From IMG/VR virus record IMGVR_UViG_3300006802_000112, positions 1 through 56,419 of that record: DNA of 56,419 bases, one strand, 5' to 3'. The notes under the pieces are model-generated. The model did not search any database. It saw nothing but the letters and a program-made list of their open reading frames with translations, and had not been told where the DNA came from. Position 1 is the stretch's first letter; every line of letters starts with the position of its first letter. The position numbers and the translations under genes are program-made. Shown here in pieces: positions 1 to 56,419 of this stretch. The stretch comes from a virus. Its lineage: Duplodnaviria; Caudoviricetes.

Positions 1-530
1 AAGATATTATCTCAGAAGAACTAGGGGTACAACCTGTTAGAATTAACTCTTCATTAGTTAGTGGGGTATTGAGAGACCGTTTTTATTGGACTAATATACC
101 ATTCAATACTAATATCAAAGATAGGGAAATTAAATTATCTGACATTATTGACGATGGGTATGTTGATAGAGAAAAGGGTTTATGTCTGCTTGAGAGTTAT
201 TCTAGACCATTAAAAAATCCAGTTAAAATCGCTAGAAGGTATTTTCTATATGGATTTTGGCAAGTTATATTCAAAGACGAAGAAACTTATAATAAACTAA
301 AAGAAGATTATAGTTTAGCTCAAGAAGGTGATGTTAGGTATATGACAAACAAAGAGATGGAAAGAGCACAAAGTGTACCACCTGGATACACATCAGAGTT
401 AACAAGAAATGAATCAGCATGTCTCTTAGGGGATGGATGGACAGTTGATGTTATAGTTGAAATATTTAAAGGTATAAAAGATGAAGGTAATAACAGATTG
501 CAGTATTTGCAAAAAAGACTTTATGTATGA
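1..530 (+). CDS. C5-cytosine DNA methyltransferase, C-terminal part (5' truncated by window)
   Basis: Frame open from nt 3: INSSLVSGVLRDRFYWTNIP, ERAQSVPPGYT and LLGDGWTVDVI match late motifs of phage Dcm-like MTases. Confidence 0.8.
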   Translation, partial: DIISEELGVQPVRINSSLVSGVLRDRFYWTNIPFNTNIKDREIKLSDIIDDGYVDREKGLCLLESYSRPLKNPVKIARRYFLYGFWQVIFKDEETYNKLKEDYSLAQEGDVRYMTNKEMERAQSVPPGYTSELTRNESACLLGDGWTVDVIVEIFKGIKDEGNNRLQYLQKRLYV

Positions 531-657
531 TCCAAATTTGGACCAGGAATTATATAGAGAAGTGGCATGGGATTTCTATACGGGAGAATGTTGTTCGTAT
601 GAAGTTGTTTGTCAAGAGTGTAACGAAAAAGAAAAAAAAGAAAATGACAAGAATTAA
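481..657 (+). CDS. Small zinc-ribbon protein (58 aa, not in ORF track)
   Basis: MKVITDCSICK...VVCQECNEK; CxxC...CxxC; overlaps both neighbours. Confidence 0.55.
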   Translation: MKVITDCSICKKDFMYDPNLDQELYREVAWDFYTGECCSYEVVCQECNEKEKKENDKN

Positions 658-997
658 TGTTGGAATTCCCCCCGCCAATTTATCAACGAAACATTTGATA
701 GCTGAGCATAGGGAAATAAAAAGGATACCTAATGTTGTTAGGTCAGGTAGATTTAGTATGGATGGTCAACCAAAAGAATTTAAACTAGGCACAGGTCATG
801 TTAAGTTCTTTTATGATAAGTTGGGTTATCTTAAACATAGATATATAAGTTTGTATGAAGAATGTATTAATAGAGGTTTTAAAGTTACTAATTATATTAA
901 TGCTTGGGATGATATTCCTATTTGCTATATGGGTGAGTATAAGCCTACGGATAGAGATATATCAATTATTCTTCAACGTATAAAAGAAAGGTCTTAG
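644..997 (+). CDS. denV: Pyrimidine-dimer DNA glycosylase / T4 endonuclease V-like
   Basis: MTRIN...HLIAEHREIKRI...LGTGHVKFFYDKLGYL; the catalytic N-terminal Thr2 places the start at ATG 644, not 527. Confidence 0.92.
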   Translation: MTRINVGIPPANLSTKHLIAEHREIKRIPNVVRSGRFSMDGQPKEFKLGTGHVKFFYDKLGYLKHRYISLYEECINRGFKVTNYINAWDDIPICYMGEYKPTDRDISIILQRIKERS

Positions 998-1025
998 CAC
1001 ATTTTTACTATCATCAAAAAATATT

Positions 1026-1223
1026 ATGGAAAAATTAACAATAAATGTATTAGAGTTAGCAAGCGAACTAGCACATATAGAATTACTGAAAGATTGGTCA
1101 GAATCTATAAAAATATATGAAGATGAAGAAGCTTCTAAACTGACATATACAGAGGAGGCACAGGATTTATTTAATGAATACTATGATAAATACACAGATT
1201 TAATATTAACATGTAAATATTAG
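1026..1223 (+). CDS. Hypothetical acidic protein
   Basis: 65-aa ORF in tightly packed operon. Confidence 0.6.
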   Translation: MEKLTINVLELASELAHIELLKDWSESIKIYEDEEASKLTYTEEAQDLFNEYYDKYTDLILTCKY

Positions 1224-1232
1224 AAGTAATAT

Positions 1233-1484
1233 ATGAAAAGCATACAACATATAAATAAAAAATGCCCAAAATGTAATGGAGGCTTTAATGATTATCACTG
1301 TAATAATGGTGAAGAATATTTTAATTGCTACAACAAAAATTGCTCATTTTCATATAAAATAGAGTTTAAAAAAAATAAGGATGGAGATATATCAAAAAAA
1401 TATGATAAACTTAGTAATAGTATTAATTCAATAAAAATTGAGACTGTTTGGGAAAATAATAAAAAAATTGTTAGAGAATTATGA
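1233..1484 (+). CDS. Zinc-finger hypothetical protein
   Basis: CPKC...CYNKNC. Confidence 0.6.
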   Translation: MKSIQHINKKCPKCNGGFNDYHCNNGEEYFNCYNKNCSFSYKIEFKKNKDGDISKKYDKLSNSINSIKIETVWENNKKIVREL

Positions 1485-1576
1485 GAAATGCAACTAATTT
1501 AGCTGATTGGTCAAACCATTGGGACCATTTTAATATTGAAATATATTTTAGAATATTATCAATGAAACAAAGATAG
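1481..1576 (+). CDS. Tiny hypothetical protein (31 aa)
   Basis: ATGA overlap with upstream stop; MRNATNLADWSNHWDHFNIEIYFRILSMKQR. Confidence 0.5.
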   Translation: MRNATNLADWSNHWDHFNIEIYFRILSMKQR

Positions 1577-1597
1577 AAACATATAAAATTATAGTAG

Positions 1598-1702
1598 ATG
1601 AAAAAAATATTTAAAAAATTAAAATCTATTCATGAATATTTAAAATGGATAGATGAAGAAAGAATTAAAGCAATGATAAATTGTGGTAGAGGATTTAATT
1701 AA
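1598..1702 (+). CDS. Tiny hypothetical protein (34 aa)
   Basis: MKKIFKKLKSIHEYLKWIDEERIKAMINCGRGFN fills the gap in the operon. Confidence 0.5.
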   Translation: MKKIFKKLKSIHEYLKWIDEERIKAMINCGRGFN

Positions 1703-1714
1703 AATAAAATAAAA

Positions 1715-1921
1715 ATGAGTACAACATTCGGAGTAAAAGTAAAAGATAATATAGTTGAAGTAGCATTTCGTAGAAATGGAATGAGATTCATAAATGAATT
1801 AGCAGAATTACTGCCAGATGATACGCCTGTAATTCCTTTAGATAACACAGCGCAAGGGGTTTACACAATAGGTGATGTTAAAAGAGAAATTGAACAAATA
1901 AACCAAAACAAAGATGAATGA
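1715..1921 (+). CDS. Hypothetical protein ending QNKDE
   Basis: 68-aa ORF. Confidence 0.65.
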   Translation: MSTTFGVKVKDNIVEVAFRRNGMRFINELAELLPDDTPVIPLDNTAQGVYTIGDVKREIEQINQNKDE

Positions 1922-2103
1922 AGCTTATGAAAACTCCTACAAGTTATTGATGGGAGAAACAACCTATGATAAGTTAGCTGAAGATGGTATGTTCTTATTG
2001 CCAGTCAATCATGAAGATCCTTCAGTTACATTAAAGTATTTTGAAGAGATTGAAGATTATGAAAAATGTATAAAAATTAGAGATAAGCAAAACAAAGATG
2101 AAT
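1904..2103 (+). repeat. 16-bp direct repeat CAAAACAAAGATGAAT at two consecutive gene junctions
   Basis: Exact copies at 1904-1919 and 2088-2103; each encodes QNKDE of one gene and the ATG of the next. Confidence 0.9.
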
Positions 2104-2105
2104 AG
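1914..2105 (+). CDS. Hypothetical protein ending QNKDE
   Basis: 63-aa ORF; YFEEIEDYEKCIKIRD resembles a UVR-like helical motif. Confidence 0.65.
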   Translation: MNEAYENSYKLLMGETTYDKLAEDGMFLLPVNHEDPSVTLKYFEEIEDYEKCIKIRDKQNKDE

Positions 2106-2187
2106 ATTTGTAAAACCAATAACATGGTTTACTATATTTGTGGTATCTTGCTATATATGGGTAAATATTATTAAAATAATAATTTAA
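2098..2187 (+). CDS. Tiny membrane peptide (29 aa)
   Basis: MNRFVKPITWFTIFVVSCYIWVNIIKIII; starts at the repeat ATG. Confidence 0.5.
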   Translation: MNRFVKPITWFTIFVVSCYIWVNIIKIII

Positions 2188-2192
2188 AAATT

Positions 2193-2408
2193 ATGGGGAT
2201 ATTTTGCGAGAATAAAACAATATATAAATCAGGATGGTGGATTCAAGTTAGTCCACTAGCTAAAATAAATCCAGAAGAATGGATAGTTGCTATATATAAA
2301 AAAGGTAAGGCATCTTGGATTACTGAAGAATGTAAGGATGGATTTGCCGATCCTATATCAGCAAAAGAATGGGGAATTAGTTATATAAACTCTAAAAATA
2401 AAGTATGA
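2193..2408 (+). CDS. Hypothetical protein
   Basis: 71-aa Trp-rich ORF. Confidence 0.6.
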   Translation: MGIFCENKTIYKSGWWIQVSPLAKINPEEWIVAIYKKGKASWITEECKDGFADPISAKEWGISYINSKNKV

Positions 2409-2611
2409 ATGATGAAATAGTGACAGATAAAGGAACTTTTGAGTGTAAGTTAGAGACAGACTCAGAGAAGTTTTACTTAAATCGTAATCAATGTATGGCT
2501 TACGAAATGTGTATTGTAACAGATTTAAATGGTAATAAGATATCTAATGGTATGAAAGCATTAGATTCGTATTTTAAAAAATTAAGAAAATTAGCAAATG
2601 GAGGAGAATAG
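2405..2611 (+). CDS. Hypothetical protein
   Basis: 68-aa ORF, ATGA overlap. Confidence 0.6.
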   Translation: MNDEIVTDKGTFECKLETDSEKFYLNRNQCMAYEMCIVTDLNGNKISNGMKALDSYFKKLRKLANGGE

Positions 2612-2828
2612 AAGGCTATATGATAGAATGAAAAGTAGAAATATAAGTACATTACAGTTGCATAGAGTTCTAAATGAAATAGATATACATATACCTAAAA
2701 GAACTCTTCAATACTATTTAGATAGTGATATGCTTAAGTGTAAAGATGATAGAGTGCAAAAGGTTGCCGACTTTCTAATAAAATCTTTTGATGAAACAAT
2801 TTTAAATTTAAAAACAGTAATAGATTAA
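2598..2828 (+). CDS. Possible HTH DNA-binding protein
   Basis: ISTLQLHRVL...IPKRTLQYYL resembles an XRE-type HTH. Confidence 0.4.
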   Translation: MEENRRLYDRMKSRNISTLQLHRVLNEIDIHIPKRTLQYYLDSDMLKCKDDRVQKVADFLIKSFDETILNLKTVID

Positions 2829-2830
2829 GT

Positions 2831-2926
2831 ATGGTAGTATTTTGGATTTATGTAGTAATTATGTCTTACATTTCTATAGCGGTTATTGTCGCTGATTATG
2901 AAGAACAAAGTAAAAAACATAATTAA
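2831..2926 (+). CDS. Tiny membrane peptide (31 aa)
   Basis: MVVFWIYVVIMSYISIAVIVADYEEQSKKHN; stop abuts next ATG. Confidence 0.5.
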   Translation: MVVFWIYVVIMSYISIAVIVADYEEQSKKHN

Positions 2927-3331
2927 ATGGAATTAATAAATAGTTATCCTATAAAAAAATCAGATTTAGGATTTCATGGTAATTTATTTGGTGGTAAACT
3001 TTTGGCCTGGATTGATGCTTCAGCTGCTGCTTATGCAATGCAACTATGTGATACACCTAGAATGGTAACAGTAAGTATTGATCAATGTAATTTTGAAAAA
3101 CCTGCAAGAGAGAGTCAATTAATAAAGATATATGGCTTACCTACTTACATAGGTAACACATCTATAGCTTTACATATGGAGGCTAGAGCACACAGTGTTT
3201 ATACTGGAAAACAGGTTTTAATTTTAAAAACAGAGATAAAGTTTGTACACATTGATGAAGATGGGAATCCTATCCCCATAAATGATAGGGCTAGAAATAA
3301 AGTGAGTAATAAAATTTTAAAAAAAGAGTAA
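2927..3331 (+). CDS. HotDog-fold acyl-CoA thioesterase (YciA-like)
   Basis: HGNLFGGKLLAWID...VTVSID...F.KP...FVHIDEDGNP. Confidence 0.88.
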   Translation: MELINSYPIKKSDLGFHGNLFGGKLLAWIDASAAAYAMQLCDTPRMVTVSIDQCNFEKPARESQLIKIYGLPTYIGNTSIALHMEARAHSVYTGKQVLILKTEIKFVHIDEDGNPIPINDRARNKVSNKILKKE

Positions 3332-3450
3332 TGGATTTAATAGATAAAGACTTCGTTATAGAAGTATTAATGAGAGAAAATAGAATGCTAAAAACAATTT
3401 TAATAATAGAAACAATATGTAGTATTGCTTTACTAATTTTTATACTATGA
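3331..3450 (+). CDS. Tiny membrane peptide (39 aa)
   Basis: Overlaps both neighbours; C-terminal hydrophobic TILIIETICSIALLIFIL. Confidence 0.5.
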   Translation: MDLIDKDFVIEVLMRENRMLKTILIIETICSIALLIFIL

Positions 3451-3782
3451 AAAAACTAATTTTTTTGTTTACAACATTTATTTCATTAAATTTGTATTCC
3501 CAATTGGAATTACCTCTTCCGCAGAGTCATTATGAACAAGTTGGTCCATATTGTGATACCAATAAATGTGGTAGGTGGATAACCTATTATAAAGATGGTA
3601 ATATAGCAATGGTTGAAACATTTGATGAAGAAGGAAGATTAAAAGGGGAAAGATTCACATTTAGAACAGATGGTACAGTTAAACACTACACTGAATGGGA
3701 ATATGGTATTAAAGTAGGAAAAGAGATTTTCTTTGATGAGAATGGTTATCCTATAGAAGTTATTTATATTAAAAAAAAATGA
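3447..3782 (+). CDS. Secreted MORN-variant/YwqK-like repeat protein
   Basis: Signal peptide MKKLIFLFTTFISLNLYSQ; repeats GRWITYYKDG, GERFTFRTDG, GKEIFFDENG. Confidence 0.7.
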   Translation: MKKLIFLFTTFISLNLYSQLELPLPQSHYEQVGPYCDTNKCGRWITYYKDGNIAMVETFDEEGRLKGERFTFRTDGTVKHYTEWEYGIKVGKEIFFDENGYPIEVIYIKKK

Positions 3783-4162
3783 TAGTCATAAAAAAAGATA
3801 ATTACGATTTAATACTTAGCCATGATCCTAGTGATTTGTTTAGGCACTACAATGTTGAGGAGATGCATGGTTTATCCTTAAAGGAATCTATGAATCATCC
3901 TAATACAAAGGATAGTGCTTACATTTGTGGATTGTGTAATTATGTACCCAAAGATGATGGTATGTATGAAGTTGGAGATAGGATGTTTGTATTTATAAAT
4001 TTAACTAGATGTAATAATCCTATTGAAACATTTGGGCATATTATGCATGAGATGATGCACTTATCATTTGAATTACATGATTATGATATATACAAAGAAG
4101 AAGAAATGATAACATGGGCAGAGAAGGAGTCTCATGAAGTTTATAAATACATTGAAAAGTAG
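3779..4162 (+). CDS. Putative zincin metallopeptidase
   Basis: HEMMH (HExxH) plus downstream EEE. Confidence 0.55.
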   Translation: MIVIKKDNYDLILSHDPSDLFRHYNVEEMHGLSLKESMNHPNTKDSAYICGLCNYVPKDDGMYEVGDRMFVFINLTRCNNPIETFGHIMHEMMHLSFELHDYDIYKEEEMITWAEKESHEVYKYIEK

Positions 4163-4163
4163 T

Positions 4164-4466
4164 ATGGCTGAAAATAGAAAAGAGATATCTTTTAAAATTA
4201 AATTATTGATAATATTTATATCAGCCATATTGTTAGAAGCTAATAGTATAGCTGGAATGAGATTCCTTATAGATAATAATTATGTAGGAATGGCTATATC
4301 TGTTTTTATAACTCCCTTTGTTTGTTTACCAATGAACCACTTTACAATAGAGGTAAAAACATTAAGAGAGAGAATATGGATTGCGTGTGCTTTTTCTACA
4401 GGATTTACATTAGGAGTAATATTAATTAGACCATTCTTTGAATTAGAAGGTGGGGGGTTTTTTTAA
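4164..4466 (+). CDS. Membrane protein (3 hydrophobic segments)
   Basis: Hydrophobic stretches; likely start at ATG 4164, just after the upstream stop. Confidence 0.6.
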   Translation: MAENRKEISFKIKLLIIFISAILLEANSIAGMRFLIDNNYVGMAISVFITPFVCLPMNHFTIEVKTLRERIWIACAFSTGFTLGVILIRPFFELEGGGFF

Positions 4467-4482
4467 AAATATCAAGGTAGCA

Positions 4483-4557
4483 ATGCTAGTAATATACATA
4501 TTGATAATAGGTATATCATATTTTATTTATAAAAAAATTAAAAAACTAATAAAATGA
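4483..4557 (+). CDS. Tiny membrane peptide (24 aa)
   Basis: MLVIYILIIGISYFIYKKIKKLIK; ATGA overlap with the next ORF. Confidence 0.4.
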   Translation: MLVIYILIIGISYFIYKKIKKLIK

Positions 4558-4682
4558 AAGATTTTAATAAGAGAGTTGATGATTTAATTAAGATAGCAAT
4601 AGAAGTTAAAAAATTAGTGTCTACCAAACCCAATGATGCTGATTTAGGTTATGAAATAAGAAAATTAATTTTAAAGAAATGA
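4554..4682 (+). CDS. Small hypothetical protein (42 aa)
   Basis: Overlaps at both ends; PNDADLGYEIRK motif. Confidence 0.55.
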   Translation: MKDFNKRVDDLIKIAIEVKKLVSTKPNDADLGYEIRKLILKK

Positions 4683-5071
4683 GAGAAGAATTAAAAAAAG
4701 TAAAGGAATTCCATGAGGCATTTGGTTTAAAAGATAAATTGTCTGAATCCCCCTCACAAATTAGTAAATCAGATTCAGAATTAAGACATTCTTTAATGCA
4801 AGAAGAAAATACAGAGTATCTAGATGCTTGTAATAATAACGATATTGAGGAAATAGCTGATGCTCTAGGTGATCAACTATATATTTTATGTGGTACTATA
4901 CTAGCACATGGTATGGGGGATATCATTGTTAACATATTTAATGAGATACATAGATCTAATATGAGTAAACTTGATAAGAATGGTAAACCTATATATAGGG
5001 AAGATGGTAAAATCTTAAAGGGAGAAAATTATTTTAAGCCGAATTTTAAAAATATCTTGGATATTAAGTAA
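4679..5071 (+). CDS. MazG-like all-alpha NTP pyrophosphohydrolase
   Basis: EFHEAFG...LMQEENTEY...EIADALGDQLY...EIHRSNMSK...REDGKILKG. Confidence 0.88.
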   Translation: MREELKKVKEFHEAFGLKDKLSESPSQISKSDSELRHSLMQEENTEYLDACNNNDIEEIADALGDQLYILCGTILAHGMGDIIVNIFNEIHRSNMSKLDKNGKPIYREDGKILKGENYFKPNFKNILDIK

Positions 5072-5087
5072 AATTTTACTATTTTTG
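5057..5087 (+). promoter_or_regulatory. Bacteroidota primary-sigma promoter (-33 TTG / -7 TAnnTTTG)
   Basis: TTG 5057-5059, 20-nt spacer, TATTTTTG 5080-5087, ATG at 5091. Confidence 0.7.
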
Positions 5088-5090
5088 CAT

Positions 5091-5840
5091 ATGGAAAAAA
5101 TAATATTACCAAGACAAGCAGAGGATGGAAACTATTATATATCTTATTCTCAATACAATTCGTTTAAAAGTCTTAAAAGTTTTAATTTAGGAATAGAAGG
5201 CAAGCATGAATACATTAGAACATACTTCTTAAATGAAACTCATCCTGATCAGGGGTGGGCAGAATTTGGACAAGATGTAGAAGATTATATATGCTATGGG
5301 ACTCTAAATAAAACTAAGTTAAAAAAACTTGACAAGGAGAGAAGTAATAATAATCAAAAATTAGTTTCTGAAGTAATTAGTGGTTTCAATGAAGATGAAA
5401 AGAATACACTAAGTAAAATAGAACCATTAGGTAATTTTCAAGTAGAAGTGAACTTAAAGATACTACCAAATGTTTTTATAAAAGGTTATATAGACGATGC
5501 TACAAAGGATTTAACTCATATAAGAGATTACAAAACTTGTAGTAAAAATAGCTCTAAAAAATACTATGGTGATGACTACTACCAATTAGATATTTATAGT
5601 GCTTGGGTAAAACAAGAAACAGGAGAGTTTCCAAAGAAAGCGGAAGTCTGTATGATAGAAAGGAAAGGTAATTGCTTTGGTCTTGTAGAAAGAAGGGACT
5701 TACTTACAGTTGGTAATGAAGTTTGGTATAATGATAGAGAAATCTATAAGGATAGAGTGGATTACGTTGTTGATGATATAAAGAAAGTGGTTTCTGAAAT
5801 ATCAGATTTGTATAAAGTTTTTTTAAAATCAAATAAATAA
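5091..5840 (+). CDS. PD-(D/E)XK exonuclease (RecB/Cas4-like phage family)
   Basis: ISYSQY N-terminus, GYIDD...IRDYKT...YQLDIY. Confidence 0.8.
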   Translation: MEKIILPRQAEDGNYYISYSQYNSFKSLKSFNLGIEGKHEYIRTYFLNETHPDQGWAEFGQDVEDYICYGTLNKTKLKKLDKERSNNNQKLVSEVISGFNEDEKNTLSKIEPLGNFQVEVNLKILPNVFIKGYIDDATKDLTHIRDYKTCSKNSSKKYYGDDYYQLDIYSAWVKQETGEFPKKAEVCMIERKGNCFGLVERRDLLTVGNEVWYNDREIYKDRVDYVVDDIKKVVSEISDLYKVFLKSNK

Positions 5841-6100
5841 TGAGATTAGTAGCAAAATCAGAATGGTTTATGTTTGGTAAAGGATTCGAAGATGAAGTTG
5901 AATCTTTCTTAGGATCTTTTATCATAGAAAGAAAAGAGGTAAATGGTAGGGTGTCTTGGTATGGAGAAAAAAGACACTACGTTAAAGAGCCTAATTCAAA
6001 ACATTGGCAAGTTATAGAAGATGAAAAAATGTATAAAACTGATGAGCCAAAGTTTGAGAAAGCCAGAAGAGAATTAGAGATGAGAATAATAGCAAATTAA
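5840..6100 (+). CDS. Hypothetical protein
   Basis: 86-aa ORF overlapping the upstream stop. Confidence 0.6.
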   Translation: MRLVAKSEWFMFGKGFEDEVESFLGSFIIERKEVNGRVSWYGEKRHYVKEPNSKHWQVIEDEKMYKTDEPKFEKARRELEMRIIAN

Positions 6101-6116
6101 TTAAAATCCAAATAAA

Positions 6117-6521
6117 ATGAGTGAAGAAAAAGTAGATGCAAAAAAGTTACTAGAGGAATCTAGAAAGGAAAGAGAAGCTGTAAATAAAGTTTTTGATGAG
6201 CTTTTAGTTAAACTTAGTGAAGAAGGTTATTCTAATAGGGGTTACTCTTCAGAATCAAGTATAACTATGAAGGGCGAGTTGTTCGCAACATTCTTAAATA
6301 CTTTAACTTACACTAAAAACACATTAGAGAATATTGATAAGACACTAGAGGCTACTATTAGGTCTTCTGAGTTATTACAAAATAACTTTGCAAAAATGAC
6401 TATCCAATTAATGGAACAACACATAAAGAATATTGAAGATGGTAATACGTCAACAATGGATGAGTTGGATGCACAAGATTCTGAAAAGAAGATTAAGGAA
6501 GTAAAGAAAAATAAAAAATAA
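6117..6521 (+). CDS. Hypothetical helical/coiled-coil protein
   Basis: 134-aa charged helical ORF. Confidence 0.65.
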   Translation: MSEEKVDAKKLLEESRKEREAVNKVFDELLVKLSEEGYSNRGYSSESSITMKGELFATFLNTLTYTKNTLENIDKTLEATIRSSELLQNNFAKMTIQLMEQHIKNIEDGNTSTMDELDAQDSEKKIKEVKKNKK

Positions 6522-6524
6522 CAT

Positions 6525-7442
6525 ATGAATAGAAGAGTAAGAACCAAGAACGTCGAAGATTTATTATTCTTTGACATAGAGACAGTATCTCGTAATCCAG
6601 AGCCTATAATTGATACAAAAGAGTATGACTTGTATGCTTGGTTTATTAGAGATAAAGAAACAAATAAAATACCTGAGCATGATGAAATTGTAAGAAGTTA
6701 CAAAATGAATGCTGCTTTAAAACCGGAGTTTAACAAAATCGTTTGTATAAGTGTTGGTTTTGTAAAAGGTGATACAATTTATTATAAAGCAATTACAGGT
6801 AATCAAAAAGATATAATAGAAGAATTTTATTCTATTGTAAATGAGACAGGAAAACTTTTAGCGGGCCATAATATAATTGGATTTGACTTACCTATAGTTA
6901 GACTTAAGGCTTTTGAATCAGGTGTTCAAATAGGTTTGCCAGAGACTTTAAATGATTCTGGAGCAAAACCATGGACTATAGCTGAGAATCTATTTGATAC
7001 AATGGACATCACGAAGGGTACATATTTCAATAACATATCTTTAGATTCAATGTGTATGCTAGCAAATATAGATACCCCAAAAGATGATATATCAGGTAGC
7101 CAGGTAACCGAAACCTTTTATAAAGGAGAGATTGAAAGAATTGCTAATTACTGTAACAAAGATGTTATAGCATCAATAGAATTATTTCTAGCTCTTCAAG
7201 GAAATAGTGGCACTATAAAATATTACATTGAGAGAGGTGGAAAAATTGAAAATAGTCCACTAATTACAGCGATTGGAATGACTAAGCAAGTTAATGATAC
7301 ACAAAAAGCTAGGTTGCTAGAGGTAGCTAAGGGTTTAAAAACTAAAGAAAAGGAGAGGTTAGTTGACATAGTTAAGGCTTGTTTAGCAAAGAATAAATTT
7401 GAAGAAAGTGAAGAAAAGTTATTTAAAACTTTGTTAAAGTAA
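6525..7442 (+). CDS. DEDDy 3'-5' exonuclease (PolB-exo-like)
   Basis: FFDIETV, GHNIIGFDLP, IANYCNKDV. Confidence 0.85.
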   Translation: MNRRVRTKNVEDLLFFDIETVSRNPEPIIDTKEYDLYAWFIRDKETNKIPEHDEIVRSYKMNAALKPEFNKIVCISVGFVKGDTIYYKAITGNQKDIIEEFYSIVNETGKLLAGHNIIGFDLPIVRLKAFESGVQIGLPETLNDSGAKPWTIAENLFDTMDITKGTYFNNISLDSMCMLANIDTPKDDISGSQVTETFYKGEIERIANYCNKDVIASIELFLALQGNSGTIKYYIERGGKIENSPLITAIGMTKQVNDTQKARLLEVAKGLKTKEKERLVDIVKACLAKNKFEESEEKLFKTLLK

Positions 7443-7482
7443 AAAAGTACACCATGCCAATGGAGTAAGTCCCATAACACAC

Positions 7483-7520
7483 ACCCCCTAGCAAGTTTAA
7501 AAATTTGTTGGGGGGTTTTA
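7483..7520 (+). terminator. Probable intrinsic terminator hairpin
   Basis: ACCCCCTAGCAAGT-loop-ATTTGTTGGGGGGT (several G-U pairs) followed by short T tract. Confidence 0.6.
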
Positions 7521-7537
7521 AAAAAATATCTGATAAA

Positions 7538-7768
7538 ATGGTAAATGACGAAATTAAATTTGTTATATATAATAATAATATTACCTTAGATGGTGAAAGG
7601 TTAACTATAACAAGAAACAAAAAAGAAGTATACAATAATACGTTTACGGAAGTTGATTACGATTATAGTAATTTCGTTTTTAGTTGTACAGGTGGAGATG
7701 TTGTAAAGATTCCTAAGCTTGCTTTAAAAAAGTGTTCAATAAAGATTGATAATGGGGAACAAGAATAG
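7538..7768 (+). CDS. Hypothetical protein
   Basis: ATG 7538 lies downstream of the hairpin; the TTG start at 7505 lies inside it. Confidence 0.55.
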   Translation: MVNDEIKFVIYNNNITLDGERLTITRNKKEVYNNTFTEVDYDYSNFVFSCTGGDVVKIPKLALKKCSIKIDNGEQE

Positions 7769-8507
7769 ACCTACAAAAAAATTAACAGATGAGGATATTG
7801 AGGGGTTAGACGAGTATGAAAGTTTATCCCAAAAATCTTCAAAGATAGACATACTTAATAGATTAGATAAGTTTTTTAAGCCTAATCAAAAACAAATTGA
7901 TTTTATAAAAACTATAGATAAATCTATTATAACAATATGTCATGGTTCGGCTGGTACAGGTAAATCTATAACAGCTTTGTATAGAGGTTTACATCAGTCT
8001 ATAAAAGAGAATATGAGGCTTGTATTGATTAGGCCTATTTTTGAATCAGCATCTCAAGGACTTGGTTTCTTACCTGGTGAATTGGAAGATAAAATAGAAC
8101 CACATTTTAAAGCCTTTCAGTATACGCTTGATGAATTAATTGGTAGATCAAATACCAATGATTTAATTGAGTCTGGAAAAATAAAATTTGAACTATTAAA
8201 TTATCTAAGAGGTGCAACATTAAATAATTCAATAATTATATGTGATGAAGCACAGAATATGACAGTTGATGAAATGATATTAGCAACAACTAGATTAGGA
8301 AGAAGTTCTAAGATAATTTTTACAGGAGATTTTTATCAGTCAGATTTAAGAAAAGCTAAAGGTTCTATAATGGAATTTGGTGATATGATAAAAAGTATAG
8401 AAGGAGTTAATAAATTTACTTTTACTAATAAGGATGTAGTAAGAAATCCAATATTAGTAGAAGTTACAAAGGCGTGGGAAGAATACAAGGAAAAGAAGAA
8501 CTTGTAA
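7752..8507 (+). CDS. phoH: PhoH-like ATPase
   Basis: GSAGTGKS, LGFLPGELEDK, YLRGATL, DEAQN, TRLG, GDFYQSD, VVRN. Confidence 0.93.
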   Translation: MGNKNRPTKKLTDEDIEGLDEYESLSQKSSKIDILNRLDKFFKPNQKQIDFIKTIDKSIITICHGSAGTGKSITALYRGLHQSIKENMRLVLIRPIFESASQGLGFLPGELEDKIEPHFKAFQYTLDELIGRSNTNDLIESGKIKFELLNYLRGATLNNSIIICDEAQNMTVDEMILATTRLGRSSKIIFTGDFYQSDLRKAKGSIMEFGDMIKSIEGVNKFTFTNKDVVRNPILVEVTKAWEEYKEKKNL

Positions 8508-8530
8508 TTTATTAAAAAATATTTGTATGA

Positions 8531-8560
8531 GCCCCTTACAAATTTAGTGAGGGGTTTTTT
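8531..8560 (+). terminator. Intrinsic terminator
   Basis: GCCCCTTAC-AAATTTA-GTGAGGGGT followed by T run. Confidence 0.75.
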
Positions 8561-8582
8561 AACCTCTAAAATTAAAAGAAAT

Positions 8583-9593
8583 ATGGGATTATTTGATGAA
8601 AGAGTAGAGTATAAACCATTTGAGTATCCAGAGTATTATACTAAAGGTTGGTTACCCCAAGCACAGGCTTTTTGGTTACATACAGAAATATCTATGCAAG
8701 GTGATATAAAGGATTGGAACGAAAATCTAACTAAAGAAGAAAAGAATTTAGTAGGTAATATACTGTTAGGGTTTGCTCAAACTGAATGTGCTGTTAGTGA
8801 TTATTGGACAGGTATGGTTACTAATTGGTTTCCAAAGCATGAGATAAAGCAAATGGCTATGATATTTGGATCACAAGAGACAATACATGCAACAGCTTAC
8901 TCATACTTAAATGAAACACTTGGGTTAGAAGATTTTAAAGCATTTCTACATGAACCATCTATAGCTGATAAATTTGAATACTTAATGTCTACATCAAATA
9001 ATTGGACTCATTCAGAATTATCTTCTGTACCAAAGGCTAGAAAAGAGGTTGCTAAATCTTTAGCTATTTTCTCAGCATTTGCAGAAGGTGTTTCTCTATA
9101 TAGTTCTTTTGCTGTTTTATACTCATTTCAAATGAGAAACATGTTAAAAGGTATAGGTCAACAGATGAAGTGGTCAGTAAGAGATGAGTCACTACATTCA
9201 AGAATGGGTTGTCAGTTATTTAGACATATGTGCCAAGAGTACACAGATTTAAGTGAATTGGTTAAAGATGATGTCATAAAAGCAGCAAAATTAATGGTTG
9301 AAATGGAAATCAAGTTTATTGATAAGATGTTTGAAATGGGTGATTTAGAAAATCTTAAAGCTGAAGATTTAAAGAACTTTATAAAACAAAGGGCAAATGA
9401 AAAACTTGGAGAGCTAGGTTATAATGCTATTCCTGGTGGAGATTTTTATTTTGAATATGATGAAGAGTCAGCTAAGAATTTAGAGTGGTTTTATCATCTA
9501 ACAGGTGGTACTACACATACTGATTTCTTCGCTATAAGACCTACAGATTATGCAAAAGCAGGAGAAGATGATGATTGGGATGATATATTTTAA
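8583..9593 (+). CDS. nrdB: Class I ribonucleotide reductase beta subunit
   Basis: FWLHTEI, FAQTE, ETIHATAY, EGVSLYSSF, RDESLH, DFF..RPTDY; start at ATG 8583 (MGLFDER) after the terminator. Confidence 0.95.
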   Translation: MGLFDERVEYKPFEYPEYYTKGWLPQAQAFWLHTEISMQGDIKDWNENLTKEEKNLVGNILLGFAQTECAVSDYWTGMVTNWFPKHEIKQMAMIFGSQETIHATAYSYLNETLGLEDFKAFLHEPSIADKFEYLMSTSNNWTHSELSSVPKARKEVAKSLAIFSAFAEGVSLYSSFAVLYSFQMRNMLKGIGQQMKWSVRDESLHSRMGCQLFRHMCQEYTDLSELVKDDVIKAAKLMVEMEIKFIDKMFEMGDLENLKAEDLKNFIKQRANEKLGELGYNAIPGGDFYFEYDEESAKNLEWFYHLTGGTTHTDFFAIRPTDYAKAGEDDDWDDIF

Positions 9594-9604
9594 AAAACTA
9601 AAAA

Positions 9605-11386
9605 ATGAATGAAGTAAATAAATTATTAGAAAAACTTAATTGGGAGAGAGGAGTTGATGTACCTGAGTGGGGTTGTACAGATGTTTACCTAAAAACAATA
9701 TCTAGGGGATATTTATTAGAGGGTGAATCACCTAAGGATGCTTATTGGAGAGTTAGTACAACAGTAGCCAAAAGATTGGGTAAGCCAGAACTCGCTAGTA
9801 AATTCTTTGATTTTATATGGAAGGGTTGGTTGTGTTTAGCCTCTCCTGTTTTAGCTAACACAGGAACAGAAAGAGGTTTACCGATAAGTTGTTTTGGTAT
9901 AGATGCAGCAGATAGCATACTAGATATTGGAAATAAAAATCTAGAGATGATGCTATTAGCAAAGCATGGTGGTGGTGTTGGAATAGGTGTAAATCAGATA
10001 AGACCAGCAGGCTCTCCTATAAAAAACAATGGAACATCAGATGGTGTAATACCATTTATAAAAATGTATGATTCTACGATACTTGCAACAAATCAAGGTA
10101 ACGTTAGAAGAGGGGCAGCATCTGTTAACTTAAATATAGAACATAACGATTTTTGGGATTGGTTAGAGATTAGAGAACCTAAAGGAGATGTTAATAGGCA
10201 ATGTTTAAATATGCATCAATGTGTTATTGTTTCTAATAAGTTTATGCGTATGGTTGAACAGGGTGATGAAGAAGCTAGAAGGAAATGGGCGGCTGTCTTA
10301 AGGAAAAGAAGACAGACAGGTGAGCCATATATTATGTTTAAGGGCAATGTAAATAATCAGAATCCAGATGCGTATAAAAATAATGGTCTTAAAGTCTTTA
10401 TGACAAACATATGTTCTGAAATTGTTTTACATACTGATGAATCTCATTCATTTGTTTGTTGTCTAAGTTCTTTAAATTTAGCAAAATATGATGAGTGGGA
10501 AAACACAGATTTGGTATATACAGCAACTTTATTTTTAGATGGTGTACTTGATGAGTTTATACAAAGAGCTAAATTCATGAAGGGATTTGAAAATACAATA
10601 AGGTCAGCTGAGAAAGGTAGGGCGTTAGGTCTAGGTGTTCTTGGTTGGCACACATACTTACAAGAGAAAGGTATTCCATTTGAGGGTCTAATTGCACAAC
10701 ATCATACAAGAAAAGTATTCTCTCAAATGAAGATAGAATCTGAGAGAGCATCTAGAGATATGGCTGAAGAATATGGTGAGCCATTATGGTGTGTTGGAAC
10801 AGGTATGAGGAATACACACTTAAGAGCAATAGCACCAACTGTTTCTAATTCAAAACTATCTGGTAATGTTTCAGCAGGAATAGAGCCATGGCCAGCTAAT
10901 GTTTGGACTGAGCAATCAGCTAAGGGTACATTTATTAGAAAAAACCCAACGCTAGAGAAGTGCTTAAAGAAGATAAAAATAAATAGTAAGGAAATTTGGG
11001 ATAAGATATTGGAAGATGGAGGTTCGATACTAGGTATTGATGAATTAAATGATTGGGGATTTGTTGATGGTAAACTAATCAATAAAGAACAATTTGAAGG
11101 TTTTGAATCAGACTTTATTCCATTCAAAGATGTATTTAAAACATTTAAAGAATTGAACCAACTAGATTTAGTAAAACAAGCTGGTATAAGACAACAGTAT
11201 ATAGATCAATCTGTTTCATTAAACTTAGCATTCCCAAAAGAAGCTTCTCCAAAATGGATAAACCAAGTTCATATTGAGGCTTGGAAACAGGGTATAAAAA
11301 CATTATACTACATGAGAACAGAGTCTGTTTTAAGAGGAGATATAGCCAAAGCAGCTATGGTAGATTGTATAGCCTGTGATGGTTAA
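9605..11386 (+). CDS. nrdA: Class I ribonucleotide reductase alpha subunit (no ATP cone)
   Basis: PISCF, GGGVG, RRGA, TNICSEI, CCLSSLN, IAPTVS, KTLYY, C-terminal CIAC. Confidence 0.96.
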   Translation: MNEVNKLLEKLNWERGVDVPEWGCTDVYLKTISRGYLLEGESPKDAYWRVSTTVAKRLGKPELASKFFDFIWKGWLCLASPVLANTGTERGLPISCFGIDAADSILDIGNKNLEMMLLAKHGGGVGIGVNQIRPAGSPIKNNGTSDGVIPFIKMYDSTILATNQGNVRRGAASVNLNIEHNDFWDWLEIREPKGDVNRQCLNMHQCVIVSNKFMRMVEQGDEEARRKWAAVLRKRRQTGEPYIMFKGNVNNQNPDAYKNNGLKVFMTNICSEIVLHTDESHSFVCCLSSLNLAKYDEWENTDLVYTATLFLDGVLDEFIQRAKFMKGFENTIRSAEKGRALGLGVLGWHTYLQEKGIPFEGLIAQHHTRKVFSQMKIESERASRDMAEEYGEPLWCVGTGMRNTHLRAIAPTVSNSKLSGNVSAGIEPWPANVWTEQSAKGTFIRKNPTLEKCLKKIKINSKEIWDKILEDGGSILGIDELNDWGFVDGKLINKEQFEGFESDFIPFKDVFKTFKELNQLDLVKQAGIRQQYIDQSVSLNLAFPKEASPKWINQVHIEAWKQGIKTLYYMRTESVLRGDIAKAAMVDCIACDG

Positions 11387-11409
11387 ATAAAAAAATAGTT
11401 TAAATTTTT

Positions 11410-11443
11410 AGGGAGGATTTTTTTGAAAAGTCCTCCTTTTTTT
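11410..11443 (+). terminator. Intrinsic terminator after nrdA
   Basis: GGAGGATTT...AAGTCCTCC followed by T run. Confidence 0.75.
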
Positions 11444-11452
11444 GTAATTTTG
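11422..11452 (+). promoter_or_regulatory. Bacteroidota-type promoter overlapping the terminator
   Basis: TTTG 11422-11425, 19-nt spacer, TAATTTTG 11445-11452. Confidence 0.7.
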
Positions 11453-11471
11453 TAACAAATAAATATATATT

Positions 11472-11654
11472 ATGATAACAACAGTTTTATTAAGATCAAA
11501 GGTAATTAATATAGCATTTTGTGCTTTAAAGAAAAGAGAAAGAGAGTTTACAGTAATACCGACTATTGAAATAGTTGTTCCAAATGACATTGAAGGTTTG
11601 TCTTTTGAAATTAGATTTTTAAAATTTTCAATGGGTATATTTTTTATAAAATGA
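11472..11654 (+). CDS. Small hypothetical protein
   Basis: First ORF after the promoter; ATGA overlap with next. Confidence 0.5.
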   Translation: MITTVLLRSKVINIAFCALKKREREFTVIPTIEIVVPNDIEGLSFEIRFLKFSMGIFFIK

Positions 11655-12226
11655 TAAGAAAGTCTTACGAATGTGAAATGGATGGTTGTAACCAAAAAGT
11701 TAGTATAAGGAGTACCTTAAGAACTGGTTCAAATAGAGGATTAAAGGTTTGTCCATCTTGTAAAATGAGATATGATAAATCAAGCCAAACTTATAAAGGC
11801 TTAGCTTTAGCTAAAAAGAAAAAAGAGGAAGATAAGGATTTGGATTGGTACTATAAACATCATATATCTAGATGTGATTCTAGTGAGCAAAGCGGTGTAA
11901 AAATATCTCATCCAACAAAGGCTAATATCTGCCATTTATTTGATAAGAGTAGGCATCCAGAGTTAAGGTATAATAGGTTAAACTTTTTGTACCTAACAAT
12001 AGACGAACATGCACAATTTGATAATCTTTTATATACACACCAATTTAAGAAATTAGAAGAAGATTTTGAAACTAGTTGGAGAATAGCTATAGGAAGATTT
12101 GCTAAGATAATTCCAAATTGTTCATCAAAAACAACTTTTTACCATAAGATAAGAGATTATTTATATGGTGATGGTCACGATTTTGTACACGATAAGAGTA
12201 AATATAAAAAGTATGGCTTGGATTAA
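11651..12226 (+). CDS. Zn-finger plus HNH-like (NinG-like) nuclease
   Basis: CEMDGC...CPSC; NICHLFDKSRHPELRY...N...EHAQFD. Confidence 0.55.
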   Translation: MIRKSYECEMDGCNQKVSIRSTLRTGSNRGLKVCPSCKMRYDKSSQTYKGLALAKKKKEEDKDLDWYYKHHISRCDSSEQSGVKISHPTKANICHLFDKSRHPELRYNRLNFLYLTIDEHAQFDNLLYTHQFKKLEEDFETSWRIAIGRFAKIIPNCSSKTTFYHKIRDYLYGDGHDFVHDKSKYKKYGLD

Positions 12227-12809
12227 TTTTGAGTATTTAGAACAAAAAAAGATGTCCGTATATGATTTTATTATATTACAGACTATAAAACAAAATAAAT
12301 ATGAAGATAGAGAGAAGGATATAGAAAAAATGTGTCAAAAAGTTGATATATTCTTTTTAGAACAAGAAGGTCTTGTTGATTATATAAAAGGTGATAAATC
12401 AGATTCTCAATACAAGAGAATGAGATTATCTAAAAAGGGAGATTCAATATTAGATGATATATCTACAGCTGGTGTTTTAGAAGAGGATGTAACTGTTTAT
12501 AATTGGTTGGCTAAGGTTTATAAAAAAGAAGGTAAAGAGCTTGGCAATATGGCTAAGGGTAAAAGAATGTTAGCACAATTTAGAGCAGAGTCAGGGATAA
12601 GTAAAAATCATTTGGCTTACTTATGTAAAGAATTTCTAAATGATGAAGAGGCATACAAATGGTCTCAAAAACTAGAATACTTATTTTTCAAAGCACCATC
12701 TGCTTATAGTACTAGATTTGATTTAGGTGAATCTAAATTATATCAATACTACTTAAGGAATAAAGAAAAGTTTGATAACAAATTTAAAAGTATAAATAAT
12801 GGAAATTAA
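12213..12809 (+). CDS. Hypothetical replication-associated protein
   Basis: Immediately upstream of and overlapping the helicase; likely start MAWINFEY. Confidence 0.5.
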   Translation: MAWINFEYLEQKKMSVYDFIILQTIKQNKYEDREKDIEKMCQKVDIFFLEQEGLVDYIKGDKSDSQYKRMRLSKKGDSILDDISTAGVLEEDVTVYNWLAKVYKKEGKELGNMAKGKRMLAQFRAESGISKNHLAYLCKEFLNDEEAYKWSQKLEYLFFKAPSAYSTRFDLGESKLYQYYLRNKEKFDNKFKSINNGN

Positions 12810-13876
12810 GCAAATAAATGGTCTTGTTAAAGATGCCTTTGTAGAACTTAAAAAGTTTCAATCTGGTGAAAAACAGTTAGTTAAAACTGGATATGAATGT
12901 ATTGATTCTCATATCGGTGGTTTGCTTAATGGTGATATATTACTTATTAGTGCATTAAGTGGTCATGGAAAGAGTGAGATGCTTTTTCGTATGAAGAAAA
13001 ACATTTTAGATTTAAATGTAAATAGTGAGGCTGAAGATTATGTTTTCTTGGATATATCCCTAGAGATGAAGGTTTTTAATATAGTTCTTAGGGGTATACA
13101 TAGAGAGATGAATAAATCCAAAAAAAAGATATTATTTGAAGAGTTTACAGAAGAGGAAAAAGAAATAGCAAAAAAGTGTTATGAATCAATGAAGGATGAA
13201 AGACAATTTATAAGTCAATCTCCTACAAGTCCTGATCAATTTTATAAAGGTTGTAAAGAGTTTTTAGATGGGATGGTCGATAAAAAAGCTGTTTTTAGCG
13301 ATAGACCATGTTCTTTTGATATCTGGTGGAGATAAGAAAAAAGCCTTAGAAGATGTTGTGGAGTATATGAATAGATTAAAGTTAGATTATGAGAATGTAT
13401 ATTTCATAATGTTATCCCAAATGAATAGAAGTATAATGGGTAGAATATCAGAAAAGAATAATGCAGCTATTCCTAATCCTGGAGACTTGTATGGCTCTGA
13501 ATTTATGACACAGATAACATCTTATTCAATTGCACTATTTAATCCATATAAGGTTGGCATAGATGAGTATATGAAAGTTAATACTAGTAGGTATGAATAT
13601 TTAGCTGAACATTTTGTTAGTGAGAAAGGTAGTAAGGCTAGTTTTGATACAATAGGTAAGCTATTTTATCACGTTCTAAAGGTTAGAGAGGGTGAGGCTG
13701 TGTTTAAAGATTTATTCATTGAGGAAATGGATTTAGATAGTGATACCCTCAATAAATTAAGACAAGAGAAAATAGAAAACAAAAAAGATAATGATGTAGT
13801 AGAAGATGAAGATATAGATATTCCTGTATTCAGTAGTACTGCTCTTACTAATGCAAAGGGTGTAGAATTTAATTAA
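12799..13876 (+). CDS. dnaB: DnaB-like (SF4) replicative helicase split by a frameshift near 13291-13297
   Basis: ORF1 (12799-13335): KTGY..ID, Walker A ALSGHGKS, SLEM. ORF2 (13268-13876): Walker B AIDH, LSQMNR, DLYGS, LKVR. Confidence 0.82.
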
Positions 13877-13882
13877 TATTTT

Positions 13883-15841
13883 ATGGACTTAAATAAAGTA
13901 ATAATATTTGATATTGAGACTAATGGTATGTTAGAAGATTTGGATAGGTTACATGTTATGTCTATTGGTTATATATCTGATAATGGTAAATGGACTATTG
14001 AATCTATGAATGATGAAAGTAAGATTAAGTCATTCTTTGAGGATTCTAATAATGTAATGGTAGGTCATAATATTATTATGTATGATATACCTGCTATTGA
14101 GAAGCTTTATCCAGGTGTTAATATCAAATGTGGGGTTATTGATACTTTGCCGATTTCTTGGTATTTATATAATGAGAGAACAAAACATTCTCTAGAGAGT
14201 TGGGGAGAAACATTTGCTACATCTGAAACAAAGAAAGTAGCTATTGATGATTGGGAAAATTTATCTTATGAAGATTATGTTGAACGTTGTGAGGGGGATA
14301 TTAGAATAAATACTAACTTATGGGTTAAATCATTGAATGTTTTTAGACAATTATATGATTCTGATGAGGAGATAGTTAGTGTTATAAAATATCTTAATTT
14401 CAAAACTACATGTCTAAAGAAACAAAATGAGAATCCACTTAGAATAGATACTAAACAAGCAAACAAAAATCTAGAATATCTAAATGATATAATTGAGGAA
14501 AAGAAGGAAGAGTTAAAAAAGATTATGCCATCAATACCTAAATATAAAATTGTTACAAAACCTAGTAAAGGATTGTATAAAAAAGATGGTAGTTTATCTG
14601 TAGCTGGTGAGAAATGGTTAACATATTTAGATGGGTGTGGCTTACCAAGAGATTATGATGGAGAAATAAAAGTATTGCATAGTGAAGAGGAACCTAATCC
14701 AGCATCTACAATACAAATAAAGGATTTTCTAACAAGCAAGGGGTGGAAACCTAAAATATTTAAAGATGGTGCTAATGGTAAAGTTCCACAATTAAGAGAT
14801 GATAATAAAAATCTTTGTAAAAGTGTATATAAACTTATTGATAAATACCCAGAATTAGAGGCTTTAGATGGGTTATCTGTGGCTCAACATAGGTATGGTA
14901 TACTTAAGGGTATAATTGAGAGTGTAGACAATAATGGATATGCACCAGCACAGGCTAATGGTTTTACAAAAACATTTAGGTTAAAGCACAAAAAACCATT
15001 TGTAAATTTACCAAAACCAACTCAGCAATATGGTGAATTAATAAGATCCGTTATAATAGCACCAGAGGGTTATTCTGTTATTGGTAGTGATGTTGGTTCA
15101 TTAGAAGATAAAACTAAGCAAATAGCCATTTATTCCTATGATAAGGAGTATGTGGAACAAATGAATACTAAAGGTTTTGATGCACACTTAGATATTGGGC
15201 TAAGTGCAAAGATGTTTTCAAAATCTGAAGTTAATTTCTTCAAGTGGTATAAGTCTTGGGAAAAAGATAAAAACGAAGAACTGATACCTGAGGACTATAA
15301 AAATGCAACAATGTTGCAAATGGAAGAATTATATGGTAAACTTACTAAAAAAAGGCATGTAGCTAAAACAGTTAATTATGCATGTACATATGGTGCTGGT
15401 GCAAATAAGATATCAGAATCAGCTAAAATACCTGTAAAAGAAGCTGAAGGAATTATTGATGCATATTGGAAAAGAAATTGGTCAGTAAAACAATATGCTG
15501 AAGATAGGAAGGTTAAAAATGTAGATGGTAAAGATTGGGTATATAATCCATATAGTAAATTGTGGTTATACCTAACTTCTGATCATATTAAGTTTTCAGC
15601 TTGTAACCAGAATAGTGGTGCTAAATTCTTTGATACATGGGTATATTTCATGATGCAGTATGGTATAACCCCTTCAGCACAATTCCATGATGAAGTTTTG
15701 CTTTACGTTAAAAAAGGGGAAGAAAAACAAGTAAAAGAAAATTTACATAAAGCAATGGAAAAAGTAAACAAGGCTTATGAACTACCTATAATATTAGAGG
15801 TTGATGTATTGATTGGAGATAATTATGCAGAAGTCCACTAA
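13883..15841 (+). CDS. polA: Family A DNA polymerase with 3'-5' exonuclease (T7-like)
   Basis: FDIETNG, GHNIIMYD, motif A GSDVGSLE, motif B RHVAKTVNYACTYG, motif C FHDE. Confidence 0.95.
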   Translation: MDLNKVIIFDIETNGMLEDLDRLHVMSIGYISDNGKWTIESMNDESKIKSFFEDSNNVMVGHNIIMYDIPAIEKLYPGVNIKCGVIDTLPISWYLYNERTKHSLESWGETFATSETKKVAIDDWENLSYEDYVERCEGDIRINTNLWVKSLNVFRQLYDSDEEIVSVIKYLNFKTTCLKKQNENPLRIDTKQANKNLEYLNDIIEEKKEELKKIMPSIPKYKIVTKPSKGLYKKDGSLSVAGEKWLTYLDGCGLPRDYDGEIKVLHSEEEPNPASTIQIKDFLTSKGWKPKIFKDGANGKVPQLRDDNKNLCKSVYKLIDKYPELEALDGLSVAQHRYGILKGIIESVDNNGYAPAQANGFTKTFRLKHKKPFVNLPKPTQQYGELIRSVIIAPEGYSVIGSDVGSLEDKTKQIAIYSYDKEYVEQMNTKGFDAHLDIGLSAKMFSKSEVNFFKWYKSWEKDKNEELIPEDYKNATMLQMEELYGKLTKKRHVAKTVNYACTYGAGANKISESAKIPVKEAEGIIDAYWKRNWSVKQYAEDRKVKNVDGKDWVYNPYSKLWLYLTSDHIKFSACNQNSGAKFFDTWVYFMMQYGITPSAQFHDEVLLYVKKGEEKQVKENLHKAMEKVNKAYELPIILEVDVLIGDNYAEVH

Positions 15842-15846
15842 AAATA

Positions 15847-15877
15847 TTGGAATATTTAAAATAAATTAATACCTTTG
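15847..15877 (+). promoter_or_regulatory. Bacteroidota-type promoter
   Basis: TTG 15847-15849, 20-nt spacer, TACCTTTG 15870-15877, ATG at 15882. Confidence 0.7.
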
Positions 15878-15881
15878 TAGA

Positions 15882-16874
15882 ATGGATATAAAAAAACTTG
15901 CAAAAACTTATATAAAAAATGGATTCTCTGTAATTCCTTGTGGAGAAAACAAAACACCTTTGATACCAAATTGGGGGAAATTTCAAATATCACCTATGGG
16001 ATTAGATGAAGTTGATTCTAATTTTAGGAAAGCTAGGTATTTAGGTGTTTTGACAGGTGGTAGGTCTAGATTGTTTTGTATAGACTTTGATTTAAAATAC
16101 GATTTAGCAAATGATTTGTGGGATAGATATAAAGAATCTGTTCCTAATTCTATACTAAAAAAAGCTTATATACAGAAAACAAAGAATGGTGGTTATCATA
16201 TGGTATTTATGGTTCCAAAAACTAGATTATTTGGAAATCAGAAATTTGCATCTAGGGTAACAACTGAATATGAGAAACATGAAACTTATATGCATGCTTT
16301 TAGTAATCCAGACACTAGAGCAAAGGCATTAAAAATAGCAGGAAATGATAAATCTAGAGTATTAATAGAATCTAGGTCAGGTACAGAAAAAGCTTGTGGT
16401 GGTTACTTTATTATAGCACCATCACCAGGATATGAACATGTTTATGGGAAAATGCAAGATATATCAGAATCTGAGTATGATATTCTTGTAGAAGTGGCAC
16501 GATCTTTCAATGATGTTTCGTTAAAAGAGCAAGGTTATAAAGTCTACGATTCCCCTGATAAATGGGAAGTATCTCCTTTTGAACACTTTAACCAACAAGG
16601 AGACTCAATTGAAATACTTATTTCAAATGGGTGGGAGGTTGTAAGTGATAACAACAAAACTTCAAGGCTTAGAAGGGCAGGCCACACCCACTCTAAGTCC
16701 TCAGCTTTGTATGATAAGGATACTAAAATATTCAATTGTTTTAGTACATCTACTTCATTTGAAGTTGATAGGGGATACAACCCAACAGGGGTTTTTATTG
16801 AGGTAGAATGTGATGGCAATGCAAAAGAAGCTTATGGTAAGCTTATAGAACTTGGATGGGGAATAAAAAGATAA
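15882..16874 (+). CDS. Bifunctional primase-polymerase (Prim-Pol, AEP)
   Basis: GFSVIP...KTP...W..FQ, CIDFD, TKNGGYH, GGYFIIAPSPGY. Confidence 0.88.
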   Translation: MDIKKLAKTYIKNGFSVIPCGENKTPLIPNWGKFQISPMGLDEVDSNFRKARYLGVLTGGRSRLFCIDFDLKYDLANDLWDRYKESVPNSILKKAYIQKTKNGGYHMVFMVPKTRLFGNQKFASRVTTEYEKHETYMHAFSNPDTRAKALKIAGNDKSRVLIESRSGTEKACGGYFIIAPSPGYEHVYGKMQDISESEYDILVEVARSFNDVSLKEQGYKVYDSPDKWEVSPFEHFNQQGDSIEILISNGWEVVSDNNKTSRLRRAGHTHSKSSALYDKDTKIFNCFSTSTSFEVDRGYNPTGVFIEVECDGNAKEAYGKLIELGWGIKR

Positions 16875-16877
16875 ATT

Positions 16878-17450
16878 ATGGAATTAGATATAGCAATAAA
16901 AGATTTTATTGATTCTACTTATATTACAACAAAGAATCAATTACAACATGTAAAAAATAACGATTGGTCTAGTGATTCATTAAGATTTACAGACAAAGAA
17001 AGACAACACGATTTACAAGTGTTACTAACAGAAACTAATCTAGCTAATGCAAAAAGTTTATATGATATATGTAATAAAGATGTATCTCATAAAACTGTTA
17101 AAGAAGTTATGAAAGATTTTTTAGAATTTCAACGCATTTATAAAGTGAGAGGGGAAAACTATCTTAGATCATATGATTGGTCTAACCAGATAAATTTAGA
17201 GGAAGATGAAGATGAAGATTCAATTGGTGCTAGAGAAATAAAATTCCAAGATGGGATAAATAAAAATATAAGAAGCTTTACAGAAAAAGTTAGAAAAGTT
17301 AATGATGGTGAAACAGTTAAGTCTATAGATTTGAATATACTAAATAATGCTCCTATACCACTTGTTATGAGTGAAATGATGGAAAATAGACATCCTGAAA
17401 TTTTAGAGTATGTTAAGTATAAAGAAGAAAAAAGAAATAAGAATGATTAA
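16878..17450 (+). CDS. Hypothetical protein
   Basis: 190-aa ORF in the replication operon. Confidence 0.65.
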   Translation: MELDIAIKDFIDSTYITTKNQLQHVKNNDWSSDSLRFTDKERQHDLQVLLTETNLANAKSLYDICNKDVSHKTVKEVMKDFLEFQRIYKVRGENYLRSYDWSNQINLEEDEDEDSIGAREIKFQDGINKNIRSFTEKVRKVNDGETVKSIDLNILNNAPIPLVMSEMMENRHPEILEYVKYKEEKRNKND

Positions 17451-17913
17451 AGTAGAAGATATTGTAGATTTTAAACAGGAAACTGTTAAAGAGATTACAC
17501 AATGTTGTAAGAAGTTAGATGCATTGTGTATGGAGTATTCAGAAATAGAAGGTATAAGTGCTATATCTGATTTGGAAATATTGAAAAGAAAATTTGTTGG
17601 TGAATTCCAGTATTTTGCTAAATTATTTAGTAATGTTAAAAAATATAAGGGTGCATCACATACATATCTAGAGGACCAGAGAAAGCAAATAAAGGCTGAG
17701 GGTATAAATCTAATAATGGTTGATAAAAAGAATATAACAGCAGCTAAGGAATTAGTTTATGATACTGAATTTTATAAAGAAAGAATAGAGGTTATACAAA
17801 GTCTTATAAAGTTTTTTATAAAAACAGAGAATATGTATGACTATTATACATCTGTATTTCAATCAATTATACAAAGTGTTTCGATAGCATCTAAGGAAAA
17901 AATAATAAATTAG
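17443..17913 (+). CDS. Hypothetical helical protein
   Basis: Likely start ATG 17443; all-helical; precedes the SF2 helicase. Confidence 0.6.
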   Translation: MIKVEDIVDFKQETVKEITQCCKKLDALCMEYSEIEGISAISDLEILKRKFVGEFQYFAKLFSNVKKYKGASHTYLEDQRKQIKAEGINLIMVDKKNITAAKELVYDTEFYKERIEVIQSLIKFFIKTENMYDYYTSVFQSIIQSVSIASKEKIIN

Positions 17914-17914
17914 T

Positions 17915-19285
17915 ATGTGGGAATTAAGAGACTATCAGAGGAGGGCTATTGATGAGGGCTTGAATTATCTTAATGGTTCTTATTCACAACCAGTTATAAT
18001 AACGCTTCCTACAGCAGCAGGTAAGAGCTTAGTTATAAGTAAATTAGCTAAAGAATGGGACAAACCATGTTTGGTATTGCAACCATCTAAGGAATTATTA
18101 GATCAGAATATAAAGAAGCTTATTGATTTCGGAGGAGATGCTACTATATATAGTGCTAGTGCTGGTGAAAAAGAATTGTCTAAGCTAACTTATGCAACTT
18201 TAGGTAGTATTAAGGATATAGCAGATAGGATAAAGAAAATGGGTGTTGATACTGTTTTAATAGATGAGGCACATAAAAGCTATTCTCCTGAGCCAGGTTC
18301 TATGTTTTATAAATTTATGAAAAAACTCGGTGCTAAAAAGGTAATTGGTTTTACAGCCACGCCATTTAGATTAAAGCAATATATGGAAGGCAGTAAATTG
18401 ATGATGCTACATAGGACTAGACCCTCTTTTTTCAAAAAGATGTTATTTACTGTTCAGGTAAAAGAAATGATTGATAATAAATTTTGGACCCCAATAAGGT
18501 ATTACGAACATGAGTTTGATGATAGTAAACTTGACCTAAACTCGACAGGTAGTGAATATACCCAAGAGTCTATTGATGAGGCTGTGTCTTCACAAAAGAT
18601 TAATGAGACAATGCTTGATATGACAAAGAAGTTGTTAGAGCAAGGTACAGCTAGAGGTATAATACTTTTTATAAATTCCGTATATAATGCAGAACTTATG
18701 GCTAAAAAACTAGGTAGTGATGCTGCTATAGTTCATGCTAAAACCCCTATTAAAGAAAGGGATAAAATGATAGAGGACTTTAAGAATGGTAAGATAAAAG
18801 TTATGTGTAATGTTAGTGTACTTACAACAGGTTTTGATTATCCAGAATTGACTCATATTATAATGGGTTATCCTACTAATTCTTTGAGTCTTTATTACCA
18901 AATAATAGGAAGAGTTACAAGAATAGCTGAAGGTAAGAGTAAGGCTTTCTTTATTGATTTATGTGGTAATGTAAAAAGATTTGGAAGGGTAGAGGATTTG
19001 GTTATAGAAAGTTATCCTGGTGAAGGTTGGGCAGTTTTTTCAGGAAATAAAATTTTAACAAATAAATATCTTAACACAGTAGATAAGACAAAATCCGATA
19101 TAGATAAATCAATAGGCGGTATAAAAATAGGTAAAACTTGGCCATGGGGAAAATTTAAGGGCAAACCTTTGGAGGATGCCCCTATCAACTACATAAAATT
19201 TATTTTATATAAAAGTGGTATGGATTTTAATGCTCCTCATATGTTTGAACTTAAAAGGAGCTTAGAATCAGTTTTAGCCAAATAA
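17915..19285 (+). CDS. Superfamily 2 DEAH helicase (YejH/UvsW-like)
   Basis: LRDYQ, PTAAGKS, DEAH, FTATP, LTTGFD, QIIGRVTR; C-terminal WGKFKG..L..AP..Y domain. Confidence 0.92.
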   Translation: MWELRDYQRRAIDEGLNYLNGSYSQPVIITLPTAAGKSLVISKLAKEWDKPCLVLQPSKELLDQNIKKLIDFGGDATIYSASAGEKELSKLTYATLGSIKDIADRIKKMGVDTVLIDEAHKSYSPEPGSMFYKFMKKLGAKKVIGFTATPFRLKQYMEGSKLMMLHRTRPSFFKKMLFTVQVKEMIDNKFWTPIRYYEHEFDDSKLDLNSTGSEYTQESIDEAVSSQKINETMLDMTKKLLEQGTARGIILFINSVYNAELMAKKLGSDAAIVHAKTPIKERDKMIEDFKNGKIKVMCNVSVLTTGFDYPELTHIIMGYPTNSLSLYYQIIGRVTRIAEGKSKAFFIDLCGNVKRFGRVEDLVIESYPGEGWAVFSGNKILTNKYLNTVDKTKSDIDKSIGGIKIGKTWPWGKFKGKPLEDAPINYIKFILYKSGMDFNAPHMFELKRSLESVLAK

Positions 19286-19286
19286 A

Positions 19287-20372
19287 TTAGAATTTCCCTT
19301 GCCTAGAAGCTAAAGTCCAATCAAGAATGTTTCTGTTGGCTCCAATAGTTAGAGTATCTACTATAACATTTGTTCCAGAATCGGCTTCAATATTAGCTAT
19401 GCCTTCATAAGATACATAACCTGTTGCACCAGCTCTAAAATGACATTGAACAGAATCTACTGAAATAAAAGTGCCATTTATTAAGGTAAAATCTCCTAGT
19501 AGTGTTCCTTCTGGCCCATCTAATTCAAGAGCATGGTCAGAGCCATCTATCTCAATCCAATTATCTAATGTACCAGACCAGCACTGATCAACATCATAAG
19601 AATCATCACCTGCATTCCATACAACTGTATTAGATACATTAACGTTTCCACCAAAAAACTCTATACCATCATCTTGGTTTCCAACTACCTCAATATTTTC
19701 AATTGTAGTACCATTACCAACTCCACCAAGTGTTAAGCCATTTATTTCGTTACCTTCTCCAATATTTGCTCCTCCATGACGAATTGATATATAACGTAAT
19801 ACACCTGAATTATCTGATGGATTATTACCTCCATATAAACCATTTTGGTCAGATGCTGGAATACCTTCAATTTGAACTGATAGAGCATCAGCTGAAATTG
19901 GTGCATTACCTAAAACAATTAACCCTCCCCACAATCCACTAAAATCAGGTTCCAAGTTAGGAGAAACAAATCCTCCCACTTCAATTTCATCAGCTATACT
20001 TGTAAAAATAATAGGATTTTCATAAGTTCCTTCAGCCATTAATTTAGCTCCTCTTGCAATGATTAAAGCTGTAGCATTGGCTCCTGTTCCTACTTCTCCT
20101 TTAATAATTGTTCCAGGTTCAATAGTTAAAGTTACACCACTTAAAACTGTAACCCTACCTCCTAAAATCCAAATTTTGTCAGAAGTTAAAGTGGTATTCT
20201 CTGAAATATTACCAATTAAATAATTTTCTTCTGGGGAATCATATTCACATGTTCCATTATCTTTCTTAGCCTCTTCGTTGTAGTTGTTTGCTAAAGGGTC
20301 AGTACATCCTTCTTTCTTACAAGAAGAAAATAATAAAGATAAAATTGCTATACTTAAAATAATTTTTTTCAT
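19287..20372 (-). CDS. Bacteroidota-type beta-helix lipoprotein
   Basis: Lipobox LFSSC followed by KKE; GCTDP..NNYN..A..DNGTC repeat; WGGLIVLG, NSGVLRYISIRHGG, EINGLTLGGVG, NQDDGIEFFGG. Confidence 0.8.
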   Translation of the reverse strand: MKKIILSIAILSLLFSSCKKEGCTDPLANNYNEEAKKDNGTCEYDSPEENYLIGNISENTTLTSDKIWILGGRVTVLSGVTLTIEPGTIIKGEVGTGANATALIIARGAKLMAEGTYENPIIFTSIADEIEVGGFVSPNLEPDFSGLWGGLIVLGNAPISADALSVQIEGIPASDQNGLYGGNNPSDNSGVLRYISIRHGGANIGEGNEINGLTLGGVGNGTTIENIEVVGNQDDGIEFFGGNVNVSNTVVWNAGDDSYDVDQCWSGTLDNWIEIDGSDHALELDGPEGTLLGDFTLINGTFISVDSVQCHFRAGATGYVSYEGIANIEADSGTNVIVDTLTIGANRNILDWTLASRQGKF

Positions 20373-20716
20373 TATATAGGGGATTCTTGAACTACTACTT
20401 TTGATTTCATTAATTCAACAAAATCATTTATCATTTCTTGTGTTATACCATCCATTGAGTTATAATCTAACTTTTGTTCTGTAGTCTCTAGTACTAAAGA
20501 TAGTGATATATAGTCTAAAGCTATATTTTCTGGATAATTTTCAATTAATACAGAGTAACTATCTCCCAATAGAGCAAAAAAATTAGAACAAATATCTAAC
20601 TCATTATCAGAGGCATTATTTAAATCTAAAATAAAAAATCCTCCATCTGCTGTAGATCCATTAACTTGATTAAAATCTACTAAGCTACTTTTTCCTTGAA
20701 GTATACTAATTGCCAT
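20372..20716 (-). CDS. Hypothetical acidic protein (possible spike chaperone/partner)
   Basis: 114 aa, directly downstream of the beta-helix protein. Confidence 0.55.
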   Translation of the reverse strand: MAISILQGKSSLVDFNQVNGSTADGGFFILDLNNASDNELDICSNFFALLGDSYSVLIENYPENIALDYISLSLVLETTEQKLDYNSMDGITQEMINDFVELMKSKVVVQESPI

Positions 20717-20717
20717 A

Positions 20718-22256
20718 TTAAATAAAGTTTGGTGTTATTAAATTTGTATCAACTATTAAACCTGTAGGTGATAATACATCTGTCACATTGGCAGCATCTA
20801 AAGGTTTAGTTGATCTTGTATTATGTATTTGTGTATTTATTCCAGGTACAAATCCAAGAATAAAAAATCCTGTAGTATTTGCTCCAGAATATAAACAATT
20901 ATAGAAATATGATTCACATGTAGTTGTTTGCATAGATACTGCTGAATTGTTTGTACCTCCGCTGTAGAATAAGCAATCTTGGAAGTATGCTTTTGCGGTA
21001 GTTGTTAAAAATGCAACAGATTCTAGAGGAAGACCTACATTTGTATTTATTAATGTTGAATTTTTAAATATTGTAGTTCCTCTAGTAAGTACTACAGCTG
21101 CATAATCAGAGATAATGTTTCCATTCATTTTTATTGTTGGATTACCTCCGTTTGTACCTATATACATACCTCTATTTGCCCCTCCATAAATATTACCATT
21201 TATTTCTATAGTTCCATTTCCAGCATTAGTATTAAATGCTGCTGATATACCTCCATTGTAAGCTGGTTCTTCGTTAATTAAATCACCATTAAATTTTATA
21301 GTACTGTTAGCTCCCCATGAATCAACTTGTATAACCATTTCAAAATTACCAGTATTATTACTATTTGCTGATAAATAATTTTCTGGACAGTTTACAATTA
21401 TATCTTTTTCTCCTAATCTAAAATTATATGTTCTAGACCATCCTCTAATATAATTTTTTATATTAATTATAGATCTACCTCCATAACCTCTTACAGATAG
21501 ACCACTACTATTATTATAAGATTTTGTTTCTATTTTATTACATGAAAACGTAAAATTAGAATTGTTTCCACCATCAAATACAGCACAAGAGCTTGAATCT
21601 ATTCTATCCATTTCTATATAGATATCTGTATTAGCTCCTGTTAAAAAGATAAAAGGTTGTTTTCCTGTTATAGGTTCATCTGAGTCATCAAAAATAGCAT
21701 GACCAAACATTCTCATTTCTAGTGAGCCATCTTGATCAGCAAAAAATTGACTAGTAATTGTAACACTACCTTTAAATATTACACCAGGCATGCAGTAAAA
21801 ATCTATATAGTTTTTAATAGCTAAATTTTCAGCTTCATATATTCCAGGTTTAAAAATTACTAAAGCTCTATTGTATTTAGTAAGTGGACCATTTTCAGCT
21901 TCCCATGCAAATATTTTTCCAAGAACTCTTTCTTCACTAGGACTTGTTCCGCCTTGACCACCAGCATATCTCTGAAATGGTTTGTCTGTTCTACCAAATT
22001 CTGCTGTTAAGTCATCTCCTTGTTCAGGATCAACTACAGCTACACGATTTTCATACAAACCTGCAAATTCAGAACCACCTCCTGGTGTAAAGCCTTCTAA
22101 TTCAGATGCTATTTTTGTATCTACATAAGAAACAACTTCATCTGATAACTCATCTAAATCAACAAATCTAGGAAATCTATTGTATTTATTTGTTTTACCA
22201 TATCTAAGCCTAGGTATTCTATTCCCATCTCTGTCTTCAACTTCGTCTATTGCCAT
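20718..22256 (-). CDS. Beta-helix tail spike / receptor-binding-like protein
   Basis: VVDP..GDD...KPF and IFKPGIY entry motifs followed by N/G/T/I-rich beta-solenoid rungs. Confidence 0.6.
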   Translation of the reverse strand: MAIDEVEDRDGNRIPRLRYGKTNKYNRFPRFVDLDELSDEVVSYVDTKIASELEGFTPGGGSEFAGLYENRVAVVDPEQGDDLTAEFGRTDKPFQRYAGGQGGTSPSEERVLGKIFAWEAENGPLTKYNRALVIFKPGIYEAENLAIKNYIDFYCMPGVIFKGSVTITSQFFADQDGSLEMRMFGHAIFDDSDEPITGKQPFIFLTGANTDIYIEMDRIDSSSCAVFDGGNNSNFTFSCNKIETKSYNNSSGLSVRGYGGRSIINIKNYIRGWSRTYNFRLGEKDIIVNCPENYLSANSNNTGNFEMVIQVDSWGANSTIKFNGDLINEEPAYNGGISAAFNTNAGNGTIEINGNIYGGANRGMYIGTNGGNPTIKMNGNIISDYAAVVLTRGTTIFKNSTLINTNVGLPLESVAFLTTTAKAYFQDCLFYSGGTNNSAVSMQTTTCESYFYNCLYSGANTTGFFILGFVPGINTQIHNTRSTKPLDAANVTDVLSPTGLIVDTNLITPNFI

Positions 22257-22267
22257 TTTAAAATAAT

Positions 22268-22387
22268 TTATTTTGTTATATGATTTAATTTATGCTTTTC
22301 CTTTCTTGTGTACTTCTTTTTATTAATATACACATTTGGACGAGTTGCGTTTTTTATTTCTTGATATGTTACTTGGATTTTCTCCAT
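22268..22387 (-). CDS. ArfA-like small basic peptide (39 aa, not in ORF track)
   Basis: MEKIQVTYQEIKNATRPNVYINKKKYTRKEKHKLNHITK; R..V..NKK..Y.RK.KH pattern. Confidence 0.6.
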   Translation of the reverse strand: MEKIQVTYQEIKNATRPNVYINKKKYTRKEKHKLNHITK

Positions 22388-22539
22388 TTACTTGCCTCTA
22401 TAGCTCTGCCTTGTTTTGATGCTTTACTTTTAGCTGACTCCCTTGATTTAGAGTTACCACAAGTATAATGATATTTTTTACCAGATTTACCATACCTAGC
22501 AAAACATCCTTTAGTATCTTTACCTGTTTGTACTGGCAT
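22369..22539 (-). CDS. Small basic protein (56 aa, not in ORF track)
   Basis: MPVQTGKDTKGCFARYGKSGKKYHYTCGNSKSRESAKSKASKQGRAIEASKWRKSK; ATG 2 nt after the upstream stop. Confidence 0.65.
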   Translation of the reverse strand: MPVQTGKDTKGCFARYGKSGKKYHYTCGNSKSRESAKSKASKQGRAIEASKWRKSK

Positions 22540-22541
22540 TG

Positions 22542-25500
22542 TTAATCCGCTAAGTTAAATAATGTTTTCTGATTAAAGTGTTTATAGGAGTTGATTTGTT
22601 TATCTAAATCTCCCAATTGTTGTTTCCTTTTGAGTATAGTATTTTTTCTTAATTTCTTAGAAAATTCCCACTCTCCAGTTTCTTCATCAACATAGAATAA
22701 ACTACCAACTAGGGATATGGGCTCTATAGCTTCTATGGTTCGTATAGCTACAAGAGGAGATTTTGCTTTAGCAATTAATTCTCTAGGTATACCAAGAAGA
22801 GTTGTTGTATTATATTCTGATACTGTTCTTAAATATGTATATTTAGCAAAATCCTCTACAAATGTGTTATCTTCGTCATCATCTCCATCGTCTAATGAGA
22901 AAATTAATTCACCAAGAAGAAGTAATACTCCCATCAAACCAAATTCATAAACTGATCTTCTTACATTTGTTTTTTGGTCCTCTTTTAATCCTTTAAATAC
23001 TTCTCTTATTCCTTTATAATCATTTTTTCTTATCCCAGAAATATATTCACCAATTAAACCGAACAAAGATGTATAATGACCCTCCTCAAATTTATTTAAA
23101 TCAAAATTATATTGTCTACCTTTAAATCTCTTAGTTAATAATATTGGTAACCAACCAGAGTGCATCATTACGGTATTCAAAAGAACATTTCTTTGAGCCA
23201 TTGTTTGGTCTATCTCATTAATTACACCATCAGCTCTTTCATTTATCTGTCTTGTTCTTCTAGATATTTCTTTAGATATTTTTTTAAATTCCTCTTGTGG
23301 ATTTTGAAATTTATCAGCAAATTTAGAATTATATTTAACTGCTCTATCTGTAATCTCTATGTTATCGTATAAAGAATCTTTAGCATATTTTTTCCACCTA
23401 CTTTCAATTCCTTTCCGGCTAATTGATTCATCTTCAAGCATCATCTTTCTTTTGAACTCGTTAAAATCCATAAACTTACCATCAACAAATCTAGTATCCA
23501 TTAAAGTGAGTACTAAATTCCTTTGAGTAATAGGAACGTTTGCTAATTTTGATAAGGAATAAGCTGATCTACCCAAAAAACGCATAGTCCTAGAGAAAGA
23601 AGAATTTTCTATCTTTGTTCTAAAGTCTGATAACCCAAAATGTTCTGTAAGTAAGAATATTTTAGATTTTTTATCTACTACGCCAGATTCTTTAATATAA
23701 TCGCCCATTAATTTACTTGTAACTGAGAAAGCTCTATTAGCTGAATCTGGACTATATAAATCTTTTGCTAACCTATCTGTGAAGTTAGTTAGTACACCAG
23801 TTGCTGCTGATGTAGCATCTACTATTGGGTTAAATGCTAAGTTTGAAAATCTAACAAATCCTTGGAAAGCATTTATTACACTTGTGAAGTCAACTTTTCG
23901 GCCTAAAATACTAGTTGTCATATTTAGGCTTTGGGTGATTCCATACAAATGATAATCATTAAATTGTTTTATAAACTTGTAATAATTTGATGCTTGTCCT
24001 TTTTTACCAATTTTTAATCTACCAGATACCCCACCTCTTTTTTTAAATTTTTGTTGTGATATTTGATACTGTATAGCTATTAAATCTCTTTCTAATCTAA
24101 CTCTTTCTTTGTATATATTAGATTGTTTGAAATTTAGAAGAGCAGCTTGAATAACATTATTAGATTGCTCTTCTTGAGTTTTTAATTTTTGTTGAAAATA
24201 TTTTGGTATTACGTTAATACCTAATTCTTCAGATAAATTACCTAAACCTTCTATTTGTTCACCATACGTTTTTTCATCAACTCTGTTTGTTAATAAATCC
24301 TTAATTGCATCTTTTGTTGTTGAAATAGCCTTTGTTGATGCTAAACCTGTAATCTTTTCTAATTGAGTTAAAGACATTTGAGGTCTCATATATGGGTTAA
24401 CACTTCCAACATCTTTATGATTTTCAATAGTCATCTCATTAAGTAGAATCATTTGTTTTAACAAATCAAATTCTTCTTTGTTTTTTGTTGCAACTAAACC
24501 TTCTATCCCACTTGTTTCACTATTTATATAATCTTCTTTTTTAATACCATATCTTTCAAAGAATTCATCATTAAGATATTTAGATAATAAAGGTTTTTCG
24601 TAGTAACCATCTTTTTTGTAATTTTTATTTACAAACTCTGCTTTATTAACATCTTGAAGCCATGTATAATCAGGGGTTATCTCTATAAATTCTAAAGCTG
24701 GATACTTTTCTATTAAGCTTTCTTTTTTAGTTTGATCAAATAAGTCAGATGCTTTTATTTTACCACTTTTAATATCGTTAATAACAGTTGTGTATCCAAC
24801 AGGCTCAAATCTTTGGAAATAACTACTTACATTTGCTTTAGCGTACTCGTCTTTAAGTATTTGGATAATCTCATTATTGGTTTTATCTCTTAACTTTCCG
24901 CTAGTGTACATATCATCTATGAAGCTTTCAAAACCTGGCTTTATTCTTGATCTCTTACCTCTTATGATATCTTCTACTTGATAGCCAAACTCTCTAACCC
25001 TTCTCTTTTTCTCTTCAGGCATATGCTCTAAAGCAAAATCAAATAGTGTTTCCCCAGATTCTTCTAACATCATATAAAAATCATCCGTAAGAACTCTAAC
25101 TGTTTGAGCCATTTCGAACTCCTCTTCAAAAAACTCTTTTGGAAGCTCTAATGCTCTTCTAGTAATTATAATTTCATTTTCTATTTCACGAATAGCTTTC
25201 TGTGTTTTGCCATCCATGTTATAGGCATCAGTATTTATTTTTTCTTTGTTATCTCTATTTTGTCTTAGAAGTGCTTTTCTTTTTCTTTGTAGTTCAGTAT
25301 ATTCATCTAATAAATCTTGTTTTTGTCTTTTTTCAGATGGGTCTTCAATCCTATCTACAAATCTTTTTACTCTAGCATCAAATGTTTCTGTTTCACCTAA
25401 TGTTTCATAAAATCTATCATTTAAACCTATTGATGAATTAGATAACATCCAACTAGAAGAATTTCCAAATTTTCTTTCTTGCTCAAGTAATTTTTCTTTA

Positions 25501-28352
25501 AAAGCTAAAGATGCATTTGAAGACTTTTCTTCTGTTCTTAGCATCTCTCGATATATCATATTTAAATTTGACATATCTAAGGCTAATCTAGAATCATCTA
25601 ACAAGTTTTCTTTAGTCATACCTTCGGCTAATGTTATAATATCGCCTGTGTACCCACTATCAACTTTATATGGTAAAGCATCTTTTTCTTCCTGTGTTAA
25701 TTCAGTATATTTAACTACTCTTAGTCCTTCTTTTAGATTTCCATACTCATCATAAGCATCTCTAAATTGTCTAAACTCTCTTAACATATCTAGCTCTGCT
25801 ATTCTTTCTCCTTCTGTTTGAGAGCTTTTATCTATAGTTCCATCTGGCTTTCTAAACTTTCTATTCTCAGCAAATCTTCGACTACTCATGTTTTTTAATA
25901 CAGTCCTTGTGTAGTCTGATAGACCTGCTCTATCATATACTTCTTTCTTTTGTCTTTCGTATTCTTCTGTCATTGGCTTTTCTCTTAAAGCCTTTTTTGC
26001 TTCAGAAAACTTATCTCTAAATTCTGTTAGTTTAGAATCGTTGTTTAGAATCTCTTTTACTGTTTCTTTATTATCTCTTCTCTTTTTTATTTCTTTAGGA
26101 TCGACCTCTAATATTTCTGCTAATATTTTTACACGTTCAGCTTCCAAGTCCTCATCATACTTAACCCAATTTATAGGTGAAATATAGTAATAAGAATTTT
26201 TACCATCACTTGTCTTCATTACAATATTTTGTTGATATTTTTGAAGACCTCTTTCGTATATATTTCTAATTATTGGATTTGCTACTGAAATTGTTTCCTC
26301 ATTAGCTGTATCGTATAATTCTTGAGCTTTTGCTGTTGCTAATCCAATTAAAGCATTATTCATATTAGTGGCAAGACCAAAAGTGGAGGAAAAGAAGGTT
26401 AAATCAACCATTCCACCCTCTACTTGAGCTAAAACTTGATTTTTCTCTTCTTCAGTTAATGACCTGCCCTCTATCTTTTCTTCAACTAATTGTCTAACAT
26501 ATGCCTTATTATCTGTTTCCATTTTTGGAGTAACTCGGCTATGCTTAGAATCTACTTCTTCAATAGATTTAATTGTATCCTTTATTTTTTTCTTTATTAA
26601 GGCATCCCCTTTATAATCTATTTTTTCTAGCTTTAGTCTTGCAGAACGTAGTAAAGGCATTATGTTGGAATCTAATGCTAATAAAGTTATTGAATCAGTT
26701 GTAGAAAATAATTCATTATTTTTTTCTGATTCCGCTATGTTTTTAGCTACTTGATTTTCTAGTGTATTTGCTGTTGCTATTATGGTAGATAAGGAGCTTA
26801 GTATGTCAGACGTTGTCATATCATCGTGTATCTTATCTAACTTAGATTGATTAGGTACTGGTTTATTAAGTATTTGTGTGTGTAAATCTGTTAAAGTTCT
26901 TCTTAATGCTTGTAACTCAGAATCCAAATTAGCTGGGTCCTCTTCTGTTGCATTATAGAAAAAATCTAAACTAGAAAAATCAACATTAAAATCAGTTATA
27001 TTATCATTTAATATACTTTGAGCAATTTTCCTGTTAAGGTCATTTATTACTTGTCTATTATAATCACTTGACCTTCCTAATAACCAATTTGTAAAAGTAT
27101 TCCAAAGGTTTCTTAGTTTTTGTGTTAAAGTTACCTTTTCCTCTGTTTTTCCTTGCTCTAAAAACTGTTCTTTTATTTCTCTTGCTAATACTTTACCTAA
27201 AACTTCTTTCCTAACCTGATCTTCTAATTTATCCCCTTGATAAATGGGATTGCCATTTTCATCCTTTTGTTTGCCATATAGGTCTCTATAGTATTCTGAA
27301 TACTCTTTATATTCTTGTGTAAGATGTACATTTGCTAGAGCAGTTATAATACTATTTTGCTCATTGTAAGAAGCAATAGCTATGTGTGCTACTTCTTCTG
27401 TTAAGTCATCAGTTATATCTCTACCCTCTGATAAAGCTACAACTTTATTTGCTAAATCGGCTATAGCGTTTATATCTGGGTCTTTTCCGTATTTTGTTTT
27501 ATAATTTTTTCTATATTCCTCTAATGTTGTTGTAGAGAATCCCATTCTCTCTAAGAATGAAAATAATGAAGCTTTTATATTATTTACTTCCTCTGGATTT
27601 GAATCCTTTTTTTGACCAGCTTTTAATGGTCTTGGGTTAATAAATTTAGCTTTATATCTAGATATTAAAGAATATGAATTTATAAAGTTGTTATCTTTTA
27701 TTTTTTGAGGTATATCCGCATCTCTAAATACTTCTATTGTCCCATCTTCCCTAACACCAACTACATAGTCTTTTGGGGATGGCATTTCTATTTCACCATC
27801 TTTGTTCACATAGACATTACCCATACCCATTTCAACCATTGCTTCGAACATAAAACCTTTGGCCATTGTTTTTTGGGTAGTTCTAAAATTACCTTTACCT
27901 TTTAATCTTGTAGAGTTATCTTCTTTTACCACTTTTTTAGGTGATAAAAATCCTTGTTCAATTTGAGAAACAATAAAGCTATTCATTGTTCCTTTTGAAA
28001 TATCAAACTTAGCCTTTGGTAAAAATATATCGTTTTTTGGATGTTTAAAACCAATTGTTACTGGTCCTTTTTGACCATCTAATATTAAACTCTCTATATC
28101 TTCAAAGACCTCTCCTTTACTATCTTGATAAAATACTTTTGGTTCTTTTGTATCATATACATTATTCTCAGCATCTTGGAATAATTTTTCCATGCTATCT
28201 GTATAAGAACTAGTCAATACATTAGCAGCTAAATCATTAGTTCCTACAAATACATTTGTTTGTATTTCTTCGAATAACTTAGATTTCTGCCCATTTGGAG
28301 CAAGAACTTCAGTTATGTTATTATTTGAATCTCTTTTAATTGAACAAGCCAT
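22542..28352 (-). CDS. Giant putative ejection/cargo protein (1936 aa) with degenerate zincin domain
   Basis: EEVAH in place of HExxH (27384-27398); largely helical; C-terminal hydrophobic FGLMGVLLLLGELIFSL; only Cys is residue 3. Confidence 0.7.
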   Translation of the reverse strand: MACSIKRDSNNNITEVLAPNGQKSKLFEEIQTNVFVGTNDLAANVLTSSYTDSMEKLFQDAENNVYDTKEPKVFYQDSKGEVFEDIESLILDGQKGPVTIGFKHPKNDIFLPKAKFDISKGTMNSFIVSQIEQGFLSPKKVVKEDNSTRLKGKGNFRTTQKTMAKGFMFEAMVEMGMGNVYVNKDGEIEMPSPKDYVVGVREDGTIEVFRDADIPQKIKDNNFINSYSLISRYKAKFINPRPLKAGQKKDSNPEEVNNIKASLFSFLERMGFSTTTLEEYRKNYKTKYGKDPDINAIADLANKVVALSEGRDITDDLTEEVAHIAIASYNEQNSIITALANVHLTQEYKEYSEYYRDLYGKQKDENGNPIYQGDKLEDQVRKEVLGKVLAREIKEQFLEQGKTEEKVTLTQKLRNLWNTFTNWLLGRSSDYNRQVINDLNRKIAQSILNDNITDFNVDFSSLDFFYNATEEDPANLDSELQALRRTLTDLHTQILNKPVPNQSKLDKIHDDMTTSDILSSLSTIIATANTLENQVAKNIAESEKNNELFSTTDSITLLALDSNIMPLLRSARLKLEKIDYKGDALIKKKIKDTIKSIEEVDSKHSRVTPKMETDNKAYVRQLVEEKIEGRSLTEEEKNQVLAQVEGGMVDLTFFSSTFGLATNMNNALIGLATAKAQELYDTANEETISVANPIIRNIYERGLQKYQQNIVMKTSDGKNSYYYISPINWVKYDEDLEAERVKILAEILEVDPKEIKKRRDNKETVKEILNNDSKLTEFRDKFSEAKKALREKPMTEEYERQKKEVYDRAGLSDYTRTVLKNMSSRRFAENRKFRKPDGTIDKSSQTEGERIAELDMLREFRQFRDAYDEYGNLKEGLRVVKYTELTQEEKDALPYKVDSGYTGDIITLAEGMTKENLLDDSRLALDMSNLNMIYREMLRTEEKSSNASLAFKEKLLEQERKFGNSSSWMLSNSSIGLNDRFYETLGETETFDARVKRFVDRIEDPSEKRQKQDLLDEYTELQRKRKALLRQNRDNKEKINTDAYNMDGKTQKAIREIENEIIITRRALELPKEFFEEEFEMAQTVRVLTDDFYMMLEESGETLFDFALEHMPEEKKRRVREFGYQVEDIIRGKRSRIKPGFESFIDDMYTSGKLRDKTNNEIIQILKDEYAKANVSSYFQRFEPVGYTTVINDIKSGKIKASDLFDQTKKESLIEKYPALEFIEITPDYTWLQDVNKAEFVNKNYKKDGYYEKPLLSKYLNDEFFERYGIKKEDYINSETSGIEGLVATKNKEEFDLLKQMILLNEMTIENHKDVGSVNPYMRPQMSLTQLEKITGLASTKAISTTKDAIKDLLTNRVDEKTYGEQIEGLGNLSEELGINVIPKYFQQKLKTQEEQSNNVIQAALLNFKQSNIYKERVRLERDLIAIQYQISQQKFKKRGGVSGRLKIGKKGQASNYYKFIKQFNDYHLYGITQSLNMTTSILGRKVDFTSVINAFQGFVRFSNLAFNPIVDATSAATGVLTNFTDRLAKDLYSPDSANRAFSVTSKLMGDYIKESGVVDKKSKIFLLTEHFGLSDFRTKIENSSFSRTMRFLGRSAYSLSKLANVPITQRNLVLTLMDTRFVDGKFMDFNEFKRKMMLEDESISRKGIESRWKKYAKDSLYDNIEITDRAVKYNSKFADKFQNPQEEFKKISKEISRRTRQINERADGVINEIDQTMAQRNVLLNTVMMHSGWLPILLTKRFKGRQYNFDLNKFEEGHYTSLFGLIGEYISGIRKNDYKGIREVFKGLKEDQKTNVRRSVYEFGLMGVLLLLGELIFSLDDGDDDEDNTFVEDFAKYTYLRTVSEYNTTTLLGIPRELIAKAKSPLVAIRTIEAIEPISLVGSLFYVDEETGEWEFSKKLRKNTILKRKQQLGDLDKQINSYKHFNQKTLFNLAD

Positions 28353-28378
28353 ATTCTATTATCTATTTTTTTTGGTTT

Positions 28379-29122
28379 TTAGCAATCTCCTGTACGCTCT
28401 AGGGTTAGACCAGAGGGCGAAACACATGGTGGTGTTGGACAGGTTTCATTATTTGCATAATAATTTGACCCATTAAACTTTGTGCTACCATATTCTGCAC
28501 AAAATACAATTTGAGTAGGGAATTTTGTAAATGGAATAATATATTCTATAGTAGTACCTGTTTCATCTGTATATGTAAAACTACCATCAGCTGAAGAAGA
28601 TGTGGCATCTACTGTTAAAGAATATTGAAATGTCTGTGGTTCTGGTGTAGGATTTGTTGCAGGTATTATAGGACATTCTTTTTCTTCATAACCACACATT
28701 AAATCCTTTTCAGGTTCACATGGTGGTTCGTTAAAATCTCCAAAATCATTGAATATATCTTGGTATGATCTCCTATTTTTAATAATTACCTTTTGTCCAA
28801 CTTTGGTTCCATCAATATCTAAAGAAGTTATATTGAACCCATCAACTCTTTTTATCCTATAGATATTACCCTTATCATCTGTTTTCTTGTGGTGCTTAAC
28901 TACTTTATATAAAATAGAAAAGTTACCCACTTGGATAACATCTCCAACACTTAGAGACTCTCTTGTTCCAATGTAGGATATTCCTTTTTCCTTAAAAATC
29001 TTAGATGTTAATTTTGTTACACCAACCCTTACAGAGGAGACCATTTCTAAGTTATTGAAGGATTTTTGAACTCCTTGCAATCTATTAGACCTCATTATTA
29101 TTTTATCCCCCTCTTTTTCCAT
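28379..29122 (-). CDS. Hypothetical protein with Pro/Thr linker and Cys-rich C-terminal half
   Basis: ORF track 28379-29128; ATG 29122 more likely because the GTG overlaps a -7 promoter element. Confidence 0.6.
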   Translation of the reverse strand: MEKEGDKIIMRSNRLQGVQKSFNNLEMVSSVRVGVTKLTSKIFKEKGISYIGTRESLSVGDVIQVGNFSILYKVVKHHKKTDDKGNIYRIKRVDGFNITSLDIDGTKVGQKVIIKNRRSYQDIFNDFGDFNEPPCEPEKDLMCGYEEKECPIIPATNPTPEPQTFQYSLTVDATSSSADGSFTYTDETGTTIEYIIPFTKFPTQIVFCAEYGSTKFNGSNYYANNETCPTPPCVSPSGLTLERTGDC

Positions 29123-29127
29123 AGCCA

Positions 29128-29135
29128 CAAATTTA
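29128..29135 (-). promoter_or_regulatory. -7 promoter element TAAATTTG
   Basis: Matches TAnnTTTG 5 nt upstream of ATG 29122; -33 element weak. Confidence 0.5.
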
Positions 29136-29175
29136 AGTAATTATGTCTTGAATTTAAAATTGATTATTAATCATA

Positions 29176-32100
29176 CTATGATTGACATTCAACTTTATTT
29201 CTAGTTTCTTCTTCTGTTGGAGTAAGCATTTCAAAAGACGATTCTATAGCTGTAGCTACTTCGTTTTTATAATTTGTTATTGTGTTTGGTATGTTTTTTA
29301 TGGATGGAATTTCCATTTGAAAAGCTACTACAGGAGATATTGCATCTTCGGATGTTAATTCTGTTCTAACCCACTCATTTCCTTTATTATCAGTAATAGT
29401 TTCTATGTTTTCACCTCTTTCTTTTTTAAAGAAATCAATTGTTTTTTCATACCTTTTTAGTATACCTTGATAATCTTCGTCTATATCTTCTATACTAAAT
29501 TCATCGATATCTGCTATTTCTTCATACTGATCAGGTTGTTGTAATGTTTCAGGGTATACATTATATTCTGTAGTATATACAGTGTAATCATCCTCATATA
29601 ATACGTTAATACCTTGATTTTCTAAAGTTGTGGATATACCTTCAGACCATATGAAATCAAAATGATATTCTCTTATAGCATCATATATTTTATCTTTATC
29701 TAGTCTATATGTTTCTGTTTCTTCATCTATTAATTCGGCTATATCTTCCAATTCTGGGAGTAAATAATCGTAGTAGGAAGATTCTTTAAATTCATCCCAA
29801 GATTCTTTTGTAAATAAGTCCTTATCTTTTAACTCAGAATAAATTTCGCTAGAATCATTGTCAGCGTAAAAATCGGCTTCTTGGTTAACAAAATCATCTA
29901 TATTAAATTGATTAATTTTATCAGTAGGAATTGCTTCAAAATCAGTAGAGTTAGCATTAAAAACGGTGTGGTCTTCTCCTAGGTATTTTATAATATCACC
30001 ATTTTCTAATTCATCGGTATTCCTACTGCTCACTATGTCATAAGGTTGTAAATTAAATTCATCAGCTGACATATAGCCTTCAATTAACGCTAATGTTCTA
30101 GGTGTTGGTATTGCTAGTGTTTCCATACCTAATTCTGCGTTTCTTTTAATTTCCTCTCTTAATAAACGCTCTGTATAATTTTTACGGTGAGCAATGAATT
30201 GTTTATCTCTTAAACTTGCGTTGTCAAGTAGGCTATTTTTTAAGTTTGGTAAATCTTTTTTAGCGTTGAAGTATTTAGTGTATAATTGTTTATCTGGCTT
30301 AATTCCAGGTAAAATATTTTTTTCATAGTAGGAAACAGCATCTTCTAGTGAGGTAAATATTTCTCTACCTAATCTATACTCGTATGATTTTTTTTGCTTA
30401 TTAAATTTCTCTGTTATAAAGCTATAGGGCATTAGATAACCTTTGCCTTCTAGTTGATAATCTTGCACTTCTACTGGTTCTATTTTTTCACCTAAAGCTA
30501 AAGATACTAATGATTTAGCATAGCCCTCTTGTTCTTTTAATCTTCTTTGTACTTTTTCTTTTTGTTTTTCTATAGCATCAAAGCCTCTATTTTCTTTTTT
30601 TGCTTCCTCTATTGCCTTATTTAGGTTTTTTATAGCCTCTTTGTCCTCATTAATTGATTTAAATGCCTCTGATATGTCATTATAAAGGTCTTTAACTATA
30701 TACTCCTCACTACCCTCAAAGCTAGAATCAATATCATTGATTAACTTTTCTGTCTCTTTTATTTTTTTATAAATAGGCTTTTGTTTAGAATTTAAGTCCT
30801 TAGGATTATTTTCATAGTTAGTTAGAACCATGTCTACAGCCTTAGCTTTTTGATAAGAGTCCGATTGCATTTCAGCAACATAAACATCTTTTGTTCCAGC
30901 TTCTCTCCAAACTCTAGTGTGACCAAACTGCCCACTATTTATCTTTCTAGTTTTATTGTAGTTTTCAATCCAATTATTCGTCATCTCTAAAGACGGTGAC
31001 ATAAAGTATGCTTCCTCTTCTATATTCTCTGGTGTTATTCTAGAGTTTCTATCTACAACGTAGTTTATGCCAGATTCTCTATTTGTTGTAACTCTAAATT
31101 CTATACCATCTAAATTCTTTTCAAAATCTCTCTTAAAGTGCCCGTCTATTTGATGATCGAGTTTTGAGTTATAAATATTTGTACTAGAAAATCCAACATC
31201 CACTCCTACATTGTCTGAACCATAATCTGAATAGGTTGTACTTTCTATGACATCTAGTGGCATTATTCTAGCGTTCACTTCTCCTCTAAATTCATCAAAA
31301 GGTATTTGTGTTTTTCCTCTAAAGCCTTCTAAATTTAAGACCTCTCTAATTATTGCTTTTTCAATTGCTTTTGTTGTAGGTTGTTTTAAAATTTGATTAA
31401 TTGTTTGAATATTAACCATTTTACCTTTTTTCTTAGCAAACATCTCATCTAATAATGGTTGTATTGTGTATTCAGATGTTTGGAATTTAGTGCCACTTAA
31501 CATGTCAATAGCGACAGCTTCAGCAAATTGTTCTAGGGTTATATTCTCTAGCTCTTCTGCTGTGTATTGTGTGATTCCTAAAGCGTTTTTAATTGAGTTC
31601 CATAAATCAGTCAGCCATTCTCTAATAGCAGATTTTCTTTTTTTGTTGACTACTAATTCTCCCTTATCACCAATTAGTTGTGTTAAGGCTTCTTCGTATA
31701 ATCTTTCACCTTCTAAATTTGGTTGAGATTCTTTTACTTTATCTATATACTCTTGACCCTGTTCTTGTACTAACTGTATTCCTTTTCTATAAAGGTTTGG
31801 TCTATTTTCTTTGGCCCAAAAATTAAATAGGTGGCCAAACTCATGTATTTGTGTATTTAGTATTCTTGGGTTGTCTGTATTTAAATATACATCTCCATTG
31901 TATACAAATCCATTAGGGGTAATAGTTAAAGATTCGGTAGATAATGATAAATTTATTGGGTCATACACAATACCAAAGGAATCCATAACTTCTTCCTCTA
32001 GCCTATCTCCTATAAACTTATCTAAAATTGATACTGTATTTGGATCAAAAACTAGATACTGTGTAGTGGTTCCTATAGGGTAATTTTTTTCATATGTATT

Positions 32101-34692
32101 TTCTAATATTAATCCTTTTATTTGACCATTTTTCTTTTTCTCTAGTAAATCATCATATCTTTCTTGTCCTATTACTTCAATCAACTCCTGTGTTCCTATA
32201 GGTGTTGTTTTTTTCATGTCTATAGTCTCAAAACCAGATTCATCTATCTTAGCCTTAAATAAGGTAGAGCCTTTGAACATACCTGAAAAACCAGCTGCTA
32301 TAGTTTTGTTTCCAAAATAAGCCCCTGATAATAACTCTCCATATTTTATCTGATTTTTAAAATCTTTTTTCTTAAGATTTTTAGCTGGATTTTGAGTTCC
32401 ATGCCATGCTACTATTTGTTTTCTTACCTCCTCTGTTAATCCGATTTCTTCTAATTTAGCATCTATCTCTTCAGAAGTCATTGAATAAACGTTGTTTGCT
32501 AATCCTGTTTCCTCTAACTTAGATAGAACTGCGTCTGTTAAAGCTTTTGGTGTAACATTTACTCTCTCAAGTTCTTGAGTTTGAAATAAAATAGTTGTAG
32601 GAGATGTCTCTGCTTTTTCTAATCTCTCATTAAACTCTTGGAAAGACATTTTTTGAGAGTCTAAACCATTTTGATATTTGTCTAAAATAGCTTGTGCTTC
32701 ATCTTGGTTGTATTCAAAGTTCTCTATAGCTGTATTGTATACAGGTCTATTTACTTCACTTATTTTTAAATAGATGTCAGCATTTAAAGATTTTCCAACT
32801 TTTCTATATAGTATACCTTCATTATTTACAAACATATCAGATTGAGGGTTTGTAATAACATAATTCCCATCAACTACTATTTCTGATTTATATGCTTGAA
32901 TAGACTCTGGGTTATTAATAGCTTGAGAATCTTCTAGTAAATACCCTTCGCCATTATTAAACATAAATTCGTAGGAAGTTCCTTTTTTAAGCTTTAAATA
33001 ATCTTCTAACTCTTGTTGCATTTCAATACCATCAAGTGATGATATATACCCATCAATTTCAATGTCGGAGCTAGTAAATTTAAATTTAGATAAAGTTTCT
33101 CTATATATTGGTGTATCGTTTAACTTTTCATTTAATACATAATTATAGAAATCAGACACAAAATCTGTTTTAAGGTAAACCTCATCTGTTCTAATTGTAG
33201 ATAGTTTTCTATAATCTTCTTTTTGAATTGGATTGTGATCAAAAACTAATTGATACAAAGATATCTCTTCTTGAAATTCAGAGACTATTCCAGTTTCTCT
33301 AGAGTTTACAAAGTTAGTAATGCCCTTTAAAACTTCTACTTTATTATCTGGATTCTTATAGTCTTTTACAGTAATATATTGAGATGGTATAGTCATTTTA
33401 CCCTCTACTAACTGTGTGTATATATAATCATAAGCGGCTACTGTATCAGTTAGTCTTTCTACTTTATGATACATGTTTTCCTCAAGTTTTATTAAACCAT
33501 GCTCTCTATATAATTCAGCATCTGTTTTTCTAGAATTAAGGTGTACTATATTTAAGCCTTTATATTTCTCTGGGATTACTCTTGTAATTTTATTCTCTGA
33601 TGGAGTAAATATTTGATCATGTGCTCTAGCAAATTCTTGTATAGTTATTTCACTAGTATTTCTAATCATGTTCTTTAAAGGAGTTATCAAAGATAGTACT
33701 TGTTCTCTTTCATTATATAACTCTGATAGACCTACTAAATCTATATTATTTTTTGCTAATGTTTGTTCTACTTCTCTTAGCACATTTCTTATTTGTGTAG
33801 GATTGTTAAACCATTTTTCAGGGGTTATCTCCTCTAAAAAATCTAAGTCAGATTCAATATCTACAATATCAAAAGTAGCAGGTATAGTATTTAATAGTTG
33901 ATCATAGTAAGAAACATTTTCACTTGTTAATGTTTCACCAACAAAAGATAGTATAGGTAGTTTAGAAAGCTTACTAAGTCTTTCAGTCTCTTTATTTCTA
34001 AACGCCTCGTCATTATTAAATTTATCTTTATATGATTGGAAGTCTGAATTTTGAACAGCTTCTTCTATTGCTTCAGGAGTAAATATATCAGTCTTAGATA
34101 TGATGTCATTGTCAATATCAGTTCTAGATAATTGAAACGATGTACCTAAAATTGTTTTTTTACTCTCGTCAATTAATGCTACATCATCTTGAGATGGTTC
34201 AACCAAAAAGTTTTTACCCTTTTGTAAATCCCCTTCTATCTTATGTAAGAGGTATTCTATTTCAACTAAGTTAATATTTTTTAAATCTTCTTCATTGTAT
34301 ATCCCACTATCTAGTGCAGCTACGCTATCTAATTCAATAAACCCATTTGGTTTAAATATCTTATTTAATTTTGTACTTAGCTCGTTTAAATCTCTTATAT
34401 TATTAGCTTCCATTATAGAAGTTACCTCATACTTTTCTGAAGGAGATAATTCTGAATTTTCAACATCTAATATATTTACATATGCAACAACATCTTCAAC
34501 AGACATGTTATCAGATCTTCCGTTAAAAGCCTTTTTAAAATCATCTGTGTGAGTCATAGCCCAATAATCTAAGGCTAATCGATCATTTTGGAAATAAGAC
34601 AATAAATCAAGGTACAAATTTGATACTTTACCTTGATTATCTAGTGCTAAAACACCACTATCTGTTCTTACAATTTTACAAGCTACTCCCAT
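29176..34692 (-). CDS. Giant polyvalent protein (1838 aa): ART-like domain, zincin metallopeptidase, H-x-R...E-x-QSD domain
   Basis: AWHGT...GAYF...YLVFDP (32031-32409); HEFGH (31831-31845) plus EEA; GHTRVW...EMQSD (30859-30924); Cys only at residues 5 and 1836. Confidence 0.75.
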   Translation of the reverse strand: MGVACKIVRTDSGVLALDNQGKVSNLYLDLLSYFQNDRLALDYWAMTHTDDFKKAFNGRSDNMSVEDVVAYVNILDVENSELSPSEKYEVTSIMEANNIRDLNELSTKLNKIFKPNGFIELDSVAALDSGIYNEEDLKNINLVEIEYLLHKIEGDLQKGKNFLVEPSQDDVALIDESKKTILGTSFQLSRTDIDNDIISKTDIFTPEAIEEAVQNSDFQSYKDKFNNDEAFRNKETERLSKLSKLPILSFVGETLTSENVSYYDQLLNTIPATFDIVDIESDLDFLEEITPEKWFNNPTQIRNVLREVEQTLAKNNIDLVGLSELYNEREQVLSLITPLKNMIRNTSEITIQEFARAHDQIFTPSENKITRVIPEKYKGLNIVHLNSRKTDAELYREHGLIKLEENMYHKVERLTDTVAAYDYIYTQLVEGKMTIPSQYITVKDYKNPDNKVEVLKGITNFVNSRETGIVSEFQEEISLYQLVFDHNPIQKEDYRKLSTIRTDEVYLKTDFVSDFYNYVLNEKLNDTPIYRETLSKFKFTSSDIEIDGYISSLDGIEMQQELEDYLKLKKGTSYEFMFNNGEGYLLEDSQAINNPESIQAYKSEIVVDGNYVITNPQSDMFVNNEGILYRKVGKSLNADIYLKISEVNRPVYNTAIENFEYNQDEAQAILDKYQNGLDSQKMSFQEFNERLEKAETSPTTILFQTQELERVNVTPKALTDAVLSKLEETGLANNVYSMTSEEIDAKLEEIGLTEEVRKQIVAWHGTQNPAKNLKKKDFKNQIKYGELLSGAYFGNKTIAAGFSGMFKGSTLFKAKIDESGFETIDMKKTTPIGTQELIEVIGQERYDDLLEKKKNGQIKGLILENTYEKNYPIGTTTQYLVFDPNTVSILDKFIGDRLEEEVMDSFGIVYDPINLSLSTESLTITPNGFVYNGDVYLNTDNPRILNTQIHEFGHLFNFWAKENRPNLYRKGIQLVQEQGQEYIDKVKESQPNLEGERLYEEALTQLIGDKGELVVNKKRKSAIREWLTDLWNSIKNALGITQYTAEELENITLEQFAEAVAIDMLSGTKFQTSEYTIQPLLDEMFAKKKGKMVNIQTINQILKQPTTKAIEKAIIREVLNLEGFRGKTQIPFDEFRGEVNARIMPLDVIESTTYSDYGSDNVGVDVGFSSTNIYNSKLDHQIDGHFKRDFEKNLDGIEFRVTTNRESGINYVVDRNSRITPENIEEEAYFMSPSLEMTNNWIENYNKTRKINSGQFGHTRVWREAGTKDVYVAEMQSDSYQKAKAVDMVLTNYENNPKDLNSKQKPIYKKIKETEKLINDIDSSFEGSEEYIVKDLYNDISEAFKSINEDKEAIKNLNKAIEEAKKENRGFDAIEKQKEKVQRRLKEQEGYAKSLVSLALGEKIEPVEVQDYQLEGKGYLMPYSFITEKFNKQKKSYEYRLGREIFTSLEDAVSYYEKNILPGIKPDKQLYTKYFNAKKDLPNLKNSLLDNASLRDKQFIAHRKNYTERLLREEIKRNAELGMETLAIPTPRTLALIEGYMSADEFNLQPYDIVSSRNTDELENGDIIKYLGEDHTVFNANSTDFEAIPTDKINQFNIDDFVNQEADFYADNDSSEIYSELKDKDLFTKESWDEFKESSYYDYLLPELEDIAELIDEETETYRLDKDKIYDAIREYHFDFIWSEGISTTLENQGINVLYEDDYTVYTTEYNVYPETLQQPDQYEEIADIDEFSIEDIDEDYQGILKRYEKTIDFFKKERGENIETITDNKGNEWVRTELTSEDAISPVVAFQMEIPSIKNIPNTITNYKNEVATAIESSFEMLTPTEEETRNKVECQS

Positions 34693-34704
34693 TATATTTT
34701 TTTA

Positions 34705-37700
34705 TTAACACTCATTATTTTTTTCTTCATCTATCTTAGCTCTTTCCTCTGGTGATAATTTTAAGTATTTCAAGGCATCTGAATCTCGTTGAGCTTCTCC
34801 GATATTTTCACTACTTAGTATATTGTCTGGTTTTGCTAAGTTAACCTGGCTATAGTTAAGTAGTAGTTTTGGAGAATGTATTGGATTTGTTAAATCGAAA
34901 TTAACTCTCACCTCATTTTTTAGAGTTTCAATCATATCAGTATCTTTTTTAACCCAATTATCTAAATCGTAAAAATACTTCATATTTTGCAATTCTGCAA
35001 GTTTCTGATTAAAAAACTCTTGTGTATGAGTTTCTGTGTCTAGTAAAGAAAAACCTTTTCCAGATACTTTTATGTCTACTCCCTTATCTGCTAAATATCT
35101 ATTTAAAGCGAATATCTTATCATCCATGTTTGTATCAGAGTTCCATATATCTTGGAAATCCTGTGTGCTAGAAGACATTCTCTCATTTACATTAACAGGT
35201 ATTGCTATGTCATGAGTTCCTTTTCTAATCACAACAAAGGGAACTTTTTTACCACTTTTCTTTAACTTTGAAAGATAAGATAATCTAGGTGATGTTCCGT
35301 TTTTAGTTTTAACCTCATCTCCTTGGATATATCCTAAATCAATTACATTCTTAGCCTCTTCTTCTGAAATTTCTTTCTCTCTTACTACTAATCCAGTTTC
35401 TGTTTCATAGAAATTATAATTAATCCTACCTAATAATGTTTTACCAACAGTTATTGTAGGCTCACTAAATATTATGTTTCCATCTTTATCTAAAGATTCT
35501 ACCCTAACATCAATCTTACCTTCTCCTCTTAAAAACTCTTCGAATTGAGCATTGTTATCTACTATTGCGGACCTTAAAGCTTCAAATGTTAAATCGTTAT
35601 CTTTATTTTTTCTTCCATTGTTGAAGCCTTTTAAAGTACCAACGTGAGCTTTTTGAGTATTTCCTTCTGAATCTTTTACTCTAGATGTTGCTCTAATTAA
35701 TATTTTCTTTTTTATTTTATCTTTAACTTCAGCTTTTTGTTCTTCAGTTTCAGCAGAATTATATTCGTCTATTAACTCTCTATTATATGGGTCATTAGGG
35801 TCTATTTCTAATGTTATCTCTGCTCCTTGTTCTAAATCATATATAGCTGTTATATCATGACCTTCTGAATTATTAAACTCTTCAGAGAATTGACTCTTTA
35901 ATGGATATAGTCTATTTGGGTCACCTTCCTTTGCTGAAGGTAGCATTTCTAGGACTATACTAAATGTTCCCCCATCAGGGAGTATTCTTAAATTTGATTC
36001 TTTATTAATTCTGTTTATAGTCCCTAAAGAAAGTATAATATTACCTTTTTCATCATATGAAATAGTTGATGGATCTATTCTAAATCCAATCATTTCTTGT
36101 AACTGTTCCAAATTAATGTTATGTAATTTTACACCATCCTTTGTTCCAGATGCAACTACTACATCATATGTTAATGAGTATTCATAATTTGCATTAGTAT
36201 TACTCTCTGGGAAATACTCTTCTTGTACTTCTGTGTCATTTTTTTCAACTGTAGATACGTCACCCTCTTTAGCTACTTCTATTTCTTCAAGTAAAGCTTT
36301 TTCTCTGACTAAATCACTTAATCTAAATCCTTGATAAATAGCACCTGTAAAAAGTAACCATTGGTCTATCTCTCTTTCTAATGCTTCAAATTCTAACTTT
36401 TCTTGATTGGTTAGATTTCTATTTTCTTTTTCTTTAGCTAATTCTAGGTATCTTAAATAGTCCTCTGATTGAGTTATTTTAAATGGTTTCTTTAGAGCTT
36501 CTATTTCTTCTTCGATAATTTTTATATCTTCATCAAGTCTAGCTAACTCTTCTTCTCTAGCTTCTTTTGTATTATCTTCTTCTAAGGCTTTTTCTAAATT
36601 GGCTATATCATTCTTTATGTCTTCGACCATTTCTTCATTACCTACTCCCTCTCTAACTCTTCTTTCTTCTTCAGCTAAATCCTGTTTTAATGTTTCTAAA
36701 AGTAATTCTTCTGTTGTTACTTTTTCTGTTTTGGCTCTTTCTTTTAATTTTTCTAACGCCTCTTTTCTTTCGTTTAATTGTTCTATTCTTTCAGCGTTAA
36801 TGTCTTCTCTAGCCATTACATTATCTATAGCTTCTGTCATTTTATCTATAGCTTCATTGATTTTGTCTAAAGATGTTAAATCTTCTAATTTTAAATCTAA
36901 AGCTTGTTTTAGAACTATAGTATCTCCATCTAAAGGTGTTCTTTTTTCTGATGACTTTTCAGCTGAAGTTTTTATTACTTCGTTTTGTTCTATTATTGCC
37001 TTGGCTACAGCTGTCGCTTCTGCTTGAGCGATAAGTAACCTAAACATAGATTCAATCTTGTATTTTTGTCTTTCAGGTATTTCTTTATTTTCCTCTAATA
37101 CCTCCTTGAATACTTCTTCTGTTTTTTGGTCGATAAGCTCATTTCTTTTTAGCCCAACTCTTTTTAAAGAATTATCTATTGTATCGTTATTTTCTCTGAC
37201 TATTTTTTTAAACTCTTCAGACATTTTATACTTCTTACCAACCATTTTCTCTAAGAATGTTCTACCATCTTTACTAGAAAAATAATCTGTCTCATATAAA
37301 TCCCTTAACATTAAGTCGGTATTTCTATGGTGATTGGCTAATGTTTTAAATTGAGTAATAAGGTAATCTAAAGATTCCGCTTCAAACTTGTTTCCTGATT
37401 TTTCTAAATCTTCAGCATATTTATCTAGTTTTGAAAGTTCTTCAATGGCTGTAGCCATATCCATTTCCTCAAGAGATAAAGATTTTAATTTTTCATTAAA
37501 TGAGAAATTTGATTTCTTAAATTCGCTATTAAGAACCTCATCTAAATTATCAATCTCTCTTTGTAGTTGTGCTGTTTGTTGATTTACTAATACTAATTTT
37601 TCAGAATAATCTTTTACTTTTTTATCTAAAGTCTCTGTTTTTAAATCTCTTTTTAATCTACTAGGTCTTTGATTAGTTGTTAACCAAGATCCATATTCTC

Positions 37701-39945
37701 TAGCTTTTTCTTTTAAGTAATCTAGTCTTTTTTGTTTTTGTTTTCTTTCTGCTATTTTAGATTTTTGTTCTTCAGAAAGATTTTCAAAAAACATCATATG
37801 GCTAAATAAGCCCTCTTGTCCAACAATTTGATCTATTTGTTTTGCTACTTGTTCGGCAGCATCAATTGCTCTTTCTCCTAAATATATATTATATGTTACA
37901 GCATCTTTAATTTGCCTTTTTTCACCATTTGGAAGTTCAATAGAGTCAATTCCTAGAGCATCTGTTACCTTGTTTGCGAATGTGTAACTTTTTAAGTTTT
38001 GTTTAAATTGTGATTTTAAATTTGCTTTATAATCTTCTACTGATATGTTTGCATTATCTAACATTTCTTTTGAAGATTTATCAAGCTCCATGTTATCAAT
38101 AACAGCCTCATAGTCTTGAATCATATCAGATTTAGACTTTACTCCTTCCTGTGATCTTATAAATTGATAATTTGTGTAAGCATCCTCTACTGTTAATTCT
38201 ATGTCTGTTTCAGCTCCAGATTGTGTAAGGTTTACAAAATTTCTTATTGAAGATGCTCTATTTAAATTTGTTATATTTTCTATACCTGAATTAGCATATT
38301 CAAGTTGTTTTTCTTTTTGTTGTTGTAAAGATTTTCTGCTTAATTTTCCAAAGCCTTCGAATGCAGTACCCTCTTTTATTGATTTTGGATTAGATACAGC
38401 TCCACCGACCATACCAATAAGCATTCCTATAACAACTTCTTTTAAACCTGCTGTTTCTGTATATTGTTTTTCAAATGCATATGGCAACATACTAAACATA
38501 GATTCTGCTTCAGTAGCAGTTGGGTCATACATTGTTTGAAGATATGATTGCATACTACTTCCAGCTACACCTTGTAATCCTTCTTCAAATACACCTTCAT
38601 AAAATGGTTTTCTAAGTATAAGATAAGAGTTTCCTAAGAATTTTTGTGCTTTATTTGCACCTCTCATTGACATTTTACCTAGCTTATCAGTTTTTGTCCC
38701 AAGCCCAATTATTCTATTTCCTATTTTGTTTGTATGGTCTAGAGCTTGTTTTATGCCTGGTATTTTACCAATTCCTAATGACTTACCAAACATAACAGAG
38801 TTTGACACTCCTAATATTGCCATGTTAGATGTAAAGACTGAATTACCAGCGTTAACAGCTGAATTCATAAATTCACTTATTTCTTCTGGGCTAGGTTCTC
38901 TACCATTTTTTTCTTTAAATTCACTATAAAAAGTATCTACACTTTGATGTAAATTATGTCTAGCTTCCATTCCAGCTTCAAATCCAGATGACCTAGCTAA
39001 AAAAGCAGCTGTGGATGTTATATCTCCTACTTGTTTTCCAAAAATGGCTCTATGGCCACCTCTTATTATATCTCTACCTTTATTGAATTTTGTGGCATCA
39101 CCTATAGCTTTAAGTGTTTTGCCTAAAACAGTTTTTTTAGCAGTTGTTTTTACTCCTTGCTTTATTCCTTGTTTAACTGCAGATTTCAATACAGTTGAAG
39201 CACCTGCTTTAGCTAACGAAACACCTAGAGATGAGCCTCCTGTTGCTATTCCTATTGCAACCTCTGGTAATACAGCTCCACCTACAAATGCTAAACCTCC
39301 AGCAAAATCGTTAGCCCAAAAATTTGCTGTTCCCATGCTTTCTAATACTCCCATGGCTCTTTCTTCATCGGAGTAGTAATTTGGCATTGCGTTATCTAGT
39401 TGCTTATTTATATCATCTAAATAATTTGAAAATTCATTGTCCCATACTTGATTAAACTCTCCATTTGCTATACCATTGTATATACCATAACCTAAACCAA
39501 CTGTTGCATCAAGTGCATAAATTGGTACTTTAATCATGTTTTTTGTTACACCATTTATCCATTTTTGCCAAGTTGACTGATCTTGTGCTAACCTATCTTC
39601 GTTGCCAAAAGCACCTCTGTATGTATCATATTTTTTTACATAACTTCCATCACTTAATCTATCATATATTGCTTCTAATGGAACATCTCTTTTGGCTACA
39701 TCGAATTGTCTAAAACCTTCTCTTTCAGGTAATTTTGATGGTGCATAGAATTGTTCTGAGATTGCTGATTCTTTTTGTTTTTTATCAAGTCCTAGATAAT
39801 CCCTAATGCTATCATCTAAAAATGGACTTTCTTTTCCACTTTCTGTAAATTTACTAGTCTGAGTAAATCCAAATGGACTTTCTTTTCCACTTTCTGTAAA
39901 TTTGCTAGTCTGAATAAATCCGAAACCTTTATCGTCTATTGCCAT
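34705..39945 (-). CDS. Giant putative ejection protein (1746 aa) with Gly/Ala-rich hydrophobic helices and coiled coils
   Basis: FAGGLAFVGGAVLPEVAIGIATGG, EAGMEAR, EGVFEEGLQG, IGMLIGMVGG; only Cys is the last residue. Confidence 0.7.
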   Translation of the reverse strand: MAIDDKGFGFIQTSKFTESGKESPFGFTQTSKFTESGKESPFLDDSIRDYLGLDKKQKESAISEQFYAPSKLPEREGFRQFDVAKRDVPLEAIYDRLSDGSYVKKYDTYRGAFGNEDRLAQDQSTWQKWINGVTKNMIKVPIYALDATVGLGYGIYNGIANGEFNQVWDNEFSNYLDDINKQLDNAMPNYYSDEERAMGVLESMGTANFWANDFAGGLAFVGGAVLPEVAIGIATGGSSLGVSLAKAGASTVLKSAVKQGIKQGVKTTAKKTVLGKTLKAIGDATKFNKGRDIIRGGHRAIFGKQVGDITSTAAFLARSSGFEAGMEARHNLHQSVDTFYSEFKEKNGREPSPEEISEFMNSAVNAGNSVFTSNMAILGVSNSVMFGKSLGIGKIPGIKQALDHTNKIGNRIIGLGTKTDKLGKMSMRGANKAQKFLGNSYLILRKPFYEGVFEEGLQGVAGSSMQSYLQTMYDPTATEAESMFSMLPYAFEKQYTETAGLKEVVIGMLIGMVGGAVSNPKSIKEGTAFEGFGKLSRKSLQQQKEKQLEYANSGIENITNLNRASSIRNFVNLTQSGAETDIELTVEDAYTNYQFIRSQEGVKSKSDMIQDYEAVIDNMELDKSSKEMLDNANISVEDYKANLKSQFKQNLKSYTFANKVTDALGIDSIELPNGEKRQIKDAVTYNIYLGERAIDAAEQVAKQIDQIVGQEGLFSHMMFFENLSEEQKSKIAERKQKQKRLDYLKEKAREYGSWLTTNQRPSRLKRDLKTETLDKKVKDYSEKLVLVNQQTAQLQREIDNLDEVLNSEFKKSNFSFNEKLKSLSLEEMDMATAIEELSKLDKYAEDLEKSGNKFEAESLDYLITQFKTLANHHRNTDLMLRDLYETDYFSSKDGRTFLEKMVGKKYKMSEEFKKIVRENNDTIDNSLKRVGLKRNELIDQKTEEVFKEVLEENKEIPERQKYKIESMFRLLIAQAEATAVAKAIIEQNEVIKTSAEKSSEKRTPLDGDTIVLKQALDLKLEDLTSLDKINEAIDKMTEAIDNVMAREDINAERIEQLNERKEALEKLKERAKTEKVTTEELLLETLKQDLAEEERRVREGVGNEEMVEDIKNDIANLEKALEEDNTKEAREEELARLDEDIKIIEEEIEALKKPFKITQSEDYLRYLELAKEKENRNLTNQEKLEFEALEREIDQWLLFTGAIYQGFRLSDLVREKALLEEIEVAKEGDVSTVEKNDTEVQEEYFPESNTNANYEYSLTYDVVVASGTKDGVKLHNINLEQLQEMIGFRIDPSTISYDEKGNIILSLGTINRINKESNLRILPDGGTFSIVLEMLPSAKEGDPNRLYPLKSQFSEEFNNSEGHDITAIYDLEQGAEITLEIDPNDPYNRELIDEYNSAETEEQKAEVKDKIKKKILIRATSRVKDSEGNTQKAHVGTLKGFNNGRKNKDNDLTFEALRSAIVDNNAQFEEFLRGEGKIDVRVESLDKDGNIIFSEPTITVGKTLLGRINYNFYETETGLVVREKEISEEEAKNVIDLGYIQGDEVKTKNGTSPRLSYLSKLKKSGKKVPFVVIRKGTHDIAIPVNVNERMSSSTQDFQDIWNSDTNMDDKIFALNRYLADKGVDIKVSGKGFSLLDTETHTQEFFNQKLAELQNMKYFYDLDNWVKKDTDMIETLKNEVRVNFDLTNPIHSPKLLLNYSQVNLAKPDNILSSENIGEAQRDSDALKYLKLSPEERAKIDEEKNNEC
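39820..39921 (-). repeat. 51-bp tandem duplication (GF[IT]QTSKFTESGKESPF x2)
   Basis: Copies 39820-39870 and 39871-39921 with few mismatches. Confidence 0.9.
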
Positions 39946-39966
39946 AGTTAATTAAATTTTTATAAT

Positions 39967-42900
39967 CTATTCTCTAGTAATTATTGGAATAGTTCCGTCT
40001 CTTTTCGTTTGATTAAGTAATGCATTGGTTTGTACTTTTATCTCTTGCATCTCTAATAGGGTTTGTTCTAGAAATTTATACATTAACTCAGATGAGAACT
40101 GCTTTGATGCTGCCATGAAGTCTGCGACTTGTTTTGAATTTAACATTTTTGTTGGTTGATTATCTCTATCTCTTAATATTTGAATTGGTTGTGGTCCTGT
40201 AGCTGTATAGATTACTCCATAGTAATTATAATTTCCACTATTGTTGATGTCTAATGCTTCAATTCCAAATTTAAAATCGCCGTTTTTATAACCTCTTATT
40301 GCCTCCTCAGTCATGTTAACAGCATCCTCTCCTATTAAATTTGACATTGATTTTAAATCATTAATATTGGCTAAAAATAAGTCTTTATTTGAATCCTCAA
40401 TAGCTTGAGAATACCCAATTGATCCTCTACCTAAATATATTTTATTAGCTCCTGATTTTAAATCTGTATTATAATTAGTTACTTCAGTGTCTACTGGAAT
40501 ACTTATATTATTTCTATCTAAGTCTTCCTTTGTTATTATACCTTTTCCAGTATAACCATCTTCTTTTTGGCTCTTAGAAACTTGAGCTAATACTTCATAA
40601 TTACCGGTAGGTTGTCCATTTTCTAATTTAGGACTTACCTGTATTACACCTTTGTAACTTTGTGGTACAAATGGGTTACCTTCTAAATCTACAGCACTTG
40701 CTATTATGTTATCGTAGGCAGGGTCTTCAGAAGTAAATTTTACACCTCTTATAGTTAGGTAATTACTTGCTTCAGCAACACTCGATTTTGCTTTTTCTTC
40801 TAGTTCTTTTTGCCAATTTTTTATTAGCATTGTAGGAGAGTCTTGATCCTCGCCTAAACTAACTTCGTTTGCATCCCCTATTTGATATTCAACGTCACCT
40901 GCGGTTAATTCTGATAAGTAGTTGTCTTCGCCCCAGCCTTCTGTTTTATTCAAGACATTCTTAGTATTAGCTGTAATATCATTAATGTCTGTTATTAAAT
41001 TTCTAATTACTGATTCACTGTCTGCTTTAACTTCAGAACCCTCCTTTGATTGATTGTATTTATTATATGCGCTTGATAATTCTTTAAACTTATTTACTAA
41101 ATTTTTTCTACTACTATTAATATAAAAAGAATGACTAGGTTCATCGTATGTATTAAACTCAGGGTCTAAATTGGAAAGTCTATCAACGTCTAACCCCCAT
41201 TGCTTTAATTTATTTACATCGCCATAATAATCTCCAATCTGAATTGTGGTATACGCCTCTTCTCCTGAATCGTCAGATATTATAGCATATCTTTTTGTTG
41301 ACTCTCTAGCTATATCTAAATCATCTATTATTGATTGAGATACCTCCTGTGATACATCTTTAAGTATTTTATATTTAAGTGTGTGTTCTACAGTTTTGGT
41401 TACAGTTTCATCTGTGTCTTGATCGATAATCGTTTGTGATGCAAGAAGTAATTCTAAATTAAGTTTCTCATCTTTTGTTAAACTATTTAATGCTTTTTGT
41501 TCTCCTTTTTCAATTATAAGTTTTCCATACTTGTTTAATAATGGGAGATAAAACTCAGCACCATCTTCTGTATCAACTCTTTCATAAACACCTTTGTCAT
41601 TTTTTCTAATAAGAAAATTTGGAAAAATTAACTCTGTAGGGTCCATGTCAACTACAGCATCTTCTCCACCTGTTTCCATATAATAAGCAGCTGTAAGTTG
41701 GGCTAAAGTACTAGCCATATTGTCTATTTTATAAATGTTTGTATCATTATAAATATCCATGTATTTACCAGATAAAGCATTTTTTGCTGAAATAATTGAT
41801 GCTATATTTTCTGGAGTTAATTCTATAGTTTTACCATTAAAATCTGTAGTTCCTCCTATATTTGAAAGTAAGTTCTCTTCACTAAATACTGTATAAAAAT
41901 CAGATAAATTAGACTGGTCTAGTTCAATACCAAGTAGTTGTTCGGCATTACTTATAGCATCATTAGATAACTTTTCAATTGTTTCAAAAGGTGATGTTGG
42001 ATCGTCTTCATCAAGAGGTATTATGACTTCTTTACCCTCGAAAGCTGTTATATCATCTAAAGTTGATGTGGTTCCTTTTGTTTTTCCTTTTCCTTTTGTT
42101 TTTTTACTTTCTTCAACTTTAGTTAAAGCATCGTACATCTCTTTATCATTTTCGTAAACCTTTGTATCGGTAATGACATCATACGAGTATAAGTCTACAA
42201 AATTATCAATATAATCGTTTATATACAAAGATGTGTAAGCTGTTTCTTTATTTGAAACATCTAAGCCTCCAAATGGTTTGTCTTTTGCGTTTTGTAAATT
42301 TATTTTTGATTCTTCTAATTGATTTTGATAAAATTGTTTTTCGGCATCAGTTAGATTATCTGGATTACTAAGTAGAGATTCAAGTTTAGTAACATTATCT
42401 GCATATGCATCTATCTTTAAATTTTGTCTTTCTTTTGCAATATTAGAAATATCTTCGCTAGAGTAATTATCATATGTAGCCCAAGCATCTATACCTAACT
42501 GTCTAATTTCTTTTGGTCCAAGTAGAGAATTTAAAGCTTGCCTAACCCTCTCTGGTGTTGCTGCTTTTCTCTCATTTACATCTCTAAAAATAGAGCCTTC
42601 TACACCCTCTACTTCTACATATTCTAATTGATAGACATCTTTTAGGTCTTTCATACCTTCCCTAATTACATCGTCTACATCTATATATTCAATAACACCG
42701 CCACCACCATTATAAGCTGATCCGACTTTGCCATCTGATAACCATGATTGTGCTCCTTGTTGAGCAAATTGATAATTTTGTTCAGCATACTTGTCGGGAT
42801 TATCTTCTTTTAATTTGTTCCAAGCTGCTTTTTCGTTTCTATAAACTTTTGATGATAGTACAGCTGTTTTGACGTTTTCATCCAAAACTTGCCCCATATT

Positions 42901-43179
42901 TCTAATAAGTGATTGTGTTAAAGCATCACTTGATAAGTCCATATGGGTATATCTATTTGTTATTTCTTCAACCTTTTTTAATTTATCTACTAAGTAATCT
43001 TCATCTTCATCTTTAACTACATCTAACATTGAATACTTATCCAAAGTTGATTGTAATTTTTCCCTATTCTCATCATACTTACCCTGTTTGTACTTAAGGC
43101 CTTCTAATACCAAAGTTAAATCAGGAGTATATACTGGAAGACTTGCGTAATTATGTAAAGTACTATATGCACTAGCCAT
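39967..43179 (-). CDS. Large putative virion/ejection protein (1070 aa)
   Basis: Acidic, Cys-free by my reading, first gene after the promoter of the giant-gene operon. Confidence 0.65.
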   Translation of the reverse strand: MASAYSTLHNYASLPVYTPDLTLVLEGLKYKQGKYDENREKLQSTLDKYSMLDVVKDEDEDYLVDKLKKVEEITNRYTHMDLSSDALTQSLIRNMGQVLDENVKTAVLSSKVYRNEKAAWNKLKEDNPDKYAEQNYQFAQQGAQSWLSDGKVGSAYNGGGGVIEYIDVDDVIREGMKDLKDVYQLEYVEVEGVEGSIFRDVNERKAATPERVRQALNSLLGPKEIRQLGIDAWATYDNYSSEDISNIAKERQNLKIDAYADNVTKLESLLSNPDNLTDAEKQFYQNQLEESKINLQNAKDKPFGGLDVSNKETAYTSLYINDYIDNFVDLYSYDVITDTKVYENDKEMYDALTKVEESKKTKGKGKTKGTTSTLDDITAFEGKEVIIPLDEDDPTSPFETIEKLSNDAISNAEQLLGIELDQSNLSDFYTVFSEENLLSNIGGTTDFNGKTIELTPENIASIISAKNALSGKYMDIYNDTNIYKIDNMASTLAQLTAAYYMETGGEDAVVDMDPTELIFPNFLIRKNDKGVYERVDTEDGAEFYLPLLNKYGKLIIEKGEQKALNSLTKDEKLNLELLLASQTIIDQDTDETVTKTVEHTLKYKILKDVSQEVSQSIIDDLDIARESTKRYAIISDDSGEEAYTTIQIGDYYGDVNKLKQWGLDVDRLSNLDPEFNTYDEPSHSFYINSSRKNLVNKFKELSSAYNKYNQSKEGSEVKADSESVIRNLITDINDITANTKNVLNKTEGWGEDNYLSELTAGDVEYQIGDANEVSLGEDQDSPTMLIKNWQKELEEKAKSSVAEASNYLTIRGVKFTSEDPAYDNIIASAVDLEGNPFVPQSYKGVIQVSPKLENGQPTGNYEVLAQVSKSQKEDGYTGKGIITKEDLDRNNISIPVDTEVTNYNTDLKSGANKIYLGRGSIGYSQAIEDSNKDLFLANINDLKSMSNLIGEDAVNMTEEAIRGYKNGDFKFGIEALDINNSGNYNYYGVIYTATGPQPIQILRDRDNQPTKMLNSKQVADFMAASKQFSSELMYKFLEQTLLEMQEIKVQTNALLNQTKRDGTIPIITRE

Positions 43180-43204
43180 TTTCTCTAAAAATTATTAATA
43201 ACTA

Positions 43205-43212
43205 CAAATATA
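43205..43212 (-). promoter_or_regulatory. -7 promoter element TATATTTG
   Basis: TAnnTTTG match 25 nt upstream of ATG 43179. Confidence 0.55.
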
Positions 43213-43257
43213 TCAATTATATCAATATGATGAAAAAATATTAAATATTTTAACATA

Positions 43258-43288
43258 CAAAAAAACCAGACACAATATGTGACTGGTA
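43258..43288 (-). terminator. Intrinsic terminator
   Basis: Minus strand ACCAGTCACA-TAT-TGTGTCTGGT followed by T run. Confidence 0.7.
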
Positions 43289-43317
43289 TTATAACATTTT
43301 AATTTAAAATTGAATGG

Positions 43318-46008
43318 TTAAATTAGATTGTTGGCTACATATGTAAGGTAATCCCTTCTTTCTTCTATATCCATAGTATCTGTTGGGTCAAACTGAATCG
43401 TTTGTCCAAAGAAATCTGGATTAAACTGTGGGAATATACTAGCCATTAGATTCATTTTTCTATTGTAATCGTATGCAGCTAACGCTTGTTTGTTATTGTA
43501 CAACTCCCAATCCCTCATATCTTTATCTGTTTTATCTAATGCTGTAAAAGTTCTTGCCTCATATCCTAAAGCATTTTGTGCTCTTAACATACTTTCTTTA
43601 TCCCTTTGACCTGCATTGAATAAATCAGTTTGAGCTTGATTTTGCATATTCATTACATTGGTATCTCTGATTGCTTTTGCTTCAGCTCCCATAGCTGTGC
43701 CAGTTAATTGAGATAATGCAGATGCTCTTTGCACAGGATTTAAATCAGATAATTGATCTGTTGAGAAGCTTCTAGCATCAGATATAGCCTGTAATTGCTG
43801 TTCAGGGCTTAATTTTATTGGGTCTAATCTAGATAATCTAACCTCTGGAAATAATGTAGCTTGCATTCCCATTGGAGGTCTAACGTATTGATATGGATAC
43901 GCAAACATTCTAGGGAAATATGGCTTTGGAACATTTATATCTATCTCTTCTTCCTCTAGTGGTACTATTGTTTCATAGTCGGAGATAAAGAAGTCTGCAT
44001 CACCTAAATCACCTAATGTATCAAATCTAGCTTTTGTATCATCTGATAAAGAATTGTAAAATTCTTCGTCTGCTTTTACTTGCTTAGCTGTTGTATACCC
44101 TTTCTTCTTTGATTTTTCTATTTCTTCAGGTGTAAGTAAGTCTATATTTGGTAAATACCTTCCAGATGTAAATTCTCCTAGCTTACCTTCTACTTGTCTT
44201 ACTCTTTGTTGTTCTGTTAACTCTTCTAATGTGTCAGGTACAAATGTTTCTTCTTCTTTATATTTTGTAGCAGCATCTATTTCATCTTGACTTACGTTTA
44301 TTCTTCCACTTAGTATTAAATCAGCGGCGGCTCTCATGCGTGAGTCCATCCTTTTTTGTAAGGTTTTTACTTTTGGATTTACTGTATTTAATTTTATATC
44401 TTTATTAACTAGTTTTAATCTCCCCCCTTCAACTTTTACATCACTGCCAAAAACATCTAATACAATGTCTGGAAATTGTTTATACAATGCATTTAAAGCA
44501 TCTTCTGCATTTGCAATGTCTCCATATCCACCACCTTCTCCAGCACGTTTTTGTCCTCTAACATTTTCTTTATATAAAGGATTTTGTTCGTACTCTATAT
44601 CATAATCTATAGAGTCTCCATCTTGATATTTTTTTATATATCCACCATCTCTTTTTACTGATCTAAAAGATTCTAAGTATTCTTTAGGAGTTTTATTTTT
44701 TGATTCTACATTTTTCCCATATAGATTTGGGAATACTTCTTCTAGGGATTTATTATCTCTTACTACGTTACCAAAATATTTTCTAGTTCCTTGCCTTCCT
44801 AAAAAGTTTACAAGGGCTACAATGTCTTCATTTGAATAACCTGATAAGTCTACTTGATTTTGGTATTCATTAATTATATCTTTAGCATCTTGTTTTAATG
44901 AGTTTCCTCCAATACCAGTGTTATATCTATAATTAAATACTTTGTTTTGAGCCTCTTTATCTTTTGCGAATTGGTCTCTTGTTCCAGAATAAATATCGCT
45001 AGTTAACTCGTTATAAAGCTGACCAAATAAACCTGTGGCAGAGGAATTTGGATTTTTCATCAAAACACCATCAGCACTTTCAACATGTGAAATACCTTTT
45101 TTAAGGTAGTCCATATCAATAGTGAAATCATCTTTTTGTGGGACATTTATTACCTGGCCTACTTTTATTTTTTCTATGTTAATACCTGGATTAGCATTTG
45201 TTAGTTCATCGAACTTTAAACCATATTTGTTTGCTATTCCATAGAATGTTTCTCCTGATGATATAGTATGCTTACCAGCTTCTTGATATTTTGGTATTTG
45301 TCCTCCGTATTCATATTTTTTACCTGAGAGTGCTCTCATGCCTTCTTCAACGGTCATACCATTTTTTCTACAAATATCCTCGAACTTACTTCTTTTTAGT
45401 CCTCCATATTTGTACTCTCCATCTTCATTTTTTTCTTTTAAAGATTTTGTATCTTCTTGTTCATTGTAAAGAAGATCAAACATTTCTTTTTTATATTCTT
45501 CTAGCTCTTGTTTTTTTGTTTCTATATCGAATATCTTCTTTGACAGGAATTCTCTATTTACTGCTAGTGTGTTTCTATCTATTGATTTTTTATTAAGGAG
45601 CTTATTAAGTGCTTCAAAAGCTTCTTCTTGCTCTTGAACTACTTTCTCATAACCAATTTTTTTTAAGAAATTATCTAATACTTTTGAATATGTGTCTTTT
45701 TTTGAGACCTTCATATCAAAATTAGTTTCTAATTCTTTTCTTGTTTCTGGGGCTACTGTTAAATAATTAGATAACACTCTTGTTCCTTCAGGTAAATTCA
45801 TCATCATTCCACCATTAGAGTGTGTTTCTCCAATAGCTTTTTGAGTTGTTCCATCAGGATACATTATATACTCACCCTTCTCAATTTCAGCATTTGGTTC
45901 TACGCCAGTTTTTGGAGAAAGCTCCTTAGTGTAAGCATCGGTCATTAACTTTGGTAAGTCTTCTTGTCCTGCTCTTTCTATTTTATCTATATCGAACTCC
46001 TTAGCCAT
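43318..46008 (-). CDS. Modular cargo protein with LysM and lysozyme-like (SLT-like) domains
   Basis: N-terminal NAEIEKGE...GETHSNGG...RVLS domain; LysM HTISSGETFYGIANKYG...KVGQVINVP; SHVES...NPNSSATGLFGQ; Q/A-rich C-terminus; GG linkers. Confidence 0.75.
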   Translation of the reverse strand: MAKEFDIDKIERAGQEDLPKLMTDAYTKELSPKTGVEPNAEIEKGEYIMYPDGTTQKAIGETHSNGGMMMNLPEGTRVLSNYLTVAPETRKELETNFDMKVSKKDTYSKVLDNFLKKIGYEKVVQEQEEAFEALNKLLNKKSIDRNTLAVNREFLSKKIFDIETKKQELEEYKKEMFDLLYNEQEDTKSLKEKNEDGEYKYGGLKRSKFEDICRKNGMTVEEGMRALSGKKYEYGGQIPKYQEAGKHTISSGETFYGIANKYGLKFDELTNANPGINIEKIKVGQVINVPQKDDFTIDMDYLKKGISHVESADGVLMKNPNSSATGLFGQLYNELTSDIYSGTRDQFAKDKEAQNKVFNYRYNTGIGGNSLKQDAKDIINEYQNQVDLSGYSNEDIVALVNFLGRQGTRKYFGNVVRDNKSLEEVFPNLYGKNVESKNKTPKEYLESFRSVKRDGGYIKKYQDGDSIDYDIEYEQNPLYKENVRGQKRAGEGGGYGDIANAEDALNALYKQFPDIVLDVFGSDVKVEGGRLKLVNKDIKLNTVNPKVKTLQKRMDSRMRAAADLILSGRINVSQDEIDAATKYKEEETFVPDTLEELTEQQRVRQVEGKLGEFTSGRYLPNIDLLTPEEIEKSKKKGYTTAKQVKADEEFYNSLSDDTKARFDTLGDLGDADFFISDYETIVPLEEEEIDINVPKPYFPRMFAYPYQYVRPPMGMQATLFPEVRLSRLDPIKLSPEQQLQAISDARSFSTDQLSDLNPVQRASALSQLTGTAMGAEAKAIRDTNVMNMQNQAQTDLFNAGQRDKESMLRAQNALGYEARTFTALDKTDKDMRDWELYNNKQALAAYDYNRKMNLMASIFPQFNPDFFGQTIQFDPTDTMDIEERRDYLTYVANNLI

Positions 46009-46009
46009 A

Positions 46010-48631
46010 TTATTTTAAATATAGTTTTCCGTTTTCTACTCTATCTATTGTTCCACTATACTTCTTACCACCATAATTAAAAGAAATCTTTTCACCTGGT
46101 CCTTTACCCATAAATGTTTCTCCTCCCATTTTTAAATTAGTTAATGGTTCAACACTTCTTGTAAACATAAATGTATCTTCTCCTTTTGGTTTTAATACAT
46201 TATAGGTTAAACGTGGTTTCGCTATAGATGTTATTTCTCCAGAAGGATTCCTAGATATTGCATAACTAGGTATAGATTCTAAATCTTCTGTACTTGGTGA
46301 TTTTCCAAATTCTTGAAATCGATTATACATATTCCACCAATTTCTATTTTGTTTATAGTATGGGTCAGATGTACTGTCTACATATATTGTATCCTGTCCT
46401 TCAACACTTGATAGTGGATTTCCTTCTTTATCATATATTTTTCTAATTCCTCCATTTTCATACATGTTACCTCCCATCTTATAATTAGTATCAAATATAC
46501 TATTAAAAGCATTTCTTGCTTTTGGTAGTAGATACCCTAATCTTTGCGCATTTGCATAGCTACCAGGATAAAACATATCAGTAATTTCATGTAAAGGAGG
46601 TCTAGCATTTTTATAATCTTGATATAATGTTTCAAAAGCTTTTTTATTTTCTTCAGAATTGCCTTCATTTTTACCATATGCAGTTGCAACATTATCATAA
46701 AGATCACTAATCTCATCACTTGTTAAATAATCTTGAGCATAATCACTCCAATATTTATAACCAGTTGTAGGTACTAGATTCCAAAGACTAGCAGAATATC
46801 CATCAACTTCTGATGTATCTTCAATTATAGGACCTCGATATTTAGAATTAGGATTAGAATTACTTTTTCCAGCTTTTCCATCTTTTCCTCCTCCATTTTC
46901 ATAAAAAGAAGGTGTTTGAAATAACCCTCCATAATTCATCTGTGGAGCAGCACCTTGCATTTGTTGAATTACCATTTGAACCATTTGCATTGCTTGTTCT
47001 TCTGGTATTCCATTTTGAACCAATACTTGAACAACTTGTTCAGGAGTAGCACCTTGTTGTAATGCTTGAACAATCATTGCTAGTATTTGTTGTTGCTGTT
47101 GCATCATTGCTTGCTCTTGACTAGCTTGTTGAACCATTTCTTGATCTTCCATAGCTTGTTGTTCTTGCATCATTGATTGTTGTTCAGCTACAGCTTGATC
47201 TTGTGCCATTTGTTCTTCTATTTCTCCACCATCTTCCCAGGTTCCAAATCTTTTGTGCCAGTAAAGAGGTGAAAATGGGTCTTTAGCTTTTGCGGAATTT
47301 TTACCTCCCATTCTTTGCCAAAATCTTTTTTGTCTTTCTTTGTTTTTATGTTGGGTGAAATCATCCATCCCTCTATAACCTCCTTTGACTATTTTGTACC
47401 TATCTCCTTTTTTAGCTAATACTTCCCATTTGTGCTTAGCTCCTTCTGGTGCTCTTTTCTTTACGCCTACTTTAGAGAATCCTCTTTTTTTGTATCTTTC
47501 AGGTATTCCTCCTTTTTTACCACCTGCTTTAAATAACTCTGGGAATAAATCTTCTTTTAAATCTTCTAGCTCATCTTCCATGTCGACTGTAAAATCAGCA
47601 TTTGAATCTTTTAGTGCTCTTAGGAAGTTATATCTCTTCATTCCACCATCCTCAAAAGATACTGATTCAGTTGGTCTTCTACCTGTAAATGCTAGTGCTC
47701 TAACTTTACCAAATTTTTCATCTTCTGGTAAACTTTTATTAAGCTCTTTAATATCTCTATTCATATCCATAGCATGTTTTATTGAGCCTATAATTCCAGG
47801 GTCTCCATAACCAAATTTTTGGATATCTGAGTATTCTGGTAAATCTTGTCCTAAATAATTAACTTCTCCATATCTTCCAAATAAGTCTATTGCAGGAGAA
47901 AATTTTCTTTCGTTTTTTCTTGCTTGTCTACCACCATCTTCAAAAGCGTACCCTAATGCTGTTGCATCATCTTTATATTGAGGTTGTGACTCAAAATATT
48001 GTCTATTTAGATTTTTATAATACCAATCCATTGTATTATCTTGTCTTTTTTGCGCACCCATTCCTGCGAGTATGTTAGCAGCACCTCTTAATCCAGCTAA
48101 ACCTAGTCCAGCTAAACCCATTCCTGGTTTTCCTGATGCAAAGGACCTCCCTGCGTTATATAAAGCCGAGGGCGTTGACATGCCATAAGCATTAAAGAAT
48201 GGAGCCCCTGCTAAAAAACTATCGAAAGCTGTTTGCTGATTAGTTCCTTCTACACCTTCTTCTGTTATTTCTTCATTTACACCTTCTTCTGTTATTTCTC
48301 CATTTGAGTTTTGTAATAAACCTCTTAAGTTTCCTAAATTTAGATTAGGTAAATTTAAGTTAGGTAAATTTAGATTAGGTAAATTTAAGTTAAAAGGTTG
48401 GTCAAATTGTTTTTGTTCTTTCTTGTACTGATTTACAAAATCAGGGTCTATCGTTACTTGGTCTTGTAAATTTAAGTTAAAAAGTTGGTCAAATTGTTTT
48501 TGTTCTTTCTTGTACTGATTTACAAAATCAGGGTCTATCGTTGTTGGAGGCTCACCATAAACTATTTGGTATGCCTCTTCATAGGAATATCCAGCTTGCA
48601 TTAAAGCATTTAGCATTCTCTTTTCTTTCAT
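46010..48631 (-). CDS. Modular cargo protein (873 aa) with about 10 GG linkers
   Basis: Tandem repeats, Gly-rich hydrophobic helix, small basic domain and Q/M-rich helical domain, each bounded by xxxGG. Confidence 0.75.
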   Translation of the reverse strand: MKEKRMLNALMQAGYSYEEAYQIVYGEPPTTIDPDFVNQYKKEQKQFDQLFNLNLQDQVTIDPDFVNQYKKEQKQFDQPFNLNLPNLNLPNLNLPNLNLGNLRGLLQNSNGEITEEGVNEEITEEGVEGTNQQTAFDSFLAGAPFFNAYGMSTPSALYNAGRSFASGKPGMGLAGLGLAGLRGAANILAGMGAQKRQDNTMDWYYKNLNRQYFESQPQYKDDATALGYAFEDGGRQARKNERKFSPAIDLFGRYGEVNYLGQDLPEYSDIQKFGYGDPGIIGSIKHAMDMNRDIKELNKSLPEDEKFGKVRALAFTGRRPTESVSFEDGGMKRYNFLRALKDSNADFTVDMEDELEDLKEDLFPELFKAGGKKGGIPERYKKRGFSKVGVKKRAPEGAKHKWEVLAKKGDRYKIVKGGYRGMDDFTQHKNKERQKRFWQRMGGKNSAKAKDPFSPLYWHKRFGTWEDGGEIEEQMAQDQAVAEQQSMMQEQQAMEDQEMVQQASQEQAMMQQQQQILAMIVQALQQGATPEQVVQVLVQNGIPEEQAMQMVQMVIQQMQGAAPQMNYGGLFQTPSFYENGGGKDGKAGKSNSNPNSKYRGPIIEDTSEVDGYSASLWNLVPTTGYKYWSDYAQDYLTSDEISDLYDNVATAYGKNEGNSEENKKAFETLYQDYKNARPPLHEITDMFYPGSYANAQRLGYLLPKARNAFNSIFDTNYKMGGNMYENGGIRKIYDKEGNPLSSVEGQDTIYVDSTSDPYYKQNRNWWNMYNRFQEFGKSPSTEDLESIPSYAISRNPSGEITSIAKPRLTYNVLKPKGEDTFMFTRSVEPLTNLKMGGETFMGKGPGEKISFNYGGKKYSGTIDRVENGKLYLK
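48251..48542 (-). repeat. Nested tandem repeats (27-, 15- and 87-bp periods)
   Basis: EITEEGV x2 (48251/48278), PNLNL x3-4 (about 48336-48395), TIDPDFVNQYKKEQKQFDQ.FNLNL x2 (48379/48466). Confidence 0.9.
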
Positions 48632-48690
48632 AATTTGTAAAAGTAATAATTTAATTATAAATAATAAAATACATTGGTTTTTTTACTATT

Positions 48691-51606
48691 CTAAAATATT
48701 TTTGGATATCCTATTTTTTGAATTAGATTATGTGGCATTTCTCCTTTCTCAAATGTTTGTTTTGGTGTAGAATATTCTTTTAATAGTTTACCATCTTTTC
48801 TTCTTATCATTTTATAAGATTTTAGGCTACCATCATTGAAAGTTTTTGTTACTTCTCTCTCTGTGAATTTTTTCCTAGGCTCATCATCGAATGCGTATGT
48901 AATATCTTTCTCTACAGTTTTACTTGTTCCAAACATTGGTCTATATACATCTATAACTTTCTTTTTACCAAATTCTGTTGATCCTGAATCTTCCTCATAA
49001 ACTCTTCTATATCCTTTTTTAAAATTAAATTTTGGTATTGAGCCTCCATATTTGTAATCGTTTACTGAACCTCCTTCTTGAAAAGGAAGACGTTGCCTAA
49101 ACTTTGAAAAAACATTTTTAGCAGCTTCACTTTCATTAAGAAAGTATTTAAAAGCTTCAGCTTGATTATCAAAGACTTGACTTTTTCCTCCACTTAGAAT
49201 TCCAGTGTTGCCTGTTCTTAATTTATTAACTTGACTAGCATTTAAAATTCCTTCACTAGGATGATATAAAAATGGAGCTGTTTCCATTGCATTATAATCT
49301 GTCCATAAAAATTTACCTTCAGTAAATCTATCACCTGCACCTGCTCCAATTACTTCATCCAATTGTGCATTTGTCATGTCTCCTCTACCCATACTCATTA
49401 TTCTAGCTTCTTCTGGCATTCCTGCACCAAACTGCTGATTTATTTTATACTCAGGAAGTCTTTGGGTCATTATTCTAACTTTAGATGGATTTTCTAATGA
49501 GCTAAAACCATAGACGGCACCTGGTGGATTTTTAATTACCTTACCAGTTGGGTCTTTTAAGTTTTCTAAATAAAATCCTGTATCATTAGTATTTGGTGTT
49601 TTTAAAAACCATCTGCCTGTAACATCATCTGCTGTGGATGTCATGTTAACATCTGGATGTTCTATTCTATAAGTGTTTTGATATTTAGGTAAACTAAACT
49701 TTCCTTTCATTTTAGTAGTGCCAATCACGTCATCTACATACCTGACAAGACCAGGTGTATAGTTTGCTGCTCTTCTTATTGGTAAACTTTTAACAAAAGC
49801 AGGAATAGGTTCTAGATTTAATGCAGCTTTTTGTAAAGATGTTGAAAAAGGTAACATGCTTTCAGCAGCTATAGTACTAGCACTAGCTCCTGGCATAGCA
49901 GCTAAAGTTAAGCCTACATTTAATGCAGCTGATGGTGCTAAACTTAAAGCTTCAGAAGTTGATTCTTTTAATTTATCTAAAGCCGAAGTGTTAGGATTAT
50001 ATCTTCTAAATCTTCTTTGATATCTTGTTTCATCAGAGGGTGGTGAAAAAGTTGACATTAAGTCAAGAGGTAAAGCCATATAATCGGAAAGTGTCCAAGA
50101 ATCATCCATTACCTTTTTACTAAACTCTTCTTGTGCTTTTCCTTGTAATCTTGTAGGCATTGCTTGCATAGAAGGCTGTCCTTTCATTTCATTTTCTATA
50201 ATCATCTGTGCATTCTGTACAGCTTGATTATGAGATACTCCTGTTTCTTCTTTTATAGCTTTTGTTAAATCTCCTACTCTTTTTATGTGTTCTCTATCCT
50301 TTGTTATTTGTTCTTCAGTAGGTCTAAAGATATTTTCTACTGCAGTTGATTCTGAAACTTCTGGGTCTAATGTGTTTTGATAATATCCAATTGGCTTAGG
50401 TTTTTGTATATTATATTTTTGATTACCTTTTTGATATTTTGGTATAGAACCTCCTTTTTGGAAGTTTACTTTGATACCTCCTTTTTGAAATTCAAAAGTA
50501 TCTGTTTTGCCAACATCTATAAATTTTCTTTTTACCCAAGTTCCATTTGGAAGCTGTTCCCAAAAATATTTAGGTACTTGTTTTGTTCGTTCTTGAGGTT
50601 CAGAATCTTTTGTTGATTTATTTGTTAACTGCGGTTGTATATTTGTTAGCTGTGTTTGTCTTTTTATAGGTAAGCTATCTATAGGTAAGCTATCTATATT
50701 TTCTGTTTTAAAAGTTTTAGTTTCAGGATTATAGTTTTCTACAATCCATTCATTTAAAGCTTTGTTTTGCTCGGCAGTTCCTTTATAGTTTTCAATTCCT
50801 GCTTGTTCTGCTACTTTTTTTCTATTTGAAAAAGAAGAGTCTAAACCTAGTTTTCTAAATCTAACATCTACTGAAATATTTGGATCTGTTGTTCCTGTAG
50901 AATTATCTTCAGGGTAGGGATTAGTAAATACATATCCTTCTTTTTCTACCTTACGTCTAAATTCTTTTTCTTTTTTAGTAAGCATATTCCATGGTTTTAC
51001 CATTACTGGATCATAATAAGGAACCATACTTAAGTCATATATATCATTATGTGAATAATGTAATGCTCCTTGTGGTAATATATATGGACTATATAATATA
51101 GGAGGAGCATCTGGATTAGTTCTATGATCATGGGCCGATAACTTAGTAGGTTTCAAATTTGGATCATATATATAATCATAACCCCCTAAAGTACCATTAC
51201 TTTCATCAAGTCCTAAAAAATCTGATGTGCTATATAAAGTATTTGATATTTTTTTTATTCTATCTAATAAATGATCTTTTGTTAACTCTGGAAATACTTC
51301 TGGATCCTCTAACATATAGTTCTCAATATACTCTCTTTCATATCGTGTGTGATCTGCTGCATATTTTAAGTTTTCTTCTGTAAACGGACTTTCAGATTGT
51401 AGATATGTTTGTAATAGTTTGTAATCTTTTTGATTTCTATAATATGCATCTTTTGCTAATGCATTATTATAAAGTGCTAAACTATCAGCATATGTAGGTG
51501 TACCAGTTTGATATTTTGGTATTGAGCCTCCTTTTTTGAAGTTTACTTTTATTAAATTACTTTTTTTTGTTTGAGGTAAAGATTTTATTTTATAAGTCTT
51601 TTTCAT
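48691..51606 (-). CDS. Modular cargo protein (971 aa) with DUF3597-like and possible ART-like modules
   Basis: GLDSSFSNRKKVAEQAGIENYKGTAEQN; hydrophobic helices then TYRIEH...GRWF...SEGI; GG linkers. Confidence 0.7.
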   Translation of the reverse strand: MKKTYKIKSLPQTKKSNLIKVNFKKGGSIPKYQTGTPTYADSLALYNNALAKDAYYRNQKDYKLLQTYLQSESPFTEENLKYAADHTRYEREYIENYMLEDPEVFPELTKDHLLDRIKKISNTLYSTSDFLGLDESNGTLGGYDYIYDPNLKPTKLSAHDHRTNPDAPPILYSPYILPQGALHYSHNDIYDLSMVPYYDPVMVKPWNMLTKKEKEFRRKVEKEGYVFTNPYPEDNSTGTTDPNISVDVRFRKLGLDSSFSNRKKVAEQAGIENYKGTAEQNKALNEWIVENYNPETKTFKTENIDSLPIDSLPIKRQTQLTNIQPQLTNKSTKDSEPQERTKQVPKYFWEQLPNGTWVKRKFIDVGKTDTFEFQKGGIKVNFQKGGSIPKYQKGNQKYNIQKPKPIGYYQNTLDPEVSESTAVENIFRPTEEQITKDREHIKRVGDLTKAIKEETGVSHNQAVQNAQMIIENEMKGQPSMQAMPTRLQGKAQEEFSKKVMDDSWTLSDYMALPLDLMSTFSPPSDETRYQRRFRRYNPNTSALDKLKESTSEALSLAPSAALNVGLTLAAMPGASASTIAAESMLPFSTSLQKAALNLEPIPAFVKSLPIRRAANYTPGLVRYVDDVIGTTKMKGKFSLPKYQNTYRIEHPDVNMTSTADDVTGRWFLKTPNTNDTGFYLENLKDPTGKVIKNPPGAVYGFSSLENPSKVRIMTQRLPEYKINQQFGAGMPEEARIMSMGRGDMTNAQLDEVIGAGAGDRFTEGKFLWTDYNAMETAPFLYHPSEGILNASQVNKLRTGNTGILSGGKSQVFDNQAEAFKYFLNESEAAKNVFSKFRQRLPFQEGGSVNDYKYGGSIPKFNFKKGYRRVYEEDSGSTEFGKKKVIDVYRPMFGTSKTVEKDITYAFDDEPRKKFTEREVTKTFNDGSLKSYKMIRRKDGKLLKEYSTPKQTFEKGEMPHNLIQKIGYPKIF

Positions 51607-54037
51607 AATTATTCAAATTTGTAACCTAATTTTTTTAATCTAAGATAGGTATCTTTATCTACCTCATCTCCTATTTTGTAATCGTTTATAGAACCCCCTT
51701 CTTTCATGTCATAGTCTAACAATGACTTAGCTATATCGAATGCTGATTTATTATATCTAGTAATTTTTCTAGCCTCTTTTGGATTTGTTATAAATTCATT
51801 ACCAGTAATATCTTTGATTATCATATTTTCTAAAATATCTGTATCTCCCATTTTATCTTTGCCCCAATTTGCTTTTTGATAAGCAACTCTATCTAAGACT
51901 TCTTGAGAAGGAATATACTCTTTATTACCATAACCACGATTTAAAATGTTTTCAGTTCTAGTTGCAAGTCTAATATTTTTTAAACCTTCTCTAGCTCTAT
52001 TAAAAATATCTTTATATTCATCAGTACCTTTCTCTAAAAAAGTATATTCTTCAGAATCATCATCATATTTTGTGATAATTGGTTTTTTGAATAAATAAGG
52101 CTTTTGAATCCTATATCCTATAAATGGATTTTCAGGACTTTCTACATCAGTGAAGTTAAATTGTGGAAGGTTATGAACCTTAATAGCTTCTGACTTTGGA
52201 TCTGTAATAAAATCCCAATGTTCTTTTTTTGAACCCCCTCCTTGAAAGTTAAATCTTAAATTAAAATTAGAAGATATTCCTGAAGGAACTCTTGTAAAAT
52301 TTCCTGATTGGTCAGGATAACCAAATATTTGTTTATTTGCTCCAGCTCCTATAGAAAATTTACCAAGATTTTTTTGAAGATTTATAAAATAGTCTCCTTT
52401 AAAATATGGATTAGTTTTTATATCATATGGTAGGTATCCACCTATTGTACCTTCTAGTCCAAGTTCATTGCTACCTAAAGTGGCTAATCCAAAAAATCCT
52501 TCTGGGGATGGCTCTGCGAATGCATATTTATATATATTTGATGGTTTATAATTATTTTCTGGTAATCCTAAATTAATAGATGGAACTTCTGTGTTTAATA
52601 ATTTTTCTTTTAAATCAAGATATTTTTCTAAATCTGTTGTTGGTATTTTTTTTGATTTACTATTTTGATTATTTAAATAATTAAAACTATCCCCCATTTG
52701 AAATTTAGGTATTAAGCCCCCTTCTTTTTTATATCTCCAATCTGTATATTTTAAATCTATTCCTAGAGGATTTTTAGTGCCTTGTTCAATAGATTTTCTT
52801 AAAGATTCTAATTCTTGCGGATTATTTTTAATAAGGTTTAAAAGCTCTACATTTTTTTCAGTAATTGGTAAATAATTCCTTGCTTTAGCGGGGTTATAAA
52901 ATTGTGGATTTAATATTGGTTCAACGTTTCCTCTATAAAATGCATCAAAATATCTTAATTGCCCTGATGGGCTATGCCCTATTCCTCCGCTAGTTATACC
53001 TGAGCCTAATTCTTTTAAAGCTTGATTTATAGCTTCTTTTGATTCAGCACCAACACCTTTGTATAAACCAATTTCTGCATCTTTTAGGTTCATGTATGGA
53101 TAATCATATTTTGAACCAAATAAAGGTGTCTCAGAATATCCTCCACCAGATGTTGTGTAACCTTGTGTACCTTTTGAAGGGGGACTAAATCCTATATAAC
53201 CAGTATTTTTGCCATCTACATATATTTGTATAGATTTAGGATCATGTGGGCTTGGTTTTAATTCTATATTTAAATTTGGATTTTTCTTTATTCCTAATCC
53301 TTTACCACTTAATTTTTTGTTAGCATTTTGTACAGCTTTTTTAAGTAACTCTATAGGGTTTTCTGTTGTTACTACTTTTGGCTTATTTACAAATGATTCC
53401 CAACTTGGACCAGCTGTATAAATTTGTGCACTTTCCATTGCTAATCTTTCTGCTGGTGTTACAGGTTTAAGCATTTGTTTTACACCTCTAACAATTGATG
53501 GTCCAACAGCTGGTGCAACCATAGCTGCATCTAATAAACTATGCAATCCTAAGTTATTACTAAAAAAATCTTTAGTTAAATGTGTTGCACCTTGCATTGC
53601 TCCAATAGCCATACCTGGTGGAGTAAAATATGCGGCAGTTGTAAATGCTGGGTTATTTATAGTTTTTTCAACACCCATTTTAATAAACTCATCTCTTTCT
53701 TTTTGAGTAGGTTTGTAGGATGGGTCTTCCCACCATTTTTTATCTTGATTTTTTAAAGCTTTTAAATGTGCTTGAACTACTTTTTTATCTTCTTTATATA
53801 ATTGTTGTTCTTCAGTTGGTTTAGTTTTTTGGTTAGTATTTAATTTATGTAAACTTTGTGTATATGGATTGTAACCCCAATTACCAGAATACACACGTTT
53901 TCTAATCAGGTCATCATATGTTTGATTGTCAGAATATCTTGCTCTAGAGTCAAACCAATTAGAATTATCTTTTAGTGTAAGTATTTTGTTTGGTGTCTCT
54001 CCAGCAGTTTGATATTTTGGTATTGAGCCTCCTTTTT
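51504..54037 (-). repeat. 33-bp perfect direct repeat shared by two genes (encodes KGGSIPKYQT)
   Basis: CAGTTTGATATTTTGGTATTGAGCCTCCTTTTT (+ strand) at 51504-51536 and 54005-54037; degenerate copies near 50430 and 49031. Confidence 0.9.
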
Positions 54038-54575
54038 GATAATCTGTTTTCCAAGAGCCCATTCCAAATGCTAGTGCAGCTTCTTTGTTTTTTCCAAAGT
54101 TATATACTTCACCTCTTCTTTCTGCTTCTTTATAAATTTTCATCCAATCTTCTTCATTAGACATATCTACCCATGATTTATCTTCGTTTTGAAATAAGCT
54201 AGGGAATGATACCCAATTACCATTAGGTAATACTTCTGCTCTCATTAAATGAGAAGATACTGTTTCATCTAGATTTTGTCTTACACCCATTCTTTTTTTT
54301 GGCGAGTATTGTCCCCCAAGCTGGTGATTGTCTAGTGGTTTTTCTATAACATACTTAACATTATCTGAGAATTTATAGTTTTTGCCAGGCATCATTTTTT
54401 TGTACTCTAAAATTTTGCCTATTCCAATACCTAATATAGGACCTTTTTTCAATGGTGTTCCGTCATCTTCTTTCATTGTTATTTTGTTAGATGGGATAAC
54501 ATTAAATGGTCTATTTACATGTGGGCTATTCTTTTTATAGCCTTTTTTTGATATGTTAAGTATTTTATTTATCAT
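51609..54575 (-). CDS. Modular cargo protein (988 aa) with GNAT-like and beta-barrel-like modules
   Basis: N-terminal GYKKNSP...IPSNKITM...MMPG..Y.F domain; KGVGAE...SG..HSPSG; amphipathic strands ending NFNLRFNF; GG linkers. Confidence 0.7.
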   Translation of the reverse strand: MINKILNISKKGYKKNSPHVNRPFNVIPSNKITMKEDDGTPLKKGPILGIGIGKILEYKKMMPGKNYKFSDNVKYVIEKPLDNHQLGGQYSPKKRMGVRQNLDETVSSHLMRAEVLPNGNWVSFPSLFQNEDKSWVDMSNEEDWMKIYKEAERRGEVYNFGKNKEAALAFGMGSWKTDYQKGGSIPKYQTAGETPNKILTLKDNSNWFDSRARYSDNQTYDDLIRKRVYSGNWGYNPYTQSLHKLNTNQKTKPTEEQQLYKEDKKVVQAHLKALKNQDKKWWEDPSYKPTQKERDEFIKMGVEKTINNPAFTTAAYFTPPGMAIGAMQGATHLTKDFFSNNLGLHSLLDAAMVAPAVGPSIVRGVKQMLKPVTPAERLAMESAQIYTAGPSWESFVNKPKVVTTENPIELLKKAVQNANKKLSGKGLGIKKNPNLNIELKPSPHDPKSIQIYVDGKNTGYIGFSPPSKGTQGYTTSGGGYSETPLFGSKYDYPYMNLKDAEIGLYKGVGAESKEAINQALKELGSGITSGGIGHSPSGQLRYFDAFYRGNVEPILNPQFYNPAKARNYLPITEKNVELLNLIKNNPQELESLRKSIEQGTKNPLGIDLKYTDWRYKKEGGLIPKFQMGDSFNYLNNQNSKSKKIPTTDLEKYLDLKEKLLNTEVPSINLGLPENNYKPSNIYKYAFAEPSPEGFFGLATLGSNELGLEGTIGGYLPYDIKTNPYFKGDYFINLQKNLGKFSIGAGANKQIFGYPDQSGNFTRVPSGISSNFNLRFNFQGGGSKKEHWDFITDPKSEAIKVHNLPQFNFTDVESPENPFIGYRIQKPYLFKKPIITKYDDDSEEYTFLEKGTDEYKDIFNRAREGLKNIRLATRTENILNRGYGNKEYIPSQEVLDRVAYQKANWGKDKMGDTDILENMIIKDITGNEFITNPKEARKITRYNKSAFDIAKSLLDYDMKEGGSINDYKIGDEVDKDTYLRLKKLGYKFE

Positions 54576-54576
54576 G

Positions 54577-56419
54577 CTATATATTTATTAATATTTCACT
54601 AGCTCCAACCCAAGCTTCTTTATTTCTTTGTGTTCCTAACATTTTTTTAGATATTACTCCATCTGAAGCTAATGGTTTTACATTCATACTTCCAGAGTCA
54701 GATTGTAAGAAATGAACTTCTTTACCTCCTGTTTCCTCTTGTATTTTAAATGCTTCTTCTAAAATGTCTTTTAAACTACCAGTTACCTTTTTAACAATTT
54801 TTCCATCATCTGATATTATAGTAACTGTAGCTCCCAAATAAGGACCAAATTGATTTAATTTATCTATTTCAAGCCATTTATCACCATAGTTTCCTTTACC
54901 TCCTGACACTCTTAAGTTATGAGTTTTATCCCCTGATTTTTCAGTTGTTAGTAATATACCTTGATTTCTAAAGTTTGTATCTCTAGAATCTAGTTTAACT
55001 TTTTTCTTATCTTTACTTATTTCAAAATCACTTAACTTAGCCCAACTTTGTCGATATACATTTTTATCTTCAAAATCTCTCTCAGTTAAATCTTCTATTT
55101 TTACAACTTTTGCAATATATTCACCAGGAGTATCTGTTGGTATCCTTACTGTAGCAAATTTTCTTTCTGTATCTTTTTGTTCTAACACTTCTCGTTTTAA
55201 TTGATTTAATTCATTTTGTGCGTATGAATGTTGATACCCATCTGTAAAATCTTGGTCATATAAATACTCACTTATAAATATAGAGTTTGTAGCATCTGTT
55301 CTATTTTCTTTTTTTCCTTGTCTTGGTTGATAAGTAACCCTTATACCATCTGACATATCTATATAAGTTTTACTATAAATTTGTCCATAATCATCTTTAT
55401 AGGTCTTATCTCCTAAGGTAATTTTTCCTTTTAGTCTATTGCTTGATAAACCTTCAAGGTAAGGGTCTACTTTCTGTGATTCTTCGTCTATTATGAATCT
55501 TTTTGTAGATGTTTCTTTTTGAATTTCTTGTGTTTTTTGTTTGGGTAAATATTTTGAAATAAGATTTTCCGTTTCTTTTTCGATAAAGGGTTTTTGAATA
55601 TTTTTAATTGGAAACTTATCAAAGGTATTGTATGGCTTATCCATTAAGCTAGGTGGTTTTAAGTTATCTTCTATTATAGAGTCACCTTCTATTATATCTA
55701 TATTTAAGTTTACTTCACTTTGATCAATTTCTTCTTCTTCCACTAGGTTCTTACCCTCTGATCTATCTTTAGTGTCTTTTACTTGTTTAAAGTAATCGTC
55801 TAGCTCTGAAGGATTATCTAAGGGTGCTTCCTCTAAATATGTCTCAATTTTTGTAAATGTTCCTTCATCACCAAAAAGTTCTTCTATTGATTCATTTATA
55901 TTATCTAAAATAGAGGGTTCAATTTTATTACGTCCTGAATTTTCCCAACTTTCGTTTATCTCTACAAGTTTAATTAAGTCTTCTTGAGTAATTAATGGTT
56001 CTTTAAGAGGTCTACCAAGTGGGTCTAATTGTTGTTCTTTATCGGTTTCTATTTCTGGTGTGTATCCTTCCGCTTGTGAAATAAGTTCTATTAGTTTAGT
56101 GTCGAAACTTTTTTCTTCAGTGTCTTTAACTTTTTCTTTTTCGCCTTCATTAAATTCTCTAGTTGCTTCAATTAAATCTTCAGGAGAAATTGGGTATTCT
56201 TTTTTAGTGTCCTTAGTTATTTTTTCTTTATTTTTATTAAATTCTCTAGTTGCTTCAATTAAATCTTCAGGAGAAATTGGGTATTCTTTTTTAGTGTCAA
56301 TTTTAGAATAATCTGATTCTTCAAATACATCTTGCCAAGTTTTTAATTCTGGTATAGTTGTAGGTTTTTCTGATTTTCTTTTATCTTCAATTTTAGAATA
56401 ATCTGATTCTTCAAATACA
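54577..56419 (-). CDS. Large acidic protein, 5' truncated by window
   Basis: Frame of ORF 54577-55743 stays open upstream through the terminal repeats, so GTG 55743 is probably not the true start. Confidence 0.7.
   Translation of the reverse strand, partial: VFEESDYSKIEDKRKSEKPTTIPELKTWQDVFEESDYSKIDTKKEYPISPEDLIEATREFNKNKEKITKDTKKEYPISPEDLIEATREFNEGEKEKVKDTEEKSFDTKLIELISQAEGYTPEIETDKEQQLDPLGRPLKEPLITQEDLIKLVEINESWENSGRNKIEPSILDNINESIEELFGDEGTFTKIETYLEEAPLDNPSELDDYFKQVKDTKDRSEGKNLVEEEEIDQSEVNLNIDIIEGDSIIEDNLKPPSLMDKPYNTFDKFPIKNIQKPFIEKETENLISKYLPKQKTQEIQKETSTKRFIIDEESQKVDPYLEGLSSNRLKGKITLGDKTYKDDYGQIYSKTYIDMSDGIRVTYQPRQGKKENRTDATNSIFISEYLYDQDFTDGYQHSYAQNELNQLKREVLEQKDTERKFATVRIPTDTPGEYIAKVVKIEDLTERDFEDKNVYRQSWAKLSDFEISKDKKKVKLDSRDTNFRNQGILLTTEKSGDKTHNLRVSGGKGNYGDKWLEIDKLNQFGPYLGATVTIISDDGKIVKKVTGSLKDILEEAFKIQEETGGKEVHFLQSDSGSMNVKPLASDGVISKKMLGTQRNKEAWVGASEILINI
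56149..56419 (-). repeat. Coding tandem repeats (87- and 90-bp periods)
   Basis: 63-bp copies at 56149-56211 and 56236-56298 (DTKKEYPISPEDLIEATREFN); 33-bp copies at 56297 and 56387 (VFEESDYSKI). Confidence 0.9.

Follow-up and report, generated by a model that had tools for sequence, protein, structure and literature searches.

The locus described here raises the question of why four consecutive phage genes encode long proteins in which a short motif ending in Gly-Gly recurs between unrelated segments. The window, that is the whole stretch of DNA analysed, comprises 56,419 nucleotides of the IMG/VR record IMGVR_UViG_3300006802_000112. It is a 44%-complete viral contig, kin to the Cellulophaga phages phi17:2 and phi4:1 and to ~150-kb epsilon-crAss-like phages of the gut. 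As stated in the initial annotation, the four ORFs are consecutive, encode 988, 971, 873 and 896 aa and all lie on the minus strand; they are referred to below as A988, B971, C873 and D896 (Table 1). Their place among the virion proteins is supported by comparison with related phages, and the annotation of phi17:2 lists their homologue gp041 among the virion structural proteins. The four proteins fit the known class of injected 'polyvalent' phage proteins, although none of them matches a PolyVal Pfam family. They would represent a lineage-specific expansion of such multi-module virion cargo or ejection proteins in a marine podovirus of the Bacteroidota type, with the kinship given above. Each protein would string together small modules, either folded or of low complexity; the series would open with a conserved N-terminal handle and close with a conserved core (in D896). 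Between the modules would lie a conserved joint, short and disordered, of the form [FYM]-[QKE]-x-G-G, which often occurs in duplicate at a spacing of 9 residues (...GG-S-I-P-K-[YF]-Q-x-[GA]-x).

Distribution of the GG motif

The motif [FYW]..GG is found 17 times in the four ORFs (2.6 expected) and the wider form [FYWML]..GG 20 times (5.0 expected), the latter agreeing with the initial count of about 20 copies. The pattern first proposed, [FYWMLIV][QKE].GG, occurs 18 times (1.5 expected), and the tandem GG.{4}[FYW]..[GA] with its 9-residue period nine times (0.3 expected). Expected counts were obtained from 300 shuffles per protein with composition kept. Every 9-residue tandem listed initially was located, and one absent from that list, FKKGG-SIPK-YQTG at residue 23 of B971, was added. 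The remaining 34 ORFs of the window (~14,000 aa) contain four matches to [FYW]..GG, ten to [FYWML]..GG and one to the tandem pattern. The tandem had been described as absent from the giant downstream proteins and from the replication arm; it is indeed absent from the large downstream proteins of 1746, 1838 and 1936 aa, but the lone match outside the block lies in the replication arm (ORF 2927-3331), has no hydrophobic residue at GG minus three, and is a chance match. The residues that follow the GG ([SYE]-[IV]) and the fixed period would be compatible with a docking peptide or a hairpin as well.

The homologue sets, which include near-duplicates and give counts that are not independent, are likewise enriched (77 sites against 17.1 expected, and 46 against 8.8). 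A relative's 128-kb genome, 90% complete, has 112 ORFs that reach 100 aa; in a ranking of these by motif enrichment, the first, second and fourth are neighbouring genes that belong to this same block. Genome-wide confinement of the motif to this gene block is supported. The GG pair is encoded differently among copies (GGA GGC, GGG GGC, GGT GGT, GGA GGT), so conservation acts at the protein level; long identical DNA runs are common to some copies (A988-179, B971-23, B971-851).

Table 1. Positions in the window of the four ORFs, their modules and joints, and a neighbouring candidate peptidase.
Feature	Position	Strand	Description
A988	51609-54575	minus	988 aa; handle at N-terminus, then 89-aa cassette, larger modules, C-terminal tail
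N-terminal handle module	54312-54575	minus	A988 residues 1-88; GG joint next
Mobile 89-aa cassette	54045-54311	minus	A988 residues 89-177, between HQLGG and YQKGG
Joint DYQKGGSIPKYQTAG	54000-54044	minus	A988 residue 179
Joint YKKEGGLIPKFQMGD	52689-52733	minus	A988 residue 616
Joint NFQGGGSKK	52206-52250	minus	A988 residue 777
Joint MKEGGSINDYKIGD and conserved C-terminal tail	51612-51710	minus	A988; end ...LKKLGYKFE
B971	48691-51606	minus	971 aa; 5 motif sites including two double/triple tandems
Joint NFKKGGSIPKYQTGT	51499-51543	minus	B971 residue 23; not listed initially
Triple joint EFQKGG-IKVN-FQKGG-SIPK-YQKGN	50422-50493	minus	B971 residues 373-396
B971 module 609-859	49030-49782	minus	most widely shared module
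Double joint PFQEGGSVNDYKYGGSIPKF	49015-49086	minus	B971 residues 842-860
C873	46010-48631	minus	873 aa; 10 motif sites
Span of ten C873 joints	46040-47947	minus	C873
D896	43318-46008	minus	896 aa; conserved core and inserted LysM-containing cassette
Joint EYKYGG	45373-45417	minus	D896 residue 199; G202 nearly invariant
Left bracket joint KYEYGGQIPKYQEAG	45274-45318	minus	D896 residue 232
LysM-containing cassette	44656-45276	minus	D896 residues 245-451
Right bracket joint VKRDGGYIKKYQDGD	44614-44658	minus	D896 residue 452
Zincin-like module of G1838 (1838-aa neighbour)	31480-31944	minus	candidate processing peptidase

Joints as module borders

Comparison with relatives shows the joints to be points at which similarity starts or stops, sites of cassette gain or loss by recombination between two joint copies, and sites of gene split or fusion, as expected from the initial placing of the motifs at the borders of unrelated segments. 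Among relatives, the modules between motifs vary independently. Out of 34 homology breakpoints internal to the proteins, fifteen stand no more than 15 aa from the GG of a motif, against a random mean of 3.9, and this number was reached in 0 of 10,000 randomisations; the motif list comprised the strict sites and three non-strict ones (A988 87, A988 619, D896 455).

A988 carries three strict sites in addition to HQLGG (residue 87) and KKEGG (residue 619). Its handle matches 281 cluster representatives at E <= 1e-3, and begins at residue 43 or earlier in 131 of the 150 matches listed, in proteins of 62-2926 aa. The adjoining 89-aa cassette is missing from P0003, a protein elsewhere 95-100% identical to A988 which also carries B971 residues 609-859, and recurs at 74% identity within the unrelated P0034 (1279 aa). 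The joint DYQKGGSIPKYQTAG is the fusion point in P0004, in which the N-terminal part of A988 (residues 2-188) is joined to module 1 of B971 (residues 21-397). A tail ending G-[YFW]-x-[VIFLK]-[EDK] is present in 31 of 185 collected relatives. Homology breakpoints fall at B971 residues 846, 856 and 863, at the double joint PFQEGGSVNDYKYGGSIPKF. The module 609-859 is common to 13 homologues of 679-1654 aa, with no Pfam, PDB or Atlas assignment. The AF2 model of B971 (mean pLDDT 43.5) is too poor for placing its joints; the triple joint is modelled as a low-confidence beta-hairpin with the GG at the turn. C873 contains Q/M/E-rich low-complexity stretches and recent internal duplications, and its joints read FEDGG and YENGG (two each), FKAGG, WEDGG, MNYGG, YKMGG, LKMGG and FNYGG.

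The core of D896 (residues 1-200 and 465-896) is present in 80/80 of the related loci retained after selection. In seven related loci a joint precedes this core inside a longer ORF, and the D896 gene of the window begins there. The motifs had been said to bracket a LysM and lysozyme module; two motif copies do flank the confirmed LysM domain (residues 247-290, E 4e-11), but sequence searches of Pfam and PDB gave no match for the 'lysozyme' half (residues 295-452), and residues 299-449 are modelled as a helical domain of unconfirmed family. In the left bracket G235 is invariant and G236 nearly so among 21 sequences with identity down to 25%. Both brackets are predicted by AlphaFold2 as low-confidence linkers (pLDDT <50 at residues 228-244 and 451-499) beside a folded LysM domain. 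The LysM cassette is missing from P0022-P0027; past the joint, P0020 (959 aa) has 98.8% identity to P0023 (737 aa), from which it differs by this cassette, and P0023 retains one hybrid joint, KKYELGGIKKYQ|NGTTE, at the site of loss.

The term 'effector', used initially for the modules, suits a few of them and not the majority, which have no family match. These few are LysM and DUF5754 (C873 residues 399-441) in the window, and SET, GH19, YkuD, ART-PolyVal, SLT and PG_binding_1 in homologues.

Proposed cleavage at the joints and its alternatives

Almost all joints retain the aromatic residue and the GG, irrespective of the modules that adjoin them, which suggests that one common factor recognises the joint. 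The likeliest factor would be a protease cutting the chains into modules, at virion maturation or after ejection, and the candidate enzymes would be zincin-like HExxH modules of neighbouring virion proteins or a host enzyme. That the proteins are polyvalent module chains with GG joints cut by a putative protease is given slightly less than an even chance. Conservation around the GG lies mainly on its N-terminal side, and in 35 proteins out of 145 (7.9 expected) the last GG is followed by just 20-29 aa. Both the one-sided conservation and the presence of a joint ahead of even short terminal peptides would favour cleavage over a plain hinge. The same direction is indicated by the coexistence of fused and split forms at joints, the conserved IHEFGHL module of the 1838-aa neighbour (G1838), the HExxH motifs of phi17:2 gp042 beside gp041, the GG poverty of the giant proteins with HExxH modules, and a preprint's proposal that crAss-type virion polyproteins are cleaved by a zincin-like domain.

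The HEFGH of G1838 occupies residues 950-954 (window 31831-31845), in a region unrecognised by Pfam search. The IHEFGHL module has 39 homologues, some with ART-PolyVal or LPD23 domains, and the 39 giant proteins bearing an HExxH module contain 183 GG against 256 expected. In phi17:2, gp042, the neighbour of the gp041 that bears the motif, contains HExxH twice and gave the sole match to MPTase-PolyVal, at 11.8 bits and below the cut-off. In phi17:2 and four related contigs nothing matched MPTase-PolyVal above the cut-off, and Peptidase_C48, S78, C39, C5 and CLP_protease (Pfam) were found in 0/5 records each. The search for a protease advised initially yielded zincin-like HExxH modules in neighbouring virion proteins and, in these five records, no enzyme of the adenain, Ulp1 or C39 type. 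The G1838 module is missing from phi17:2 and a 96%-complete relative, both bearing 5-6 joints, and from five gut-type genomes retaining 2-3 joints; among the gp042-like ORFs of eight loci (L010-L015, L018, L042), HExxH is present in L015 and L018 only. Since both modules are patchy among joint-bearing relatives, no single candidate protease tracks the motif. Zincins are not known to prefer Gly-Gly sites.

A serious rival to cleavage, considered possible but rather unlikely, is an uncleaved short linear motif serving as a flexible hinge and docking onto a common partner (portal, capsid interior, scaffold or chaperone). Any adjoining module would enter the virion with it and exit later by threading through the tail, and motif, N-terminal handle and C-terminal tail would together form a loading system comparable to the capsid-targeting sequences of T4 or the cargo peptides of encapsulins. 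Motif-like extreme C-termini (...GGYIVEEIN, ...GGFTVEEIY) have no downstream module to release, and a conserved ~25-aa tail follows the last GG (the 31/185 and 35/145 proteins above). The occurrence of the handle in proteins of very different lengths is also in line with docking, as is the lack of a protease consistently tied to the motif, and the tandem period and the tendency for [SY]-[IV] to follow the GG suggest a bound strand or hairpin. A paper quoted in favour of docking contains neither 'cleav' nor 'proteoly'. However, a tag would be unnecessary at almost every module border, and the same aromatic-x-x-GG stands ahead of no fewer than five tail families unrelated to one another, so the GG element looks like a border signal and not a tag; furthermore, no partner was identified and AF2 gave no confident structure for the motif. 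An improbable reading is that of a permissive linker with no partner, which persists since recombination between copies moves cassettes; recombinants joined at GG linkers would fold correctly, and the aromatic and polar positions would hitch-hike from a common ancestral linker. The clean repeat-mediated cassette loss, the long identical DNA runs between some copies in the window (D2, 92%/26 nt; D3, 83%/63 nt), the many recent internal duplications of C873 and ORF fission or fusion at joints are consistent with it. Plain linker sequences normally drift quickly, whereas here the aromatic residue and both glycines are kept in homologues at 25-30% identity and with different codons, and the gut-type clade keeps the motif in 2-3 copies with no cassette traffic seen.

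Very improbably, the tandems would be short beta-hairpin structural repeats akin to cell-wall-binding repeats, forming a functional domain of their own whose ligand at the cell surface would be peptidoglycan or polysaccharide. Fixed-period repeats of an aromatic residue plus glycines, low-confidence AF2 hairpins over B971 residues 370-383 and the adjacent LysM domain point that way; against it, the sites are mostly single or double and too few for a repeat domain, the ten C873 sites are isolated with variable downstream sequence, the two D896 sites are modelled as coil (pLDDT <50), and no Pfam repeat family matched. A pattern without function, produced by chance from low-GC, Gly- and Lys-rich coding, has a negligible probability: K, G, N and E abound in the proteins and several copies encode KGG as AAA GGA GG, but this reading is contradicted by the shuffle counts, the breakpoint randomisation, the enrichment of the homologue sets, the absence of the pattern from the other ORFs of the window and the conservation of the motif in distant homologues. 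Of the initial interpretation, the module-border motif and the independent modules are supported, and the role as protease site or capsid tag stays conjectural.

Comparison with known systems

Adenovirus [MIL]xGG and ASFV GG-X are virion-precursor sites of clan CE cysteine proteases. As in those viruses, many virion proteins here have a common short GG-ending site that would flank removed or separated segments. Other points speak against the analogy drawn initially: the hydrophobic residue stands three positions before the first Gly here and two in the adenovirus consensus quoted initially, the five related records contain no C5, C48 or C39 peptidase, and cleavage here is putative.

We know of no conserved border motif in podovirus ejection proteins. 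These proteins (T7 gp14-16, P22 gp7/16/20; Swanson, Hou and Cingolani 2022, PMC8954989), compared here by description, are likewise internal virion proteins of mosaic domain content. Their peptidoglycan-hydrolase domain shifts between different ejection proteins, which resembles the LysM cassette here and GH19, YkuD and SLT in relatives; the word 'linker' occurs 0 times in the accessible text of that source.

Polyvalent proteins of phages and conjugative elements were described by Iyer, Burroughs, Anand, de Souza and Aravind (2017, PMC5512222); in phages they are long chains of unrelated modules, believed to travel in the virion and to be injected along with the DNA, and processing by zincin-like peptidases was proposed. 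ART-PolyVal is present in 2 of 42 handle-bearing relatives of the window proteins, and homologues of G1838 have PolyVal-associated Pfam domains, ART-PolyVal and LPD23 among them; in contrast, most modules of the window proteins are unassigned. The main text of PMC5512222 mentions no conserved joint motif ('linker' and 'glycine' 0 times, 'cleavage site' once), and no description of a conserved GG joint was found in the searched literature, as far as its accessible text goes.

The cargo proteins C1 and C2 (gp45, gp46) of Bacteroides phage crAss001 are located inside the virion and thought to unfold and traverse the tail (Bayfield et al. 2023, PMC10172136, accessible text). Their genes have the same position, past the tail and muzzle genes and ahead of the giant virion proteins, and the predicted transmembrane helix of gp45 resembles the one moderately hydrophobic segment found in each of A988, B971 and C873. 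C1 and C2 show no BLAST similarity to the window proteins, nor any in profile comparison (hhalign probability 0.25%), and no motif enrichment (gp45, 3 against 2.1 expected; gp46, 0 against 0.4). The D896 model gives weak fold matches to 'Cargo protein 1 compact domain' (E 3e-3 to 9e-2, TM 0.07-0.16).

Fused virion-RNA-polymerase polyproteins, in which neighbouring giant virion proteins of some crAss-like phages are joined, were described as 'likely cleaved' by Drobysheva et al. (bioRxiv 10.1101/2020.03.07.982082), whose accessible text defines no cleavage sites. The giant proteins of the window differ in being motif-poor, and no DFDxD polymerase motif was found in them. One crAss-like giant virion protein has a zincin-like protease domain (10.1101/2020.03.07.982082), to which the conserved HEFGH module of the 1838-aa protein is comparable.

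The joint at module borders

The main result is that a short motif, an aromatic or hydrophobic residue followed by two variable residues and Gly-Gly, marks module borders in four neighbouring minus-strand ORFs of the window, A988, B971, C873 and D896 (named for their lengths in aa). This conserved, disordered joint marks where modules meet, cassettes are exchanged and genes are split in a virion-protein block. The four ORFs and all tandem forms (two copies at a 9-residue period) listed in the initial annotation were confirmed in the translated window, and an overlooked joint lies at residue 23 of B971. Measured against composition-preserving shuffles of each protein, the four proteins contain 17 copies of [FYW]..GG where 2.6 are expected, 20 of [FYWML]..GG where 5.0 are expected, and 9 tandem forms where 0.3 is expected. 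The other 34 ORFs of the window (~14,000 aa) contain 4, 10 and 1, respectively, and the sole tandem-pattern match outside the block is without the upstream hydrophobic residue. Across sets of 137 and 219 distinct contexts, F, Y, M or L (or W) occupies position 0 and GG occupies positions 3-4. Since the GG codons vary among copies, selection on the motif is at the protein level; long identical DNA is nevertheless common to a few of the copies. In several copies K-G-G is encoded by AAA GGA GG, giving perfect Shine-Dalgarno-like AAAGGAGG strings inside genes. An internal Shine-Dalgarno role was ruled out, and the strings are read as a by-product, because other copies are written with other codons.

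The idea that modules between joints vary among relatives was borne out. P0002 retains four pieces of B971 with differing inserts. P0003 (1396 aa) corresponds to A988 1-88 and 178-971, without the 89-aa cassette (A988 89-177) set between two GG sites, and continues with B971 609-859 (96% identity) and then the A988 tail. The same cassette is found again in the unrelated protein P0034, at 74% identity. P0004 has A988 2-188 fused to B971 21-397, the fusion point being the YQKGGSIPKYQ joint. The LysM cassette (D896 245-451) is missing from six D896 homologues of 734-737 aa. The shorter member of the pair P0020 and P0023, which are 98.8% identical downstream, is P0023; it has one hybrid joint, whose left half comes from joint 1 and whose right flank comes from joint 2, and this remnant of cassette loss is the mark left when two direct repeats recombine. 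GH19 plus LysM, YkuD or SET is present in other homologues. Distant B971 homologues cover only 10-39% of the window protein. Among the 34 internal homology breakpoints of A988, B971 and D896, 15 have a motif GG no more than 15 aa away (random mean 3.9), with a motif list that includes three added non-strict sites and a homologue set that contains near-duplicates; none of 10,000 randomisations reached 15. A second breakpoint cluster, at B971 557-626, adjoins the degenerate half-motif KGKFSLPKYQ. Gene borders also shift at joints: in seven loci a joint inside a longer ORF precedes the D896 core, at the place of the window's C873 stop and D896 start.

Modelled by AlphaFold2 from a 21-sequence alignment (mean pLDDT 64.7), D896 has a folded LysM (245-290) and a helical domain (299-449). 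Both joints bracketing the LysM cassette fall in segments with pLDDT <50 (228-244 and 451-499), so that burial of the motif in folded domains, named in the initial annotation as counting against its proposal, is not predicted for D896. In the alignment G235 is invariant and G236 nearly so. The B971 model (mean pLDDT 43.5) is too poor for judgement; in it residues 370-383 are drawn, at low confidence, as a hairpin whose turn holds GG.

Features and coordinates (window positions unless a related locus is named)
Feature	Protein residues	Position	Strand	Remark
ORFs A988 to D896		54575 down to 43318	-	988, 971, 873 and 896 aa
Handle	A988, first ~90	54312-54575	-	N-terminal module (1-88)
C-terminal tail	A988	51612-51710	-	follows a joint
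AAAGGAGG copies		54000-54044, 51499-51543, 50422-50493		K-G-G codons
DUF5754 match	C873 399-441	47309-47437	-	Pfam, 27.4 bits, exactly its cut-off
Tandem duplications	C873, N-terminal third and middle	48251-48542, 47090-47184		
HEFGH of G1838	950	31831-31845 (protein 29176-34692)	-	conserved zincin-like IHEFGHL module
Large virion proteins		19287-56418	-	613-1936 aa
Partial ORF		54577-56418	-	open at contig end, 613 aa read
phi17:2 gp042		L001 16717-18936		two HExxH
Gene upstream of motif-rich ORF		L015 4606-6708		HExxH
Gene upstream of motif-rich ORF		L018 3481-6804		HExxH

Relatives, terminal segments and module content

The window is an entire viral contig from IMG/VR (56,419 b, ~30% G+C, estimated completeness 44%). 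It has a plus-strand arm with small genes and a minus-strand arm with very large genes, switching at ~19,286. Megablast with the window region matched no close relative among GenBank phages, single-protein queries with B971 and D896 found none in IMG/VR, and a scan of viral contigs for exact back-translated K-G-G-S-I-P-K-Y-Q gave 0 matches. By tblastn, the N-terminal part of D896 resembles a 'virion structural protein' of the Cellulophaga phages phi17:2 and phi4:1 (37% identity) and a structural protein of the epsilon-crAss-like phage csAssE-Sib. The support for putative packaging in the virion and delivery into the host consists of this annotation, assigned to phi17:2 gp041 by similarity to phi4:1 gp40, and of PHROG 36695, 'virion structural protein'. 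The related-locus set comprises 80 viral loci, the tblastn check having been passed by 333 candidate stretches. In nearly all of the 80, ~150-kb gut phages included, a D896-core gene is followed by an E1070-like gene, and in ~9 environmental loci a C873-like gene lies directly upstream of the D896-core gene.

The motif is present at six sites in phi17:2 gp041, at 77 sites in 16 B971 homologues (17.1 expected) and at 46 sites in 20 D896 homologues (8.8 expected). When the ORFs of 200 aa or more in 84 fetched loci (616 in all) were scanned, only 8, in 7 environmental loci, were enriched at p<0.001. These lie directly upstream of a D896 homologue or contain one (L010, L011), with variants such as GGYYQEGG and TPQ[LM]xxGG. 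Enrichment was found in none of the gut-type loci scanned, where D896 homologues retain two or three sites at fixed positions. In a relative of 128 kb with 90% completeness and 112 ORFs of 100 aa or more, enrichment ranks 1, 2 and 4 belong to three adjacent genes of the same block. The restriction of the motif to one gene block, first noticed in the window, is upheld by both the 84-locus scan and this relative.

The handle, which is the N-terminal module of A988, matches 281 cluster representatives at E<=1e-3; among 150 of these that were listed, 131 matches begin no later than residue 43, the other 19 being internal. Handle-bearing proteins among the matches listed are 62-2926 aa long. In P0084 (2624 aa) the handle is matched in 18 separate stretches, and in P0108 in 7. 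A total of 235 motif sites (104 expected) are present in 149 listed handle proteins (P0077-P0225; P0013 was left out as already in the B971 set). Individual enrichment is limited to 9 of 101 long handle proteins, and dense motif usage is therefore lineage-specific. Pfam identified ART-PolyVal and PG_binding_1 (two each) and SLT, DUF5872, DUF5754 and DUF6782 (one each) in 42 handle proteins. The handle and the D896 N-terminal domain do not align and were ruled out as paralogues. Many relatives also have a conserved C-terminal tail of ~25 aa after a joint, which may be a separate terminal signal. The last GG is 20-29 aa before the C-terminus in 35 of 145 proteins (7.9 expected), at least five tail families follow it, and in 31 of 185 proteins the tail ends in a GY-x-[VI]-EE-like string. 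A988 ends in such a tail and B971 ends similarly (...IGYPKIF). Examples after the last GG, from the C-termini of P0005-P0215, are ...IVSELTKKEIDKLIKQGYIIEEID and ...EPYTIGDKVDYETMLQLKELGYEFE.

Most modules have no family match; the domains recognised by Pfam in the four window proteins are LysM (D896) and DUF5754 (C873) only. Pfam at E up to 10 gave only sub-threshold noise for four modules, the B971 family profile had no match in PDB, and Atlas gave nothing usable for B971 600-845. The LysM and lysozyme module of the initial annotation stands in its LysM half, which is certain by Pfam; sequence searches of Pfam and PDB did not confirm the lysozyme half. For D896 295-452 Pfam gave no match, the best being CTD10 at E 0.063, and nothing in PDB matched by sequence below E 0.5. 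The matches to PHROG 'endolysin' and 'transglycosylase' are restricted to the LysM part, and no recognisable SLT/lysozyme catalytic domain of the kind in T7 gp16 was found in D896. Foldseek with the D896 model against PDB gave LysM domains only, none at E<=0.001. By eye, the strings E-S, GLFGQ and YNTG in D896 295-452 resemble the SLT consensus, a lead only. One segment that is rich in Ala/Gly and moderately hydrophobic is present in each of A988, B971 and C873. In C873-like ORFs of relatives the DUF5754 module recurs with a DUF5872-like KRADGSYS string.

Comparison with known systems

Known classes are the polyvalent proteins (PMC5512222), the mosaic ejection proteins (PMC8954989) and the cargo proteins of crassviruses (PMC10172136). 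Large multi-module injected phage proteins are known; a conserved joint motif is described in none of the texts searched. The word 'linker' has 0 occurrences in the main texts of PMC5512222 and PMC8954989, and no described GG joint was found in the article texts searched. Polyvalent proteins combine disparate domains in one polypeptide (Iyer et al. 2017, PMC5512222); LysM and DUF5754 are the domains recognised in the window proteins. Further domains are present in homologues (SET, GH19, YkuD) and in handle-bearing relatives (ART-PolyVal, SLT, PG_binding_1, DUF5872, DUF6782). Pfam PolyVal-associated domains (ART-PolyVal, LPD families, MPTase-PolyVal) were found in none of the four window proteins, and elsewhere only in homologues of G1838 (an 1838-aa neighbour) and in 2 of 42 handle-bearing relatives. 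The gene position matches that of crAss001 gp45/gp46, between tail/muzzle genes and giant virion proteins, with csAssE-Sib and phi17:2 as the basis of synteny. From their features taken with this position, the four proteins fit putative injected cargo or ejection proteins of 'polyvalent' type. A link to the crAss001 cargo proteins by sequence was ruled out, since BLAST with gp45 gave nothing better than E 2.4 and hhalign a probability of 0.25%; Foldseek leads from the D896 model to the gp45 family are weak, and the crAss001 cargo proteins show no motif enrichment.

The likeness to adenovirus and ASFV protease sites proposed in the initial annotation did not hold for the geometry: the consensus quoted is hydrophobic-x-GG, and here the hydrophobic residue is three before the first G. 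Processing of that type would call for a viral clan CE cysteine protease, and the suggested search for a candidate found Peptidase_C5 and C48 in 0 of 5 related records. Peptidase_C39, which cuts double-glycine leaders, was likewise found in 0 of 5, and the sites here are mostly internal and repeated, not N-terminal leaders. S78 and CLP_protease were each found in 0 of 5. In the window, which represents ~44% of the genome, the minus-strand ORFs (19287-56418), which the Pfam scan covered, gave no C5/C48 match.

Candidate proteases and readings of the joint

The 155 aa around HEFGH are the best-conserved part of G1838, sharing 44% identity with an ORF of 2469 aa in a relative, and IHEFGHL is mostly kept in 39 homologues of 1216-2969 aa. 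Several of these have ART-PolyVal or LPD23, and GNAT and methylase domains also occur, so that G1838 looks like a classical polyvalent protein. Atlas points likewise to a zincin-like lead; Pfam did not recognise the HExxH region, and the DFDxD polymerase motif was not found in the giant neighbours. In the 39 giants GG is depleted (183 against 256 expected) and the motif is not enriched (21 against 27.3 expected); G1838 itself has zero GG dipeptides (3.6 expected). The module was found in both motif-rich relatives tested and is absent from phi17:2, a 96%-complete relative and five gut-type genomes. This patchy presence rules it out as a protease tracking the motif across genomes. The phi17:2 gene gp042, adjoining gp041, encodes two HExxH, both HExxHAM, and has a MPTase-PolyVal match below threshold; no match above cut-off was found in the window or 4 relatives. 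HExxH is present in the gene upstream of a motif-rich ORF in 2 of 8 listed loci and in none of L013, L014 and L042 upstream of the motif-bearing protein. Being inconsistent across the listed loci, gp042-like ORFs were ruled out as consistent HExxH carriers. A preprint on a crAss-like phage describes fused virion polyproteins as 'likely cleaved' and notes a zincin-like domain (bioRxiv 10.1101/2020.03.07.982082).

The preferred reading, a tentative one somewhat short of probable, is that one shared factor recognises the joint, with cleavage favoured. Cleavage is favoured because conservation is mainly N-terminal of GG, even short terminal peptides are preceded by a joint, fused and split forms both exist and zincin-like modules are nearby. 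A serious though less likely alternative is that the disordered joint is an uncleaved hinge or docking peptide. A passive recombination linker is quite improbable. The fullest form of the cleavage reading is itself doubtful: the joint would be the site of a virion-packaged protease, probably of zincin-like HExxH type, and the handle and ~25-aa tail would be loading signals of a plug-and-play system. If so, a cassette recombined between two joints would be packaged, injected and freed as an effector, a phage counterpart of adenovirus/ASFV polyprotein maturation with another enzyme class and site geometry.

The joint gives a hold on the question of exchange, packaging and possible separation of modules, and predicts where new termini should be sought in virion proteomes. 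It is also a sequence rule by which uncharacterised cargo proteins from marine Bacteroidota phages can be divided into modules before they are annotated or their structures predicted, and suggests a natural route by which phage particles could be loaded with foreign modules. The existence of cultured relatives, Cellulophaga phi4:1 and phi17:2, in which a single virion protein has six sites, makes the idea directly testable.

The partial ORF at the contig end matches no family and is free of motif sites; it contains two repeated peptide blocks, TWQDVFEESDYSKI and KKEYPISPEDLIEATREFN. Cysteine is nearly absent from the large virion proteins (0-2 per protein). The C873 gene appears unusually plastic, with a Q/M/E-rich low-complexity stretch and several tandem duplications inside the gene that are very recent: a 77-nt unit present twice (99% identity), a 27-nt unit present twice (96%) and NLPNL repeats of 15 nt.
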